Shown piece after piece: positions 1 through 64,000 of a DNA stretch of 64,000 nucleotides (positions are counted from its first letter, which is position 1; every line of letters starts with the position of its first letter). The position numbers were made by a program, and so were the translations under genes. This DNA is from Candidatus Heimdallarchaeota archaeon (GTDB lineage Archaea; Asgardarchaeota; Heimdallarchaeia; Hodarchaeales; Hodarchaeaceae), in NCBI GenBank assembly GCA_020353515.1, contig CP070695.1, positions 3,646,277 through 3,710,276 of the forward strand. Reading direction: 5' to 3'. Below the pieces are notes generated by a model. That model saw only the letters and a list, made by a program, of their open reading frames with translations, was not told the DNA's origin and ran no database searches.

Positions 1-596
1 CCATATCCTTTGAGAACATATATGTCTGGATCATTAAACAAAGTATTTGCCACATCAAAACAATCTTGAAGATATTTTTCTCTCCTTAAAGCATAAATAA
101 ATGATACTGCAGCCGCACGTCGAACCCATGGATTTGATGATCCAGTCCATTTTTTTACTTGAGGAATAAAATCTGGATAATGAAGGAGAAAATATCCCAT
201 GGTTCTTGTGCAGAAAGAATCACAGCTTCCCCAACTAGTGACATACGTCTTAATCCAAGATTCTAAAATTCCAAAATGACGGGGTTTTAACTGTCTTTTA
301 ACCTTAAAGCTCCAATCATTTGCAATAAGCCTTAATTCAGTAATCTTTTTTGAATAAAAGAACTCACAGACTTTAAACACTGTATCTACGTCTTTTATTC
401 CTTTTCCTCGCAACTCTTTCCAATATGGAGATGCAACCTTGCGGACAGCAGGAACACGGATTCCTAATCGTTTGTATCCATATTTATCTATTGTATTATG
501 AATAGACTCGTAAATGAATTCTTTATTGACGTTTTCTAAGTCTTTTAGAATTCTTTTTACTAAATTAGTAAGATAAGATGTGTCCAATTCAACCAA
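1..596 (-). CDS. DNA alkylation repair protein (AlkD-like HEAT-repeat glycosylase family), truncated at the window edge
   Basis: Not in the ORF track. Manual translation of the minus strand from TTG at 596 gives ..GIRVPAVRKVA..SWGSCDSFC..WTGSSNPWVRRAAAVSFI..DPDIYVLKGYG, the typical AlkD-family motifs. The frame is open to position 1. Confidence 0.85.
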   Translation of the reverse strand, partial: MVELDTSYLTNLVKRILKDLENVNKEFIYESIHNTIDKYGYKRLGIRVPAVRKVASPYWKELRGKGIKDVDTVFKVCEFFYSKKITELRLIANDWSFKVKRQLKPRHFGILESWIKTYVTSWGSCDSFCTRTMGYFLLHYPDFIPQVKKWTGSSNPWVRRAAAVSFIYALRREKYLQDCFDVANTLFNDPDIYVLKGY

Positions 597-733
597 GAAA
601 TATTCCCTTCATTGATTCTCTGGATGTATTTTCATGTATAAATATAAGTGCTGAGAAACACTGTTCTACTTCTAAAATAGCAAACTTATTAATGACCTAA
701 ATTTCTTTTACAACTTATAGAGAGGCAAATAAC

Positions 734-1318
734 TTGGGGAATCCAGAAAAAAAAGAAAAACAAAAAATGCTTGATGGGGAATTATACAATGCTGGAGAAA
801 AATCCTTAATGAGAGATAGGTATAAAGCACGGCAAGCATTGAGAAAATTTAATGGAACATCAGAAGAAGATTATTCCATAGCTGAACTGTATGAAGTACG
901 CACAAAAATCCTAAAGAAATTTCTAGGTAAATTGGGAAATAATTGTTGGATTGAGCCACCATTCTATTGTGATTATGGATATAACATATTCTTAGATGAG
1001 GGGGTTTATATGAACTTTAATTGCACTATATTAGATCCGAATCAAGTACGTATTGGGAAAAGAGTCCAAATAGGATCGAATGTTCAAATAATTACAGCTA
1101 CTCATCCACTCGATGCTGAATTAAGAATGTCAGGTCCCGAATTAGCTTATGAGATATCAATAGGGAATCAGGTTTGGATTGGTTCGGGTGTTATAATCCT
1201 ACCTGGAGTAACAATTGGTTCAGATAGTACAATTGGTGCAGGGTCTGTGGTCACGAAAGATATTCCACCTAAAGTAGTGGCAGTAGGTAACCCTTGTCGA
1301 ATTGTAAAAAAACTCTAA
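734..1318 (+). CDS. maa: Maltose/galactoside O-acetyltransferase
   Basis: KMLDGELY N-terminus, IEPPFYCDYGYNI, hexapeptide repeats and C-terminal VAVGNPCR. Confidence 0.9.
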   Translation: MGNPEKKEKQKMLDGELYNAGEKSLMRDRYKARQALRKFNGTSEEDYSIAELYEVRTKILKKFLGKLGNNCWIEPPFYCDYGYNIFLDEGVYMNFNCTILDPNQVRIGKRVQIGSNVQIITATHPLDAELRMSGPELAYEISIGNQVWIGSGVIILPGVTIGSDSTIGAGSVVTKDIPPKVVAVGNPCRIVKKL

Positions 1319-1356
1319 TTATTATGGTATTAGCATAACTAAACTAGTGACTTTGG

Positions 1357-2340
1357 ATGATCCTTAGTGAAAGAAAAATCAAGAGTATTGTGGAATACTT
1401 TGATGTTGGAGAACTTGAAAAGGTGTTCACAACAGTCAAAAGTGGATTTCAAAGTGATAATTACCATATCAGAACAAATAAAGGAGATTATATCCTTCGG
1501 CAAATCTATGATACAGTAGAAGATGTAGAATACATAATGGAAGTCTATGATTATCTTTCTACTCATGGGATCAAGACTTCGAAACCAATAACAACTAAAG
1601 AAGGTACATTCAGTCTCTTATACGAATCTAACGTAATAGCTGTTCAAACCTTCATACCTGGTACTTATTATGAGTCGTTAGATAAAATAGAGTCGGCCCT
1701 TTCATTTTATGGAAATGAATTAGGTAGGATTCATCAAGTATTTCTAAATATGGTTGAAGAAAAAGGTAAAGAAAGGCTTTCAAGAAAACGATGGGACTCT
1801 ATTTCATATGTTAAAGAAGCTAGTGAAGAATACATGCCAAACAATGAGTATATAAAACAGCAGTATGAAGTATGGGAACAGGAAATAAATTATTTCACGA
1901 AGGATCGGTTAACCAAAGCGGTCATCCATGGTGATGTAGGGCCTAAAGATTTCTTCTTTGAAGATGGGAACTACATGGGAATTATAGACTTTAATGCTGC
2001 TCACTTAGATTTCCTTTTGTTTGATATCGCTCCTATGATGATGTATTGTGATTTATACAGACCTGAACGAAAAGAACTCTATAATACTTTTATTACAGCC
2101 TACCTAGCGGAAGCACCCATAACAAAAGAGGAATTAAAATGGTTACACCTTGTACTCAGAACTAGATGGTTATTACAAATACTATTACATCAATCTAGAT
2201 ACGTGGAGGGAATAACTCAAGGATTGGAATCTGAAAAGGTAGAAGAGAATTTAGATGGGGTACGCGATGGGGAAAACTTCCTAAAAACAACAAATAGGGT
2301 TTCTATAGATTTTTACTACCAATCAATTATCTCTACCTAA
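1357..2340 (+). CDS. APH/homoserine kinase type II-like phosphotransferase
   Basis: IHGD..N-type catalytic loop (VIHGDVGPKD), GIIDF metal-binding motif and LGRIH helix. Confidence 0.8.
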   Translation: MILSERKIKSIVEYFDVGELEKVFTTVKSGFQSDNYHIRTNKGDYILRQIYDTVEDVEYIMEVYDYLSTHGIKTSKPITTKEGTFSLLYESNVIAVQTFIPGTYYESLDKIESALSFYGNELGRIHQVFLNMVEEKGKERLSRKRWDSISYVKEASEEYMPNNEYIKQQYEVWEQEINYFTKDRLTKAVIHGDVGPKDFFFEDGNYMGIIDFNAAHLDFLLFDIAPMMMYCDLYRPERKELYNTFITAYLAEAPITKEELKWLHLVLRTRWLLQILLHQSRYVEGITQGLESEKVEENLDGVRDGENFLKTTNRVSIDFYYQSIIST

Positions 2341-2348
2341 TTTTTAGT

Positions 2349-3665
2349 TCAAAGTTGATTCATGTCCTCAGCATGAGCTAAGATAATGTCTAAGGTTGAA
2401 GTATCCTTGTCATAAACGGAATACCACCCAGGGGTTTCATGAGGTGGATCGCCAATCCATTTATCGCCTGGTCGGGCTTGTCCCGCCCAGGCCCAAAAAT
2501 TATCACCAGCAAGAACACCACCAGAGACCGCAGAATTGTACACTTCATTATATATAGCTGAGTAAAACGTATCACGATAGTATGTACTTGAATCTGGATT
2601 AAAAATATCCTGATAAGATCTCCAATCTCGAGCAAGTCCAAATTCCTCGACTACGAGAGGTTTGTTCAATGATTTGGCAATTGCCATATTTTCATGTAAA
2701 TAACTCAGAGCATTAGATTCAGCACTTTCATAGGTAGATGGAGAATCTGGAATATACCACCCCCAGTTCTGCGGCCAAATATGGACCGTTAAATAATCAA
2801 TAAATGAATTATCGTGGACTCCACTATAATCTAGACCATCCCAATCATAGTCCCCTTCACAGCCAATAGTAACCATGTGATTTGGATCTAGTGATTTTAT
2901 ATATTCTGCAGTGTGAGAACTCCATGTCGTTGGAAAATTTCGGGGTTCATTGGCAAGTTCCCAAGAGAATATTGTAGGATCTTCAGAGTACTTCAATCCT
3001 GTATAGGGATTTGAATGGTTAACAATTGATTGAATATGATTCCTATACCACGTTTGACATTCCTCATATTGGTAAAATCGCGATGTATAAGTAATGAACT
3101 CATTCCAATCATTTTCAGGTGGGTAAGGAATGGAAGAATTTTCATACCAAGAAACATATTGAGCCATTCCCCCCGACCATTGCCAATAATTATTAAGAAC
3201 CATAACAACTAGCATTCCCCTTAATTTGACCTGTTTCACAAGGTAATCTAAACCATCAAAAACCATGGCATCATATTCACCTGGAGAGGTAAGTAATGCT
3301 GGAGTCATGCGATATGGTTCTGAATTTGGCCCTTCTGAAGCAGACATAATACGCAAATTTGTCACTCCCAGCTGTTTTAGGGAATCTAGCTCAAGATTAA
3401 GACGAGTTCGGTTTCCACTAGACCCATTTATCGCTAAATTCATTCCTTGCCAAAAATTGGCGCCAACAAAATAGTATTTACTCCCATTGACTGTAAATTT
3501 ATTATTATAGACTGATACAAAAGGAGAGTCTGGGAAATCATCCTCATCAGTATCTTGATTAGGATTCAACAATTCAGAAAGGATATCAAACCTTATCAAC
3601 GCAATACAAATAGATACAATAATAATAAACGATATAAAGTAGATAGCATAACGATTTCTTTTCAA
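2349..3665 (-). CDS. Membrane-anchored/secreted GH5 beta-mannanase or beta-mannosidase (GH5_7-like)
   Basis: N-terminal hydrophobic helix, acidic linker, FVGANFW, NYWQWSGGMAQY, WELANEPR (acid/base), VEEFG (nucleophile) and GDPPHETPGWYSVYD. Confidence 0.88.
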   Translation of the reverse strand: MKRNRYAIYFISFIIIVSICIALIRFDILSELLNPNQDTDEDDFPDSPFVSVYNNKFTVNGSKYYFVGANFWQGMNLAINGSSGNRTRLNLELDSLKQLGVTNLRIMSASEGPNSEPYRMTPALLTSPGEYDAMVFDGLDYLVKQVKLRGMLVVMVLNNYWQWSGGMAQYVSWYENSSIPYPPENDWNEFITYTSRFYQYEECQTWYRNHIQSIVNHSNPYTGLKYSEDPTIFSWELANEPRNFPTTWSSHTAEYIKSLDPNHMVTIGCEGDYDWDGLDYSGVHDNSFIDYLTVHIWPQNWGWYIPDSPSTYESAESNALSYLHENMAIAKSLNKPLVVEEFGLARDWRSYQDIFNPDSSTYYRDTFYSAIYNEVYNSAVSGGVLAGDNFWAWAGQARPGDKWIGDPPHETPGWYSVYDKDTSTLDIILAHAEDMNQL

Positions 3666-3788
3666 AATTCTTCAATAATGTCAAAACAATGAATGTCTTA
3701 AACTAGTCATGTGCTAAAAAAACTAACACTTTTACCCTCATTAATTCAAATTATATAGTCACCTGATTAAGATACTTACCAAAAAAGG

Positions 3789-4346
3789 TTGGAGATACCG
3801 CTGATAACTGATAATTCTAATTTTATTAAACAGATTGCTGAATACTCTGAATGGATAAGTAAAAAGCTTAGCCAAAATTTCGTAGAACTTACTAACGAAA
3901 AATTTAATCAGAATATTGGGTCAAAATTTGTAAACGATACTGAGTGCTCATCACCATCGCTAAGATCCATAGTAGAACACTGTATGATTGGATTAGAGTT
4001 TGCAAGTCATGTAATCAAGTGTTTAACTTGGGATGAAAAGGCTACTATCCAGAATTATCGTCTTCTTACAAAGGATCAGCTACTGAGGCGATGGGTAACG
4101 CTATATTTCGATTTCAAGCAATTAATATCTGACAATATCAGAAAAAAAGTAATCTTTCAAGATGAAGAAATATATCTAAGTAATGATTTCTTTTTTACTT
4201 TTCTCAATCACTTAATATACCATTCTGGCCAGTTTATGATCGCTCTGAAGACCGTTGGAGAAGAAACCATTGACCTTGATTATATGACTTTTTTAAAGGA
4301 AAGCAGTAGTGAGAATTATATTAGATATCTTTCTGCAGAATCCTAA
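3789..4346 (+). CDS. DinB/YfiT family protein
   Basis: SLRSIVEH and HLIYHSGQ motifs. Confidence 0.75.
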   Translation: MEIPLITDNSNFIKQIAEYSEWISKKLSQNFVELTNEKFNQNIGSKFVNDTECSSPSLRSIVEHCMIGLEFASHVIKCLTWDEKATIQNYRLLTKDQLLRRWVTLYFDFKQLISDNIRKKVIFQDEEIYLSNDFFFTFLNHLIYHSGQFMIALKTVGEETIDLDYMTFLKESSSENYIRYLSAES

Positions 4347-4384
4347 GTGTTTACATATTGTTTCGAAAAATAAAGGTTGAAGCT

Positions 4385-5236
4385 ATGAAGTATGGAATCA
4401 ACATAATCTGTTTTATTGGTCGAAACCAAAAGAAGGGGATTGATTTTCATATTGAATGTGCAGAAGCAGCAGAGAATGCAGGATGGGATGGGTTTTTCAT
4501 CTGGGACCATATTTGGGGTTTTTGGGATGACCACACACTAAAAGTTCTAGATCCTTGGATAGTTTTAGCTGCTGTTGCAGCAAAAACTGAGAGATTAAAA
4601 CTCGGACCGATGGTAACACCATTGGCACGTAGGAGACCATGGAAAGTGGCACGCGAAGCTGTAACTTTGGATCACTTATCAGGAGGTCGAATGATACTCG
4701 GAGTTGGATTAGGGGGCACCTCAGAGGAGTTTGAACTTTTTAATGAACCAGTTGAGACAAGAATAAGAGCTGAGAAACTTGACGAGGGTTTAGAGATTAT
4801 TTCAGGATTATGGGGAGGAGAAGCCTTCTCATATAGTGGTAAGCACTATAATATCAAGGAAGTCACATTCCTTCCTAAACCAATCCAGAAACCTAGAATC
4901 CCAATCTGGGTTGCTGGATACTGGCCGAATAAACTACCATTTTATCGGGCAGCAAAATATGATGGGGTCGTCCCTGCAGCAGAATTTGGTGTTGATTTCG
5001 GTCCAGACAAGCTAAAAGATATATTGAAGATTATAAAGAAAAAGAGAGGTAATCTTGCTGGATTTGCTGTTGTGGGTGGCGGTACAACGACAGGTATTGA
5101 TACATCAAAAGATTCCGAGATCGTACAACCATGGATTGAAGCTGGGGCAACTTGGTTTATGGAACACATCAATGATTGGGTTGGTACTGAAGAAGAACTC
5201 CTAACACGTATTCGAAGGGGCCCTCCCAAACAATAG
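4385..5236 (+). CDS. LLM-class flavin/F420-dependent oxidoreductase
   Basis: AENAGWDGFFIWDH, DPWIVLAAVA, LDHLSGGRMILGVGLG and PKPIQKPRIPIWVAG. ATG at 4385 preferred over the TTG at 4358. Confidence 0.88.
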   Translation: MKYGINIICFIGRNQKKGIDFHIECAEAAENAGWDGFFIWDHIWGFWDDHTLKVLDPWIVLAAVAAKTERLKLGPMVTPLARRRPWKVAREAVTLDHLSGGRMILGVGLGGTSEEFELFNEPVETRIRAEKLDEGLEIISGLWGGEAFSYSGKHYNIKEVTFLPKPIQKPRIPIWVAGYWPNKLPFYRAAKYDGVVPAAEFGVDFGPDKLKDILKIIKKKRGNLAGFAVVGGGTTTGIDTSKDSEIVQPWIEAGATWFMEHINDWVGTEEELLTRIRRGPPKQ

Positions 5237-5253
5237 TTTAATGGAAGCTGATT

Positions 5254-6087
5254 TTGGTGTTGGATTCTTTAGCTTTAGTAAAATTTGAAAAGAATATCAA
5301 AAAGACTCTAGAGACTGGTATTGGGCTTATAAATGGTTTTAAAAACTTGAAGTCACCCGTACTAATCAAACCAAATATTTGCACACAGGTAGATAAGACT
5401 GGTTTTGCAGTAAATGATGTACGGGTAGTTGAGGCGTTAATAAAACTGATTCTTAAAGAGAACCAAGATCTATCGATTAAAATCGTGGAATCAGACAGTA
5501 TGAGTAAGTTTGCTGATGAAGCTTATATCAAATTTGGGTATAAAAACCTAGAAGAAAAAATGCAAAAATCTGGTTCTGATGTTTCATTAATTAACCTTAC
5601 CCATTCCCCAACAGTCAAAATTGATTTCAATGGAAGTTATTTCATGAATCCAGAACTCCCTGAGATACTTGTTGAATCAAAGTTTCTGATTTCTTTAGCT
5701 GTCGCAAAAACCCATTTTTTGACTTTCTTAACTGGAACCTTGAAGAATCTTTTTGGTCTACTCCCTAGGAAGGATCAATCATTCTATCATCCACAAATTA
5801 ATGATGTCATAGTTGACATAAACAGGTTATTTCCTCCTAATCTCTGTATTGTTGATGCAAGAGTAGGTCTTGAGGGTTGGGCGGGGCCTAAATCGAGACG
5901 CTTGGACAGGTTCATAATAGGACAGAATCCTGTCTCAACAGATGCCACTATGGCTAGGATTATGGGATTTGAACCTTCAGAAATACATCACTTGGTTGAA
6001 GCAGAGAAGTACGATCTGGGTTCTTTGACTCCAAATGTCATTGGGGAGAAGATTGAGACTTCAATAGTAAAATTTAATCCTCCATAA
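5254..6087 (+). CDS. DUF362 family protein (probable Fe-S binding)
   Basis: VLIKPN, AKTH, TGTLKNLFG and PVSTDA motifs. Confidence 0.82.
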   Translation: MVLDSLALVKFEKNIKKTLETGIGLINGFKNLKSPVLIKPNICTQVDKTGFAVNDVRVVEALIKLILKENQDLSIKIVESDSMSKFADEAYIKFGYKNLEEKMQKSGSDVSLINLTHSPTVKIDFNGSYFMNPELPEILVESKFLISLAVAKTHFLTFLTGTLKNLFGLLPRKDQSFYHPQINDVIVDINRLFPPNLCIVDARVGLEGWAGPKSRRLDRFIIGQNPVSTDATMARIMGFEPSEIHHLVEAEKYDLGSLTPNVIGEKIETSIVKFNPP

Positions 6088-6107
6088 GGTAGTTTTAGAA
6101 TCAGAAA

Positions 6108-8237
6108 TTATCGTACTTCAATTTTTTGAATAATAGGGGGTGAATCACCTAATTCAATGCTTCTTTTTGATGGAGACGACCCACCGATAGTAATTAGAAA
6201 TTCTCCAGGTTCTAGAATCCGTTCACCCTTTTCATTAATCAGTTTCAGCATTTCCGTATTTATATCAAATGTAATTTGTGATGATTCCCCTGCAGATAGA
6301 TTTAATCTCTTAAAATCTTTTAATGAATAAAGTGGTACTTCAACACTTGCTTCTACATCCGTCACATATAGTTGGAGTACTTCTTCAGTATTATATTTTC
6401 CGTTGTTGCTTACTTCTATAGTCAAATGAATATCCTCTCCCTCTTTCAGGACTGTTGAAGATATAGATAACAGCTTATATGTCAACTGAGAATAATGCAA
6501 ACCAAATCCAAAGGGAAAAAGAGGATCAACTTTGGAATATCGATAAGTACGGTTGATCATATTATAATCTTTGAAATCTGGTACATCATCCAAAGATTTT
6601 GGAAATGTCACGGGTAATTTTCCCGAGGGATTCTCGTATCCAAATAGAATATCTGCCACCGCACCACCTCCTTGCTCGCCTGGATACCAGACATATAATA
6701 TCGCATCTGCGATATCTTTTGGAAAGGAAACTGGACTACCCCCTGTTAAAATCAACACTACAGGTGTACCAGAATCTTTAATTTTTTGCAGAAAATTCAA
6801 TTGATTTTGCGGTAATTGAATATCAAAGCGATCACCAACTTCAGTTGAAAGTATAGCTGCTCCTTCTTCTCCCTCAAGAGTGGGTTGGAGGCCAAAAACT
6901 GCTATTATGACATCTACATTGTAGACTTCAAACAAAGCATAATTCACAGGATTTGGATACTCTTCGTTTAATAACGCGCCAGCACGATAAGAAACCTTTG
7001 CATTTTTATCTGCTTTTCCCACAACCCCTTCCAAGATGGTGATCATCTTCTCACTTACACCATGGTAATTTCCCAATAATACATCAATATTTCCAGCATT
7101 CGGCCCTACAACTAAAATATTTCTATGCTTATTTTTAGATAAGGGGAGTAAATTATTCTCATTTCTTAGTAATACGATTGATTTTACAGCAGCTTCTCGT
7201 GCTAGATTTCTATGTTCAGAAGAGCATATAATATCAGGTGAAAGCTTGGAGTAAGGAATTTGATCTTCTGGGTCAAACATTCCAAGCTTAAATCTTGTTT
7301 TGAGTAAATAGCTCAACGCCTCATCAATAGTTTTTTCATTTACGAGTCCTTCGTTGACAGCAGCTAATAAAAATGGAAAAGTACTCCCACAATTTAAATT
7401 ACACCCATTATTAACCGCCAAAGCAGCTGATTCTACCGCAGAGGAAGTGATTTTGTGATGTTCGTAGAAATCAACGATTGCCCAACAATCTGATACAATA
7501 TGTCCTTTGAATGCCCATTTATCACGTAGAATGTCCTGTAATAATGTTTTACTTCCGCAACAGGGTTCATCATTAACCCGATTATACGCTCCCATAATTG
7601 CTTCCACCCCAGCATCGACTAATGCTTTAAAAGCTGGTAAATAGGTTTCAAAAAGATCTTTTTTACTTACAATGGCATTAAATTTATGTCGTAATTTTTC
7701 TGGTCCACTATGAACAACAAAATGCTTTGCACAAGCAGCAACTTTCAGATACCTTGGATCAGATCCCTGAAGACCTTTGACGAATGCTTTTCCTAACTCC
7801 GCAGTAAGGTACGGATCTTCCCCATATGTTTCTTGACCTCGACCCCAACGGGGGTCTCTAAAAATATTGATATTTGGAGACCAAAATGTTAATCCTAAAT
7901 ATTGAGTATTTTTTAGCTGGTTATTTTTATCGTGATATCTTGCTCTTGCTTCATCTGATATCGCAGTTGCCACTTTGTAGACCAGATTTCTATCAAATGT
8001 AGCAGCTAAACCGATCGATTGGGGAAAAACAGTTGCACGCCCAGCTCGAGCCACACCATGTAAGCATTCACTCCACCAATCATAAGCAGGAATGTCTAGG
8101 CGCCCGATAGCATCGGATGTATTTGTCATCTGAGAAATCTTTTCCTCTAAGGTCATATGAGCTATTAAATCCTGGACTCTTTCCTCGGTAGAATAAGTAG
8201 TGTCTAGATAAATCGGTTTCTGCTCTGAGTTTGTCAT
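6108..8237 (-). CDS. GH3 beta-xylosidase/beta-glucosidase with Fn3-like C-terminus
   Basis: WWSECLHGVA, GLTFWSPNINIFRDPRWGRGQETYGEDP, KHF, VSDCWA nucleophile and WYPGEQGG. No signal peptide. Confidence 0.92.
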   Translation of the reverse strand: MTNSEQKPIYLDTTYSTEERVQDLIAHMTLEEKISQMTNTSDAIGRLDIPAYDWWSECLHGVARAGRATVFPQSIGLAATFDRNLVYKVATAISDEARARYHDKNNQLKNTQYLGLTFWSPNINIFRDPRWGRGQETYGEDPYLTAELGKAFVKGLQGSDPRYLKVAACAKHFVVHSGPEKLRHKFNAIVSKKDLFETYLPAFKALVDAGVEAIMGAYNRVNDEPCCGSKTLLQDILRDKWAFKGHIVSDCWAIVDFYEHHKITSSAVESAALAVNNGCNLNCGSTFPFLLAAVNEGLVNEKTIDEALSYLLKTRFKLGMFDPEDQIPYSKLSPDIICSSEHRNLAREAAVKSIVLLRNENNLLPLSKNKHRNILVVGPNAGNIDVLLGNYHGVSEKMITILEGVVGKADKNAKVSYRAGALLNEEYPNPVNYALFEVYNVDVIIAVFGLQPTLEGEEGAAILSTEVGDRFDIQLPQNQLNFLQKIKDSGTPVVLILTGGSPVSFPKDIADAILYVWYPGEQGGGAVADILFGYENPSGKLPVTFPKSLDDVPDFKDYNMINRTYRYSKVDPLFPFGFGLHYSQLTYKLLSISSTVLKEGEDIHLTIEVSNNGKYNTEEVLQLYVTDVEASVEVPLYSLKDFKRLNLSAGESSQITFDINTEMLKLINEKGERILEPGEFLITIGGSSPSKRSIELGDSPPIIQKIEVR

Positions 8238-8396
8238 GTATTACGTCTCCAGGCTTTTTTATATTCAACCTATTGCATTGAACTTAAAAATCCTCCTAAG
8301 ATTGTAAAAATAAGCTGTTTATAAGAAAGAAACTCCCTGACATTTATAATAAGTATGAGTACAAGTGATAATAATATAGTAAAATGGTGAAGTATA

Positions 8397-8891
8397 TTGC
8401 AGGAATTAGAAAGTGTGAAAGCGCAATTGGATTATGCAGTGAATATGGCAATGAAGACATTAGATAAAGCAATTTCATTAATTCCAGATGACAAACTCAA
8501 TTGGAAACCTATTGATGAAGCGATGACTTCTGCAGAACTTGGTATTCATATTTACCAATGTGCATTGATCAATACAGCTGGGACATTGAAAGGTGAGTTT
8601 AATAATGAGGATTATGATATTATTCCCTTCAACCCCAAAACTATAAATTCTTCGAAAGAAATTGTAGAGTATGGTGAGAAGGTTAAACAATTTATTCGAG
8701 AAACAGTTGAAAAATTGACGGAAGAAGACATGATTAAAGAAATTACCTACAACTGCTGGGGAGGTGTGAAAATGAGGGGATTTACGTCATTATCATCGAT
8801 TCTTGAGGAAATCATTCATCATCGAGGACAATTGTGTTTATATTTACGTATGATGGGAATTAAGCCTCCCTTCATTTATGATTTTAGTTAA
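8397..8891 (+). CDS. DinB family protein
   Basis: IPDDKLNWKP..M..AELGIH and HHRGQLCLYLRMMGIKPP. Confidence 0.85.
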   Translation: MQELESVKAQLDYAVNMAMKTLDKAISLIPDDKLNWKPIDEAMTSAELGIHIYQCALINTAGTLKGEFNNEDYDIIPFNPKTINSSKEIVEYGEKVKQFIRETVEKLTEEDMIKEITYNCWGGVKMRGFTSLSSILEEIIHHRGQLCLYLRMMGIKPPFIYDFS

Positions 8892-8938
8892 ATCAATTCA
8901 ATAAACAGATCTTATACATCTTCTGTAAGGGATTTAAA

Positions 8939-9862
8939 ATGAATTCAAAAATAATTACAGTAACAGGTGAAATCTCATCAAAGGAAATGGGAATTACCCT
9001 ACCACATGAACATATATTAGTAGATTTTATTGGTGCTGAAAAAACTGGAAAGTATCGATACAATCCTGAAGAAGTCATCAATATAATGTTTCCGTATCTA
9101 CTAGACATCCAAAAGCTCGGTGTAAAAACATTCATTGATTGTACACCAATGTATCTCGCAAGAGATGTTAAAATTCTTCAAGAATTGGTAAATAAAACCA
9201 ATCTGAATATTCTTACAAACACAGGCTTATATGGTAGAGAACCATATATACCAAAACATGCCTACACAGCTTCGATTGAAGAATTAGCAGATCATTGGAT
9301 TCGAGAAGCAAAGGAGGGAATTGAGGACACAGGAATAAAGCCAGGTTTCATAAAAACCGCTGTAAATGGGGGAGAATTCACTAAAATCGAGAAAAAACTC
9401 ATTGAAGTAGCTGCAGTAGCGTCTAATGAAACAAATCTTACTATAGCGACCCATACATGTTTTGGAGAGAAAGCTCTACAAATCCTGAAGGTCCTTAAGG
9501 ATTATAATGTTAATTCACAGGAGTGGATTTTTGTGCATGCAAACATCGAAGAGAAAGTAGACCTTATTTTACAGGTTGCTGAACAAGGAGCATGGATAGA
9601 ACTTGATGGAGTCGGACAAGAAGGTCAAGATGAAAAGATACTCAATATCATTGATATATTGATTGATCAGAACTATGAGGATCAAATCCTACTATCTCAA
9701 GACGCAGGGTGTTACTTTGTGGGAGAACCCAATGGTGGTGAAATAAGACCATTTAGTCCTTTCATAACCGAATTCATACCTGCTTTACGTGATCGGGGAA
9801 TTCAAGAAGATTTGATTCAGAAATTCACTGTTAATAATCCTGCTACCGCTTTTTCGATATGA
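8939..9862 (+). CDS. Phosphotriesterase-like lactonase (amidohydrolase superfamily)
   Basis: ITVTG..GITLPHEH, GFIK (carboxylated Lys), THT, VHA, LLSQD and NP at the C-terminus. Confidence 0.88.
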   Translation: MNSKIITVTGEISSKEMGITLPHEHILVDFIGAEKTGKYRYNPEEVINIMFPYLLDIQKLGVKTFIDCTPMYLARDVKILQELVNKTNLNILTNTGLYGREPYIPKHAYTASIEELADHWIREAKEGIEDTGIKPGFIKTAVNGGEFTKIEKKLIEVAAVASNETNLTIATHTCFGEKALQILKVLKDYNVNSQEWIFVHANIEEKVDLILQVAEQGAWIELDGVGQEGQDEKILNIIDILIDQNYEDQILLSQDAGCYFVGEPNGGEIRPFSPFITEFIPALRDRGIQEDLIQKFTVNNPATAFSI

Positions 9863-9915
9863 TAACTAATTTTGTTTACTTAAAAGCATAAAAATAGACA
9901 ATTTTCTGTTATCCT

Positions 9916-10689
9916 ATGAATCATGAACATCATATACAGATTATAAACAACCTTAAACAACATTTTATGAACGATCCAAATGTTTTAGCACTTATCATCA
10001 ATGGTTCTGTAGCTCGAGGGTCAGCTGGCCCTGAATCAGATGTTGATTTCGTCCTAGTGGTAACAGACCAAGAATATGAACATAGAGAAAGTAATAACAA
10101 AATCCATTTCAGTTGTAATGATTTTTGCATTACCCCTTGCACTGAAGTAAATGGATCTGCTAAAACCGAGAGAATGCTGAAATGGCTCGCTAAAAACGGC
10201 AGTGATGTTGCTAGATATGCTTTTATTGGAGCAAATATTATTTTCTCGAAATTACCAGATCTAGATAAATTACTAGAACAAATTACTACATTCTCTACTT
10301 ATGATAGAAAGGACAAATTAGAAAGCTTTTACAGTCAAGTCAAAGTGCATTATTCGTATCTTGAGTATGGGCACTATAGTCAAAATCCTTATGTTTTAGC
10401 GCAAACAGCGGCACTTCTTACATTATTTGGAGGAAGAATGATTTTAACTTATAATAATATGTTTTATCCTGGTCGAAAGTGGTTTATGACCCAATTAGAG
10501 GAAGCAGAACAGAAACCCAAAGATTTTATTTATTCTATGAAAAAATTATTGGAGTCTCCTAATTTAGTAAATGCAAACGAGTTTTGTGATATTTTACTTA
10601 ATTTCAAGGACTGGCCAAAGCCACACGAAGGATGGTTTAATCGTTTTGAAAAGGATATGAAAGACCGTCGTTGGAATGCAATCGATTAA
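9916..10689 (+). CDS. Nucleotidyltransferase-domain protein (Pol-beta fold with helical C-terminus)
   Basis: GSVARG...SDVD motif; C-terminal helical domain with YPGRKW. Confidence 0.8.
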   Translation: MNHEHHIQIINNLKQHFMNDPNVLALIINGSVARGSAGPESDVDFVLVVTDQEYEHRESNNKIHFSCNDFCITPCTEVNGSAKTERMLKWLAKNGSDVARYAFIGANIIFSKLPDLDKLLEQITTFSTYDRKDKLESFYSQVKVHYSYLEYGHYSQNPYVLAQTAALLTLFGGRMILTYNNMFYPGRKWFMTQLEEAEQKPKDFIYSMKKLLESPNLVNANEFCDILLNFKDWPKPHEGWFNRFEKDMKDRRWNAID

Positions 10690-10693
10690 AATC

Positions 10694-11362
10694 TCACAGT
10701 ATTTTTTTTATCTTTTCAGCTCTATTATTTAATCCTCGTTTTACAGTTTGTTCCAATAAAGCCTTTAATGGAGGTACTTTTATTCTATGATTGTTCCAAT
10801 TGATAAAACGTAATTGTTTCTCTGCTATATAGCCAAAATCTTTCTGTATCTGCAAGCTTTCATCCTCATATACTCCTCCAATCCATTCTATTCTCATGTG
10901 TAAGAATGCTCTCCCAAACCACTTACAGAACCATCCGCTTGTATCAGTTACTGGCTCATAGACATAGTCTTCTAGGAGTTTCCCTAATTTCAATGCACTT
11001 TTGCTATCTGTGACTAGATCAATATCTCGTGGAATTATTTCAACACCATATAGGGTTAAAGCACAACTTCCTGTTACCCACCAATGGAGTGATTCGGAGT
11101 CTATTATTTTTAAAAAGGCCAATAATGCTTTTTCCCATGGGACGGAAACTTCTTTGACCGTTTGTTTGATCATTTCTTCCGCAATTTCTTTAAATCTCTC
11201 GAAGTATTTTTTTAAATTTAGAATATCTTTAGAAAAGGTCCTTCCAAACCCCTCCTTAAATTCAGGATATTGTAGTTTTCTTAGAGCTGTTCTATAATTC
11301 TCATTAGAAGTATTTATGAGAAATATGACCTTATCCCCTTTCTCTTTCCAAGTAATTTCCAA
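10694..11362 (-). CDS. Nucleotidyltransferase-like protein (aminoglycoside/lincosamide adenylyltransferase-like fold)
   Basis: WWVTGSCAL..G....PRDIDL motif and late IKVPPL motif. Confidence 0.65.
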   Translation of the reverse strand: MEITWKEKGDKVIFLINTSNENYRTALRKLQYPEFKEGFGRTFSKDILNLKKYFERFKEIAEEMIKQTVKEVSVPWEKALLAFLKIIDSESLHWWVTGSCALTLYGVEIIPRDIDLVTDSKSALKLGKLLEDYVYEPVTDTSGWFCKWFGRAFLHMRIEWIGGVYEDESLQIQKDFGYIAEKQLRFINWNNHRIKVPPLKALLEQTVKRGLNNRAEKIKKIL

Positions 11363-11581
11363 AGATACAACAACTCGGGATATTAACTGTTTAGCGGAAT
11401 ATTAATCTTTTATTCTCGAGATACGTTGTTCTCTATAATTCTAGCTTTTACTGTTTTGTGTTCCGACAAAAACTTGATTGTTAGATTTTATTTAAGAATG
11501 ATCCTCTTTAGACACTCGGAAGACTTCTCGAGATAGTTTTTTAATTTTTACATCAATCAGCTTAGCAAGTAGTGACAAAAA

Positions 11582-12010
11582 TTGAGATTTATTCCTGAAT
11601 TTCTTGAGTATAATAAGAAACTCATTGAATTCGAACATTTTCTCGCTTTATCTCGTAATAATAATAGTTATCGAAACTATAATTTTCGTCAACTCAGAAA
11701 GATCTTTTTTCTATGCCATAAAATCAGGGTAAACAAGTACCATGATATCGAGCAAGACTTAGCAGATATTTTGACTCTTATCTTTAAAATGAAACAAAAA
11801 ACACAAGGGAAATATTGTTTATCAAAAGTAAAAAAAAGAATATATGAAAAAGGATTAACCCGCCCTGAATTACAAGATCTTTTCTCTTCTCGTCTTCCTC
11901 TTCTCCAAGATAAGCTTGAGTTCTATCAGCAGAGATTAGAATCATTAGTTGAATTAGAACGAGAAGGGAGTTATCTTGAATATCTACTAAATACTCAAAT
12001 ATATGAATAA
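11582..12010 (+). CDS. Hypothetical protein (basic, helical)
   Basis: 142-aa ORF filling a gap. No recognised motif and a TTG start. Confidence 0.45.
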   Translation: MRFIPEFLEYNKKLIEFEHFLALSRNNNSYRNYNFRQLRKIFFLCHKIRVNKYHDIEQDLADILTLIFKMKQKTQGKYCLSKVKKRIYEKGLTRPELQDLFSSRLPLLQDKLEFYQQRLESLVELEREGSYLEYLLNTQIYE

Positions 12011-12032
12011 ACATTTTTAACTATAAGATCAA

Positions 12033-12881
12033 TTACAGTGGTGGCCCATTCCTCACTATCTGTTGAATATTCTTTAAAGAATCACGACCAGGATATATAC
12101 ATTCAACAATCCATGTCACTCCAGCTTCTATATAGTCGTGTATCCATTGATTTTCCTCTTTTTTGGAGGCTGTGACAACTGTGTGAATCACATCAAAAGG
12201 TTTTGAGGTCTTCCGATGGAGTTTGACATACTGAATAATTTCTTTCATGTCATCTGGCCATAAAGGTTCTTCAAATCCTTCTCTAAGAGGAAATAATCCA
12301 TCAAATTTTGCTGCTCGTCGAAATGGTCGCTTATTTGGCCAAGTACATCCAACCCAGATTGGTATTTCCTTCTGTATTGGTTTGGGAATAAATCTAACCT
12401 CATTTATCTGATAGTATTCCCCTTGGTAAGCGAATGGTTCTCCAGTCCATAAACCTGTTAAGATATCTAGTGATTCATCTAATTTCTTCCCACGAACTTT
12501 AGAATCATCTTCTTCACCAAAATCACTGAATTCATTATCCACCCCTAATCCAACTCCCAATATGAATCTCCCATTAGACAACCGATCCAATGAAACTGTT
12601 TCTCTTGCGATTTTCCAAGGTCTTCTTCTTGCTAAAGCAGTTACAGTTGTTCCAATTCTTAGTTTATCTGTTTTTGTAGCTACCCCAGCCAGGACTATCC
12701 ATGGATCAAGTATTGGATTAGGATTGTCCTTACCTAAATGCATGTGATCCCATATGAAAAACCCATCCCAATTATTCTCTTCTGCTATTATTGATAGCTT
12801 TATATAATCCTGTGGGTCTGTAAAAACTCCATGATTGGCAATATACACCCCAAACTTCGTATCAATACCCATTCTAACCAC
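12033..12881 (-). CDS. LLM-class flavin/F420-dependent oxidoreductase (paralogue of 4385-5236)
   Basis: WDGFFIWDH, DPWIVLAGVA, ARRRPWK and LDRLSNGRFILGVGLG. Confidence 0.88.
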   Translation of the reverse strand: MVRMGIDTKFGVYIANHGVFTDPQDYIKLSIIAEENNWDGFFIWDHMHLGKDNPNPILDPWIVLAGVATKTDKLRIGTTVTALARRRPWKIARETVSLDRLSNGRFILGVGLGVDNEFSDFGEEDDSKVRGKKLDESLDILTGLWTGEPFAYQGEYYQINEVRFIPKPIQKEIPIWVGCTWPNKRPFRRAAKFDGLFPLREGFEEPLWPDDMKEIIQYVKLHRKTSKPFDVIHTVVTASKKEENQWIHDYIEAGVTWIVECIYPGRDSLKNIQQIVRNGPPL

Positions 12882-13090
12882 CTACTTCTTATACAACAGA
12901 AAATCAAGAGTATTTTTATTTCATGAGAGTTATAAGAAAGATTCGATTTAGGGAATTCTTTAATCTAATAGAATATGTTTAGGAGGATTGTTCCAAATTA
13001 AAAATTTTTTTGATATCCTGGCATGTTGTTGAGATAGCTAATAGTCTTCTGAGACTTCAATTCCTCTAAAAAGCATGGAAGCTCTTTTAA

Positions 13091-13422
13091 TTATTGTTTC
13101 TTTCGTTTTTTATTCAGGCGAGAAACTACTAGGATTAGGACTGCGCTTGGAATCACAAATGCTAGTTCTAAGCTAGGAGTAATGCCTGGTACATCAACGC
13201 TATCGCTAACAGTAATGTTATCAAAAGACGAGTCACCAGTCCAAGAGCCAAAAATGCACATTTCTGAAGATGTTGTTTGATTATCCGTAACAGAGTCAAT
13301 TTCTCAGAATGTCCTGAATCAAAGTTTTCTGACCAAACTAAAACAGCCTGGCATGGATATACTGAATTAAAACTCAAAATTACAATGACATAAATCCCTA
13401 ACAAAAATCGCTTATTCCTCAT
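13091..13422 (-). pseudogene. Frame-disrupted, probably internally deleted, secreted membrane-anchored protein
   Basis: Frame A (ATG 13422) gives a signal peptide plus VWSENFDSG. Frame B (13303 to stop at 13091, no start of its own) gives EIDSVTDNQTTSSEMCIFGSWTGDSSFDNITVSDSVDVPGITPSLELAFVIPSAVLILVVSRLNKKRKKQ*, a typical TM plus basic tail. Confidence 0.7.
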
Positions 13423-13690
13423 TTCACTTACCACTTAACATTTAATCAGAAGTGAATTACGAACTCAAAACGCCTTTTATGTGCATTTTTCTAATGAAGT
13501 TTTCTATCAAAAATTAGATTCTAAGAGAGAAAGATGACACACTAACGATAAAAAGCTAGAACTAGGTATCATTTTTATAGGTTATAGAGAACTTCAGAAA
13601 TTACAGGCAAAAAACTGGAAACTTGATACAGATGGAGTAGTATAATACTAGAATTACTCCCTTTTTCAGTAGATTGTCAATTATTATGAT

Positions 13691-16159
13691 TTAATTTCTT
13701 ACTAGAATCAATTTTGAAGGTTTATTCCAAATCGATAATCTTAATTTTTGATCTAGGATCTTCTTGAGCTTTATTTTTCGGGGGATATTTGGAATAAGAT
13801 GAAAATAGTTGTCATTGGGTTCAAGTTCATCAGGAAGATGTACTAAAAATGCAAATTCGTTTGATATAAGAGTCAAATTCTGACCATCAAACCTCGCACC
13901 GATACTTGGATCTGGAAAATTTATATTAATTGGATCACACGGTAATACAATATTCTCTGCAATAACGTTATTATTCGCGAATCCTGTCCATAAAAACTCA
14001 TCATTTTTTATACTTAGCGACCCTAAAGAAATTTCTGTCTTGCAATTTGAGCTAATTGATATTTCACGATCTTCCTCATGTATAATTTTTCCATTAAACT
14101 TAAAAATTTTGATTCTCAAAGTTCCTCTAGTAGATTTTAAGGTATCATTAACTAAGACAAGATTGTTTTCATCTGGGTCTTTCACAATAATGAGTGATTT
14201 ATAAGATCTTTTTAACATCCAATATGCTATTTTAGGATTGTTATAATAATCTATTAAGGACCAGCAGATTGTTGGCCATGGTTCATTAAACTGCCATATT
14301 AATGCTCCCCCTGTATCAAATTTCCTAGCACGCCACGTTTCTACAGCATATTTCATACCGAAAGCTTGAGCTGCTTGTGTAAAAAGAATCCAATCATCAA
14401 TATTCTTTGGTTCTCCCATCTTTTTCATATTAACCTGAATTTTGTGTATATCGCAATTATGGAATTCCCATATCTCATTTGGTTCAGATTGACTCTGTAC
14501 ACTAAAAATCTTGTTTATGGTCTGTTTAGAGGGAAAACTTTGAATCCCAAATTCTGTAATGAACTTTGCTTTGTTATTTGCATACTCTTCATATTCTGGA
14601 GGTTCAAAATTTGGTTGACCTACGCCGTGCCAAACACACCAATCATGATTATTCCCCTCATCCTTTAAATTTGGGTCGACATCATAAGAGGTTTCTGCTG
14701 AAGGACTCCATGGACTTGACCGCCAATAAGGTCTAGAAGGATCAAACTGAGAACATAAATACTGTTTTATTTGATGAAGATTTTCTCCAATCTTGTTTTC
14801 TTCTCTAAAACTCGGTGTTAAATGCTGAAAATCTATCCATTCGTTCTCATTATTCCCACACCAGAGTACGATCGAAGGATGGTTTCTTAATCGCTTTATA
14901 ATGGATGAAATTTCATCCTCTACAATAGAAAGAAATTTCCTGTGTTCAGGATAAATACTACAAGCAAATTGGAAATCATGCCATATCATTAAACCGAATT
15001 CATCACAAATATCATAGAAGTTATCTTTTTCAACAACCCCCCCACCCCAGATCCTAATCATATTGAAGTTAGCCTCTTTAGCGAGAGTTAAAAGTCTTCT
15101 ATAGTTTTCTTCAGACCCGTAATTTGTTAATGAATCGGTAGGAACCCAATTAGCTCCCTTAGCAAAAACTTTCTGGCCATTAATCTCAAAAATGAATTTA
15201 TTTTCTCCATCTTCTAATATAAGTTTGATTGTTCTTATTCCGAATTTTCTTTTAATCATTGATCCAGTGACTTTTTCAGAGAGGATCAATTGATATTCTT
15301 TTTGACTACCTAAACCGTTTGGCCACCATAACTGATAGTTTTTCATTTCAATTAATCTGTTCAATTTATTCGGCCCAAGATTAAGGTCTAGGGAAATTAG
15401 CTCTAAAAATTTCGGTTTCTTGCCATTCAAATCAGAAATTTCCAATATAAATTCCGTAGGCCCCTCAATTTCGCTATTCATGGTAACAGAAAGGGAGAGC
15501 TCTGCGAAATCATCAGAAAGCGATTTTGTCCATATATATAAATCAGAATAGGATATCTTTTCCTCAGTGAAGAGTTTTACCTCTCCTATACCGACCAAGA
15601 GCGATCGGGGTGCAAAATCCCATCCATAATTATATGCTGGTCGTCGTACAAATACTCGATCTTGTTGTTTCATAACTGGTAGTTCGATATCTTCATCCAC
15701 AAAACTCATGGGCGGAGAAATTATAATAATAAGGGTGTTAGACGGTTTAAGAAGGTCATTTGGTAAAGCAATTTTATATTGGATGAATGCACTATAAGTA
15801 TTACTTATCTCAATCCCATTAAGAAAGATTTGTGCCATAGTATCAATATACCCAAACCAGAGGAAATAATCATCATTCAGATTTTTTAAAGAAAAATCTG
15901 TTATTAAAAGTAAGCAATAGTCTTCCAAATGATCCAGTTTTTTCATATTATCTTCAAAATAGGGATTGAGTTTCTTAGCTTCAACAAAGTTTGATTGAAG
16001 GGAACCTGGAGTTTTAAAAGGTTGTAAATCTTCCTTCATCGAATTAATTGTCAAATTTCTTTCGATTTTATTGACAAATGTCTCTTTTTCGTCCATTTTG
16101 AATATTCTAAAAAACCAATTATCTAACAATTTCTCATTCTTCACCTGAGTCTTCTCCAA
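13691..16159 (-). CDS. GH2 beta-mannosidase
   Basis: YNYGWDFAP, LWWPNGLG, FAKGANWVP, NMIRIWGGG, WHDFQFAC, LRNHPSIVLWCGNNE, ITEFG and WQFNEPWP. Confidence 0.92.
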   Translation of the reverse strand: MEKTQVKNEKLLDNWFFRIFKMDEKETFVNKIERNLTINSMKEDLQPFKTPGSLQSNFVEAKKLNPYFEDNMKKLDHLEDYCLLLITDFSLKNLNDDYFLWFGYIDTMAQIFLNGIEISNTYSAFIQYKIALPNDLLKPSNTLIIIISPPMSFVDEDIELPVMKQQDRVFVRRPAYNYGWDFAPRSLLVGIGEVKLFTEEKISYSDLYIWTKSLSDDFAELSLSVTMNSEIEGPTEFILEISDLNGKKPKFLELISLDLNLGPNKLNRLIEMKNYQLWWPNGLGSQKEYQLILSEKVTGSMIKRKFGIRTIKLILEDGENKFIFEINGQKVFAKGANWVPTDSLTNYGSEENYRRLLTLAKEANFNMIRIWGGGVVEKDNFYDICDEFGLMIWHDFQFACSIYPEHRKFLSIVEDEISSIIKRLRNHPSIVLWCGNNENEWIDFQHLTPSFREENKIGENLHQIKQYLCSQFDPSRPYWRSSPWSPSAETSYDVDPNLKDEGNNHDWCVWHGVGQPNFEPPEYEEYANNKAKFITEFGIQSFPSKQTINKIFSVQSQSEPNEIWEFHNCDIHKIQVNMKKMGEPKNIDDWILFTQAAQAFGMKYAVETWRARKFDTGGALIWQFNEPWPTICWSLIDYYNNPKIAYWMLKRSYKSLIIVKDPDENNLVLVNDTLKSTRGTLRIKIFKFNGKIIHEEDREISISSNCKTEISLGSLSIKNDEFLWTGFANNNVIAENIVLPCDPININFPDPSIGARFDGQNLTLISNEFAFLVHLPDELEPNDNYFHLIPNIPRKIKLKKILDQKLRLSIWNKPSKLILVRN

Positions 16160-16193
16160 TGTTTTTGAAACATTTTTATTTTTGTTATCTCAT

Positions 16194-16691
16194 TTACTCC
16201 AACATTTCTAAAGGCCATGTTCCTTGAGCGACTCGGTTTTTAATAATTTGCCCCATATGGTAGGAATTATGCTGATTTAATATACAGTACATCTTCAAGG
16301 TTGGTTTGTTCCTAAAGGTTTTCATAGGTGCTTTTAAATCGATTGTCTCAAGAAGAATATCTGCTTCATAAAAATCACGCTTAAAATCATCTACTAACTG
16401 TTCCCACGTTTTTTTAGATAGATGTTCCTTTGCATTTTTAGTTAATTGTTCATTGGCAATTTTATTAGCTTCCCCCCAATCAGCTGGTTCATCTCTAATA
16501 TTCTTCAAGAAAATATCTTGCCAGACAAACATGTGATAAAGAATTTCATAGGTAGAGAGGGAATTAGTAATAGGTTTCTCAATAGCCTGCTCATGGGATA
16601 GACCCTCTAAAGCTTCTAAAACGCTTGAGTGAGTAAAATCACCAACCATTGCTTCTTTAACTATTTTATTAAAAACATCCATATCTATCAT
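16194..16691 (-). CDS. DinB family protein
   Basis: ALEGLS..QA, STYEILYHM..WQ and HNSYHMGQI. Confidence 0.82.
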   Translation of the reverse strand: MIDMDVFNKIVKEAMVGDFTHSSVLEALEGLSHEQAIEKPITNSLSTYEILYHMFVWQDIFLKNIRDEPADWGEANKIANEQLTKNAKEHLSKKTWEQLVDDFKRDFYEADILLETIDLKAPMKTFRNKPTLKMYCILNQHNSYHMGQIIKNRVAQGTWPLEMLE

Positions 16692-16734
16692 CTGCGTACA
16701 TATTCAACTGTTTTCAAGAAACAAATTAATAACC

Positions 16735-17538
16735 TTAAACAATATTACGACTCACTTTTTTTAGAACATTAGTAAATATCTTGGGAAATAATTCACGTGT
16801 ATCAGTTTTCTGGACAATTGATCCTAAATTCCGCCATACTAGATGTCGAACTTGTTTAATATTCAGTTTTAGTTGTTGTCCAACCAAATGCTCCACCCAT
16901 TCAATCCGACATGGGATAGCTGAAGGTGGATCACGATAACCATGATCACTTTCGATCAATATGCGTTCAGGAGGAACCCGAGTACGAAATTTCGAGTGTC
17001 TAGCGACTGCAGAATGTATAGAAAAGTAACATCCAAGAGTAACGGCCTCTTGAGTTAGATCTGCGGAACCAGTCCACCAATGAAGTACAGGAATAGCATT
17101 ATTTAGGTTTTTTTGACGCAATTCCTTAATTACTAGCTCGGTTGCACGATAGCTATGGATACTGATTAAACGTGGGATTTCAGTAACAATTTCTAATATT
17201 TGTCTGAAATTCTGACGTTGTAGTTCTAGTGGAACACGTGAATTTGTATCCAATCCAACTTCTCCAACAATTGCAGATCTTTCTACTAAGTCATAAAAAT
17301 GCTCTTTATCAAATGCTTGTTGTGCCTCAAGATTACGTGGATAGCATCCTACACCCCAAGTGATATGTGGTTCATTTCGATCAACAACGAGAGTAGATTC
17401 AGCAAGAGAAAGGGTCATCGCAAGAACTGCACCAGTATCTACCAGCTCACTAGCAGATAGGGTTGGTTCGAAGTGAGCATGACAATCGAGGGAGGGAAGT
17501 TTTTCATTTGATTTTTCCTCAGATGGCAAAACTACCAC
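16735..17538 (-). CDS. TatD family nuclease/hydrolase
   Basis: DCHAH, VGEVGLD, SIHS, VLHW, GCYFSI and ERILIESD. Confidence 0.85.
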   Translation of the reverse strand: MVVLPSEEKSNEKLPSLDCHAHFEPTLSASELVDTGAVLAMTLSLAESTLVVDRNEPHITWGVGCYPRNLEAQQAFDKEHFYDLVERSAIVGEVGLDTNSRVPLELQRQNFRQILEIVTEIPRLISIHSYRATELVIKELRQKNLNNAIPVLHWWTGSADLTQEAVTLGCYFSIHSAVARHSKFRTRVPPERILIESDHGYRDPPSAIPCRIEWVEHLVGQQLKLNIKQVRHLVWRNLGSIVQKTDTRELFPKIFTNVLKKVSRNIV

Positions 17539-17666
17539 TCCTTAGTAGGGATTTAGGGATGATATTGGATTGTGGTTTACTTGTTGAATTTAAAAATAAA
17601 AATTTCTCCCTAGGAAAAGTAGCCTTACTTGGAAGATGTTAAGTGGAAGCCAGAAAGATAAGATTT

Positions 17667-18263
17667 TTACCTCTTTTTCTTGGTTAACTCAACTCCCTCT
17701 TTAAGAGCAGCTTCAGTAAGGATACTTTTGAGGATTTTTGCTTTAGTTTTGATATTATTTGATTCGATGTTGGTAATTTTTCGGGTTGCTTCGCCCAATG
17801 AATTCTCCAAACTTGTTAAATCAAGTAGGGCTGCCGCTTTACAGAAAAAACTTTTTGATCTTCCATCATTAAAATTATCTAGCATTGTTTCAAGGAATCT
17901 AATTCGTTTTTCCTGTTGCTCTATGAATTTCTTTATTCCATGTTCTTGTATAAAATTCAAGTTTGACATAATTTTTTGGTCTGGTGGAAAAGAAGAAGAT
18001 AGTTCCATTTGCTGATATTCTTCATCACTTTTGAATTTCGAACAGGGAAATTCAGAACATTCAGCACAAACTTCGAGATTTTTTTTCTTGACACAACATG
18101 TTACAAAGGAACATGATGGATGTTTGTTTAAGAAGTCAGAACCACAGCATCCAGGACATTTTGAAGGTCCCATTGAATAGTATCTTGGGCATAAACCACA
18201 ATCAAGTCCACATACGCCAATAGTTGGATAGATTTTTGTGAGTTTATTCATTTTATTCCCCAT
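17667..18263 (-). CDS. DUF3795 cysteine-rich protein
   Basis: CGLDCGLCP..CPGC..CSFVTCC..CAECSEFPC; C-terminal NDGRSKSFFC. Confidence 0.82.
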   Translation of the reverse strand: MGNKMNKLTKIYPTIGVCGLDCGLCPRYYSMGPSKCPGCCGSDFLNKHPSCSFVTCCVKKKNLEVCAECSEFPCSKFKSDEEYQQMELSSSFPPDQKIMSNLNFIQEHGIKKFIEQQEKRIRFLETMLDNFNDGRSKSFFCKAAALLDLTSLENSLGEATRKITNIESNNIKTKAKILKSILTEAALKEGVELTKKKR

Positions 18264-18302
18264 ATTGAAACTCTATCAGCATAATATTCCATACTGCCCC
18301 TT

Positions 18303-18911
18303 TTATGGTTTTCTGCTTAACCATTTTAGACTTTTTTGAATAATTTTTCTATAATGAGCATTTTGAAATGTTTCTATAGTATGTCCTGGAGAAATTCCCA
18401 CGTTTTTTCCTTTCCCATAAGTTTTGGACCAAATAATTGGTTCGATTACCGATCTTCCTTTGTATTGATAATGAATCTTTATTTCGGGGTGATATTCTTG
18501 CCTAAATAACTCATCTTTAATTTCAAATTCATTAATATCCTTTGAAAATATTTCTGATGTAGCTATACGATGAATCTTATACTTTTGTATTGAATCATGT
18601 CGAATAAACCTAGCTCCGAGTATATCCAATGAGGAAGGTTGATTACGAAAAGAATTAGTTGAAGCATGGAGTGAGAGTAAGCTTCCCCCATTTTTAACAA
18701 AATCTTTTAACTTATTATAATGATTATTCTTAATTTTACGAATATTCACGTATATTATAACAATGGAGTACTTTAAATTATTTAGATGGTTGAAATCTTT
18801 AACAGAATGAAAAATATCAAATTGATACGAATCCTTTATAGTTTTAGCTGACACTAATGTGTTGATATGTTCAGAATAACTACGATTTACGAGAATGAAA
18901 ACCGAAATCAT
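18303..18911 (-). CDS. ThuA-like domain protein (class I GATase-like fold)
   Basis: FVKNGGSLLSLH, LGARFIRH, FEIKDE, W.KTYGKG..SPGH and terminal LKW. Confidence 0.78.
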   Translation of the reverse strand: MISVFILVNRSYSEHINTLVSAKTIKDSYQFDIFHSVKDFNHLNNLKYSIVIIYVNIRKIKNNHYNKLKDFVKNGGSLLSLHASTNSFRNQPSSLDILGARFIRHDSIQKYKIHRIATSEIFSKDINEFEIKDELFRQEYHPEIKIHYQYKGRSVIEPIIWSKTYGKGKNVGISPGHTIETFQNAHYRKIIQKSLKWLSRKP

Positions 18912-18988
18912 TGTTAACTCACTCAGTAATTTGGCATTGTGCGGTGGTTAAATGATATTTATTTACGGCCAGATAGGCAGGTTTAGCT

Positions 18989-20152
18989 TCAAACAAGATT
19001 TTTGATTGCTATTTCAATTTGAGTAACAGCTTCTTCATCATTTTTTCTACATGTTTCTATAGCAGGTACAAATGCAGCTCTTACTTTGGGATCTCCCATT
19101 ACTTTCACTTGCTTTTCTTCATTATCCCATATTTGGCCTACAATCTGCCACCATTTTTCCATTTGATTACTTGTATCTTGGAAAAGCCTTGCTGCTTCAT
19201 TTAACTCTTTTTCTACATTCTTAAAATCCTTATGTAAAGCAACATCTTTAAGAAAGGAAGCACCACCCCCTCTCTCGTAGATCATTGTCATTGCGTCGTA
19301 ATGGACCATCTTTCTTTCAGCTAAGACTGTCATATTATCAGTAGGAAATTCTGCATCAGTCTGCAGTTTTTCTATATACGCATCGTATGCCCTAATTCCA
19401 GTATAGAATTCATTTATCATTGGTGTTTTAATTATATCAACAATCCATTCTAGTGTCTTTCGATATACATCCGATTTGTTAACCTCGGTTTTTTCCCCAA
19501 TAGTGACGATTCCAGTGGTTTTTCTATACCAATCATCCTGTCGAAAATATCCTGAAGCCTCTATCCCTGTGGGAGGATACATTTCCTCCTCTTGCTCATT
19601 GATATTATGTGTTGGATCAAGATGATTCTGAAAAAGACTCCATCCAATGAGAGTCTCCCCATGGTTATCATATCCCGTAATTATTGATGCCTCGGGAGGA
19701 CCTACGACACCAAATCCAATGACTGGAATATTATTGTTAATACTTTCAATGATTTCACGTTTTATGACATTTTTCCCCACACGATGGTCTTTCATATATT
19801 CTTCATCAAGAGTTATATGCCAAGAATGGTCTTGATTTAGAAATATCTCCATCGAACGTCCTACAGATTCAAATGCCCTATTAAAGGGCTTAAGGGGATT
19901 TTTATTCATAAAAACGATGTCTACATTCCCTCCTTCCCATCTTTTTGAGTGCCAAACCAATCTGAAGGCTCCACCTGAAGTGCTCAGAATATAATGATAT
20001 GGGTATTTCTGACCCAAATAGGTCAAGCAGGCTTTTAAACACGAGGGAAAAGGTGTATGTTCCCATTTCCCGTCATGAATTGGTGCAAATGCGACTTTAG
20101 GGACCCCTTTTAAAACTTTACGTTTTGAACCACTATTTTTCTCGATACTCAT
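18989..20152 (-). CDS. Hypothetical protein, BtrH/papain-like fold candidate
   Basis: TPFPSCL..Y.YILSTSGGAFRLVW, IIESINNNIPVI.FGVVGPPEASIITGYD and IGWS. ATG at 20152 preferred over 20260. Confidence 0.6.
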   Translation of the reverse strand: MSIEKNSGSKRKVLKGVPKVAFAPIHDGKWEHTPFPSCLKACLTYLGQKYPYHYILSTSGGAFRLVWHSKRWEGGNVDIVFMNKNPLKPFNRAFESVGRSMEIFLNQDHSWHITLDEEYMKDHRVGKNVIKREIIESINNNIPVIGFGVVGPPEASIITGYDNHGETLIGWSLFQNHLDPTHNINEQEEEMYPPTGIEASGYFRQDDWYRKTTGIVTIGEKTEVNKSDVYRKTLEWIVDIIKTPMINEFYTGIRAYDAYIEKLQTDAEFPTDNMTVLAERKMVHYDAMTMIYERGGGASFLKDVALHKDFKNVEKELNEAARLFQDTSNQMEKWWQIVGQIWDNEEKQVKVMGDPKVRAAFVPAIETCRKNDEEAVTQIEIAIKNLV

Positions 20153-20338
20153 GTTTTTATGACTCCAGAACTGTGTAAATTTATCAGATGAAAGATTAGT
20201 TGTTATATAAGTCAATGATTGTTCTTCAAATTGTGATGAAAAATAAAGGTTATGTCTCAATATTTGGTTTTTGACATTCAGGTAAAAATGATCAAAGAAA
20301 AAAGAGGATTGAATGTCTTGTTATTATTGAGTGTCCGA

Positions 20339-20379
20339 AGACATTGGGTATAACTAGTTTTTTATATAACCAAATGTCT
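20339..20379. promoter_or_regulatory. Imperfect inverted repeat (operator or terminator-like)
   Basis: AGACATTGGGTATA ... TATAACCAAATGTCT between the serine hydrolase stop and the BtrH-like gene start. Confidence 0.3.
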
Positions 20380-20449
20380 AAATTGAAAGTCCTGATGTAG
20401 ATAAATGGTTAACTATCATATTTAGAGTGACAAAATACTAGGTTTGAAA

Positions 20450-21547
20450 TTATGAATTGGTTTGTAATTGGCTTAAAATTGTTGCAACAAGTGAAAATCC
20501 TATCGATTCAACAGTTCCTGTGTTATCATTTCCTAATATTGCCATATTGAGGTTGTTAGAAGGTATATGTACTACAGCTGAAGTATAGCCAAAAATTGAA
20601 CCTGTATGTAACCAATATTTTAATCCGCTAATGTTACCCTCACCAATTCCCAAACCATACCCTTCCATCCAATCCTCCCCAGGTGTTGGGTAATAAAAAG
20701 ACAACATTTCTTTTAATGCTCTTTTACTTATGACCCTACCTCTAAAGAGATAGTCAAACCATTTTACGAGATCTGTGGCATTCGAGTACATTTCACCATA
20801 AGCCCAAGTAGCAATTGCTTCTCTGGGTTTAGTCATGAGATCATCCAAAGTTCCATTTTGGTTGAAATCGAACCAATTATGGGCAATTTGGAATTCAGAT
20901 GGAATAGTTTCATGATAATCGAAAAATATGCTCCTAAGGTTTAGAGGGTTCAAAAAACGATGTCGAATTTCATGGAATATTGTTGAGTGGGTTATAGATT
21001 CTACAATCATAATGAGTAACAAGTAGTTCGTCGAAGAGTAGTGCCACCCTTGACCAGGAGGGAAATAAGGTTTTTTTAGAAATGTAGTAATTATTTCATC
21101 TGGCGTCCAAACTTTTGTCAGGTCAAAAGAATCAAGTCTATTTCTATCATAAGAATTTGGATGTTCAACGTAGTCAAAATTTCCACTAGTGTGGTTTAAA
21201 AGCTGACGGATAGTGGTTTCACCATTTATATACTCAATTGGAGGAAGCCAATCTTGTATCTTATCTTCTAAGGAGAGTCTTCCATCTTCAATTAATTTCA
21301 AAACTAAAGCTGCAATGAAATTCTTATTGATGCTTCCAATATAAAATAAAGTGTCACGATCTACTAGCTCTGAATTTAGAGGATTTGACATGCCACTTGT
21401 GCCTACCCAAAGATCCTGTGTTGGAAAGATAATAGCGACAGAAATGCCTATTCCTTTACAAGCTCTCAATTCTTGATCTAAAATATCCTGCATTTCACAG
21501 ACTAGAGATTCATTGGTTAGAATGTTGTATTTATGGTTCTTGGTCAA
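20450..21547 (-). CDS. Serine hydrolase, beta-lactamase/D-Ala carboxypeptidase family
   Basis: F.IGSINK (SxxK), TIRQLLNHTSG, WHYSSTNY and HTG. Confidence 0.9.
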   Translation of the reverse strand: MTKNHKYNILTNESLVCEMQDILDQELRACKGIGISVAIIFPTQDLWVGTSGMSNPLNSELVDRDTLFYIGSINKNFIAALVLKLIEDGRLSLEDKIQDWLPPIEYINGETTIRQLLNHTSGNFDYVEHPNSYDRNRLDSFDLTKVWTPDEIITTFLKKPYFPPGQGWHYSSTNYLLLIMIVESITHSTIFHEIRHRFLNPLNLRSIFFDYHETIPSEFQIAHNWFDFNQNGTLDDLMTKPREAIATWAYGEMYSNATDLVKWFDYLFRGRVISKRALKEMLSFYYPTPGEDWMEGYGLGIGEGNISGLKYWLHTGSIFGYTSAVVHIPSNNLNMAILGNDNTGTVESIGFSLVATILSQLQTNS

Positions 21548-21854
21548 TTAAATACCAACCATTGTAATCAGCTATATTTTGATGAACAAAAATGCCATTT
21601 TATGAAACCTTTTGTACATTTGAAGAGACTATCAGTAATTAAGGAAAAACAGTTGAGGAGCGTCAAATATTCCGCCAATAGAACGGAAAAGAAATAGTAG
21701 CTCGAGCTCTCTTTTTATGTCTCACGTACCTCAAAAAATCACTATGGATTTCATTATCCATTTTTATCTTATTTTGTATTCTTTCATTTTTATAGAATTT
21801 TCGTAGGTATTTAGTAGGATTAATATGACTCAACATAAAATCAAACCTTCAATG

Positions 21855-21877
21855 AAAATGTAAATTTTTTACATTTT
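21855..21877. promoter_or_regulatory. Perfect inverted repeat, candidate operator or hairpin
   Basis: AAAATGTAAA-TTT-TTTACATTTT in the intergenic gap of about 460 nt. Confidence 0.35.
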
Positions 21878-22005
21878 ACCGTTTTGTGTATGATTTTTAC
21901 AATATATTTTATAAAGATATATATCGAGGCATTTCATAAAAAAAGAAATTCCAATCTTTTTCCTCTAATTAAAGCGTATTTTTATTGAGAAATGTTTATT
22001 TCAAC

Positions 22006-23061
22006 TCATTTATTGCTTATAATAATTTTTTTAACATCACTGGTAATATTTCTCATTAACAATAGACCTTTTTCAAGGTTTTCGATTGAAAATTCATGTG
22101 AGATAATTTTAGAAGGATCAATAATATTATTTCTAAGAAGTTCCAACGCTTCATGATTCTCATGAGGATTTGTAAAACTACCAAACAACGAAATTTCTTT
22201 ATTATATAATTCAAACAATTTTATTTGTACAGTTTCATCAGGTGGGGAAACTCCAAATATCAAGGATTTTCCCCCTCTGTTTAATAACTCTATTGCGTCT
22301 TTTGCTGTTCTGGATGAACCCACAGCCTCAATGGAAATATCTACTCCTTGTTTTTCAGTTTCATCATATACAATCTCTGTTAAAGAATTCTCACTTGGAT
22401 CAATAACTATATCTGCGCCAAGATTTGATGCAAGTATTCTTCGTGAACTATTTGGTTCACTGACTATTACTTTAGACTTATGAAGAGATTTGATTAAACT
22501 CACCATCAATAAACCTATAGGACCAGCACCTACAACTAATATTGTATCTATTGTTTGGATTTTCAAGCGATTTAGACCATGAATACAACATGCAATAGGT
22601 TCCATAAATAAGGCGTTTTTCAGTGAGACCTCTTTAGGTACTTTTACTACTGATGTACTGGGACATATGACATATTCAGCAAACCCCCCATTTTGAGTGA
22701 CACCAAGAGCGTCCCACTTTGTACAAAAATGAGGCCGATTTTTCTTACAATAATAACAATGATTATCTTCTCTCAGACCTTTATCTTTGCAGGAAAGATT
22801 TGGATTCACAGCAATTTTATCTCCAATTGAAAAGCCCTTTACTTTTGAACCAATATTTGATATTTTACCTGAAAACTCGTGGCCTCCAATAAGTGGATAT
22901 TTTACAAATGGAACCTGACCTTCATAGATGTGTAGATCAGTTCCACATATTCCACAAAAATGGATTTTTACTAATAGATCATAATTGCCTAGTTTTGGAA
23001 TTTTTCTATCACAAACATTAACAATACCTGGACGTTCGAATATTGCAGCTTTCATTTGCAT
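22006..23061 (-). CDS. Zinc-dependent polyol/sugar-alcohol dehydrogenase (MDR)
   Basis: CGICGTD, GHE, structural-Zn cysteines, EPIAC and GAGPIG. Start at the ATG near 23061/23055. Confidence 0.88.
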   Translation of the reverse strand: MQMKAAIFERPGIVNVCDRKIPKLGNYDLLVKIHFCGICGTDLHIYEGQVPFVKYPLIGGHEFSGKISNIGSKVKGFSIGDKIAVNPNLSCKDKGLREDNHCYYCKKNRPHFCTKWDALGVTQNGGFAEYVICPSTSVVKVPKEVSLKNALFMEPIACCIHGLNRLKIQTIDTILVVGAGPIGLLMVSLIKSLHKSKVIVSEPNSSRRILASNLGADIVIDPSENSLTEIVYDETEKQGVDISIEAVGSSRTAKDAIELLNRGGKSLIFGVSPPDETVQIKLFELYNKEISLFGSFTNPHENHEALELLRNNIIDPSKIISHEFSIENLEKGLLLMRNITSDVKKIIISNK

Positions 23062-23103
23062 TTTACATTGAACCCCTAAACAGTAAGCATGATTCAAAAA
23101 GAA

Positions 23104-25833
23104 TTAATCCAATTCTATACTAATGTGGTGAACAGAATTATCATCTAACTTTTCTAAATGTTGCCTTGGAATGAGAACACGATTCTCACTTCTCAGAAGG
23201 TCAACTTTCTTTTGATTTACATATACATTCTTAATTTGGTATTCACCAAAATCTTTTCGACTTTTATTCCTGAACATTATTTGTAATTTTCTCGCTGCAA
23301 ACTGTGTGCTAATTTGGGTGGTTCCATCATCTCTAAATTGTGAAGAGAGTAACATAGGGTCTAGTAAGAGATCTCCTAATTCTCCACGTATTCCGAACAC
23401 TCTAGTTACTAAAGTGAGAATTATCCAACTAGCCGAGCCAGTGAGATAGTGATACATCCCTCGTCCTTTCTGATTAACATATTCAGGGATTCCTGGGTAA
23501 ATTTTTGACTTATTGAAATCTACACAATAACGAAATAGAGTTTCCAAAATACTAAATCCTTCGTGTGCCATTCTTCTTGTGTAAAGTGCATTCGCATACA
23601 TAACAGCCATATGAGAGAACATTGCCCCATTTTCTTTATGACCATATGCAAAACCAAAGCATCGGCCCATATTTAACAGTATTTCGTTGAAATTTGTATT
23701 CAGTCTTACCCCCCCAACATTTTCATCCCATAGGTAATTATTCACTGAAGAAATTACGTTTTTAACTTGTTCATCACTAGCAATCCCACCCATTAAAGGA
23801 AAAACTTGACCTGTAAGAGTCATTCTTACCCCTTTAGGGTGATCTCCCTCTAGTCTTTTTCCATCATTATCATAATATCCATTAAACCAACTGTAACCTT
23901 CGTTGTTTTTGATCCATTCTTCAGTGCGAATATGGTTAGTAATCCATGTTCCTTTCTTTTCTAAATCTGATATCAAAGTTTCAATGTTGATTTGCACTTT
24001 TTCTCCCGAAATTGTATGTGAGCAGCTTTTGTAGAATCGACCAAGGATTTCTCGCTTTTCTTGTGGAGAAGAATAATCTATTGGTTCATTTAATGTATCT
24101 AAAAGGATGTTTAGCTCAATAGCAAGTTCAACAACTTTTATACCTCTTTTGATCTTAAGAGCTTTCAAAAGATTAGCTAATTCTAAAATATTACTCCCAA
24201 AAAAAGCAGTAAAAGCAACAGTTTCGCCCTTTTCTCTTGCCATGTCGAGTCCATCATTCCAATCAGCGCCCTCAAGCAGAATATTGTTATTTTCACCAAC
24301 ATTGAAAAATGATGATAGATGCTGAATTAGTAAATGTTCTAGTATTGATCCTTTGTATTTTAATCCGTTTTCAGTACTAAGTTCTGTGCCTTGGTTTGGA
24401 TTCCATTTTGTGTCATGTGCTGTACAACGGTTGATGTGTTTGTCTTTGAAATAATATTGAGGTTCTAAGAGGAATTCTATATCTCCACTTTGGTCAATAA
24501 ACAATTTTGTTGTCATAAAAGGCCAAGTTCCATGATCGCTCCATGTGCGGGGGATATCATTCCTATCAGCTTTAAATTCACCAAGTTCAATTCCAATTAT
24601 TGTTGCATTACTCCCATCAAATCTAATCCCTGCAAAATTGTTCAGGAGGAGGTTTCGGACATTCTTGGGTTCCATTAGCAATAAAGCAAGACAATCTTGC
24701 CAGATATCTCTCCAACCTCGGCCTCCTCGCCCATAATCATGATGGGGAAGAAAAGAACACCCAAAGATTCTTCTGAGAATTGGCTGCAATGTTACCCATT
24801 TCAACCATTTATCAAATATGTTGTCATTTGTCTTAAAACTAAGATAAAGCTTTTCTTTCCAATAATATTTAGTTTTTTTCAAGGTTTCTGTAAATTTCTT
24901 TTTGGATAGGAAGATTAAATCTTTAGTGAAGTCCTCATCCTCTGTAATACTAAGTACAATTCTGTATGATACAGTATCTCCTTTTGAAAGAGAAATAGTG
25001 TTGAATTTAAGCGCTCCTATCGCTTCATATCCCTCAAGATTTTGATCAGAGGTTATATAGTTTTGAGAATTGCAAACAATTGCTTCTGGCCAGTCTAATG
25101 TTCCTCCTTCTCCAACAAAGTCCTCAAAAAGCGGGAAAAATCCCAATGGGGGACGATCATCATTATCAACACCAAATACTCCGTAAGAAACTTCATTTTT
25201 CTTATGGCCTCGTTCATCAAAAGAAAACGTTGGTTTAACGGTGATTCCAAATTTTTCAGTTTGAATTCTATGTAATAAACTTGTTACATGCCGATGATCA
25301 CGTAAATTATCAGCTGATCTGCAAAATAACGGAATGCCAGAGGTAGGGGTAATTCTAAGGTCTTCTTCTCCAATATTTGTTAATTTTATTTCCATCAATT
25401 CTACTTTTCTGTTTTCTGACGGGATAAAGTTTAAGATCTGAGCCTGAATCCCGAATATTTGGCTTTTTCGGATAATTCTGTGCCAAAGGAATCCAGCCTC
25501 AAGCTTTACTCGCTCCTCATCAATAGAAAATTTTAGTTTTCTTTGGTGAGGTGAGTTTCCAGAAACTGACCATACTCCCTTATTCTCAATAAAACACCAA
25601 AAATCTCGGTTATTTCTTGTATTATGTAAATTCTCTATCGATACAGGAGTGAGAAGATAGTTATTATATCCGATTTTGATATCACCGTGTAATTCAGGGG
25701 TAATCGATGACATAATCCCCATCTCATTTACTAAAGGAAAATAAAGGTGAATTGCTTTATCAGGGGAATCTAAACAAAATTCACCATCTTCATTAATGAA
25801 AGTCCACCTTTCAGAGCCATAATTCTTCTTCAT
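23104..25833 (-). CDS. GH94 laminaribiose phosphorylase
   Basis: 909 aa. LYFPLVNE.G.MS.ITP.LHG, RSADNLRDHRHVTSLL, SFDERGH, SFLPHHDYGRGGRGWRD, GADWNDG (catalytic Asp) and GHKENGAMFSHM, matching my recollection of Paenibacillus laminaribiose phosphorylase. Confidence 0.88.
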   Translation of the reverse strand: MKKNYGSERWTFINEDGEFCLDSPDKAIHLYFPLVNEMGIMSSITPELHGDIKIGYNNYLLTPVSIENLHNTRNNRDFWCFIENKGVWSVSGNSPHQRKLKFSIDEERVKLEAGFLWHRIIRKSQIFGIQAQILNFIPSENRKVELMEIKLTNIGEEDLRITPTSGIPLFCRSADNLRDHRHVTSLLHRIQTEKFGITVKPTFSFDERGHKKNEVSYGVFGVDNDDRPPLGFFPLFEDFVGEGGTLDWPEAIVCNSQNYITSDQNLEGYEAIGALKFNTISLSKGDTVSYRIVLSITEDEDFTKDLIFLSKKKFTETLKKTKYYWKEKLYLSFKTNDNIFDKWLKWVTLQPILRRIFGCSFLPHHDYGRGGRGWRDIWQDCLALLLMEPKNVRNLLLNNFAGIRFDGSNATIIGIELGEFKADRNDIPRTWSDHGTWPFMTTKLFIDQSGDIEFLLEPQYYFKDKHINRCTAHDTKWNPNQGTELSTENGLKYKGSILEHLLIQHLSSFFNVGENNNILLEGADWNDGLDMAREKGETVAFTAFFGSNILELANLLKALKIKRGIKVVELAIELNILLDTLNEPIDYSSPQEKREILGRFYKSCSHTISGEKVQINIETLISDLEKKGTWITNHIRTEEWIKNNEGYSWFNGYYDNDGKRLEGDHPKGVRMTLTGQVFPLMGGIASDEQVKNVISSVNNYLWDENVGGVRLNTNFNEILLNMGRCFGFAYGHKENGAMFSHMAVMYANALYTRRMAHEGFSILETLFRYCVDFNKSKIYPGIPEYVNQKGRGMYHYLTGSASWIILTLVTRVFGIRGELGDLLLDPMLLSSQFRDDGTTQISTQFAARKLQIMFRNKSRKDFGEYQIKNVYVNQKKVDLLRSENRVLIPRQHLEKLDDNSVHHISIELD

Positions 25834-26052
25834 ATACTATCTCCGTTTCAACACGTTCGAATTATATAATTTACAGCCTTTAAAGCTGCAAATATAAGGA
25901 AATCCTACATTTTGAGATAAGTTTATTACTTCATCTTTCTTTTAACTCATCAATAAAATAATAGTGTGAGACATAAAACACTGTTTAAAAATCAAGTTGA
26001 ACCTTTTTACTACTGAAAATCTCTATTCGTCTAAGAAGAAGGAAGAATATAA

Positions 26053-26481
26053 ATGAATATTCCTAAAAATCTTTTAGAAATAAAAGAATATGTAGAAGAG
26101 GGTTACAAACCAGTCGTTGATTATGGAGCGTGGAGAGTAGCGATCCTAAATTTTATTGATGAACTTCTCCCTGAAAACATTGATTTTATGAGTAAGCATG
26201 ATGAAACAGATGAAGTTTTTGTTTTGTTGAAAGGTAATTGTCTTTTGTTCATAGGTGAAGGAAATGAAATGGAAATTACAAAATTGTACGCACAAAACAT
26301 GGTTCCTTATAAAATTTACAACGTCAAACGAGGAGTTTGGCATAACCATGTATTAAGTCGTGATGCAATGGTTTTAATAGTAGAAAACCAAGATACGACA
26401 GAATCAAATTCTCCTATTATAAAGCTTACAAAAAAACAGAAAGAACAGATTATAGATTTGACCACTGGTCTGGGGAGATAA
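26053..26481 (+). CDS. Conserved hypothetical cupin-fold protein
   Basis: H..TDEVFVLL.G and YNVKRGVWH cupin motifs. Confidence 0.65.
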   Translation: MNIPKNLLEIKEYVEEGYKPVVDYGAWRVAILNFIDELLPENIDFMSKHDETDEVFVLLKGNCLLFIGEGNEMEITKLYAQNMVPYKIYNVKRGVWHNHVLSRDAMVLIVENQDTTESNSPIIKLTKKQKEQIIDLTTGLGR

Positions 26482-26527
26482 TTTTCCAAATCAGTTTTAC
26501 CTAAGCGTAATTGATTGGATATTAACT

Positions 26528-27550
26528 ATGTGGTTGAGTATGAAAAGTAAATCAAAAAAACCTTTAACACTCACTGAGATCCAACAGATTATTGAATCCT
26601 CATTTAGTACTACTAATCTTGGATCAATCATAGAACTCACAGATGGGAGGTTTAATACTGCTTATTCAATTGAACTACCTGATCTTGGTCAAGAAGTTGT
26701 AATGAAAGTTGCACCTCTATCTGAAATAAAAATATTAACTTATGAAAAGAATATAATGAAAACGGAGGTTCAAGTATACAAGATTCTAAAAGAAAAAACA
26801 GAGGTGCCAGTACCAGAAATTTTAAGCTATAATTTTAAACATGATATAATAAATCGAGATTATTTAATTATGGAGAAGTTAAAAGGTATTCCTTGGGATA
26901 AAATTGAAAGCAATCTTAGCCATGAACAGAATGATCAGTTAAAATATAAAACGGGTATTTATGCAGCACAAATTAATTCAGTTATTGGGAACCATTTTGG
27001 ATATTTCACTGATAAGAAGAAGTCTTACAATAAAAGCTGGAAAAATACATTTGTAAATATGATTAAAAACGTATTAGATGATGGAATTGAATTAAATGCA
27101 GAGATTCCCCGATCCTCCAAGCATATTATGAGGTTGGTTGAGAACAAAGCTAAACTTCTAGATGATGTGAAAGTACCTCAGTTAGTGCATTGGGATTTAT
27201 GGGAAGGAAATATCTTCATAATTGAACAAGAGCAAGGATATTATTCTATTGAGGGAATAATTGATTGTGAACGAGCTCTCTGGGGTGATCCACTCATTGA
27301 ATACGAATTTATGCATGCACCAAGTAATCAAGCTTTTCTTAAAGGCTTTGAGACTGAAACAAACGAAAAATTTGAATTTACAGATAATTTAGAACAACGA
27401 AGGCACCTGTATAATGTCTACCTCTTTCTAATAATGGTCATTGAAGCAATTAGCAGAGGGTATTATGGGAGTAAAGCTATGAAAATAATACAATGGGCAA
27501 GGTTTGAGTTACAGAACAATATCTCTCAACTTGAGAAGAAATATAACTGA
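26528..27550 (+). CDS. Aminoglycoside phosphotransferase family protein
   Basis: ELT.G.FN.AY, VMKVAP, YEKNIM..E, LVHWDLWEGNI and GIIDCERALWGDP. Confidence 0.85.
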   Translation: MWLSMKSKSKKPLTLTEIQQIIESSFSTTNLGSIIELTDGRFNTAYSIELPDLGQEVVMKVAPLSEIKILTYEKNIMKTEVQVYKILKEKTEVPVPEILSYNFKHDIINRDYLIMEKLKGIPWDKIESNLSHEQNDQLKYKTGIYAAQINSVIGNHFGYFTDKKKSYNKSWKNTFVNMIKNVLDDGIELNAEIPRSSKHIMRLVENKAKLLDDVKVPQLVHWDLWEGNIFIIEQEQGYYSIEGIIDCERALWGDPLIEYEFMHAPSNQAFLKGFETETNEKFEFTDNLEQRRHLYNVYLFLIMVIEAISRGYYGSKAMKIIQWARFELQNNISQLEKKYN

Positions 27551-27641
27551 TATTTTTTTAATACAATATTGTTTCTTCATTATAATAAGATTTTAATATT
27601 TCAATTCTTTTTTGAAACAGAAAATTAAGGATATTACTAAT

Positions 27642-29060
27642 ATGTCGAATTCTATTCTATTTCCAAACGATTTTCTCTTTGGAGCTGCAACTAGCTCCTT
27701 TCAAGTTGAAGGAGCGTGGAATAAAGATGGGAAAGGAGAATCTATTTGGGATAAAATTTGCCACACACCTGGAACAATTGAAAATGGTGACACTGGCGAT
27801 GTTGCTTGTGACCATTATTCCCGTTATTCAACTGATGTTAAATTAATGAAACAACTTGGCCTTAATGCTTACCGTTTCTCCATTTCATGGCCTCGTATTT
27901 TTCCCACAGGAGAAGGTGAAGCTAATTCAAAAGGTTTAAAATTCTACGATCATCTTATTGATGAGTTAATTGAGAATGAGATTACTCCATTTGCCACTCT
28001 TTATCATTGGGATTTACCTTTAAAGCTGTACACCGCTCATGATGGTTGGCAGAGTGAAAAAGTTGTTGAGGCTTTTGTAGGATATGCCAATTATGTTTTT
28101 AAACAGTTTGGTGATCGTGTTAAACATTGGATTACTTTCAATGAACCTCAAGTCTTTGTAGGTCATCATCCCAATACCGAGGGGTTTAAGAAAACCTTCG
28201 GAATTAATAAAGGGGAATCAGAAAGAAGAACTGATGCAATTGTTGAACTGCAGAACGTGTACAAAGCCCATGCTCAGACAATCCAAGCTTATCGGGATTT
28301 AGATCATTCAAATGGAGGAAAGATTGGAATAGGAATCAACCTTCTACCAGTTTATCCTATATCAGAACACCCAAGTGATCAAGCACTGGTTCACATTGTC
28401 GATTCTGAAGCAAATAGGTTATATTTGGAGCCAGTACTATTGGGATCTTATCCTAGTGATTTAATTGAAAATTATGAGCGGATGTTTAAATTCCCATTCC
28501 CACAAGGTGAGACATCATTATTAAAATCCGTACTCCCATTGGATTTTCTTGGAATAAATTATTATACTAGGATACGAATTGGTTTTAATAATCCAGAAGA
28601 GATAACTGATGATGCATCATTTGCAAAAAAGCTCCAGGCTCGAGATATTCAAGTAAATCCTCCTCAGGAAGGGATGGAATGTTCTGAAATGAACTGGGAG
28701 ATTTATCCTGATGGCCTATATGATATTTTGAAGAGAGTGGACGAAGAATACAACCCTCCTGAAATATACATAACAGAGAATGGCATGGCAGGCAAAGATA
28801 ATAAGATAATCGATAATTTAGTGTACGATACTGATAGAGTGGATTATTTACGACAACACTTTATGCAAGCAAATAGAGCTATCAAGGTAGGAGTGAATCT
28901 TAAAGGATTCTTTATTTGGAGTCTTTTGGATAACTTCGAGTGGTTTCATGGCTATAGTAAACGATTCGGCTTAATTCGTGTAGATTTTGACACCCAGGAA
29001 CGTATTTGGAAGAAAAGTGCTCATTGGTATCGGCAGGTAATCGAAAATAAAGGATTCTAA
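27642..29060 (+). CDS. GH1 beta-glucosidase
   Basis: FP.DFLFGAATSSFQVEG, YRFSISWPR, TFNEP, ITENG and WSLLDNFEW. ATG at 27642. Confidence 0.93.
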   Translation: MSNSILFPNDFLFGAATSSFQVEGAWNKDGKGESIWDKICHTPGTIENGDTGDVACDHYSRYSTDVKLMKQLGLNAYRFSISWPRIFPTGEGEANSKGLKFYDHLIDELIENEITPFATLYHWDLPLKLYTAHDGWQSEKVVEAFVGYANYVFKQFGDRVKHWITFNEPQVFVGHHPNTEGFKKTFGINKGESERRTDAIVELQNVYKAHAQTIQAYRDLDHSNGGKIGIGINLLPVYPISEHPSDQALVHIVDSEANRLYLEPVLLGSYPSDLIENYERMFKFPFPQGETSLLKSVLPLDFLGINYYTRIRIGFNNPEEITDDASFAKKLQARDIQVNPPQEGMECSEMNWEIYPDGLYDILKRVDEEYNPPEIYITENGMAGKDNKIIDNLVYDTDRVDYLRQHFMQANRAIKVGVNLKGFFIWSLLDNFEWFHGYSKRFGLIRVDFDTQERIWKKSAHWYRQVIENKGF

Positions 29061-29211
29061 ATGCTGATGTTCTTTCACTTAGTCAGTTAATAGACTGGAT
29101 TTGAAGGGAAATTTTAGTAATGATTAATTTTTAACAAATATAGAATCTTTATAAGCAATTAACATAAGAAATTGAGAATAATCTTCATCAATCAAGTATG
29201 ATGAGAGAACA

Positions 29212-32200
29212 GTGAAGCCATTATTTTCAATTTTAGTATTGCTGGTACTTGTATTAGGATTGAATAACTGGATTATAGAACCAGAGTCTCAAATAAATGA
29301 CAAAAGTTTTTTCCTAAAAACCTTGAGAGACCAATCTAAATTCAAATACACGTCAATTCAAGAACCAAAAAGTTCACTCTTCAATAATGCTTCATGGGTT
29401 GATTCTCCCGTCGATGATGATGGTAATGGCTTATATGATTACTTGGTGATAAGTAACATAAGCCTCACTAGTATTACTCAATCAATGTATTTACTTGGGG
29501 TTCTGAAAGGCAATAATGGCCAATGTCTTGGCATAGAAAAGATTACAATAGCACCTTCTGATAATAACATTTCCCTTTTTTTTAATGGACAACCAATCAA
29601 TGCTAGTGGCTCAGATGGCTATTATGAGGTGTGGGTGTCTGTATCGACAAATTATGCTTATCAGGGTTTCAATTTAACTTTAATGTATATTACTTCTCAA
29701 GCTTATAACGCCAATGAGTTTGAAGAAGCTTCTGCGATCATTATAGGGTTTTCAGATGAAGGATATGATACTGATGGAGATAATTTGTTTAATGAGATCA
29801 CAATAGAAGTAACAATTCAAGTCAGACAAGAAGATTATTATTACTTGAGACTTGTTCTAGAATCAAGCAATATATTTGTAGAAGACCAAAACTTCTCAGT
29901 GGACTGGCATGGGCATTTATCTATTGGTATAGAAACTGTTAGGGTCAATATTACAACGTCAAATTTCTATGCAACAAAACTTAATGGTCCTTATTCTGTA
30001 AATCTAGCTTATATTGCTTATATTGTATGGGACTTCCACATTAATCACCATTTCCTTACTGATATGTATACTACAAGAATTTACAATTATACTGATTTTG
30101 ATCCCCCTGCAGTGTTTTTGACGGGAACTTACGGTGATCGAGGAGATGATACAGATGGAGATGGAAAGTTCAATCAACTGGTAATCGATGTGGAGATTAA
30201 TGTCACCTTAGCAGGATCGTATTATGTTAACCTCGAATTAAGCTCTACCAAAAACGATATTACATTATGGGAGGGGAGTGAAGAGGACTATGATGTTGGA
30301 ATCCATGTCGTTTCTATATCGTTTGATTTAGAAATAATTCTACTATATTCTCACCAATTAAACACTTCATATAACGTGAATTCTATTCAACTTATTCAGG
30401 ACGGAAACTTAATTACTGAGGTTTATTCCCCTTATACCACCCGTATCTACAATTATACAGAGTTTGATCCACCTGTAGCTTTTTTAACAGGAACCTACAG
30501 TGATCGAGGAGTAGATACAGATGGAGATGGGAAGTTCAATCAACTGGTATTCGATGTGGAGATTAATGTTACCTATTCTGGACTCTACAACTTATACATC
30601 GAGTTGAGCTCAAAGGATGGGAAGAATTACAATCAAGAATTATATATGGACCACTGGGAGGATGGCCTCCGAAATATTTCTTTTTCTTTTGATATTGATA
30701 ATATAAATTTTGGCCTCTACCAAAATACATCGTTCGTGATCGATTATATCTGTATAAGAACTCCTCCTCCTAGTTATAATGAAATTAATTGGAGATTTGA
30801 TGCATATGAAACTCGTTTATACAACTATACTGAGTTTGATCCACCTACAGCGTTCTTAACAGGAACCTACAGTGATCAAGGAGTTGATACAGATGGAGAT
30901 GGGAGATTTGATGAGCTGATAATTAACATAGAAATTAATTTCACAAAAGAAGCAAGATATAAAATAGAAATCGTTCTACGTGATATGTATTCAGAAACTT
31001 CTATTACTAAGGTTAAAAGGAGTGATTGGACGGAGGGAACGAGAAACATCTCATTTTCTATAGATGCTTACGCATTATATCCCAGTATTCCAAGAGGTAC
31101 TCTGTATGTATTAGAATTTATGACCGTTTATGATTCAAACAATAACCTCATATCTCAATCCCATCAGAATTCAACACTTAACTACTACTATACTGACTTT
31201 GACATTCATCAGATTACGATTGACGGAAATAACGATTTTAATATGTTAATAAGGGATGAAAACTGGCCAGGAAATGGAACCTTCCCAAACCCCTATATTA
31301 TAGAAGAGTTATCAATGAACGGCCCAAAATCAATTGATTTAATCAGTATTAGAAATACAATGGTATATTTTAATATTACCAACTGTTCATTAAATGGAGG
31401 GGCAGCCGGAATAAACTTATACAATGTTGAAAACGCACATATTTCTAATAATCTAATTCAGAATAATAATGAGGGAATTTATCTTAGATTTTCTGATAAT
31501 AATGTTATTACTGGCAATACGATCACCACGACCAATAACGGCATCCGTTTAGGATCTAATAACTTAAATTTCCCCAACACAGTCAATAACAATACGATTA
31601 TCAACAATGTATTTTACAATAATTCACATAGTGGTGTTTGGTGTGCATATGAATCAAGAGGTAATTTGATAAAATGGAACGATTTCAAAGACAATGGTCA
31701 ACCAACAGATTCTCAAGCTATGGATAATGGTTTAAATAATTCTTTTTCATCCAATCATTGGTATAATTGGACGAGTAATGAGCCATATCTGATTATTGGT
31801 TATCCTGGTACTGTTGACTCAAACCCTCTTAATTATCCTCACCATTTATCAAAACCAACGATTAATTTCCCCAATGGGGGAGAAACACTAACAGCTGACA
31901 TTGTAATTGATTGGACTCCCTCTAAAGATGATTTAGGACATGATATTACCTATTCAATCTATTTCTCATCGGATAATGGTAGTACATGGATTCTACTTGG
32001 CACTAATTTTTTGATTGCAAGCTTTCGATGGGATACCCGCTATGTCCCGCTAGGATCTTCTTTTTTAGTGAGGGTAATTGCTTTAGATTCATTCGGATTC
32101 TTTGTTATGGATACTTCTGATCAGCCTTTTACAATTCAGGGCCCCTCACCTTCCTCAACCTTACTCTTCAGATTAGTACTTTTTTTACTTATTTGTTCTT

Positions 32201-32235
32201 TACTTGTTATTTTGATAAAAAAGAAGGCTAAATAA
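29212..32235 (+). CDS. Large cell-surface glycoprotein: five DxDGDG-containing beta-sandwich repeats, NosD/parallel beta-helix region, Ig-like domain, C-terminal TM anchor
   Basis: Signal peptide, repeated GxDTDGDGxFxxLxxxVEIN, WPGNGT..NPYII and Asn-rich beta-helix, PNGGE...YSIYFS.DNG.TW, many NxS/T sequons, TM plus KKKAK. Confidence 0.8.
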   Translation: MKPLFSILVLLVLVLGLNNWIIEPESQINDKSFFLKTLRDQSKFKYTSIQEPKSSLFNNASWVDSPVDDDGNGLYDYLVISNISLTSITQSMYLLGVLKGNNGQCLGIEKITIAPSDNNISLFFNGQPINASGSDGYYEVWVSVSTNYAYQGFNLTLMYITSQAYNANEFEEASAIIIGFSDEGYDTDGDNLFNEITIEVTIQVRQEDYYYLRLVLESSNIFVEDQNFSVDWHGHLSIGIETVRVNITTSNFYATKLNGPYSVNLAYIAYIVWDFHINHHFLTDMYTTRIYNYTDFDPPAVFLTGTYGDRGDDTDGDGKFNQLVIDVEINVTLAGSYYVNLELSSTKNDITLWEGSEEDYDVGIHVVSISFDLEIILLYSHQLNTSYNVNSIQLIQDGNLITEVYSPYTTRIYNYTEFDPPVAFLTGTYSDRGVDTDGDGKFNQLVFDVEINVTYSGLYNLYIELSSKDGKNYNQELYMDHWEDGLRNISFSFDIDNINFGLYQNTSFVIDYICIRTPPPSYNEINWRFDAYETRLYNYTEFDPPTAFLTGTYSDQGVDTDGDGRFDELIINIEINFTKEARYKIEIVLRDMYSETSITKVKRSDWTEGTRNISFSIDAYALYPSIPRGTLYVLEFMTVYDSNNNLISQSHQNSTLNYYYTDFDIHQITIDGNNDFNMLIRDENWPGNGTFPNPYIIEELSMNGPKSIDLISIRNTMVYFNITNCSLNGGAAGINLYNVENAHISNNLIQNNNEGIYLRFSDNNVITGNTITTTNNGIRLGSNNLNFPNTVNNNTIINNVFYNNSHSGVWCAYESRGNLIKWNDFKDNGQPTDSQAMDNGLNNSFSSNHWYNWTSNEPYLIIGYPGTVDSNPLNYPHHLSKPTINFPNGGETLTADIVIDWTPSKDDLGHDITYSIYFSSDNGSTWILLGTNFLIASFRWDTRYVPLGSSFLVRVIALDSFGFFVMDTSDQPFTIQGPSPSSTLLFRLVLFLLICSLLVILIKKKAK
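29413..31205 (+). repeat. Five intragenic tandem repeats of about 354-381 nt
   Basis: DxDG(N/D) motifs start at 29413, 29767, 30148, 30514 and 30886. 30148-30203 and 30514-30569 differ at only 2 of 56 nt. Confidence 0.85.
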
Positions 32236-32280
32236 AATCCACTTTCTTATCCGAATTTTTTTTCTGAAATTTACATTTAA

Positions 32281-33366
32281 TTACTTATCAGGTATTCCCC
32301 CCTGAAGAGCTTTTAGAGTTTCTTCATCCAATCTTTCTTTTGAATAGTTAGGATTGTCTGCATATTTTTTAGTAAAATCATAAATGCCAAAATCCATGTT
32401 TTTATAACTCCAATAAGTATAAGAAATTTGATATTTACGAAAAATGGATATTAAGTCAGTAAGCCAATTCTTTCGGGTTTCTTGATCAGCTTTTACCACA
32501 CAACCAAACTCTCCACATAAAATTGGGACTTTATACTTCTCTCTAAAAGCTAAGACAGGAGAAATTAGCTTTTCGAGTTCTAGTTTATTCCATTCTATAT
32601 CCTGTCTCTCAAAAAATGAAGCAAATTGAGGGGAGACTCTGGCAACCTCCTCCTTCATGTTTGCTAAACCCTCAGGCCTTCCTGGATATTTTACATACCT
32701 TCTATAGATATTATTATAAACAAAAGGAACCCATTCAGCCATCTGATGAGTTATCACATGTGGTTCATAAAAATGAAAACTATAAACAATTTTCTCATCA
32801 GGAAATTTCCTCATATTCTTAAAAGTTGAAGCTTGTCCCCAAAGATTTGATTCAACGATGATATAACTGTTTGTATCATTTTTCCTAATTGTAGGAAGTA
32901 CCTCTTTCACTAATTCATACCAATCTGAGTCTTCTGGTGCAATTGGTTCATTCATGATCTCATACATAACATTTTTTGATGTTTGATACCTTTTAGAAAG
33001 CATATCCCAAATTTTGAGAAATCTTTTACGATTCTCAGAGTTCTTATCCCATAGGTCATTGTTTTCACTTTCTCTAACATCGAAAGTATGTCCTGGGGCT
33101 TTATGTAAATCTAAAATAAGAAAAATATTATTTTGATGAGTCCAGTTAACCACTCGATCTATCAATTTCAGTCTATTTTCTAAATAATAAAATGGTTTTT
33201 CACCAGTTTCAAAGAAAAAGTAATCAACGGGCAGTCTAATGATATTAAACCCCCATCCTTTAATAATTTCTATATCATCAACTGTTATGAATGTATTTAG
33301 ATGTTCCTCATTAAATTCGTCCGCTTGAGAAAAATAACCACCAATATTCACACCTTGTAAGTACAT
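32281..33366 (-). CDS. Cytoplasmic GH5 endoglucanase/beta-1,3-1,4-glucanase (CelC-like)
   Basis: GVNIGG..SQ...EHLNTFIT..DI, RLPVDY, LDLHKAPG, YEIMNEP, FHFYEP..THQ.A.W and CGEFG; resembles C. thermocellum CelC. Confidence 0.87.
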   Translation of the reverse strand: MYLQGVNIGGYFSQADEFNEEHLNTFITVDDIEIIKGWGFNIIRLPVDYFFFETGEKPFYYLENRLKLIDRVVNWTHQNNIFLILDLHKAPGHTFDVRESENNDLWDKNSENRKRFLKIWDMLSKRYQTSKNVMYEIMNEPIAPEDSDWYELVKEVLPTIRKNDTNSYIIVESNLWGQASTFKNMRKFPDEKIVYSFHFYEPHVITHQMAEWVPFVYNNIYRRYVKYPGRPEGLANMKEEVARVSPQFASFFERQDIEWNKLELEKLISPVLAFREKYKVPILCGEFGCVVKADQETRKNWLTDLISIFRKYQISYTYWSYKNMDFGIYDFTKKYADNPNYSKERLDEETLKALQGGIPDK

Positions 33367-33367
33367 G

Positions 33368-33919
33368 CTACATCTCCTTGTGTAATAAATTTGGGTTATC
33401 TTTATTCATTATTTTATAGAGATTTCTTATCGTATTAATCTGACCAAAATGATAAGTATCATGAAAAATCATCGTTGAGATTATTTGTTTTATTGGCCAT
33501 AATTCCCCCCAATTAGTAGAAACTAACTCCTCTAATTGTCCATCAGATAGATTCTTAATACTGTCTATTAATCGGGTCTGAGTTTGTTGTAAGTAAGCAA
33601 TACAGTCTGGCCATTCGGGACTTTTAAGGTCGTTCCAGTTCAAAGTACCTTCCCTGAAAGCATATTCGTCATACATCTGCTTACATTGTGCTATATGAAT
33701 GACCTTATATTCGATAGTAGAAACGGGATCCAATGTTTGGGCTGAAACCCATTCATTTCCTTTTTCATTCCACTGTTTAATGATTTCTAAAGTTCTGGAA
33801 TGAGGAGTAAGCCTCCACTGTGCTTCTTCCTTCGAAATTTCATTCAAATCATGTACTAGTCTTTGAAAACCCCTTTCTAACTCCCATATCATCATTTGAA
33901 CCGTATTTTTTCCATTCAC
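33368..33919 (-). CDS. DinB family protein
   Basis: STIEYKVIHI and HDTYHFGQI. Confidence 0.78.
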   Translation of the reverse strand: MNGKNTVQMMIWELERGFQRLVHDLNEISKEEAQWRLTPHSRTLEIIKQWNEKGNEWVSAQTLDPVSTIEYKVIHIAQCKQMYDEYAFREGTLNWNDLKSPEWPDCIAYLQQTQTRLIDSIKNLSDGQLEELVSTNWGELWPIKQIISTMIFHDTYHFGQINTIRNLYKIMNKDNPNLLHKEM

Positions 33920-33972
33920 TTTTCAAAACTCCATATACCGTTTAAAAGTGTGAAATTATCTGGTCTTCACTT

Positions 33973-35631
33973 CTATTTTCCATTACCGATCCAGATACAA
34001 TCTTCTAGATCTATTTGAGGGACTCTAAAGAGGGGATCTATTTGAATAAAAACGGGTTTTCGAGTAGATTCAAACCCTATGATTTGCGATCCCTTTTTTG
34101 TGAAAGTAACAGGTTTAATAAACAACTCGCCTTCTGGAGAAGTCCGATACCCAATATCAGTTATCAATTCTATATTTTGTTCTGATTCAACCTTTATTCC
34201 GACTTTTGTTATAAAATTATCCTTCGTTTCTTGTGAATCGACACTAGTAATAGAAATATCGATTTTTGGAACTTGGTTAATCCAGGGGTCTAAATATTCT
34301 ATAATATTGACTGAAGTTTCCTTTTCTAAGCATACAAAGAGTTCATCATAAGTCACATTTTTATAACCATATTCTCTGAAAAAACGTCCCAATCCATTAA
34401 AAAACGCATTGTCTCCAATTTTTTGTCTTAATTGTTCCCATACTAGAGCGCCATAATAATATATTAGAGCAAAATTTTCCTTTATTCCACCAATTTTGTC
34501 AACATTTGACAGAGTTTTATCAGTCTTGAAACCTTTACTTTCAATATAGCTATTTATAAAAAATCTCCTTGCAAGGGCACCTACATTCACATTTGCAATT
34601 TTTTCCATTGCCCAAGCGGTAATGAAATTCGCTCCTCCCTCAGCGAACCACTCAAAGAGATTACCAGAAAAGTAAACATAGAATAAATTCCAATTATGAA
34701 AAATTTCATGAGCACATATTCCTGCCATATAGGGTTCATTCAAGAATTTAGTATCGAAGTAGATAGTATTCCCCTTGTTTTCTGCACCTCCGATGGTTGA
34801 ATCATATGCTCCCACAGTCGCAAACTTGTATGTTTTTGTTCCATTATCACCAAAGTATTCGTAAAATAGCTGTACGATATGGATAAGAGAATGTAATAGA
34901 TCTTTATCTAAAGACAACCCAGGATAAATGTAAAAATCAACACTCAAACCATTTTTGCTTTGACTAAATTTCTGATAAGGTGCAACTGAAAATGCTGGGA
35001 TATTAGGAGTTTTACTTCGGTAATGGTCAAGAATAAATCCGTTTTCCTTTTTAGTAGATTTTAATAAACCAGGGACACAAGAATAATTTCCTTCAGGATA
35101 CTTTATTGTGAGATCAAAAGGTGCCGAAGGTTCTCCATAAAGTACATGAAAATAATGACCACTAAAAGGCTCAATAGCATAACTTACTAGCGGATCAACC
35201 ACAAAAGACCACATATACTCTGGATTACTTTTGTTTATTTCATCAGCGGCCATATGAACGTTTAAATAAATTGAAAGTGTTTGGTTAGGTTTAATGCAAT
35301 TTTGTTCAAAATTAATTTTGATAAATTGATATAGAATTCCCTCAAATCCTTCGTAACGTATAAATTGGTCTTCAAATTGAGTAATTATATATTTATGGTT
35401 AAGTATTTTGTCAGTGGTAAGGTCTTTAATGATGATAGAGTCAATCACTAGATCTCTGTATAAAATGGCTTCGATTTCTTTAATATCTTTATTCGATATA
35501 TTTCTCACTGTGATTTTTTGTTTTGATCTGAATAATCCTTTCTCTGGATCGATTTCATAAAATAAATCATAATTGAGGATTTGGAACAATTTCTCTTTCT
35601 CAAGGGTTTCAATAAAGTACTGAACACGCAT
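33973..35631 (-). CDS. M1-like (gluzincin) zinc aminopeptidase
   Basis: GGAEN, HEIFH-x18-E (WFAEG), Y..GALVW..LR..IGD..F and C-terminal IDP. Confidence 0.82.
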   Translation of the reverse strand: MRVQYFIETLEKEKLFQILNYDLFYEIDPEKGLFRSKQKITVRNISNKDIKEIEAILYRDLVIDSIIIKDLTTDKILNHKYIITQFEDQFIRYEGFEGILYQFIKINFEQNCIKPNQTLSIYLNVHMAADEINKSNPEYMWSFVVDPLVSYAIEPFSGHYFHVLYGEPSAPFDLTIKYPEGNYSCVPGLLKSTKKENGFILDHYRSKTPNIPAFSVAPYQKFSQSKNGLSVDFYIYPGLSLDKDLLHSLIHIVQLFYEYFGDNGTKTYKFATVGAYDSTIGGAENKGNTIYFDTKFLNEPYMAGICAHEIFHNWNLFYVYFSGNLFEWFAEGGANFITAWAMEKIANVNVGALARRFFINSYIESKGFKTDKTLSNVDKIGGIKENFALIYYYGALVWEQLRQKIGDNAFFNGLGRFFREYGYKNVTYDELFVCLEKETSVNIIEYLDPWINQVPKIDISITSVDSQETKDNFITKVGIKVESEQNIELITDIGYRTSPEGELFIKPVTFTKKGSQIIGFESTRKPVFIQIDPLFRVPQIDLEDCIWIGNGK

Positions 35632-35824
35632 AATGTATCAAATATACAAAAAAATGTAAATATCCATATAAGAATATCTTTATTGGCAAATCAATAAATT
35701 TGAGTGGAGAATTCTAGTTTATAGAATTTTTAAATCAAAAAACTGGTAGTTTCAGAAATTTAAATAAACCACCTCTAAGTACTTTTGACTATACCCAAAC
35801 TGTTTTTCAAGAAGGAACGTCTTA

Positions 35825-36772
35825 ATGGATCCATTTTTCATATCATTAGCCTTCATTGGAACTATTGTTATTTCGATAAGTTTTGTATATAGTAAGTTAG
35901 TTCTTGCTCAAATTAAAAATCCAATACACATGTTATTTCTTCAGATAACAATAAACTACATTCTCTTGTTAATTATCTACTTACCAAGTCTCTTAGTGTT
36001 TGGTTCCGAATTAAATGTAAATTTATCCATTAACAATATTTTCATTATATTTTGTTCTGCAATGGCGATTTTCACTGGATTGATCGCATTTTTTATTGGA
36101 TTACATGAGGGAAATGTTTCTGCTGGAGGAGTAATTGTTTCATCAAGAGTAATTGTTAGTCTTTTCTTAGCATGGATGTTCTTAAATGAGCGTTTTCCTT
36201 TCAACTCGTACCTTTTTATTTTTATAGTGTTCATTGGGGTTCTACTGGTATCATGGCAACAAGAGTTGAAATTAAAGGAAATAATCCTGTTTAAATCCAG
36301 TGGTTCGGGGTGGTTCCTAGTTGCTGTTACTTTTTTTGCAATAGGAAATGCATTTATTCGCCTACTTAGCAATCAGATCAATGTTCTCACTCAACTTGTA
36401 TTCCGATTGACATTTCTATTAATTGCTACTCTCCTGACCTACCCCTTATTAAATAGGAAGATTGGAGATAAAAGACACTTAAAGGAAACTCTTGGAAAAC
36501 CAAAACTGGTTTTACAGGCCACAATATATGTGATACTGATAATGATAGCAGATATTACCACTACTCTCGCTATAGGGGAATCATTAACTATTACTGAAGC
36601 TATTACTGCTTTAGAAGGTCTTTTTGTATTTATTTTCATGTTTCTCGTCGCACAAAATGAAACTCTCCTGAACGCTCTTCAAGAACCCTTTGATAAAAAA
36701 ACTCTAACAGTAAGATTTCTAGGAGTAATAATAGCCACTATTGGGATAATTAGTTTTATATCCAGTCTATGA
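35825..36772 (+). CDS. EamA/DMT family transporter
   Basis: About ten hydrophobic segments in two repeats; FLNER loop motif. Confidence 0.8.
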   Translation: MDPFFISLAFIGTIVISISFVYSKLVLAQIKNPIHMLFLQITINYILLLIIYLPSLLVFGSELNVNLSINNIFIIFCSAMAIFTGLIAFFIGLHEGNVSAGGVIVSSRVIVSLFLAWMFLNERFPFNSYLFIFIVFIGVLLVSWQQELKLKEIILFKSSGSGWFLVAVTFFAIGNAFIRLLSNQINVLTQLVFRLTFLLIATLLTYPLLNRKIGDKRHLKETLGKPKLVLQATIYVILIMIADITTTLAIGESLTITEAITALEGLFVFIFMFLVAQNETLLNALQEPFDKKTLTVRFLGVIIATIGIISFISSL

Positions 36773-36784
36773 TAAAAAAAGAAA

Positions 36785-36796
36785 GGTTATTTATGT
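36785..36796 (+). promoter_or_regulatory. Putative archaeal BRE/TATA promoter of the creatininase-family gene
   Basis: Purine-rich AAAGAAAGG followed by TTATTTAT, about 36 nt upstream of ATG 36830. Confidence 0.4.
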
Positions 36797-36829
36797 GTTT
36801 GATTCTATAAAGAAAAGGAACGATCAACA

Positions 36830-37681
36830 ATGAGCGATTTTTTAAATCTAAAAGGAAAAATGGGTGATTGGGGGCCGTTTGAGCTGGCTAGTTCAAATAC
36901 ATTAATTTTCTCGATGGGAAATCCCTGTGAAGGTCATGGACCTGCATTATCTCCTGATAATGATAGTCGCTGTGCTAGTTTCGTAGCTTATCATGTATCA
37001 GAACGATCTGGAGCCAAATTTGTAGCTCACATACCGTATACTACTGATCAAGTTGGGGATATAGCATTAGATTGGAGTCCTGCTTATATACCAATGGAAG
37101 AATGTGTGAATAATTGTGTAGCTTTTATAGAATACCATTGTAAGGTTCTTCAAGAAATAGGTATTGAATTTTCTAGAATCATCATTATAAATGGTCATGG
37201 TGGTAATTATGGAGTTGATAAATTCTCTATTTGGGACGAGTTAAAAACTAAATTCAGATTGTCTGATTTAAAATTTATAAACACATATGAGGTAGATATT
37301 CATGAAGTCCTTCAATCACAAGATTTCTCTACTGAAACTCATGACGCTTATTTGACTGCAGTACAAACAGGAGGGCATGCAGATACTATTGAACACTCAA
37401 TTGCGACATTATATAGTGGAATCGATTATGGGAAGTTCTACCAAATGAATAAATTCATTAAAACAGATATAGGAGCTGCTTTGAAAAAATGGCCTATTTT
37501 AGGAGGATTAGGAGGTTACCTCAAATTTGGTGGAGAACGTTATGAACCGTTGAGAAAGGTAGGACTAGAACGGTGTTTGAGACAATTTGAAGAAGATGGA
37601 CAAATCTATTTATTTCCAGAATTAGCCCAAATTGTGATGGAACATCTTGTAAAAAGGATTACCAATATCATAAGATCTTAA
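36830..37681 (+). CDS. Creatininase/ArfB-like amidohydrolase
   Basis: G...EGHGPAL..D.D, IINGHGGN and GHA...E.S metal ligands. Confidence 0.8.
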   Translation: MSDFLNLKGKMGDWGPFELASSNTLIFSMGNPCEGHGPALSPDNDSRCASFVAYHVSERSGAKFVAHIPYTTDQVGDIALDWSPAYIPMEECVNNCVAFIEYHCKVLQEIGIEFSRIIIINGHGGNYGVDKFSIWDELKTKFRLSDLKFINTYEVDIHEVLQSQDFSTETHDAYLTAVQTGGHADTIEHSIATLYSGIDYGKFYQMNKFIKTDIGAALKKWPILGGLGGYLKFGGERYEPLRKVGLERCLRQFEEDGQIYLFPELAQIVMEHLVKRITNIIRS

Positions 37682-37720
37682 AAGGATTTCTGTAAAATAA
37701 TTGTTTAAAGTGGTTGAAAA

Positions 37721-38725
37721 ATGAAAGCTCAACATATAATATTCCCTTCACCTGATATAATAGAACTAGAAGAGTTTGAGTTTGATATCACAGATTTGGG
37801 AAAGACAGATATAGCAATAGAAACAGAGTTCAGTATTGTCAGTACTGGGACAGAGCTAGCAATACTTAAGGGTATAGAATCGTGGGCTCCTTTACCTTTT
37901 GTCCCTGGGTATGGATCTATCGGAAAAATTATAGCAATGGGTAAAGCCATAAAACAATTAAAGATAGGTGATCGTGTATTCACCTTTGGTAAGCATACTA
38001 GCCATGGTTTAACATCTGTACTTACTCTTCCAGTACCAGATGGTCTAGATAGTTTGGAAGCTGTTATTACTAGGATGGCTGCAGTTTCGATAACTGCAAA
38101 TCGCGTATCACAAGCTGAACTTGGTGATTATGTTTCTATATTCGGGTTAGGGTTGGTTGGTAATTTATCAGCACAATTATTCGCACTTCAGGGATGTGAA
38201 GTGATTGGAATTGACATTTCTCAATCAAGACTTGACTTAGCTAAAAAATGTGGTATAAAACATACTATAAATCCCTTGGAAGAGGACATAAATAAAGAAA
38301 TATATGCTATTACTAATGGGGAGATGTGTAGCTCTGTAATTGAAGCCACTGGGCTGCCATCAGTTGCTGAACAAGCAATTACGTGTGCTGGTGTATTAGG
38401 AGAACTTATCCTGCTTGGAAGTCCAAGGGAAGAATATCAAACTAATTTAACGGACTTTCTCAATCGAAGCCATCTCATGACACATGGTTGTATAACAATC
38501 AAGGGAGCATTAGAATGGCGTTTTCCTGTCAAGAGAAATACAATATCCAAACATTCTATTGAAAGGAATTTAGAGATTATCTTCAAATTTATCCAAGGAA
38601 ACAAACTAAAAGTTTCTAACCTTATTACTCATGTATTATCCCCCTCGAAGTGTAAAGAAGCGTATGAGGGGTTAAAAAACAATAAAGATGAATATATTGG
38701 CGTTATTTTCGATTGGAAGAAATAA
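37721..38725 (+). CDS. MDR-family dehydrogenase (YcjQ-like, lacking canonical Zn cysteines)
   Basis: SIVSTGTE, PGYGSIG, GLGLVG and IEATG. Confidence 0.82.
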   Translation: MKAQHIIFPSPDIIELEEFEFDITDLGKTDIAIETEFSIVSTGTELAILKGIESWAPLPFVPGYGSIGKIIAMGKAIKQLKIGDRVFTFGKHTSHGLTSVLTLPVPDGLDSLEAVITRMAAVSITANRVSQAELGDYVSIFGLGLVGNLSAQLFALQGCEVIGIDISQSRLDLAKKCGIKHTINPLEEDINKEIYAITNGEMCSSVIEATGLPSVAEQAITCAGVLGELILLGSPREEYQTNLTDFLNRSHLMTHGCITIKGALEWRFPVKRNTISKHSIERNLEIIFKFIQGNKLKVSNLITHVLSPSKCKEAYEGLKNNKDEYIGVIFDWKK

Positions 38726-38759
38726 AGAATCATCAAGTCTTCGATAAAATATAAGAAGC

Positions 38760-39551
38760 TCAAAGTAAAGTAATGAGTCGTCCTGTCCAGCCTATATTTA
38801 ATTGATTTACTCCCCTATATGAATTTACATAACCAAACTCAATCCTTACTCTATCTTCAACTTTCACCTGTGAAATCTGTTCGCTCCACAATACTAAAAC
38901 GATTTTACCCGTCGCATCACCAAGTTCTGCGTTAGCTACATTGAGTATTTTTCCTGTAGATCGGGAGGTCACTTTTCTAGATGATGCTATTGTAAGAATA
39001 ACCCCCTCTACTGTAATATCCTTCAATCCATCTTTTAATTCCCCTATTTTTGTCATCTCGTAAGGTGACGATGAGTCCATTACTTTCTGATACCAAACTC
39101 CTCTCCAATTGGAATCTCCCTTTTCCCATCCAACCTGTATAAACCCTAGCTTCTCGTAGAAGTGCCTTGTCCTCACATTCCACTCAGGAGTGCCTAATGT
39201 CCAAATTTGGACATCGGGATACAATCCCCAAAGTAATTCCATTGCTTGGGTACCAATACCTTTGTTATGGTGAGGAGGATCTACAAAAATTCCTTCTAAT
39301 ACATGATGTTTTTTTCCCCCAGACCTAGCGAAAATACCACCGACAATATTATCATCTAAGAGTATTTTGAAGTAATCCATAAATTGCATAAATCGTTGGT
39401 GGGATGATGGAGAGTCATATCCTGGAGGCCCTCCAGGCCCAGGCGCGCCCACTTCAACGTCACTTTCATAAGCTTTTTTTGATATTGACGCGAGCTCCTC
39501 AGCATCCTTTTTCTCTGCTCGTACCATTCTAATTTCAATCATGTTCTCCAT
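38760..39551 (-). CDS. GNAT acetyltransferase fused to a C-terminal archaeal SSB/RPA-type OB fold
   Basis: IFVDP.HHNKGIG and HFYEKLGF (GNAT), then KIGELKDG..ITVEG..VANAELGDATGKI.LVLW..GYVNSYRG..QLNIG..G (SSB OB). Confidence 0.85.
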   Translation of the reverse strand: MENMIEIRMVRAEKKDAEELASISKKAYESDVEVGAPGPGGPPGYDSPSSHQRFMQFMDYFKILLDDNIVGGIFARSGGKKHHVLEGIFVDPPHHNKGIGTQAMELLWGLYPDVQIWTLGTPEWNVRTRHFYEKLGFIQVGWEKGDSNWRGVWYQKVMDSSSPYEMTKIGELKDGLKDITVEGVILTIASSRKVTSRSTGKILNVANAELGDATGKIVLVLWSEQISQVKVEDRVRIEFGYVNSYRGVNQLNIGWTGRLITLL

Positions 39552-39584
39552 TCTCTATTTTAAATAGGCAATTAAAGTGATAAA

Positions 39585-39709
39585 GAGTGATTCACTCCTA
39601 TAATAGCAAATCGAACAATACTAATATTAATCAGTTTGTTGTGGTAATGAAATTTTTTCTGTGAATAACTCCATAATAGCTGTTGAAATTATTATGGAGA
39701 AAATCACTC
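39585..39709. promoter_or_regulatory. Palindrome and inverted-repeat cluster between ROK and GNAT-SSB
   Basis: GAGTGA-T-TCACTC at 39585-39597; CTCCATAATA-N11-TATTATGGAG at 39669-39699. Confidence 0.45.
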
Positions 39710-39719
39710 AGTTAAAGAG

Positions 39720-40739
39720 TTATTCATCTGTAAACATGAACACTAGTTTCGCTGCTCCATACAATGAGGCGTCACCACCCAGTGAAGAAGACAATATTCT
39801 AATTTCTCCCTTCTCAACCTTTTTTGCTAAATAACGCTGAGAATAATTGGTCACAATCTCAATGACACGATCCAAAAATAGCTCAGCAGACTGGCCCACT
39901 CCTCCCCCAATGACAACTATTTCTGGAGCTAAGGTGCTAATGAGGTTTGATACAACAATACCTAGGTATACCGCGGTTTCTTGCACTATCTTCAAAGCAA
40001 GTGGGTCACCCTTCCTTGTGGCTTCAAAAATCAATTCAGAGGTTATCATATTAATATCGTTGTTCACCATATCCATCAAGATAGTTTTAGATCCTCTACG
40101 TATTTCTTCAATGACTCGCCTTGCAATACCAGTGCCAGAACAGAAGCTCTCAAAACATCCTTCATCATAAACCTTATCCATGAAGCTGGGGCCAAGTAAC
40201 GTCCATCCTATTGACCCCGCAAGCCCCCCAACTCCATCGTACGGTTTTCCATCTAAAAGAATACTGCTTCCGATACCTGTTCCCAAAATGATATAAATAG
40301 CATTTTTCGCTTCACGGGCAACACCTACCCATTCTTCACCAAGTATGGGGGTAACATGGTCATGTACTGCAAATATCGGGAGTGATTTACCGAGATTTTC
40401 TTGCAGCCATGTTGTTAATACAGAACCTTGGATTTGTGGGATGTTCGTCTCCCACTCAATTTTATCGTCATATTTTTCCACGAGTGTGGCACAAGCAATC
40501 CCAATTCCTTTAATTTTTAATCCATTTGTTTCTGACCTGTCCAGTCCTTTTTGTATCAGCTTTGCAATCTGTGACATTAAATCTGTTGTATCTCCCTGAA
40601 TAGTAGGTTCTTCAATTCGGAATACTATTTTTCCTTTTGAATTAATTATGGCAGAAGAAATCTTGGTTCCTCCGACATCGACCCCAATAGCAAACAATTC
40701 GTTCTCAAGGTTAGTATCAGGAGACAAGTCTTTTCCCAA
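39720..40739 (-). CDS. ROK family sugar kinase
   Basis: IGVDVGGTK, LGE.W.G, LGTGIG, GCFESFCSG and VIGGGV. No N-terminal HTH. Confidence 0.88.
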   Translation of the reverse strand: MGKDLSPDTNLENELFAIGVDVGGTKISSAIINSKGKIVFRIEEPTIQGDTTDLMSQIAKLIQKGLDRSETNGLKIKGIGIACATLVEKYDDKIEWETNIPQIQGSVLTTWLQENLGKSLPIFAVHDHVTPILGEEWVGVAREAKNAIYIILGTGIGSSILLDGKPYDGVGGLAGSIGWTLLGPSFMDKVYDEGCFESFCSGTGIARRVIEEIRRGSKTILMDMVNNDINMITSELIFEATRKGDPLALKIVQETAVYLGIVVSNLISTLAPEIVVIGGGVGQSAELFLDRVIEIVTNYSQRYLAKKVEKGEIRILSSSLGGDASLYGAAKLVFMFTDE

Positions 40740-40776
40740 GTATTTAGAATATTAGATTAATTACCTTCTTCAATAA

Positions 40777-42969
40777 TTAAATCCATTCAATCTTTAGTAC
40801 ACAGACTTCCTGTGACTTCAACTCCCGTTGGATCCTCAGTCCGTTTTCATAACTCCATTTTACTTCTGTTTGACTAGGAATATCTAATACTTTGTATTTT
40901 TCTTCAGGAATACGGATATGAAAAGCTAACTCAGCTTGGTCACCATGATTGAAACCAAATAAAAGCTTGTATCCTGAACCTTCTAAGATCCTCCCCTCTA
41001 CTTTGTTTCCTCCTTTGATGTACATTGGGGGTTCAACATCAGCCCATTTAAAGAGATTTTTAAGGAACTTTCCGTTTTCCTCATTTCTATCCTTTTCATA
41101 AGTCATGCTTATCAATGAACCAATTAGTATCGCTTCACCCTTGCCATAACTGTTGATTATCATTGCGGGCGAACCATCTTCAAAACTTGCTAAGATTTTA
41201 GCAGTATCCTTCAATTGTCCAAAAGCCTCCTCGTAAACTGACCCAAAGATCTCTTTCTTTTCTGAAAAAAAGGTCGAAATCTCCTGTGTTGATCCTACAA
41301 GAAGTTTAGTCTTCTTCCTCTCACGAATCCAACGTTCCTTGCAACCAAAAACTTCTTGAAGACCAAAACCTGGAATCACTTCAGCAGATTGCCCTTTCTC
41401 ATCACTCCACGCTGGACGGATTTCCGCTACTAATTTTCCTCCATGTTGTACAAATTTCTTCACCCCTTCAGCTATCTCTGCTGTCATCATGATGGAAAAA
41501 GGCATGAAAATTAGACGATAATTCTTCAAGTTGCCCTTTACAAAATCATTGATGTGAATAAAATCAACTGGAATGTTCTCCTCCATTAGGGCACGATAAA
41601 TACCTGTCATCGAAGAGGCCACAATATCATTAGATTGCTCCCTAGAACAGGTCAGCATGATATATGAATATATATTGTACACAATCCCAATTTCAGCCTT
41701 TGGGGACTTTGTATTCCGAAAAATATCCATATTTTCTGTAACTATTCTTCCAACTTCTCCTGCTGCCTTAGCTCGATCAGTAATACTCCCATCTAAGTTT
41801 ATCATACCAAATCCTGAGGTTTCATACCCGCAGCTCATAGGATACCATGCATAGTAGTTCAAACCTTTCGCCTCCCTAGCTATGGCACTCCAAGCCCACA
41901 TTTGGACATCTTGGGGGGTCACAGGCTCTCCAAAGCGAATCCCTGTTACACCATCTCCACACTGAAGTTCCCCAAGCCAATAATCTATTCCCTGATCTTT
42001 ACATGAGGAACGAGTAGCATCTAAAGATATTCCACGTTGAGCTGAATCTAGGGGATTATTCCAACCGATGTGCTTTGGATAGAGAGATGTTCCCCAAACT
42101 TCAACCTGTTTTGCCATCTCCCAATCATCAGGATTACCATACCAATTTAAAGGAGGCACAAAAACTGAACTTATGGCAGCATGACTCGTAACCACATGTT
42201 CAGAATCAACTTTTTTAACAGTCTGAGCTCGCCACTTCAAATCCTCAGCTAATTTATCTATGTTGAATAGTTGCCAGTCTATAAGATCTCGCCAAGTTGA
42301 TAATGTAACATACTTTGGTGGAATAACCTCATTCCAGTCTCTATATGCACGATACCAAGATTTATTCAGGTTTCTTATGTTATCGTAACGTTTCCTCAAC
42401 CAATTGCGGAATCTTTCACGACTATGCTGACAATAACAAAACCAACCAACCCCACTTGGAAGCCAGTCGAGCCAAGTCCAGCTGAGAATATGAGGTTCAC
42501 TCCAAACATCCCATCCGTAAAAACTTGGATGCTTTTTTACTTGTTCAGCCACTTTTTGCATAAAGATTGTTGCCTCTTTTCTAACATCTGGATGATCTAA
42601 GCAAAATCCTGGTGAGGCTTGTGAATCGATCATATCATCGTTTTGTGCTTGAAAACGTGAATCAGGATAGAGAGAAGCTATCCAGTTTGGTGCTGAGTCT
42701 AAGTACAGCTGCATGATTACTTTTAATTCATTTTTCTCCGCCAATTTCATAAGTGGATCGATGAAACTAAGGTTCCAGACCCCTGGTTCAGGTTCTACGG
42801 TTAACCAGTCAACCCAAAATTTCACTGAGTTAAAACCAAGTTTTTTCATATTCTCGATATCTCTTTTGGCAATTTTATGACTTTCTTCTGTAGGGTGAGA
42901 TAACATTGGAGCACGTGCTTTATTTTCGCCATACCATACAGAAATAGGAAAGAAATCTGCCATTTTCAA
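40777..42969 (-). CDS. GH42-like glycoside hydrolase (beta-galactosidase-like, specificity uncertain)
   Basis: DIENMKKLGFNSV, W..VEPEPG.W, WDVWSEP, CYC..S..RFR.WL..RY..I..LN..W, GELQ and a C-terminal trimerisation domain. Confidence 0.82.
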   Translation of the reverse strand: MKMADFFPISVWYGENKARAPMLSHPTEESHKIAKRDIENMKKLGFNSVKFWVDWLTVEPEPGVWNLSFIDPLMKLAEKNELKVIMQLYLDSAPNWIASLYPDSRFQAQNDDMIDSQASPGFCLDHPDVRKEATIFMQKVAEQVKKHPSFYGWDVWSEPHILSWTWLDWLPSGVGWFCYCQHSRERFRNWLRKRYDNIRNLNKSWYRAYRDWNEVIPPKYVTLSTWRDLIDWQLFNIDKLAEDLKWRAQTVKKVDSEHVVTSHAAISSVFVPPLNWYGNPDDWEMAKQVEVWGTSLYPKHIGWNNPLDSAQRGISLDATRSSCKDQGIDYWLGELQCGDGVTGIRFGEPVTPQDVQMWAWSAIAREAKGLNYYAWYPMSCGYETSGFGMINLDGSITDRAKAAGEVGRIVTENMDIFRNTKSPKAEIGIVYNIYSYIMLTCSREQSNDIVASSMTGIYRALMEENIPVDFIHINDFVKGNLKNYRLIFMPFSIMMTAEIAEGVKKFVQHGGKLVAEIRPAWSDEKGQSAEVIPGFGLQEVFGCKERWIRERKKTKLLVGSTQEISTFFSEKKEIFGSVYEEAFGQLKDTAKILASFEDGSPAMIINSYGKGEAILIGSLISMTYEKDRNEENGKFLKNLFKWADVEPPMYIKGGNKVEGRILEGSGYKLLFGFNHGDQAELAFHIRIPEEKYKVLDIPSQTEVKWSYENGLRIQRELKSQEVCVLKIEWI

Positions 42970-43721
42970 CCATCCTTCTCTCTCATCATTTTACTGTAAG
43001 CTTCAAATACTTCTTCATTATGAGTCTTAGGTATTTCACCAACATTTGGAGAAACAAACACTTTTAATGACATTTTTTTATCAATTAAGATTTTTGCTAT
43101 TTCGGCTACCAATGCCATGGAGATAGCAACTATAGCTATCGTTGAACCAGCTGCAACGGGTTCTCGCTGCCCATCTATTTTGACCAGTGCATCTTCAGCT
43201 GGTACACAATTATCAATGGTGATATCTGCTATATCACACAACCTATTTCCTTGGTGAGTAGTAGAAACCTTCTGTTGATTTTCCATAGATGTAACAGCGA
43301 CTACAAAGAGGCCTAATCTCTTGGCACCTAGTGCCATCTCAACAGGTACAGCATTAATGCCCCCATGAGAGAATACCAACATAACATCCTTGTCATTAAT
43401 CTTATTACGTTTGAGAAGGATTTCAGCATAACCTTCTTGTCGTTCAAGCCAAAGTAACTCCTGAACTCCTCCAGGTCCGATGATATTGAACCACATCAAC
43501 CGTGGATCAAGCAGAGGATGGAAACCAGGATAACTACCGTAACGGGGAAATATATCAAGGACTGGTATAACTGAATGTCCGCTACCAAACATGTGAACGA
43601 CTCCTCCCTGTGCAATGGAATCCGCCATGACCTGAGCAGCCTTTTTAATCTGTTCAGATTGAGTTACACGAATTTTTTTAAGAACAACCTCTATTGCTTC
43701 AAAGTATTGATCAGATGTCAT
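42966..43721 (-). CDS. SIS-domain sugar-phosphate isomerase/deaminase (UPF0309-like)
   Basis: VHMFGSGHS, FSHGG.N..PVEMA, VAVTS and DITIDN..P..DA. Overlaps the start of the GH42-like ORF. Confidence 0.85.
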   Translation of the reverse strand: MTSDQYFEAIEVVLKKIRVTQSEQIKKAAQVMADSIAQGGVVHMFGSGHSVIPVLDIFPRYGSYPGFHPLLDPRLMWFNIIGPGGVQELLWLERQEGYAEILLKRNKINDKDVMLVFSHGGINAVPVEMALGAKRLGLFVVAVTSMENQQKVSTTHQGNRLCDIADITIDNCVPAEDALVKIDGQREPVAAGSTIAIVAISMALVAEIAKILIDKKMSLKVFVSPNVGEIPKTHNEEVFEAYSKMMREKDG

Positions 43722-44063
43722 GATTTTTCACTTAAATTGTAGGTTTTAATACTATTTCAGAGTAGTTAAAATTAACCCCAGAAGATACAATTAAACATAA
43801 AAACTTATAGGTATAATTTTACAAGTGAAGGAAAAAGCAATACCATTTAACCGTTATTTGATGAATGACAAGAGTTTGGTGAATAAGAGCTGCTAAGGTT
43901 GGTCAAATCTGGTGTAGATGGTCATATCCTCTTGAAATGATCTGGGAAATTCTGGAAAAGTATTTATTACAATAGTTAAAGATGTGTTACAAAATAAGGA
44001 AGATCTCAATCCAGTCAACTCTTAGCAAGAATGAGTTTACCAATACTTAAAGGAAGCAATAAA

Positions 44064-45227
44064 ATGGGACAAATCGCTTTGAAAGCAGACAGAGTACTTA
44101 CACCTACAAAAGAACTCACGGACGTCGCCATTATTGTTGAGAAAGATATAATAAAGAAGATAATACCGTCGAATGAGATACCACAAAACATGGATGTGCT
44201 ATATCACCCTAATACTATAGCTGCTCCGGGATTCATTGATATTCACATACATGGATATCATGGTTGTGATAGTACTTCAGGTAAAGAATCATGCTTTGCT
44301 CAAATGTCCAAATCTTTATTAAAACATGGTGTTACGTCTTATTTACCAACGACTGTGACCCAATCCCAGGAAGTTTTGTTAAAAATATGTAATGTTCTAA
44401 AATCAGTTATTAAAAGAGGGGTGAATGGAGCAGAGATATTAGGACTTCACTTAGAAGGCCCCTACATAGGCAAGGGGAAAGAAGTAGGTGCGCAAAATGT
44501 GGATTTTGCCCGAAATCCAGATATTAAAGAACTAATGGAACTAATAGAAAATTCTGGAAATAATATAAGAAGAATTACTCTTGCACCAGAACTTCCTGGA
44601 GCATTGGAATTAATTAAGTATGTAAAGGAAAAGGGAATAATAGTTGCTGCTGGACATACGAATGCTACCTACAAAGAAGCAATATTAGGATTTAACGCTG
44701 GTGTAACCATCTGTAACCATCTTTTTAATGGAATGAGACCTTTTCACCATAGAGAACCGGGGATAGTAGGTGCATACTTTGTACGAGATGATTTATACGC
44801 AGAAATGATTGCAGACATGATTCACCTTCATCCAGAAGTTATAAATGCAATAATTAAAATGAAAGGGACTGAGAAAATAATCTTAATAACTGATGCTATT
44901 GCGGGAACATGTCTCCCAGACGGGGAATACGAACTAGGTGGGTTAAGAACCATTATCAAGGACGGAATAAGTCGAATAGAGACCACTGGGAGACTAGCCG
45001 GTAGTACTTTGAGAATGGATGTTGCAATCAAGAATATAGTTACAAATTTAGGCGTAGATCTGAAAGATGCCATAAGAATGGCAACATCAAATCCAGCAGA
45101 GGCAATGAAACTATCAAATTATGGTCGCTTAGCTCCTGGATGTGTAGCTGATATTGTTGTTCTTGATTCAAATTTAGATGTTCTCATTACAATGTGTAGA
45201 GGGAAAGTCCTTTACTCCACGAAATAA
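44064..45227 (+). CDS. nagA: N-acetylglucosamine-6-phosphate deacetylase
   Basis: PGFIDIHIHG, GLHLEGPY, TLAPE, GHTNA, HLFNGM, ILITDA, LAGSTL and ATSNPA. Alternative ATG at 44031. Confidence 0.92.
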   Translation: MGQIALKADRVLTPTKELTDVAIIVEKDIIKKIIPSNEIPQNMDVLYHPNTIAAPGFIDIHIHGYHGCDSTSGKESCFAQMSKSLLKHGVTSYLPTTVTQSQEVLLKICNVLKSVIKRGVNGAEILGLHLEGPYIGKGKEVGAQNVDFARNPDIKELMELIENSGNNIRRITLAPELPGALELIKYVKEKGIIVAAGHTNATYKEAILGFNAGVTICNHLFNGMRPFHHREPGIVGAYFVRDDLYAEMIADMIHLHPEVINAIIKMKGTEKIILITDAIAGTCLPDGEYELGGLRTIIKDGISRIETTGRLAGSTLRMDVAIKNIVTNLGVDLKDAIRMATSNPAEAMKLSNYGRLAPGCVADIVVLDSNLDVLITMCRGKVLYSTK

Positions 45228-45273
45228 TGTTATTCAACACGAGCAATTATTTTTCTGTAAGAAATCATCATTA

Positions 45274-46311
45274 TCACGTAGCAAAATCATAACAAGATGA
45301 TGTTTTAGCAAAATCGATGACATCCTTTAATGTCCCAATTTCCCCTGTTGATATCTGATAAGCAGCTACTGCATTTGCAAATACTGTGGTTTCTGGGATT
45401 GACAGACCTAATTGCCATCCTGTTAGAAAACCAGCATGCCAACTGTCACCCGCACCTGTCGCTTTGAGGACAGAAATATTAAAACATGGCGTATTGGTTA
45501 GTTGTTCTCCATCTTTCCAGATTTCTGCTTTTTTTGCCATATGTAATCCAAACAAAATATCAGGATAAGTGATGGAGAGGTGCTGGATTGCTTCTTCTGG
45601 TGTCAGATTGGGTTTTTGAGCTAGTAATTGAAATTCAGTTTCATTTCCAGTAATGAATGACGGTACTTTTGTAGGATGTTCTAAAATACGGTGCCTAAAT
45701 CCCTCAATACGTTGAAGATGTGGTGTTAAATCAGAAAAGTCAACTGAAACTACAGTAGAAGGGGGTACTTCTTGTAGTATAGTCTCAACTAGATTCTCCA
45801 TCTGGAAGTTTTGAGCATTTGTTATCGCAATTACATGGCTTTCTTTCAGAACTCGCCATTGTTCGGGTGTTAATTTTTCCGAAGAAAATTCAGCAACACT
45901 TCCTGAGGCGCAAAACATCACATTATGTTTGTTTGAACCATGGGGAATTTCGAGAATGACTGAACTTGCTATTTCACCTGTAGTCGATACGAGAGTTTTT
46001 ACTCCAAGAGGATGTAGAAAAAATTCAACAAGCTGTTTGCCTAATGGAGAAGTTTCACATAAAAAAATCGTTGGAACACCTAAACCACCTAATGTTTTAG
46101 CTACATTCCCTCCATTTCCTCCTGCAATGAATTGAGCTTTTGGTCCAAGAATGTTACCACCCCCTCTTGAATAGACTGTTTCCATCTCGCTTTTCAGCTT
46201 ATTATAAGACATTGTTGGATCTATTATAATATCAAGGTAAAAATCAGGTAGAACAGTCATTTTTAACTGTTTTATCTTACTAATTGCAGTTTCAAAGTCT
46301 ATTGAAATCAT
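45274..46311 (-). CDS. PfkB family carbohydrate kinase
   Basis: GGNGGNVA..L..LG, NETE, ATGAGDSWHAGF and FANAVAA. Confidence 0.88.
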   Translation of the reverse strand: MISIDFETAISKIKQLKMTVLPDFYLDIIIDPTMSYNKLKSEMETVYSRGGGNILGPKAQFIAGGNGGNVAKTLGGLGVPTIFLCETSPLGKQLVEFFLHPLGVKTLVSTTGEIASSVILEIPHGSNKHNVMFCASGSVAEFSSEKLTPEQWRVLKESHVIAITNAQNFQMENLVETILQEVPPSTVVSVDFSDLTPHLQRIEGFRHRILEHPTKVPSFITGNETEFQLLAQKPNLTPEEAIQHLSITYPDILFGLHMAKKAEIWKDGEQLTNTPCFNISVLKATGAGDSWHAGFLTGWQLGLSIPETTVFANAVAAYQISTGEIGTLKDVIDFAKTSSCYDFAT

Positions 46312-46335
46312 TCATAATCACATTGATCTTTACAA

Positions 46336-47364
46336 TTATATTGTGTCATTAATTTGGGGTTTTCTATTTATTATGGTCTTTATTTGTTCCATCTTTTCTG
46401 GGTTATCCTGGATTTTCTCCCACGACCAGAAAATAACTCCACTTGAAGGAACCTTTACGGCTTGTACAACCATCTCACTAAATTCTTCGGTTGTGATTTC
46501 TGTAGTTAAATAACTTCTTTCCACTTGGATACTTGGTACAATCTTCTGCTTTGTCAGTTCATACATATTTTTAACCACTGCGTTTATCCAAGATGGTTTT
46601 CTTTTTAACATATGAGAATAACACATAGGCGAAATAAAATCAACTATCTTTGCTATTTCCTTAAGATCTTGACCTGCAATTTTTTCAATTGCGCCATCAA
46701 AGTCGATTTGTCTCCATGGTAGAACATGAACATTAATCAGAATATCAGGTTTTAATTTCCTAACCTCTTGAGTGATTTCTTTTATGAAGTTGGAAATGTT
46801 AGTGCATTTCCATTTCGTCCATTCAATAGATAGATTATTCTGGATGAATTCTACAATTCTTTGGTTATCCATAATTTCTGTTGGCATTGCTAGTTTAGAA
46901 TCTTCTTGGAATTTCTCTATACAATAAGGGCAAAAACAGCAGTTTGGAATAGACTCTAAGGTTCTTCCAGGGTAAATTTTTTCCCAGAATACAAAATAGC
47001 GGATGAAATCTAAACTTAAACCATCAGGGTTTAGCTCTGTGACTACTTTTTTCATTTCTTCAACTTTATTTTTCCGATAATCATCTCGTGTTGGACATAC
47101 GAATTTCACCCATTCGTCTACTGCTTTCTCCCCTTTATTAGTTATCGAGTATAATTCAGGATTTTTCTCAAGAGCCTCTGGATCATAAAAAACAGGAAAT
47201 ATAATAAAAACAGTCATTTTTTTTTCTTTCATTAGTTTTCTAAATTTATAATTGGAATACAAAGATGTACTTACAAAGACTGTATCGAAGCTTAAAGAAC
47301 GCCATTCATTGAATACCCCCTTAAGATCTCTTTGTAGGTCATATATTTTAGTTCCAATCATCAT
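46336..47364 (-). CDS. Putative glycoside hydrolase-like TIM-barrel protein (GHL10/DUF4015-like)
   Basis: FVCPT, DGLSLDFIRY, CFCPYC, GQD...I...VDFISPMCY and GVIFW. Confidence 0.65.
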   Translation of the reverse strand: MMIGTKIYDLQRDLKGVFNEWRSLSFDTVFVSTSLYSNYKFRKLMKEKKMTVFIIFPVFYDPEALEKNPELYSITNKGEKAVDEWVKFVCPTRDDYRKNKVEEMKKVVTELNPDGLSLDFIRYFVFWEKIYPGRTLESIPNCCFCPYCIEKFQEDSKLAMPTEIMDNQRIVEFIQNNLSIEWTKWKCTNISNFIKEITQEVRKLKPDILINVHVLPWRQIDFDGAIEKIAGQDLKEIAKIVDFISPMCYSHMLKRKPSWINAVVKNMYELTKQKIVPSIQVERSYLTTEITTEEFSEMVVQAVKVPSSGVIFWSWEKIQDNPEKMEQIKTIINRKPQINDTI

Positions 47365-47536
47365 TTCATTACCTTCTCAAATTTCTTGGAGAATAAAGTC
47401 TTCTAATAACTATGTATCAATCCTAATTCTTTAAAATTTATCACAATGTTCTTAGGCTGAGCTAAATGGAACAATCTAATCCTAACAATTAGGGTAAAAC
47501 AATGTAATTACCTTCTTATGTGAATGGTGAATCTAT

Positions 47537-49840
47537 ATGGTAGATATAAAATCCTTATTATCGCAATTAACTTTAGAAGAAAAAGCAGCTTTCTGCACTG
47601 GTTCAGGACCTTGGCAAACAATCGATGTGGAGCGACTAGGAATTCCCAGAATTACAATGAGCGATGGCCCTCACGGTGTACGAAAAGTTCAAAACATAGA
47701 GGAATTTGGTTTAGCAAAAAGTTTTCCTGCAACGTGTTTTCCTCCCGCCGTGCTTTTAGCATCGACATGGAATAAAGATCTAGTTCAAAGAGTGGGTGAG
47801 TTTTTAGGAGACGAATGTATTTCTCTCGATGTCGATATATTACTGGGGCCAGGTGTCAATATAAAGAGAACCCCCTTATGTGGTCGAAATTTTGAATATT
47901 ATTCCGAGGACCCCTATTTAGCTGGAGAAATGGGTACAGCTTTCGTAAAAGGTGTTCAAAGTAAGGGAGTGGGTACCTCGTTAAAGCATTATTCTGCAAA
48001 TAATCAAGAATATCAAAGATTCATTATTAGTGCAGAAATTGATGAACGTACGTTAAGAGAAATCTACTTACCAGCTTTCGAGAAGACTGTGAAAGAGTCA
48101 CAACCCTGGACTGTTATGTGTGCTTATAACAAAATAAATGGGATTTTCGCCTCGGAGCATTATGATCTTTTAACTAGAATAATGAAATCAGAATGGAATT
48201 TAGATGGGTTTATTGTTTCTGATTGGGGAGCCGTCCAAAATCGTGTTGCTGCACTCAAAGGAGGACTCGATCTTCAAATGCCTGGTCCCAACGATTTGGA
48301 TGTCCAAAAGGTTGTTGAGGCTGTCAAGAATAATGAACTTGATGAAAATGTCTTGAATCAAGCTGTAGAACGGATTTTGAAGATTATTTTTCGAGCTAAA
48401 AAAACAAAAAAAGCGCATATTGAATTCGATAAGGAAAAGCATCATGAATTCGCTCGTAAAGTAGCAGCAGAAGGTATTATTTTACTAAAGAATGAAGATA
48501 ATGTTTTACCGATAAAAGATGCTTCTTCAATTGCAATAATTGGAAAGATGGCAAAGGAACCTCGTTTCCAAGGCGGAGGTAGTTCTTTAATCAATCCTAC
48601 AAAAGTCGATAATCCTTTTCAAGAGATTAAAAAGTTAGGAGGAGAAAGTATTCTTGTTAGATATGCCGATGGTTACGCAAAAGAAGGCATAGATAAAACA
48701 TTAATAGATGAAGCATGTGATGTCGCCAAACAATCCGACATTGTCATTATATTTTCAGGCTTACCCTTCGAGCATGAATCAGAGGGATACGATCGAAAAA
48801 CCATTAAAATGCCTGAAAGTCATATTGAGCTCATAAAAGCTGTAGCAAAGTCCAATACTAAGACAATAGTAGTTTTGAATAATGGTTCTGTTATTAGTCT
48901 ATATGAATGGATTGATAGTGTTCCAGTAGTTATTGAAGCTTATTTAGGAGGACAAGCGGGTGGAGGAGCAGTAGCAGATGTTTTGTTTGGTAAAGAAAAT
49001 CCATCGGGGAAATTAGCTGAATCTTTTCCTAAAAGATTAGAACATACTCCTTCCTATATTAATTATCCTGGAGAGGCTGGAAAAGTAAGATACGGGGAGG
49101 GCCTCTATGTTGGGTATAGATACTATGATAAAAAATCAATCGAACCGATTTTTCCATTTGGATATGGATTAAGCTATACTACATTTGCTTACTCAAATTT
49201 AACAATTTCCAGCAAATCTTTCAAAGACATAGATGGTGTTGATGTTAATGTGGATATAACTAATACAGGGAAAGTTCCAGGAAAAGAAGTTGTACAATTA
49301 TACATTCACCAGCCCAATCCTAAAGCCGATAAACCAAACAAAGAGATGAAAGGATTTAGTAAAGTTGAACTACAGCCCAATGAAACAAAAACTGTTGCTT
49401 TCCACTTAGATTCTCGTTCTTTTGCCTATTATAGTGTTATTCACAAATCATGGGTTTGGGATAATGGAGAATATGAGATTCTCGTTGGAGCATCATCAAA
49501 GGATATTCGATTAAGAACTAAGGTGATTTTGGAGTCAACTCAAAATTTACCTTGCAAATTGAATATGGATTCAACATTGCGTGATTGGCTTGATGATCCA
49601 AACGGAAAATTCATTATAGACGAAATGATTGCTCAGCGTATTAATCAAGTAAAAATGCAGAATCCAGATATGGAAGTTGATGAAAACCAAGTAAAACAAG
49701 AACTTCTTATGTGGGCGATTGATATGCCTTTGTTAAGAATGTTCAAGTATGTTGAAAACCAGCTTCCAATGTCGGCTGAAGATCTTGTTAAATACTTCTT
49801 AACCCGAGTAGGAGTTAATAATGAAGAAAACGCGTCTTAA
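47537..49840 (+). CDS. GH3 beta-glucosidase (BglB-type) with Fn3-like domain
   Basis: SDGPHGVRK, ATCFP, GPGVNIKRTPLCGRNFEYYSEDP, KHY, VSDWG, QGGGSS, ESEGYDR and YVGYRYYD. Confidence 0.93.
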   Translation: MVDIKSLLSQLTLEEKAAFCTGSGPWQTIDVERLGIPRITMSDGPHGVRKVQNIEEFGLAKSFPATCFPPAVLLASTWNKDLVQRVGEFLGDECISLDVDILLGPGVNIKRTPLCGRNFEYYSEDPYLAGEMGTAFVKGVQSKGVGTSLKHYSANNQEYQRFIISAEIDERTLREIYLPAFEKTVKESQPWTVMCAYNKINGIFASEHYDLLTRIMKSEWNLDGFIVSDWGAVQNRVAALKGGLDLQMPGPNDLDVQKVVEAVKNNELDENVLNQAVERILKIIFRAKKTKKAHIEFDKEKHHEFARKVAAEGIILLKNEDNVLPIKDASSIAIIGKMAKEPRFQGGGSSLINPTKVDNPFQEIKKLGGESILVRYADGYAKEGIDKTLIDEACDVAKQSDIVIIFSGLPFEHESEGYDRKTIKMPESHIELIKAVAKSNTKTIVVLNNGSVISLYEWIDSVPVVIEAYLGGQAGGGAVADVLFGKENPSGKLAESFPKRLEHTPSYINYPGEAGKVRYGEGLYVGYRYYDKKSIEPIFPFGYGLSYTTFAYSNLTISSKSFKDIDGVDVNVDITNTGKVPGKEVVQLYIHQPNPKADKPNKEMKGFSKVELQPNETKTVAFHLDSRSFAYYSVIHKSWVWDNGEYEILVGASSKDIRLRTKVILESTQNLPCKLNMDSTLRDWLDDPNGKFIIDEMIAQRINQVKMQNPDMEVDENQVKQELLMWAIDMPLLRMFKYVENQLPMSAEDLVKYFLTRVGVNNEENAS

Positions 49841-49904
49841 TCGAATAACAGTCACATGATTCCTTATCAATTACAAAAGAAAAGACCAAATAGAAAGAGG
49901 AGTT

Positions 49905-50888
49905 TCACCATGGAGGATGGTAAATTCCGTGGATGTCAGGTTTATTATTGAGAATCTCCTCTATCTGATTTAAAGTCTTATCACTGAGCTTTAATCCTGA
50001 TGCTTGGGTGTTAGATGTAATATGTTGAGGTTTGGTTGCACCTGTGATTGCACAACTTATTTCTTCATGTCTCAAGATCCAAGCAAGTGCTAATTGAGAC
50101 ATCTGCACATTTAATTCATCAGCAATAGGTTGAAGTTGTTTTACTTTTTCTATATTTGCAGGATTCAAATCCCATTTAAGCCAATCAGTTGAAGCTCCTC
50201 TACTCTCCGTTGGAATACCCTCATTATACTTCCCTGTCAATACTCCTTGACATAAAGGAGAAAAACAGACAATACCCATACCATTACGTTTACAGGTCTC
50301 CATTACACCATGAGGCATTTCAATGTATCGATTCAACATATGATACTGAGGCTGTTCTACAACTGGAGGATGACACCCAAGAGTTTTTGCCATCCAGAAA
50401 GCTCTCTCTAATTGCACTGCTGTCCACACGGAGGTTCCCCAATAATGGACAAGCCCCCTATCAACGAGATCAGACATTGCTTGTACAGTTTCTTCCAGAG
50501 GAGTGTATCTATCATATCTGTGGCAGAAATAAATATCTAAATAGTCTGTATTTAGACGCTTTAGGGTATCATCAATTGATTCCAAGATATGTTTTCGACT
50601 CAGACCTCTATCATTAACTCCTTTAGACATGGGCCAGAAGACTTTGCTACTTATCACTAGGTCTTTTCTATTGTAATTCTCTTCCTGAATCAGCTCTCCT
50701 ATCACTTTTTCTGCATTTCCTCCACTATAGACATCAGCAAGATCTATGAAATTTATGCCAAGGTCAATGGCTTTACTTACACATTCTCTAGTAGAATCCG
50801 TATCTTGAGATCCTCCATAAGTTAACCAAGCCCCCAAGCTTATCTCACTTATTTTTAACCCTGTTTTCCCTACATGACGATATTCCAT
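49905..50888 (-). CDS. Aldo/keto reductase (Kv-beta-like subfamily)
   Basis: MEYR.VG.TGLKISEISLG.W, D.ADVY, SSKVFW, GLSRKHI, YFCHR and EQPQY. Confidence 0.9.
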   Translation of the reverse strand: MEYRHVGKTGLKISEISLGAWLTYGGSQDTDSTRECVSKAIDLGINFIDLADVYSGGNAEKVIGELIQEENYNRKDLVISSKVFWPMSKGVNDRGLSRKHILESIDDTLKRLNTDYLDIYFCHRYDRYTPLEETVQAMSDLVDRGLVHYWGTSVWTAVQLERAFWMAKTLGCHPPVVEQPQYHMLNRYIEMPHGVMETCKRNGMGIVCFSPLCQGVLTGKYNEGIPTESRGASTDWLKWDLNPANIEKVKQLQPIADELNVQMSQLALAWILRHEEISCAITGATKPQHITSNTQASGLKLSDKTLNQIEEILNNKPDIHGIYHPPW

Positions 50889-50927
50889 TTATTTCACCTT
50901 TTAAAACTAATAATTCTAATAAAAAGA

Positions 50928-52265
50928 TTAAGATTTTGTATATGTTTTAACGATATCTATGATTCCATGCCACTGCTCACAGTTCTCAAAGAGAAAAGAC
51001 TCTGGATATGTGAGTAATTCTCTAACTGGAATTTTATTCAATGTATCTTTGTAGCGATTACATAAAACTAGTTGATTGTTGGCTAATAAGCGGAAGTTGA
51101 GCTTCCGTTGAAGATTGTTGGGTAAATGGGTTAAATTCATATTTTTCAAGACTTCATTCGAAACTAAATATTTCTGGAACTCCTCACTGAATTTCCAATC
51201 TCCCGAGGCTGAAACTGAAAATTTCATCCATGGAGAGTCAGTTTTTGGATGGAGGCATCCCATACTTCTAGCATCTTTGAAGGTCCAAATAGACCAAGAT
51301 ACGCCATGTTTTTCGAAAACTGCAATCGTGTCTCGCAATACTGATTCGTGAAATTTGCTATTGCCTCTTCTTAAGGAAATTCCAGTTTCACCACACCATA
51401 AAGGACGTTGCAATTCATTTTTGACATAATCTATTTCACCATCTCCAAAAATCGCATTCTGAATTTTATCAAACCGTAGTTGAGGATTTATTTCAACGTA
51501 ATCGCCAAAAATTGAGGGATAAAAATGAAATGAATAGGCAATGTTTGGATCTTCATAAGGAGTGAAATCTGTAAAGAAGTGCCCATAAAAATCTCCTTCA
51601 ATGAAAAAAATATGATTTTTGTCCACTTTTCGTAAATTTCTTACTAAATTGTGATAAAATTCATCAACTATCTCCCCCCTTGGTTCATAATAGCAGGGCT
51701 CGTTCATTAAATCATATGCAGCGACCCATGGATTATTACAATAGTGTTGAGCTATATATTTCCATAATTCAATGACACGGTTCTGGAAGTCTGGATGTTC
51801 CCAAAATAGAGCTTCACCTATTGCATTATCTGAGTGCCAATCAGGATTTTGTCCTCCTGGTGCAGCGTGAAGATCAAGAATCGCATAGATTTTATATTTT
51901 TCACACAATTTTAGGATTCGATCTATCTGGTTAAAGCCATTTGGATTATAAGAATAAGGTTGCAAGTCAGATTCAAAAAGCCGATAATTAAATGAAATTC
52001 TAATGGAATTAACACCAATTTCACTAAGAAATTGAAAGTCTGCTTCTTTGATGTAACAATTGTAATATTTTTCCCAGAATTCACTGGCTTTTTTTGATCC
52101 ATAAGCTTTTTCGAGGGCTCGCCTTAATTGAGATTCAGAGCCAGGAAGACCAATCATAAAGTGCTCTATGTTTAACCAGTTTCCAATACCAAATCCTCTA
52201 AATATGATTTCATTTCCATTTACAAGAAATTTTGATCCATCTACTTTAACATAGGGAGAATTCAC
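50928..52265 (-). CDS. Cytoplasmic GH5 glycoside hydrolase
   Basis: G.GNWLN.E.FM, ILDLHAAPGGQNPDWHSD, YDLMNEP, FHFY and WCGETG. Confidence 0.87.
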   Translation of the reverse strand: MNSPYVKVDGSKFLVNGNEIIFRGFGIGNWLNIEHFMIGLPGSESQLRRALEKAYGSKKASEFWEKYYNCYIKEADFQFLSEIGVNSIRISFNYRLFESDLQPYSYNPNGFNQIDRILKLCEKYKIYAILDLHAAPGGQNPDWHSDNAIGEALFWEHPDFQNRVIELWKYIAQHYCNNPWVAAYDLMNEPCYYEPRGEIVDEFYHNLVRNLRKVDKNHIFFIEGDFYGHFFTDFTPYEDPNIAYSFHFYPSIFGDYVEINPQLRFDKIQNAIFGDGEIDYVKNELQRPLWCGETGISLRRGNSKFHESVLRDTIAVFEKHGVSWSIWTFKDARSMGCLHPKTDSPWMKFSVSASGDWKFSEEFQKYLVSNEVLKNMNLTHLPNNLQRKLNFRLLANNQLVLCNRYKDTLNKIPVRELLTYPESFLFENCEQWHGIIDIVKTYTKS

Positions 52266-52334
52266 TATTTAAACACCTCTTTCAGCCTATTTTCAAAGGA
52301 AATTTAATATATTTTATTCAAATTTGAAAAAAAG

Positions 52335-53038
52335 ATGAGTGGTAAAATCATTATCATTACAGGTGCAAACAGAGGTATGGGTAAAGCAATGACCCAAAAA
52401 CTCGCTGAAATGGGAGCTACAGTCTATATGATATGTAGGGATAAGGAAAGTGGTTCTACTGTAGAAAATGAATTTAAAGATAAGAATTTAAGTGTCACGT
52501 TGAAGATTACTGACTTAGAAAACGTAGAAGACATTAACAATCTTGTTCAGGAAATAACTAAAGAACAAAACCACATTGATGTCCTTATTAATAATGGAGC
52601 TGTAAACTTAGAAAAAGCTACAACACGTATTGAAAACATTCCTTTAGAGATTCTTGAACAGACAATGAATATAAATTTCAGAGGAACTCTGTTAATATCC
52701 CAAAAATTTGTACCTCTTTTAAAAAAATCCACATCGGGAAGAATCATTAATTTTTCTTCAGGATTAGGACAGTTGACAGAATGGGTTATTATCCTGCTTA
52801 TAGTATCTCTAAAACCGCTGTAAATGCAATAACGAAGAACTTAGCAAACGAGCTTAAAGATACAAGTGTTATGGTTTTTTCTATGGATCCAGGATGGGTA
52901 AAAACAAATTTAAGAGGACCAGATGCACCTTTATCTATTGAAGAAGGAATTGAGACTCCAATATTTTTAGCTACAGAACCAGCAAGTAACTTAAAATCAG
53001 GAGAGTTTTATAAAGAGAAAAAAATTCTTGGGTGGTAA
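52335..53038 (+). pseudogene. Short-chain dehydrogenase (carbonyl-reductase-like) split by a 1-nt frameshift near 52780
   Basis: Frame 1 has TGANRGMG, NNG and SSGLG. Frame 2 (52781-53038) has the catalytic YSISK and PGWVKT. The junction ACA GAA TGG overlaps ATG GGT. Confidence 0.8.
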
Positions 53039-53095
53039 TTTTTTTCAAACGCCCAGGAATCTTTGAAGTAGAAAAAATGTATCACCATGTCTTAG

Positions 53096-53938
53096 GTGTT
53101 ATTATCAATGGAAAATGATATTGAATTAGAGTTTGTAACTGATTATCATTGTATAGTTAATACCAATAACATACGTTCTGGAAATATTGGGGCTATTTTA
53201 TTACATAATTTTGCATGTATTATAGATACGACCACATACTTAATCACAGCAAAAAAATTTCGGGAAAAGATTGAAAAAAAATTCAAATTACCTATCAAAT
53301 TCTTAATCTATACTCACTATCATGGTGATCATATCTTTGGGGCATCAGCGTTTAGAGATCTGGCAATTATAAGCTCTAAACAGACTTTAAGAAATTTAAC
53401 AAGTGTAGAAACTTTGAAATCGATAGAGGAATGGAAAAACAATTTAATAAAGGAAGATTCATTTGCAAAAGGCATTGAAATCGTCCTTCCATCAATCTGT
53501 TTTTTAGATAAATTACTTATAAAAGATGAAGGCCTTGAGATAGAGATCAACCATTGCGGAGGACACACCTCTGGATCGACGTATGTTTATTTTCCAAAAG
53601 AAAAGGTAATTTATACTGGAGATCTTATTTTTGAAGATATTTATCCTTATGCAGGGGATCCAACATGTAATCCTGATGTTTGGATTACACAACTAGAAAA
53701 AATTCAAAATATGGATATAGAAAAGATCGTGCCTGGCCACGGGCCAATTTTAGAAAAAAGAGAATTAAACAAACATATTATCTTTTTTAAATCTTTAAGA
53801 GCACTGGTCAGAGAGGCTATTAGAAAAAATTTACCAATAGACACTATGATCCCTCCTGATTTTTTTGAATTTGAAGCAGATATATGGAAACCGATTGCAG
53901 TTGAATATTGGTACAATTTCTATAGAAGACAAAAATAA
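53096..53938 (+). CDS. MBL-fold metallo-hydrolase (cyclase-like)
   Basis: THYHGDH, GGHT, TGDL and VPGHG. Confidence 0.88.
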   Translation: MLLSMENDIELEFVTDYHCIVNTNNIRSGNIGAILLHNFACIIDTTTYLITAKKFREKIEKKFKLPIKFLIYTHYHGDHIFGASAFRDLAIISSKQTLRNLTSVETLKSIEEWKNNLIKEDSFAKGIEIVLPSICFLDKLLIKDEGLEIEINHCGGHTSGSTYVYFPKEKVIYTGDLIFEDIYPYAGDPTCNPDVWITQLEKIQNMDIEKIVPGHGPILEKRELNKHIIFFKSLRALVREAIRKNLPIDTMIPPDFFEFEADIWKPIAVEYWYNFYRRQK

Positions 53939-53969
53939 AATGGAAAAAAAAAGAACTACTTTTCGATTT

Positions 53970-54707
53970 TCATTTTGGTAGTCCTAGATATTCTAAAGTC
54001 TCTTTCATCCATTGAGTGAAGGTGATTTTATTTTTAATGATTTTATCGACTTGACTTTTATATTCTTTCGCGGCTGCCTCTGTTGGGATTATTAGAAAGG
54101 AATCTTTATTTTCAATAGCCTGTATACAGATCATAGGATTCTCTAATCCTGAAGCAGTGTCAGCAGTTGCTAGTTCAAGCTCTAAAAGGAATATAAAGTC
54201 CTTAGCTTTCACATCATCAAAATCATATCTCGCCATATTTTCGTCAGGAGATAAATCGAGTAATACTCTACTCCATTCTGATATCCAATACTCATCAGTG
54301 AACCAGTGCTCAAGAAACTCCTTTTTACGAGCACGAAGCTCGCTAAGTACAACCATATTTCGTATCATGCCCTCACGTACTGATTTCATTAGTTTAAGAC
54401 CTGAATCGGTGAAAAGCTGAGGAAATTTTGCACGTTCATGGCTTAAGAGAACCATAATTCTTACAATTTCTTCCAACTCTTTGTCAGAAGGAATGGGTAC
54501 AAAATTAGAGACCTTCTTCAGCCATTCTATAGTTTGAGTGACATCAGATTGACTTACTGGTGATCTTTGTTCAGAGGCTAATTTTTGTTTTATCCAATTT
54601 CTATTTTTCAACTGAAGTTCCATTCTTTTACTTTCAGTTACCCCACGACGTCTCCTCCACTCTCCAATGTCTATCCTTGCTCGAAAAGTCTCCATTGTAT
54701 TAATCAC
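53970..54707 (-). CDS. Hypothetical protein
   Basis: 245-aa ORF with an AGGTGA motif at the start region; no family recognised. Confidence 0.65.
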   Translation of the reverse strand: MINTMETFRARIDIGEWRRRRGVTESKRMELQLKNRNWIKQKLASEQRSPVSQSDVTQTIEWLKKVSNFVPIPSDKELEEIVRIMVLLSHERAKFPQLFTDSGLKLMKSVREGMIRNMVVLSELRARKKEFLEHWFTDEYWISEWSRVLLDLSPDENMARYDFDDVKAKDFIFLLELELATADTASGLENPMICIQAIENKDSFLIIPTEAAAKEYKSQVDKIIKNKITFTQWMKETLEYLGLPK

Positions 54708-54798
54708 CTTGCCTATGACTGAATCATCTCGAAATTTATTAAGCTTATTTGAGTTGTTGCACTAAGTATTTTCAATTGACAATGGTATTTTATTCAAA

Positions 54799-57700
54799 TC
54801 ATCCTAAGAGAATGGAAATTGAGTTTATTTTACCAGTCCTTATCATTGAGGCATATGGGGCTCTGATCTTACTCCCCTTGAGATTAACAATTTCTCCCCC
54901 TTTAATTTCAAGCTTGATCTCTTTAACTTTTGTCCCATTATTAAAAGTATTTAATTTCTGTGGATTTTGGTAGGTCACAACGCAATTTCCTAGGAAATTA
55001 AAGGTTACAGAACCATTTTCATCAAATAACCAGTTTGGTAGAATTGGTTTGAATTCTAAGCATAATTGGTTATTTTCCAAAAAAAAGGGGTTATTTCCTA
55101 CCATCATCAGAAGCCAAATATTCAGGAATTCAGCTGTTGCCCCACTTAATCTTGCATAGAACCCTGTGCCATGGAGAGTTTCATCAATGAAAGCGCTACT
55201 AACAATAAACGACGAATTTTCAGTCAAATTTCTTCCATATACTTCTACATCCTGAAAAGGAATGAGTACATTTTTGAAATCATCAAAAAATTCATTGTAA
55301 AGCCCTTTTTTAAGTAATTCAATCAAGAATTTGTACTCCATGTGAAGCCAGATTGATTCATTTTCTAACCAACCTGGAGTGAAAGCTTTAGCTCTCCCAA
55401 TATCGACAGGTTGTTTTTCAAGTGATTCGTTCAATTTATACATCTTTAACTTCTGGTCAAAAAGGTTACTGTCCCTTACTTGCCTCCATATTTTTCTTGC
55501 ACTTTCTTCATCAGATTGAACCTTCAAGGCTTTTACAAAACCCTCCAAAAACAATGGAAGTAAAATTGGTTTGAATTGTCTAACTTTTACATTAGGGTAT
55601 CCATTTTTATTAGTTTTAACATTTCCCTGTTCATCATAAAGCATTTGAAAGTTTTCTATTTCGTAATAAAAGTACGTTGGGATTCTATTATTGTTTAATT
55701 CAAAAGCAAGAGATAAACCCTCTTCGATTTTAATTAAAAACCTCTTTAATATGCTTTTTACTTCTGGAATTGCAATTTCTCTTTCCTCACCCATGAGTCC
55801 TAATTTGATTCTCTTTCTAAAGCGTTCTCTTTCTGTTGACACCAAATCCCAATAGTGATATTGCTTATTTTTTACTCTTGAAGAAAAATAATCATCTAAA
55901 TGTCTCAATACTGCCCAGAGAAAATCATAAATTTCCACTGGGAGTTTAATAGATTTGTGTGCGTGATTCTCTAAAGAGTTAGACATAAATTTAATGAATC
56001 TTTGGAGTTCGTAAGTTTCAGGTATCGAAGAGCCAAAAATTCCTGGCAATCCATTTAGAGCGTCATACCAGCCTGGCTTATCCGCTTCCATCTCAATTCC
56101 CATCCCATAAGGATCTAAAGTAGAAAATTTAATCAGGACTAGACAAAAGAGCTTTGAAAACAGACTAGTTTTATAAATGGAGCCAGACCCATTTTCTATT
56201 CTTACTGAATTCGGAAATCTGTCTCTAGAGTTTATTTGCTCCTCTTTTTGTCTATCTATTACAACAGAATCTATTTGCCTTACTTTTCCTTCAATTAATA
56301 CATATTTGTCTTCTCTTGGCTGAGCCATGGCCAAACTGTCATAAAAAGAGAAAATTATCATCTCAAAAAGCAATTTATCCTTTTTATCTGGATAGATTGA
56401 AATATAATCTTCAATAAGATCCAGATTATATGTCCAGTGATCTACCCAATAGCCTTCTCCATGTACGGCTTCAAATATCTGATCTGAATGTTTTAGAACC
56501 TTATTAAGAAAATCTGAAAGAGATAACTGTATATCGATTTTATGTTCCAGTAAATACCTGACTAATTTACCTGGAGTGAAAGGTTGGTTAAAGAAATCTT
56601 CAACTTTAATTTTATCACTCGTAAGATCTAGTATTTGAGGTAGATATTCTGCTTTTACATGAAAACTCGAACCCTGAAGGACCAATGGATTATACCCATC
56701 TAGTTGAATTAAATTCATGAATGTGAGGATATTGAAATGTTGAATGTTAGGGTGTATATGTACATCACATCTACGATTTTGATTTACATCTCGGTAATTT
56801 CCATTCCCTTGTGAGAAGAAATTATCGTCTAAATAGAACCAATTGTAATCTCGTTCTAGATCCCCGTGTTTTCTAAAGTATAAGTGAAATACAACAGGTG
56901 TATTTGTTCTATCTACAATCTTAGGAATTCCTCCCCGTAAAACGTTGTCCAGATAATTTTGTTGACAATAGAGGTCGAATAATTTTAAGGATGTTTTTGT
57001 TTTAACTTTCTTGGTTATTGATGTTATTATTTCCCTATTTTCATCTTTTTTTTCTTTGATATATTGCTTATTTACAATTTTTTGTTTTTGGTTATTCAAC
57101 CTATTTACATCATTCACTTGTCCAATAATAGAAAAGATTTCTACTTTATCTTTTGGTTCTAGATTAAGCTCAGCACCAAAAAAGCCACAGGGAATCTTAT
57201 TAGCAGTGATTTGTCGCCTTTTAAGTAAATCTCCAATAGTATACTTTAAAAAGCCATCAGGATGAGAAAAGGATGTATTTTTACCAAAAATTATCTCTGG
57301 ATCAACAATAGGCTCTAAAACTCTTGGAGATTCCTTTTCTTGTAAAAATGACAGATAAAAATGTCCTGTTTGTACTTTCTCAACCTTGGTTTCGTCTCCA
57401 ATCCTCGAACTAACTTTATAGAAGGGAATTTTTTCATTCATGTTTGTGATTTCAATCCACCCAATCCCAGTGTAACTCATATTCTTCAGAACTTGATGAT
57501 TGAATCCGAAAGGAATTACAATTGGTAATCCGTCAAGTAATTCCATTTTTATGGGAGCTGATGAAACGTTCTCTATTGTTAATATCCGAATTAATCCACC
57601 AAAATCTTCGTTTGGTATAGTAAAATAAGATACATTGATTTTCAGGTTGTGGTATTTGGAAATCTCCTCAATTTCTAAATCATAATAACTTATCATCATT

Positions 57701-58038
57701 CTTTCAATCTTTTCGAAAGTCTGGAGATTAACGGAGAAAGGTTCATAAAAAATTGATCTATTCTTATCTTTGATCTTAATGAAAGTCCTATATCCTGTGA
57801 AAGGTGTAGTTTGGTAGGATTTGTTGGCAGGGAAGAATTCTAAAATTGGACCATTTTTATCTTTAAATCCGAAACTGGCAATTCCTTGTCCCCTATTAAC
57901 ATAAAAGAGCCATATTGGAATACCCCTTGTACCAGCAATACCTGGTAGAAAACTAGCGAAAGGTTTCGTATTATTATAGTTCTCTATAATAAATCTATTA
58001 TTCTCATCATAATAATAATCACTCAATATACAACCCAT
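54799..58038 (-). CDS. GH161 beta-1,3-glucan phosphorylase
   Basis: F.IENY...F.SFLPGIAG..GIP.W.FYVNRGQGIASFG, YLDNVLRGG, RKHGDLERDYN, GNGNYRDVNQNRR, GYWVDHWTY, KPGWYDALNGLP, GWLENESIWLHMEYK and ARLSG.TAE. Confidence 0.88.
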   Translation of the reverse strand: MGCILSDYYYDENNRFIIENYNNTKPFASFLPGIAGTRGIPIWLFYVNRGQGIASFGFKDKNGPILEFFPANKSYQTTPFTGYRTFIKIKDKNRSIFYEPFSVNLQTFEKIERMMISYYDLEIEEISKYHNLKINVSYFTIPNEDFGGLIRILTIENVSSAPIKMELLDGLPIVIPFGFNHQVLKNMSYTGIGWIEITNMNEKIPFYKVSSRIGDETKVEKVQTGHFYLSFLQEKESPRVLEPIVDPEIIFGKNTSFSHPDGFLKYTIGDLLKRRQITANKIPCGFFGAELNLEPKDKVEIFSIIGQVNDVNRLNNQKQKIVNKQYIKEKKDENREIITSITKKVKTKTSLKLFDLYCQQNYLDNVLRGGIPKIVDRTNTPVVFHLYFRKHGDLERDYNWFYLDDNFFSQGNGNYRDVNQNRRCDVHIHPNIQHFNILTFMNLIQLDGYNPLVLQGSSFHVKAEYLPQILDLTSDKIKVEDFFNQPFTPGKLVRYLLEHKIDIQLSLSDFLNKVLKHSDQIFEAVHGEGYWVDHWTYNLDLIEDYISIYPDKKDKLLFEMIIFSFYDSLAMAQPREDKYVLIEGKVRQIDSVVIDRQKEEQINSRDRFPNSVRIENGSGSIYKTSLFSKLFCLVLIKFSTLDPYGMGIEMEADKPGWYDALNGLPGIFGSSIPETYELQRFIKFMSNSLENHAHKSIKLPVEIYDFLWAVLRHLDDYFSSRVKNKQYHYWDLVSTERERFRKRIKLGLMGEEREIAIPEVKSILKRFLIKIEEGLSLAFELNNNRIPTYFYYEIENFQMLYDEQGNVKTNKNGYPNVKVRQFKPILLPLFLEGFVKALKVQSDEESARKIWRQVRDSNLFDQKLKMYKLNESLEKQPVDIGRAKAFTPGWLENESIWLHMEYKFLIELLKKGLYNEFFDDFKNVLIPFQDVEVYGRNLTENSSFIVSSAFIDETLHGTGFYARLSGATAEFLNIWLLMMVGNNPFFLENNQLCLEFKPILPNWLFDENGSVTFNFLGNCVVTYQNPQKLNTFNNGTKVKEIKLEIKGGEIVNLKGSKIRAPYASMIRTGKINSISILLG

Positions 58039-58047
58039 CCTAATATG

Positions 58048-58857
58048 TTATTTTTGTAATCGTAGAAGAAATTCTTTAACTCCTTCACCATTTGGAAAGT
58101 TTAAGACGCCTAATGAAAGATCTTTCAATCTCCTTGGTGATGATGGAAAAGTCCAAGACTCATTAGCAACCTCTGCACAATGAATATCATTTTCAGAATC
58201 ACCAATAAAGATCACTTTTAGATCTTTGATTTCTTGATTGAAGAACTCTTTCAAGAAGTCTGGAAGAAACATACATTTCTTAACTAAAGGCGGAGAGATT
58301 TCGAGATATGTGTCATGAGAAGTACTCAATTGAACTTGATTAGATAATTTTCTGCTAAGATGCTTACGAACCGTTTTTATCTTAAATTCGTCATCAATTA
58401 ATAGAATCTTTATACAGCCATTCAAAAATTCATTTCGCCAAGGTACAGGGGTAATCCCTGTTACTTTAGCCTCTCTTTCCACACCTGGGGAGAAATCGGA
58501 TACTGCCCAAAAATCTGTTCCATAATATGTTGTGATGACGTTAAAGGAAGAGAGCTCTTTGTTAATTATAGCGACTGTTTCATTTGGAAAATATTTTATT
58601 TTATCGAATTTTTGCCAACATGTGAGGTGAAGTGCAGCTCCGTTTAGGGAAATAGTGGGCACAAATTCAAAGTAGTCCTTTAGGACAAATTTTACTCCTA
58701 GGGGATGTCGTGCTGTTGCAATTAGAATACGATCCTCATTAACATAATCTTTTAAGAGGACGGCAAGATCTTGGTTTAGCTTTTCCCCTGTTTTTATCAA
58801 AGTACCATCCATATCTAACACTAAAATGAACTCATCATCAATTACCAGATGATACAC
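58048..58857 (-). CDS. Cof-type HAD IIB phosphatase
   Basis: DMDGTL, IATAR, SLNGA, YLEI and GDSEND. Confidence 0.85.
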   Translation of the reverse strand: MYHLVIDDEFILVLDMDGTLIKTGEKLNQDLAVLLKDYVNEDRILIATARHPLGVKFVLKDYFEFVPTISLNGAALHLTCWQKFDKIKYFPNETVAIINKELSSFNVITTYYGTDFWAVSDFSPGVEREAKVTGITPVPWRNEFLNGCIKILLIDDEFKIKTVRKHLSRKLSNQVQLSTSHDTYLEISPPLVKKCMFLPDFLKEFFNQEIKDLKVIFIGDSENDIHCAEVANESWTFPSSPRRLKDLSLGVLNFPNGEGVKEFLLRLQK

Positions 58858-58938
58858 TATCCTTTTCCTTAAGAATAGTCAGATTAAAGACTAAATCTTG
58901 TATTTTAACAAATAAGGACTCAATATGTACATTTACTT

Positions 58939-61900
58939 TTAATTATATAACCAACATTTTACCTGTCGTTCTTTATCAGACAGTTCAACGACTGGAGGTT
59001 CATAAGATTTACAATGGGTCATAATTTCAGGACACCTTGGATGGAAGCGACACCCAGGAGGAGGGTATCTTAAGTCAGGGTGACTACCTGGTATACTTCT
59101 TAATTCAGCTGGCCTTGTACCATCTGGATTAAATTTTACAATAGAAGAAATGAGTAAAGCTGTGTAAGGGTGAAGTGGATCATTGATAATATCATCCATA
59201 AAACCTGTTTCAACTATTTCACCACAATACATGATGATAGATCTACTACACAACTGTCTCAGAGTAGCTATATCATGAGAAACGAAGAGGATAGATTGAA
59301 TAATTCCTTTGTTCTTTAAGTCAGAAAGCATTTGTATCATCTGTTTTTGTGATGTAACATCTAAAGCACTAGTTGGCTCATCTATTATCAAAAGATTAGG
59401 ATTCCACAGGGTGGAGATCGCAATAACAACCCGCTGTTTCATACCTCCACTCAATTCATGAGGGTAACGATCTAAAACTGACTTGTCCAGACCCACTCTC
59501 TCAAAATGAATTTCTGCAAGTTTATAGGTTTCTACTTTAGATCCTTTTCTCCCAGTACGCTCTTCCACAACATCCATGATAAAGTCCTTGATCTTTTTCA
59601 CTGGATTCAAAGATTCCATCGAAGCTTGGGGGACATAAGACAATAGCCTGCATTTAACCTGTGTTCTCAAAGCCTCTGGCCTGATTTTATAAATGTCAAA
59701 CCTATCAACAAGAATTTTCCCCTTTTCATAATGCAAGAGTGGCCTGGGTGATCCTGTGAGAAGCTCCGCTAATGTGGACTTTCCACAACCAGATTCACCG
59801 GCAAGACCTACGATTTCACCTCTTTTAATTGTTAATGAAACATTATCCACACCATGTACAACCCCAAAAGATCCTCGATAGTAACCCTTCAGATTCTCAA
59901 CTGATAAAAGATATTCTAGGAATAAATCTTCATCTATGATTTTTGGTTCTTTGATACCTCTTCCACTAATAGCTGAGACAATAGATCGATGGGAAGAACG
60001 ATAACTCGGAATCGTTGTACTCACAATCGTTATTACAAATGAAATTGATACCCAAAGAAATATCATTAAAGGGTCTACATTTACCTTTATTGGAATGCTA
60101 GAAGAAATATACCACTGCATTAGATATGCACCAACAACTCCCTCAATTATTCCAATAATTACAGCTGTTATCTCCAACATTGTACTTTCAGCCAAAAAAA
60201 TGGAGAATACTTCTTTTTTAGAAATTCCCATAGCACGTATGATTCCTACTTCTCTTTCCATCTTCAATGTAGAGATAAGTATGCATACAAATTGAGCTAA
60301 TCCAACTAAGAAGAATGATTCTAAGAATAAAGTTTGAAATAACACAGCTTGTTTTCGAAGTGTTCCCTCGATAAATGTAGAAAAGTAATCTATTGAAACT
60401 GCGCGATAAAATTCATTATAAGTAAACTTAAGATTTTTAGTTAAATTATTCACATTAGTATCATCATCTATTGACATAACGAACCATTTTGCTACTGGTT
60501 CATCTTCGGAAGGAAAAAATTGATCAAACAAGACATTAGACAAATATAAATACAACCCTTGGCGTACAAAAGGATTACCACGTACAATTCCATTAATAAC
60601 TAATGTTTTTGTTATGTTCTCTTGTAATATGATTTGAATTGTTTCACCTAAGTCCACGTTCAGATGTTGTAAGAGAAGATTACTAATAATCACTCCTTGT
60701 TCCGAAGTATTCATCATCATTGCGAGATTAGGTTTTGTTTGGGCAATAATTGGACCTATGAACGTTTCATAATTTTTAGGATCAATACCAAAGATATTAA
60801 TTCGTTTAGAATTGAAATTCACGATAGTAGAACGTTCTTGTATGAAACTAGCTTCTACTATATCTCTATTACGCTCTAATTTTTCAACCACTGTAATTGG
60901 TAACTCTTGTCCATCATAACATTCTGCAATGATATCGATACCACCAAACTGATCATTATAATAGGTGGGAACAGCATCTATCAGAGCATTCGAAACTATT
61001 CCGATAATAATTATGAAAGACAAGGCGATAGCACTCGTCATAATAGTAATTGCCGATTTGGAGGCTTCACGTTTTACGTTTCGTGATGAAACTACTTTTG
61101 CAATGGTTGAAAACCAAAATAAGTTCTTTCCAACCTTAGGTAAAAAGTTCAATAAACCAGTTTGAATTAAAAACGTTCCAATTAAGATTAATACAAGAAC
61201 AATGAAATGAAAAGAGACAATTTCAAAAGAAAGAAATCGTGACGGACCAATAAAGTAGGATCCAATAATACCAATTGCACTTAGAACAATACCAGTCAAA
61301 AATGTATATTTCCATGTAACTTTCCATTTTTGCTCTATACTACGCTGTTGATAATGAATGTTTTGAACAGGAGGAAGAACGATAGCGATTACAACTGGAT
61401 AGATTCCTGCAATGAGGGATATCAAAATTCCGGAAAGAAACGCAGTACCTACGGACGCTGGTTTTATTACTAACTGGGTGACAGTTACTATTTCCACTGT
61501 TTGGTTAAATAGGGTTAAATACATTACTGAGAAGAGAAATCCAAAAATAGTTCCAAAAAAACTCCCTAACGTGCTATAAACTAGAATTTCAATCCCAAGA
61601 GTCACAACGATTTGAAAATTCGATGTTCCTACTGATTTTAAGATTCCAAATTCTTTTTTTCGTTCATTCACATTAATAGTTAGTAGATTAGCAAGAAATA
61701 AGATAGCTACAACAAACGATGCCAATACAATTATGTTCATGGCCGTTTGATAAGAAGTAATACCAAGTCTGGCAATTTCTGAAATTATTTTCCCCCGTAT
61801 GACTAAGAACTCCTCTCCAACTGTACTTTTTATATTTGTGACAACTTCATCAATCTCGAGTAAATCATCAACTTCGACTATACATTCAATATGGAAACTC

Positions 61901-62532
61901 CATTTTGCCTCTAATAACTTTTCACAAAGAAAATCAGCATCTACTAAGATATAAAGATATCCGAATAAGTTTCCAAAATTACTACTGTCTTCCATTATCC
62001 CCCTTATATATACTGAGCCAGAAATGTCAGGAATCAATTGAGATAAGTTAATTTTTTGATTAGGGGTGACTCCGAACATCTTTGCAAGTGTGTTTGAGAT
62101 TAGAATCCCATTATTTTTCAGTCTTAGATTTCCTTCAAGTAATTCTATATTTTGAAAATCAGGGTGACTTGTATCACAACCATATACAACAAGGTTTTCA
62201 TTTATATCAAAACCTCGACCTAAATATTGAAGGGTCTCATTTGAATAAATATGAGTTATTATTGTACTGGACTTGCTGACTCCAGATACAGATTGTACTG
62301 TGGTTGTTAATTCTCTCATTTCTTCAAGAGTCTTGTTATTATGTATTGAATAAATATTAATATCAGTATAATTATTCAATCGACGATCAGTGATAAAATT
62401 ATCATAAAGAGAATCAATAGAAATAGCTATCCCAGTTTCGAGCGCAACAGATAGTGTGATACCCAGTATTAATAGAATGCTTCTCCATTTATTCCTTCTC
62501 ACATTATGGAAAGCTATTCCAATATATCTCAT
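58939..62532 (-). CDS. Fusion: FtsX/MacB-type double permease plus C-terminal OppD/DppD-type ABC ATPase
   Basis: Two FtsX repeats (ERKKEFGILKSVG; EREVGIIRAMG) with extracellular domains. From about 59916 downward: GESGCGKS, YPHELSGGMKQR, IIDEPTSALD, SHD, PLHPYT and GCRFHPRC..C..VKCW. Confidence 0.88.
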   Translation of the reverse strand: MRYIGIAFHNVRRNKWRSILLILGITLSVALETGIAISIDSLYDNFITDRRLNNYTDINIYSIHNNKTLEEMRELTTTVQSVSGVSKSSTIITHIYSNETLQYLGRGFDINENLVVYGCDTSHPDFQNIELLEGNLRLKNNGILISNTLAKMFGVTPNQKINLSQLIPDISGSVYIRGIMEDSSNFGNLFGYLYILVDADFLCEKLLEAKWSFHIECIVEVDDLLEIDEVVTNIKSTVGEEFLVIRGKIISEIARLGITSYQTAMNIIVLASFVVAILFLANLLTINVNERKKEFGILKSVGTSNFQIVVTLGIEILVYSTLGSFFGTIFGFLFSVMYLTLFNQTVEIVTVTQLVIKPASVGTAFLSGILISLIAGIYPVVIAIVLPPVQNIHYQQRSIEQKWKVTWKYTFLTGIVLSAIGIIGSYFIGPSRFLSFEIVSFHFIVLVLILIGTFLIQTGLLNFLPKVGKNLFWFSTIAKVVSSRNVKREASKSAITIMTSAIALSFIIIIGIVSNALIDAVPTYYNDQFGGIDIIAECYDGQELPITVVEKLERNRDIVEASFIQERSTIVNFNSKRINIFGIDPKNYETFIGPIIAQTKPNLAMMMNTSEQGVIISNLLLQHLNVDLGETIQIILQENITKTLVINGIVRGNPFVRQGLYLYLSNVLFDQFFPSEDEPVAKWFVMSIDDDTNVNNLTKNLKFTYNEFYRAVSIDYFSTFIEGTLRKQAVLFQTLFLESFFLVGLAQFVCILISTLKMEREVGIIRAMGISKKEVFSIFLAESTMLEITAVIIGIIEGVVGAYLMQWYISSSIPIKVNVDPLMIFLWVSISFVITIVSTTIPSYRSSHRSIVSAISGRGIKEPKIIDEDLFLEYLLSVENLKGYYRGSFGVVHGVDNVSLTIKRGEIVGLAGESGCGKSTLAELLTGSPRPLLHYEKGKILVDRFDIYKIRPEALRTQVKCRLLSYVPQASMESLNPVKKIKDFIMDVVEERTGRKGSKVETYKLAEIHFERVGLDKSVLDRYPHELSGGMKQRVVIAISTLWNPNLLIIDEPTSALDVTSQKQMIQMLSDLKNKGIIQSILFVSHDIATLRQLCSRSIIMYCGEIVETGFMDDIINDPLHPYTALLISSIVKFNPDGTRPAELRSIPGSHPDLRYPPPGCRFHPRCPEIMTHCKSYEPPVVELSDKERQVKCWLYN

Positions 62533-62663
62533 TTTAAACCCTAAATTGTGTAAATAGATTCAAATCAATTAGATTTTCTATTCTTTTTTCTTTTTACTAC
62601 GATTACATTCAGGAAAGGACCTTAAAATATTACTGTCTTAATATTGGTGTTGTTGAAGAGAAG

Positions 62664-63551
62664 CTAGTAATAACCAAGTACTCCTTTTTTCCGGGTCCGA
62701 TATTCAAAGTAGTTAAAGATTAAAATTCCTAAACAGAGCCAAACGATATTTAGGAATGATAGATATACTAGAATTTCAAACCAATAATCACTAAATCCTT
62801 GAAGTACGCCTTCTCGGAAACCTTCGACACCCCATGTAATTGGGGAAATAAATGATAATGGTCTGAGGAAGAAAGGTAGTACAGCCAACGGGAAGAATGC
62901 TGGTGCCAGTAAGTTCATGAATCCATCCATAAAGAGGACGAATTTCCATGCTTGCTTCATAGCAAGCACTAATCCAGAAATAATTAAAGAAAAACCCAAC
63001 AACGAGACCGTAGCAAAAAACAAGATCAGTATCATTGGAAGGAAATTTAAAAGATTTATTTCTAATCCGTAGAGAAAGAATACACCACCAACTTGTAAGA
63101 AAAATGCCAATACTGACATAGTTAATCCAAAAAGTGTATTTCCTAAAATAATTGAAAATCTGGATGCAGGAGTCATATAAATACTGACCAAAGTCCCAGT
63201 CCATTCTTCGCGTCGAATACCCATAGCACCCATCCAATAGATTCGTGTTAGAATAGCCATTGATGCTGAACCGAAAGTTAAGAATAAAATAACATCACTT
63301 GTGGTTGCATAATTCGCTAACATCTCGCTTTCACGACCACCAACCAAGGTTTGTCCATAAATAATAACAGGTAATAAGAAAATCAATGGTTCAGAGACAA
63401 AATAGAGAAAAGTCAATGGATACGATAACCTAATTCTCCAATACTTGATCATTAGCTCCCAGGCACAATTTACTTCAAACCAAAGACGAGAGAGAGAACT
63501 TTGAAGAAATTGGGGTGATTGATCTTCATAAGATTTAGTTATGTGATCCAA
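62664..63551 (-). CDS. ABC-2 type permease
   Basis: EEWTGTL..IYMTP.SR, FFPL..LP..L..LS..SP.TWGVE..R and RKKG.LG.Y tail. Confidence 0.85.
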   Translation of the reverse strand: MDHITKSYEDQSPQFLQSSLSRLWFEVNCAWELMIKYWRIRLSYPLTFLYFVSEPLIFLLPVIIYGQTLVGGRESEMLANYATTSDVILFLTFGSASMAILTRIYWMGAMGIRREEWTGTLVSIYMTPASRFSIILGNTLFGLTMSVLAFFLQVGGVFFLYGLEINLLNFLPMILILFFATVSLLGFSLIISGLVLAMKQAWKFVLFMDGFMNLLAPAFFPLAVLPFFLRPLSFISPITWGVEGFREGVLQGFSDYWFEILVYLSFLNIVWLCLGILIFNYFEYRTRKKGVLGYY

Positions 63552-64000
63552 TTAATACACTCCCAAGGAACCTTGTTTCCGAGAATAGGCCTCCATTTTA
63601 GTAAAGAGAAGGATTCCAATCATCCATAGCAAAATATCAAGAAATATTAGGCCAATAATAAAAATCACCGGCTCTACAGAAGGGAATAACACTATTTCTG
63701 GCATTATTAACTTTCTGATTACAGAAAGTCCTAATGTAAAAGGAATAACCAACGAAATTACCCGAACCCACCCTGGTAATGCTTGTAAACTATACCTAAC
63801 GGGTGTGACAAAATGCAGACCTGTTTCAATCATTTCGGTCAAGGTTCCAGGTTCTTTGAAGACAATTATAATGCCTGCCATCAATACACCAAAGCCATAT
63901 AAACCAATATTTGTGAGGAACAGGATTCCTATGGATAAGATTACCCCATCCCATAAAATATGTATTTGAAGAAATAGACTAATTATTGTAAATTGAATTA
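63552..64000 (-). CDS. ABC-2 type permease, N-terminus beyond the window edge
   Basis: The frame is open from the window edge (IQFTIISLF..) through LPGWVR.IS..IP.T and RKQGSLGVY. Confidence 0.8.
   Translation of the reverse strand, partial: IQFTIISLFLQIHILWDGVILSIGILFLTNIGLYGFGVLMAGIIIVFKEPGTLTEMIETGLHFVTPVRYSLQALPGWVRVISLVIPFTLGLSVIRKLIMPEIVLFPSVEPVIFIIGLIFLDILLWMIGILLFTKMEAYSRKQGSLGVY

Follow-up and report, generated by a model that had tools for sequence, protein, structure and literature searches.

A YbbP-type permease joined to an OppD-class ATPase in a Hodarchaeales beta-1,3-glucan locus

Introduction

ABC systems are classed by the fold of their membrane domain, and a given fold is normally paired with one ATPase lineage of its own. 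Type VII systems, which have been described mainly in bacteria, combine FtsX units of four transmembrane (TM) helices and large MacB-type outer domains with ATPases of the MacB/LolD/FtsE class. In MacB, the ATPase is N-terminal and there are four TM helices; because the protein is a homodimer, two ATPases are present. Only one large outer domain is found in BceB. In Escherichia coli YbbAP(-TesA) (PDB 9GE6 to 9GE8), a 10-TM single-chain permease with an internal duplication and MacB-type outer domains at TM1-2 and TM7-8 associates with two separate copies of YbbA, an ATPase of the MacB/LolD class, and with the secreted TesA; its coupling helices lie at TM2-3 and TM8-9, and it has no pore (PMC12646458). 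The solved type VII members, MacB, LolCDE, and YbbAP, show neither a transmembrane pathway nor alternating access (PMC12646458).

A different ATPase class drives the PepT-family importers. The OppD and DppD proteins of these systems (PDB 4FWI; E. coli OppBCDF, 8Z21; E. coli DppBCDF, 8Z1V; Mycobacterium tuberculosis OppABCD, 8J5Q) occur as separate subunits or as fusions with one another or with OppC, and they serve BPD_transp_1 permeases together with a binding protein; none is known on an FtsX-type permease. In Asgard archaea, GH94-linked OppABCDF loci for beta-glucosides have substrates of the class used by GH161 enzymes. The functional model for these loci is provided by the Opp-family beta-glucoside importers of Thermotoga and Pyrococcus. 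Both 4FWI and the M. tuberculosis OppD bind a 4Fe-4S cluster through a four-cysteine tail. Here we describe P0001, a gene of Candidatus Heimdallarchaeota archaeon (contig CP070695.1) in which a permease of the first kind and an ATPase of the second are encoded as one chain.

Results and Discussion

Architecture and distribution of P0001

P0001 lies within the window, by which we mean the whole stretch of 64,000 nucleotides that was analyzed, and can be divided into the following parts.

58939..62532, minus strand: P0001, fusion gene of a YbbP-type double-FtsX permease and an OppD-type ATPase (1197-aa ORF, Pfam, orthologues)
61735..62421, minus strand: extracytoplasmic domain 1, aa 38-266, MacB_PCD, in the TM1/TM2 loop (Pfam 18-234, TM scan, AF2 secondary structure, dN/dS 0.19)
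60994..61734, minus strand: TM2-TM7, aa 267-513, first FtsX unit and two linking helices (Pfam FtsX 267-383, hydrophobicity scan, Foldseek YbbP)
60331..60993, minus strand: extracytoplasmic domain 2, aa 514-734, second MacB_PCD, in the TM7/TM8 loop (Pfam, TM scan, AF2)
59965..60330, minus strand: TM8-TM10 and a conserved C-terminal helix (IPSYRSS...AISGR), aa 735-856 (second FtsX stretch, family alignment at the junction)
59911..59964, minus strand: junction linker of 18 aa, aa 857-874 (family alignment, AF2, start-codon check)
59215..59910, minus strand: ABC ATPase core, aa 875-1106 (motifs, alignment, Foldseek 4fwi, dN/dS 0.095)
58942..59214, minus strand: oligo_HPY domain with four conserved Cys, aa 1107-1197 (Pfam, alignment with M. 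tuberculosis OppD, PDB 8j5q)

A preliminary description of this DNA had reported a continuous 1197-aa reading frame with two FtsX repeats, their outer domains, and an OppD-type tail, and both the ORF and the Pfam matches agree with it. MacB_PCD (best at 18-234) and FtsX (best at 267-383) each matched twice above their cut-offs, and the C-terminal half matched ABC_tran (896-1055) and oligo_HPY (PF08352, 1107-1174; 61.9 bits against a cut-off of 27.1), the tail containing the motifs PLHPYT (aa 1119-1124) and GCRFHPRC (aa 1160-1167). A hydrophobicity scan and the AF2 model gave a topology of 10 TM helices (4+2+4), with the outer domains in the TM1-2 and TM7-8 loops. The junction, originally located to 59900-59980, could be narrowed to nt 59911-59964. 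The linker encoded there shows low family conservation and low pLDDT (<50 at aa 857-867), and the ATPase domain starts where free OppD proteins start in the alignment. Production of a free ATPase from an internal start is unlikely, given that no in-frame ATG, GTG, or TTG is present between aa 840 and 894.

Eight protein clusters at 90% identity, drawn from NCBI, JGI, ENA, and Logan assemblies, contain the fusion uninterrupted, as do the genomes of three other species and one JGI metagenome contig, with orthologues 59 to 83% identical to P0001. Carriers account for 4 of the 22 genomes of one Hodarchaeales genus (the source genome, G000, and G067, G071, and G065). When 5.8 billion protein clusters were searched for sequences that span the junction, no further carriers appeared, and literature searches returned nothing relevant on an FtsX-OppD fusion or on Hodarchaeales with these genes. 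Other long proteins that matched the same architecture turned out to be OppC-OppD-OppF fusions. In the searches made here, the pairing of a type VII permease and an OppD-class ATPase in one chain was found nowhere beyond this lineage, as its first description as a new architecture had anticipated.

Compared with the G067 orthologue, P0001 as a whole has a dN/dS of 0.14, with values of 0.08 to 0.23 in every domain and lower values in the permease TM core (0.10 to 0.13) than in the outer domains. The agreement of independent assemblies, the purifying selection on both halves, and the intact ATPase motifs argue against a misassembled junction and against two genes joined by read-through and now in decay; nothing was found in favor of either, and we give such an origin a negligible probability. 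The one apparently damaged copy, with a truncated tail and a HAD fragment in G065, is an artefact of a 100-N scaffold gap. By these sequence comparisons, the fusion gene is real, under selection, and restricted to one lineage.

The permease module

In the AF2 model of P0001 (pLDDT 79, pTM 0.56), the placement of the domains relative to each other is uncertain. The best Foldseek match of the permease was YbbP (9ge6/9ge7; E of ~1e-22 over ~900 columns), followed by Bacillus subtilis BceB (PDB 7TCG and 8S5G), which likewise has 10 TM helices and the FtsX fold but is a weaker structural match (TM-score, 0.41 to 0.42). The P0001 permease shares with E. coli YbbP the 10-TM single chain, the internal duplication, and the positions of the outer domains, at a sequence identity of ~12%. 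Its FtsX 4-TM units, large MacB-type outer domains, and 10-TM single chain identify it, at the level of structural modeling, as a YbbP/BceB-type type VII module.

The ATPase departs from this class. MacB, like P0001, is an ATPase-permease fusion within the same fold class, but MacB and BceAB use MacB/LolD-class ATPases, whereas the ATPase attached to P0001 is of the OppD/DppD class. The arrangement also differs from that of E. coli YbbP, with a single C-terminal Opp-class ATPase in place of two free subunits and a secreted partner; a YbbP-type permease docks two ATPases, and P0001 brings one, a point that the preliminary description had not raised. Unlike the YbbAP-TesA system, the P0001 locus has no nearby gene for a second ATPase or a secreted partner. 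Neither is encoded in the operon, and no orphan ATPase co-occurs consistently with the fusion in the genomes.

The ATPase domain and its origin

The P0001 ATPase retains all catalytic motifs, namely, Walker A (GESGCGKST), the Q-loop (VPQ), the signature (LSGGMKQR), the Walker B/D-loop (LLIIDEPTSALD), and the H-loop (FVSHD). These motifs and the four tail cysteines are invariant across the fused copies, except that the Cys tail of G065 falls in the 100-N gap and is not assessable; the four cysteines are also kept in free OppDs. Judged by its motifs, the ATPase is catalytically intact and not degenerate. Foldseek matched it to 4fwi with a TM-score of 0.94, and its similarity to the OppD/DppD proteins of PepT-family importers extends over the full length, including oligo_HPY and the four-Cys tail. 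Neither the operon nor the window contains the OppB/C, OppF, and SBP_bac_5 partners that share an operon with OppD.

Tree building against sugar- and peptide-type OppD had been proposed, and it placed the domain in the OppD clade of GH94-linked loci. The fused ATPases form a clade (97/97) with the free OppD of the source-genome Opp operon, L004, to which the P0001 ATPase is 73% identical, and this clade lies within the GH94-linked OppD clade (100/100) that P0001 shares with the Asgard GH94-linked OppABCDF loci. Among the sampled free OppD relatives, GH94 and OppF adjoin in 8/8 loci and OppA, OppB, and OppC adjoin in 7, with none of the three in the eighth; unlike the Asgard GH94-linked loci, the P0001 locus is without OppA, B, C, and F. 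The tree thus identifies the P0001 ATPase as a sugar-type OppD nested in the OppD clade of GH94-linked Opp operons.

The alignment and the tree further indicate how the gene arose. A copy of an OppD gene was joined, through the 18-aa linker, to the C terminus of a 10-TM YbbP-type permease in one subclade of the Hodarchaeales genus, and the donor was, on the same evidence, the organism's own beta-1,3-glucan operon, comprising a surface GH17, OppABCDF, GH94, and GH3. In G000, this L004 operon contains two GH17-like genes with a signal peptide and a PGF tail. An origin from the OppD of permease-linked OppBCDF operons was ruled out, since these proteins are 36 to 38% identical and fall in a different clade. 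Alignment against free OppD revealed just 3 positions specific to the fused ATPases, none in a catalytic motif, and thus nothing to suggest that the domain has adapted to a new coupling helix.

Such a close resemblance to a free subunit would also be expected if the fused domain took the OppD seat on OppBC, paired with OppF, and kept the YbbP-like module tethered beside the importer, as a front end with a passive or regulatory role. Opp ATPases do operate as D/F heterodimers, and in G071 a donor-type GH94-Opp cluster lies 11 to 16 kb from the fusion on the same contig. OppBCDF operons also encode sister permeases: in a sister clade, permeases of ~900 aa are found on the same strand downstream of OppB-C-D-F in five genomes, so the association of this permease family with Opp ATPases is older than the fusion. 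However, the OppD seat is already filled in G000 and G071, both of which retain the free OppD, and L004-type OppC, OppD, and OppF were not found in the incomplete assemblies of G067 and G065. The permease TM core is, moreover, under tighter constraint than the outer domains, which is more in keeping with an active module than with a passenger. We consider this arrangement quite unlikely.

Gene neighborhood

The genes around P0001 are as follows.

62664..64000, minus strand: two ABC-2 membrane genes, the second running past the window end (Pfam, context)
58048..58857, minus strand: Cof-type HAD-IIB phosphatase, 81 nt downstream of P0001 (Pfam and homology)
54799..58038, minus strand: P0002, cytoplasmic GH161 beta-1,3-oligoglucan phosphorylase, 9 nt after the HAD gene (structure-sequence match)
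53970..54707, minus strand: soluble ORF of 245 aa without a Pfam match (ORF, context comparison)
47537..52265, mixed strands: carbohydrate island of a cytoplasmic GH3 (47537-49840, plus strand), an aldo-keto reductase, and a cytoplasmic GH5 (50928-52265, minus strand)

The preliminary description had named the two same-strand genes downstream of P0001 as a HAD phosphatase and a GH161 phosphorylase, and it had seen no OppA/B/C/F partner nearby; all of this was borne out. P0002 matches solved GH161 structures over its full length (9qqk_A, 824.6 bits; 9h8v_A, 820.9 bits; residues 12-1076) and can be taken, on these matches, as a true GH161. Apart from P0001, no importer-type permease is present within the window. 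The nearest BPD_transp_1 gene is ~470 kb away, and the other oligo_HPY ATPases of G000 are only four OppD/F pairs, all distant.

Gene contexts of the relatives were obtained by ORF calling and BLAST on their genomes. The fusion and HAD genes lie directly upstream of GH161, in this order, in 4/4 fusion genomes, although the flanks are rearranged, and the anticipated link between the fusion and carbohydrate genes holds to this extent. Because the carriers are all closely related, their shared synteny amounts in effect to a single evolutionary event, and GH161 also occurs without the fusion: it is present in 5 of the 22 genus members, the four carriers and G074, and the latter has neither the fusion nor the HAD gene, nor any remnant of them that we could find at its GH161 locus. 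The HAD gene is present wherever the fusion is. The 245-aa ORF follows GH161 in four of the five GH161 genomes, with a GH20-like gene instead in G065. GH5 recurs in G071 and G065, both GH3 and GH5 recur in G074, and GH3, GH5, GH20, and CBM96 genes flank the fusion loci. In G000 and G067 the ABC-2 genes are directly upstream of the fusion; in G071 they are divergently oriented, and the G065 locus lacks them. A DrrA-like ATPase gene is located just beyond the second of them.

These contexts bear on whether P0001 might act in the envelope or in export, apart from glucan uptake, by pulling hydrophobic compounds, lipids, or proteins with a lipid anchor out of the outer leaflet, perhaps with the ABC-2 exporter, its adjacency to GH161 being accidental. 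All characterized type VII systems do envelope work, in the form of extraction, efflux, or hydrolase control (PMC12646458). An ABC-2 exporter operon adjoins the fusion in three of four genomes, HAD and fusion were gained or lost jointly and independently of GH161, and the paralogues of P0001 within G000 have no carbohydrate context. Against this stand the derivation of the ATPase from a glucan importer and the retention of GH161 beside fusion and HAD despite rearranged flanks, when the ABC-2 genes vary in orientation and are missing at one locus. On balance, a role of this kind seems unlikely.

Proposed function

The reading that we favor, at about even odds (probability of roughly 0.5), is that P0001 is a functional chimeric ABC protein of one lineage, with an ATPase of glucan-Opp origin, a mechanotransmission mechanism using two ATPases, and a role in beta-1,3-gluco-oligosaccharide acquisition. 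The fused ATPase would dock on its own permease at the TM8-TM9 coupling helix, and a second ATPase, most likely OppF or OppD, would fill the TM2-TM3 site in trans. ATP binding and hydrolysis would then move the two outer domains without transport through a pore, and this work on the outer face would serve acquisition of beta-1,3-gluco-oligosaccharides, for example, through oligomer capture or hand-over. Several of the observations above weigh against this reading: the single ATPase supplied, the failure to find L004-type OppC, OppD, and OppF in the incomplete G067 and G065 assemblies, the small number of fusion-specific ATPase positions, the lack of a secreted partner in the operon, the fusion-less GH161 of G074, the close relationship of the carriers, and the uncertain domain placement in the AF2 model.

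The preliminary description had suggested that the chimera captures or imports beta-glucan oligomers. Capture at the outer face is plausible, whereas import finds no support in the fold, as the structures of solved type VII members described above indicate (PMC12646458). A true importer would have P0001 itself carry beta-gluco-oligosaccharides through the membrane, with the outer domains replacing the binding protein. Apart from P0001, no ABC permease in the island has importer-class ancestry, and the glycosidases and the phosphorylase there are all cytoplasmic; the P0001 ATPase descends from an oligosaccharide importer; and bacterial GH161 genes usually adjoin ABC importers (PMC6484121). The type VII fold of the permease and the fact that G000 encodes, elsewhere, a full Opp importer for substrates of this class nevertheless make this reading very unlikely.

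A broader proposal is that Hodarchaeales YbbP-type modules driven by Opp-class ATPases serve oligosaccharide uptake as its outer, ATP-powered front end and, taken furthest, that P0001 is the first type VII ABC protein to import a solute; we hold this to be rather improbable. If either the front end or type VII import were real, the rule of one ATPase class per ABC membrane fold would be broken in nature, and the OppBCDF-x-YbbP-like operons in the sister clade would represent a new composite importer.

A chimera of a type VII permease and OppD that is maintained by selection would mean that the interface between ATPase and permease tolerates exchange in vivo, and the OppD swapped in even carries a putative Fe-S tail. 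As a "Rosetta stone," together with the sister operons, it predicts that a whole archaeal YbbP-like family pairs with Opp ATPases. Located among the genes with which Hodarchaeales break down beta-1,3-glucan, P0001 likewise offers a testable lead on their uptake of polysaccharide fragments. C-terminal extensions on three paralogues in G000 were considered as degenerate ATPases and rejected; they consist of 5 to 7 further TM helices.

An OppD-type ATPase fused to a YbbP-type permease

P0001 joins a YbbP-type permease to an intact OppD and stands, together with a HAD phosphatase gene, beside GH161.

58939-62532, minus strand: P0001 fusion, single ORF of 1197 aa
P0001 aa 38-266: outer domain 1, large, between TM1 and TM2 (hydrophobicity scan)
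P0001 aa 514-734: outer domain 2, large, between TM7 and TM8 (hydrophobicity scan)
Downstream of P0001 after an 81-nt gap, same strand: HAD, Cof-type HAD-IIB phosphatase
Downstream of HAD after a further 9 nt, same strand: GH161, 1079 aa

Pfam assigns P0001 two MacB_PCD and two FtsX domains followed by ABC_tran (896-1055) and oligo_HPY (1107-1174), and the C-terminal 325 aa score best with the NCBIfam models DppD, OppD, and DppF; GenBank names the product "oligopeptide/dipeptide ABC transporter ATP-binding protein." About 10 TM helices emerge from the hydrophobicity scan, and the placement of the outer domains in it puts both termini, and hence the ATPase, in the cytoplasm. The degeneracy of the ATPase that the preliminary description had considered is not seen: the catalytic motifs are complete (GESGCGKST, VPQ, LSGGMKQR, LLIIDEPTSALD, and FVSHD), and the HPYT motif and four-Cys tail align with those of M. 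tuberculosis OppD. That description, of an FtsX/MacB permease fused to an OppD ATPase, proved right on ORF, domains, motifs, and neighbors in all details checked (ORF, Pfam, NCBIfam, and alignments). The G+C content is 38.6% in the ATPase part (58939-59910) and 32.5% in the permease part (59911-62532), compared with 35.8% for the host genome (G000) and 37.2% for its free OppD at locus L004; the gap fits two halves that differ in origin and composition.

The junction is real and under selection. Assemblies from NCBI, JGI, ENA, and Logan yield full-length fusions that fall into eight 90%-identity clusters (59-83% identity), and the fusion recurs in three more species genomes of the genus (G067, G071, and G065) and one JGI metagenome contig. 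Compared pairwise with the G067 orthologue (dS 0.65), the whole gene has a dN/dS of 0.14. The ATPase has 0.095, the TM regions 0.10-0.12, and the outer domains 0.19-0.23; constraint is relaxed in the 18-aa linker only. These independent assemblies, further genomes, and dN/dS values rule against the misassembly considered earlier and leave an artefact a negligible probability. In alignment, the fused ATPase starts exactly where free OppD starts. A truncation of the G065 fusion was rejected, as a 100-N scaffold gap makes it look shortened.

The chimera is confined to one lineage. Among 400 Asgard genomes, it occurs in 4 of the 22 in the window's own genus (genus and family coincide here). The architecture search that had been proposed places the fusion in this genus and finds the other long matches to be different, among the matches listed: phmmer was run against 1.84 billion representative proteins, and of the best 150 matches listed a single cluster covers both halves; other long matches seeming to share the architecture were rejected as OppC-OppD-OppF fusions. 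With a junction query (aa 760-1000), only the same eight clusters reach 100% coverage among the matches listed, after which scores drop from 336 to 117 bits and further listed matches cover one side only. Named relatives of the permease are all Hodarchaeales or Heimdallarchaeota. Because these searches rest on the matches listed and one index is word based, a distant analogue may exist elsewhere. A literature search found no published description of the fusion.

Genomic neighborhood and the glucan link

The 1079-aa neighbor is a true GH161 (825 bits, full length, against solved structure 9qqk), and it and HAD are the same-strand downstream genes that the preliminary description had named. Its statement that no OppA/B/C/F partner lies nearby also holds: none is found near P0001, the other eight oligo_HPY ATPases of G000 are four D/F pairs at distant loci, and about 470 kb separates P0001 from the nearest BPD_transp_1 permease. 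The link to carbohydrate genes persists across carriers, with the order fusion-HAD-GH161 kept in 4/4 fusion genomes; since all are close kin, this synteny is worth roughly one event. GH161 is present in 5 of the 22 genus genomes, namely the four carriers and G074, where an island of GH3, GH5, orf245, and GH161 is likewise present. At the G074 GH161 locus, HAD, the fusion, and ABC-2 are absent, and a search for remnants found none, a pattern indicating that HAD moves with the fusion and that GH161 is independent of both. The flanks carry cytoplasmic GH3, GH5, and GH42 in G000; GH5 and GH20 in G071; and GH5, GH20, CBM96, and PfkB in G065. Bacterial GH161 genes cluster with beta-glucosidases and with ABC transporters in which the ATPase or binding protein is often missing, and GH161 is thought to act in sequence with GH94 (PMC6484121).

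P0001 might instead have an envelope or export role, not tied to glucan, with an ABC-2 system whose operon lies directly upstream of the fusion in G000 and G067; this operon is divergent in G071 and absent at the G065 locus, and we regard such a role as unlikely. Apart from the fusion and the ABC-2 proteins, the 64-kb window encodes just one polytopic membrane protein, of 315 aa (35825-36772).

62664-64000, minus strand, and L005:5829-7662, minus strand: 131 nt upstream of the fusion, DrrA-like ATPase (DrrA1-3_C domain) plus two different ABC-2 membrane proteins
53970-54707, minus strand: soluble 245-aa ORF, no Pfam match

The ABC-2/DrrA genes are 82-90% identical in G067 and G071, a higher conservation than that of the fusion. 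The 245-aa ORF follows GH161 in four of the five GH161 genomes, fusion-less G074 included (64-73% identity), with a GH20-like gene in its place in G065; it tracks GH161, not the fusion.

The ATPase was copied from a beta-1,3-glucan Opp operon

The closest G000 relative of the fused ATPase is the free OppD at C1:4.267 Mb (L004; 73% identity), which lies in a canonical operon: two GH17-like genes and GH94, then on the opposite strand LVIVD, OppF, OppD, OppC, OppB, OppA, and GH3. The GH17-like proteins and OppA have signal peptides, S/T-rich linkers, and terminal PGF-type TM tails, and these surface features and the gene content mark the donor as a locus devoted to degrading beta-1,3-glucan at the surface, importing it, and splitting it by phosphorolysis. 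In the maximum-likelihood ATPase tree, an analysis suggested in the preliminary description, the fused ATPases and L004 OppD form a clade (97/97) nested within the GH94-linked OppD clade (100/100). Free OppDs with 54-65% identity, from eight genomes of other Asgard families, adjoin GH94 and OppF in 8/8 cases; OppA, OppB, and OppC are also present at 7/8 of these loci, and L052 shows none of the three. The fused and free copies differ at three positions only (S888, E937, and L963). The ATPase half of P0001 is an intact copy of OppD from the beta-1,3-glucan operon.

The donor operon and the fusion share a contig in G071, with 11-16 kb between them. The fused OppD could sit on OppBC, making the permease module a tethered accessory, but G000 and G071 keep the free OppD, and no such operon is shown in G067 or G065 (both assemblies incomplete); we consider this arrangement distinctly unlikely.

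G071:C22:11470-35597: GH94-OppCDF, GH5, GH20, ABC-2 operon, fusion, HAD, and GH161 within about 25 kb
L004:1933-4533, plus strand, and 12330-14456, minus strand: two GH17-like proteins and OppA with a common signal peptide, S/T-rich linker, and PGF/KGF-TM-basic C-terminal tail
L004:8147-8944, minus strand: OppF with truncated oligo_HPY

The G071 cluster may show how the genes lay when the OppD copy was captured. To judge by its sequence, the common L004 tail looks like an archaeosortase-type surface anchor; that of the LVIVD protein is unlike it. OppF is short (265-276 aa) in five of nine GH94-linked operons (given as L004, L047-L050, and L053) and 307-343 aa in three others. The scan, which covered the L004 copy, matched 33 of 65 oligo_HPY positions, whereas the partner OppD retains its full four-Cys tail, so the heterodimer would be asymmetric in its putative Fe-S domains.

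The permease half and its relatives

We compared an AF2 model of P0001 (pLDDT 79, pTM 0.56; linker pLDDT below 50) against PDB structures. For the modelled ATPase, the matches are the DppD domain 4fwi (TM-score 0.94) and E. coli OppD and DppD; for the membrane part, E. coli YbbP comes first (9ge6/9ge7; E about 1e-22 over about 900 aligned columns), then BceB. YbbAP has 10 TM helices, outer domains between TM1-2 and TM7-8, coupling helices at TM2-3 and TM8-9, a 2:1 ATPase:permease ratio, and no pore, and its authors describe its mechanism as mechanotransmission (PMC12646458). P0001 and YbbP have this topology in common, but P0001 supplies one ATPase only, compared with two per permease in YbbAP. 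We found no ATPase gene in the P0001 operon, no orphan Opp ATPase co-occurring consistently across genomes (apart from the fused copy, those of G000 make up four pairs, and G065 adds one singleton), and no in-frame start codon able to give a free copy of the fused ATPase.

P0001 departs from one defining feature of each parent family. It is like YbbAP and BceAB on the membrane side, but type VII permeases use MacB/LolD-class ATPases and P0001 has an OppD-type one; it is like OppD and DppD on the other side, but OppD serves BPD_transp_1 permeases with OppF and a binding protein, none of which is encoded in the P0001 operon. The earlier suggestion that P0001 captures or imports beta-glucan oligomers stands as to the fused architecture and the GH161 link; import through the chimera itself lacks structural precedent, and that P0001 is itself an importer seems very unlikely. 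We favor, with a probability of about 0.5, a role for P0001 as a type VII mechanotransmission device that would act on the outer side of the membrane to help acquire beta-1,3-gluco-oligosaccharides, its second ATPase being provided in trans.

The fused permeases form a single clade (support 100). Their sister is P0012, the closest unfused relative, which has additional TM helices where the fusion has its ATPase, and a clade of about 900-aa permeases is the sister group of the two combined. In five genomes, permeases of this clade immediately follow, on one strand, OppB (695-749 aa, unusually large), OppC (485-497 aa, also large), OppD, OppF, and a small TM ORF.

L040:7866-17047, minus strand: OppB, OppC, OppD, OppF, 142-167-aa TM protein, and ~900-aa YbbP-like permease
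L055:12-4280, plus strand: goes with the L040 array; L039, L041, L044, and L045 show the same order

The position of these sister permeases inside OppBCDF arrays indicates that the tie of the permease family to Opp-type ATPases is older than the fusion. In G074, two SBP_bac_5 genes lie upstream of the array, divergently. No MacB-class ATPase accompanies the ~900-aa permease, and from gene content the array could combine an Opp and a type VII system in one. These permease-linked operons were rejected as the source of the fused ATPase (36-38% identity, other clade).

L001:8427-11948, plus strand: G000 permease paralogue
L002:6524-10315, minus strand: G000 permease paralogue
L003:7705-11475, plus strand: G000 permease paralogue

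The paralogues (40-41% identity) have 5-7 further TM helices past TM10, none with an ATPase there. Two of the three showed no ABC ATPase gene for several kb around them, and an OppBC-OppD-OppF operon runs convergently to the third.
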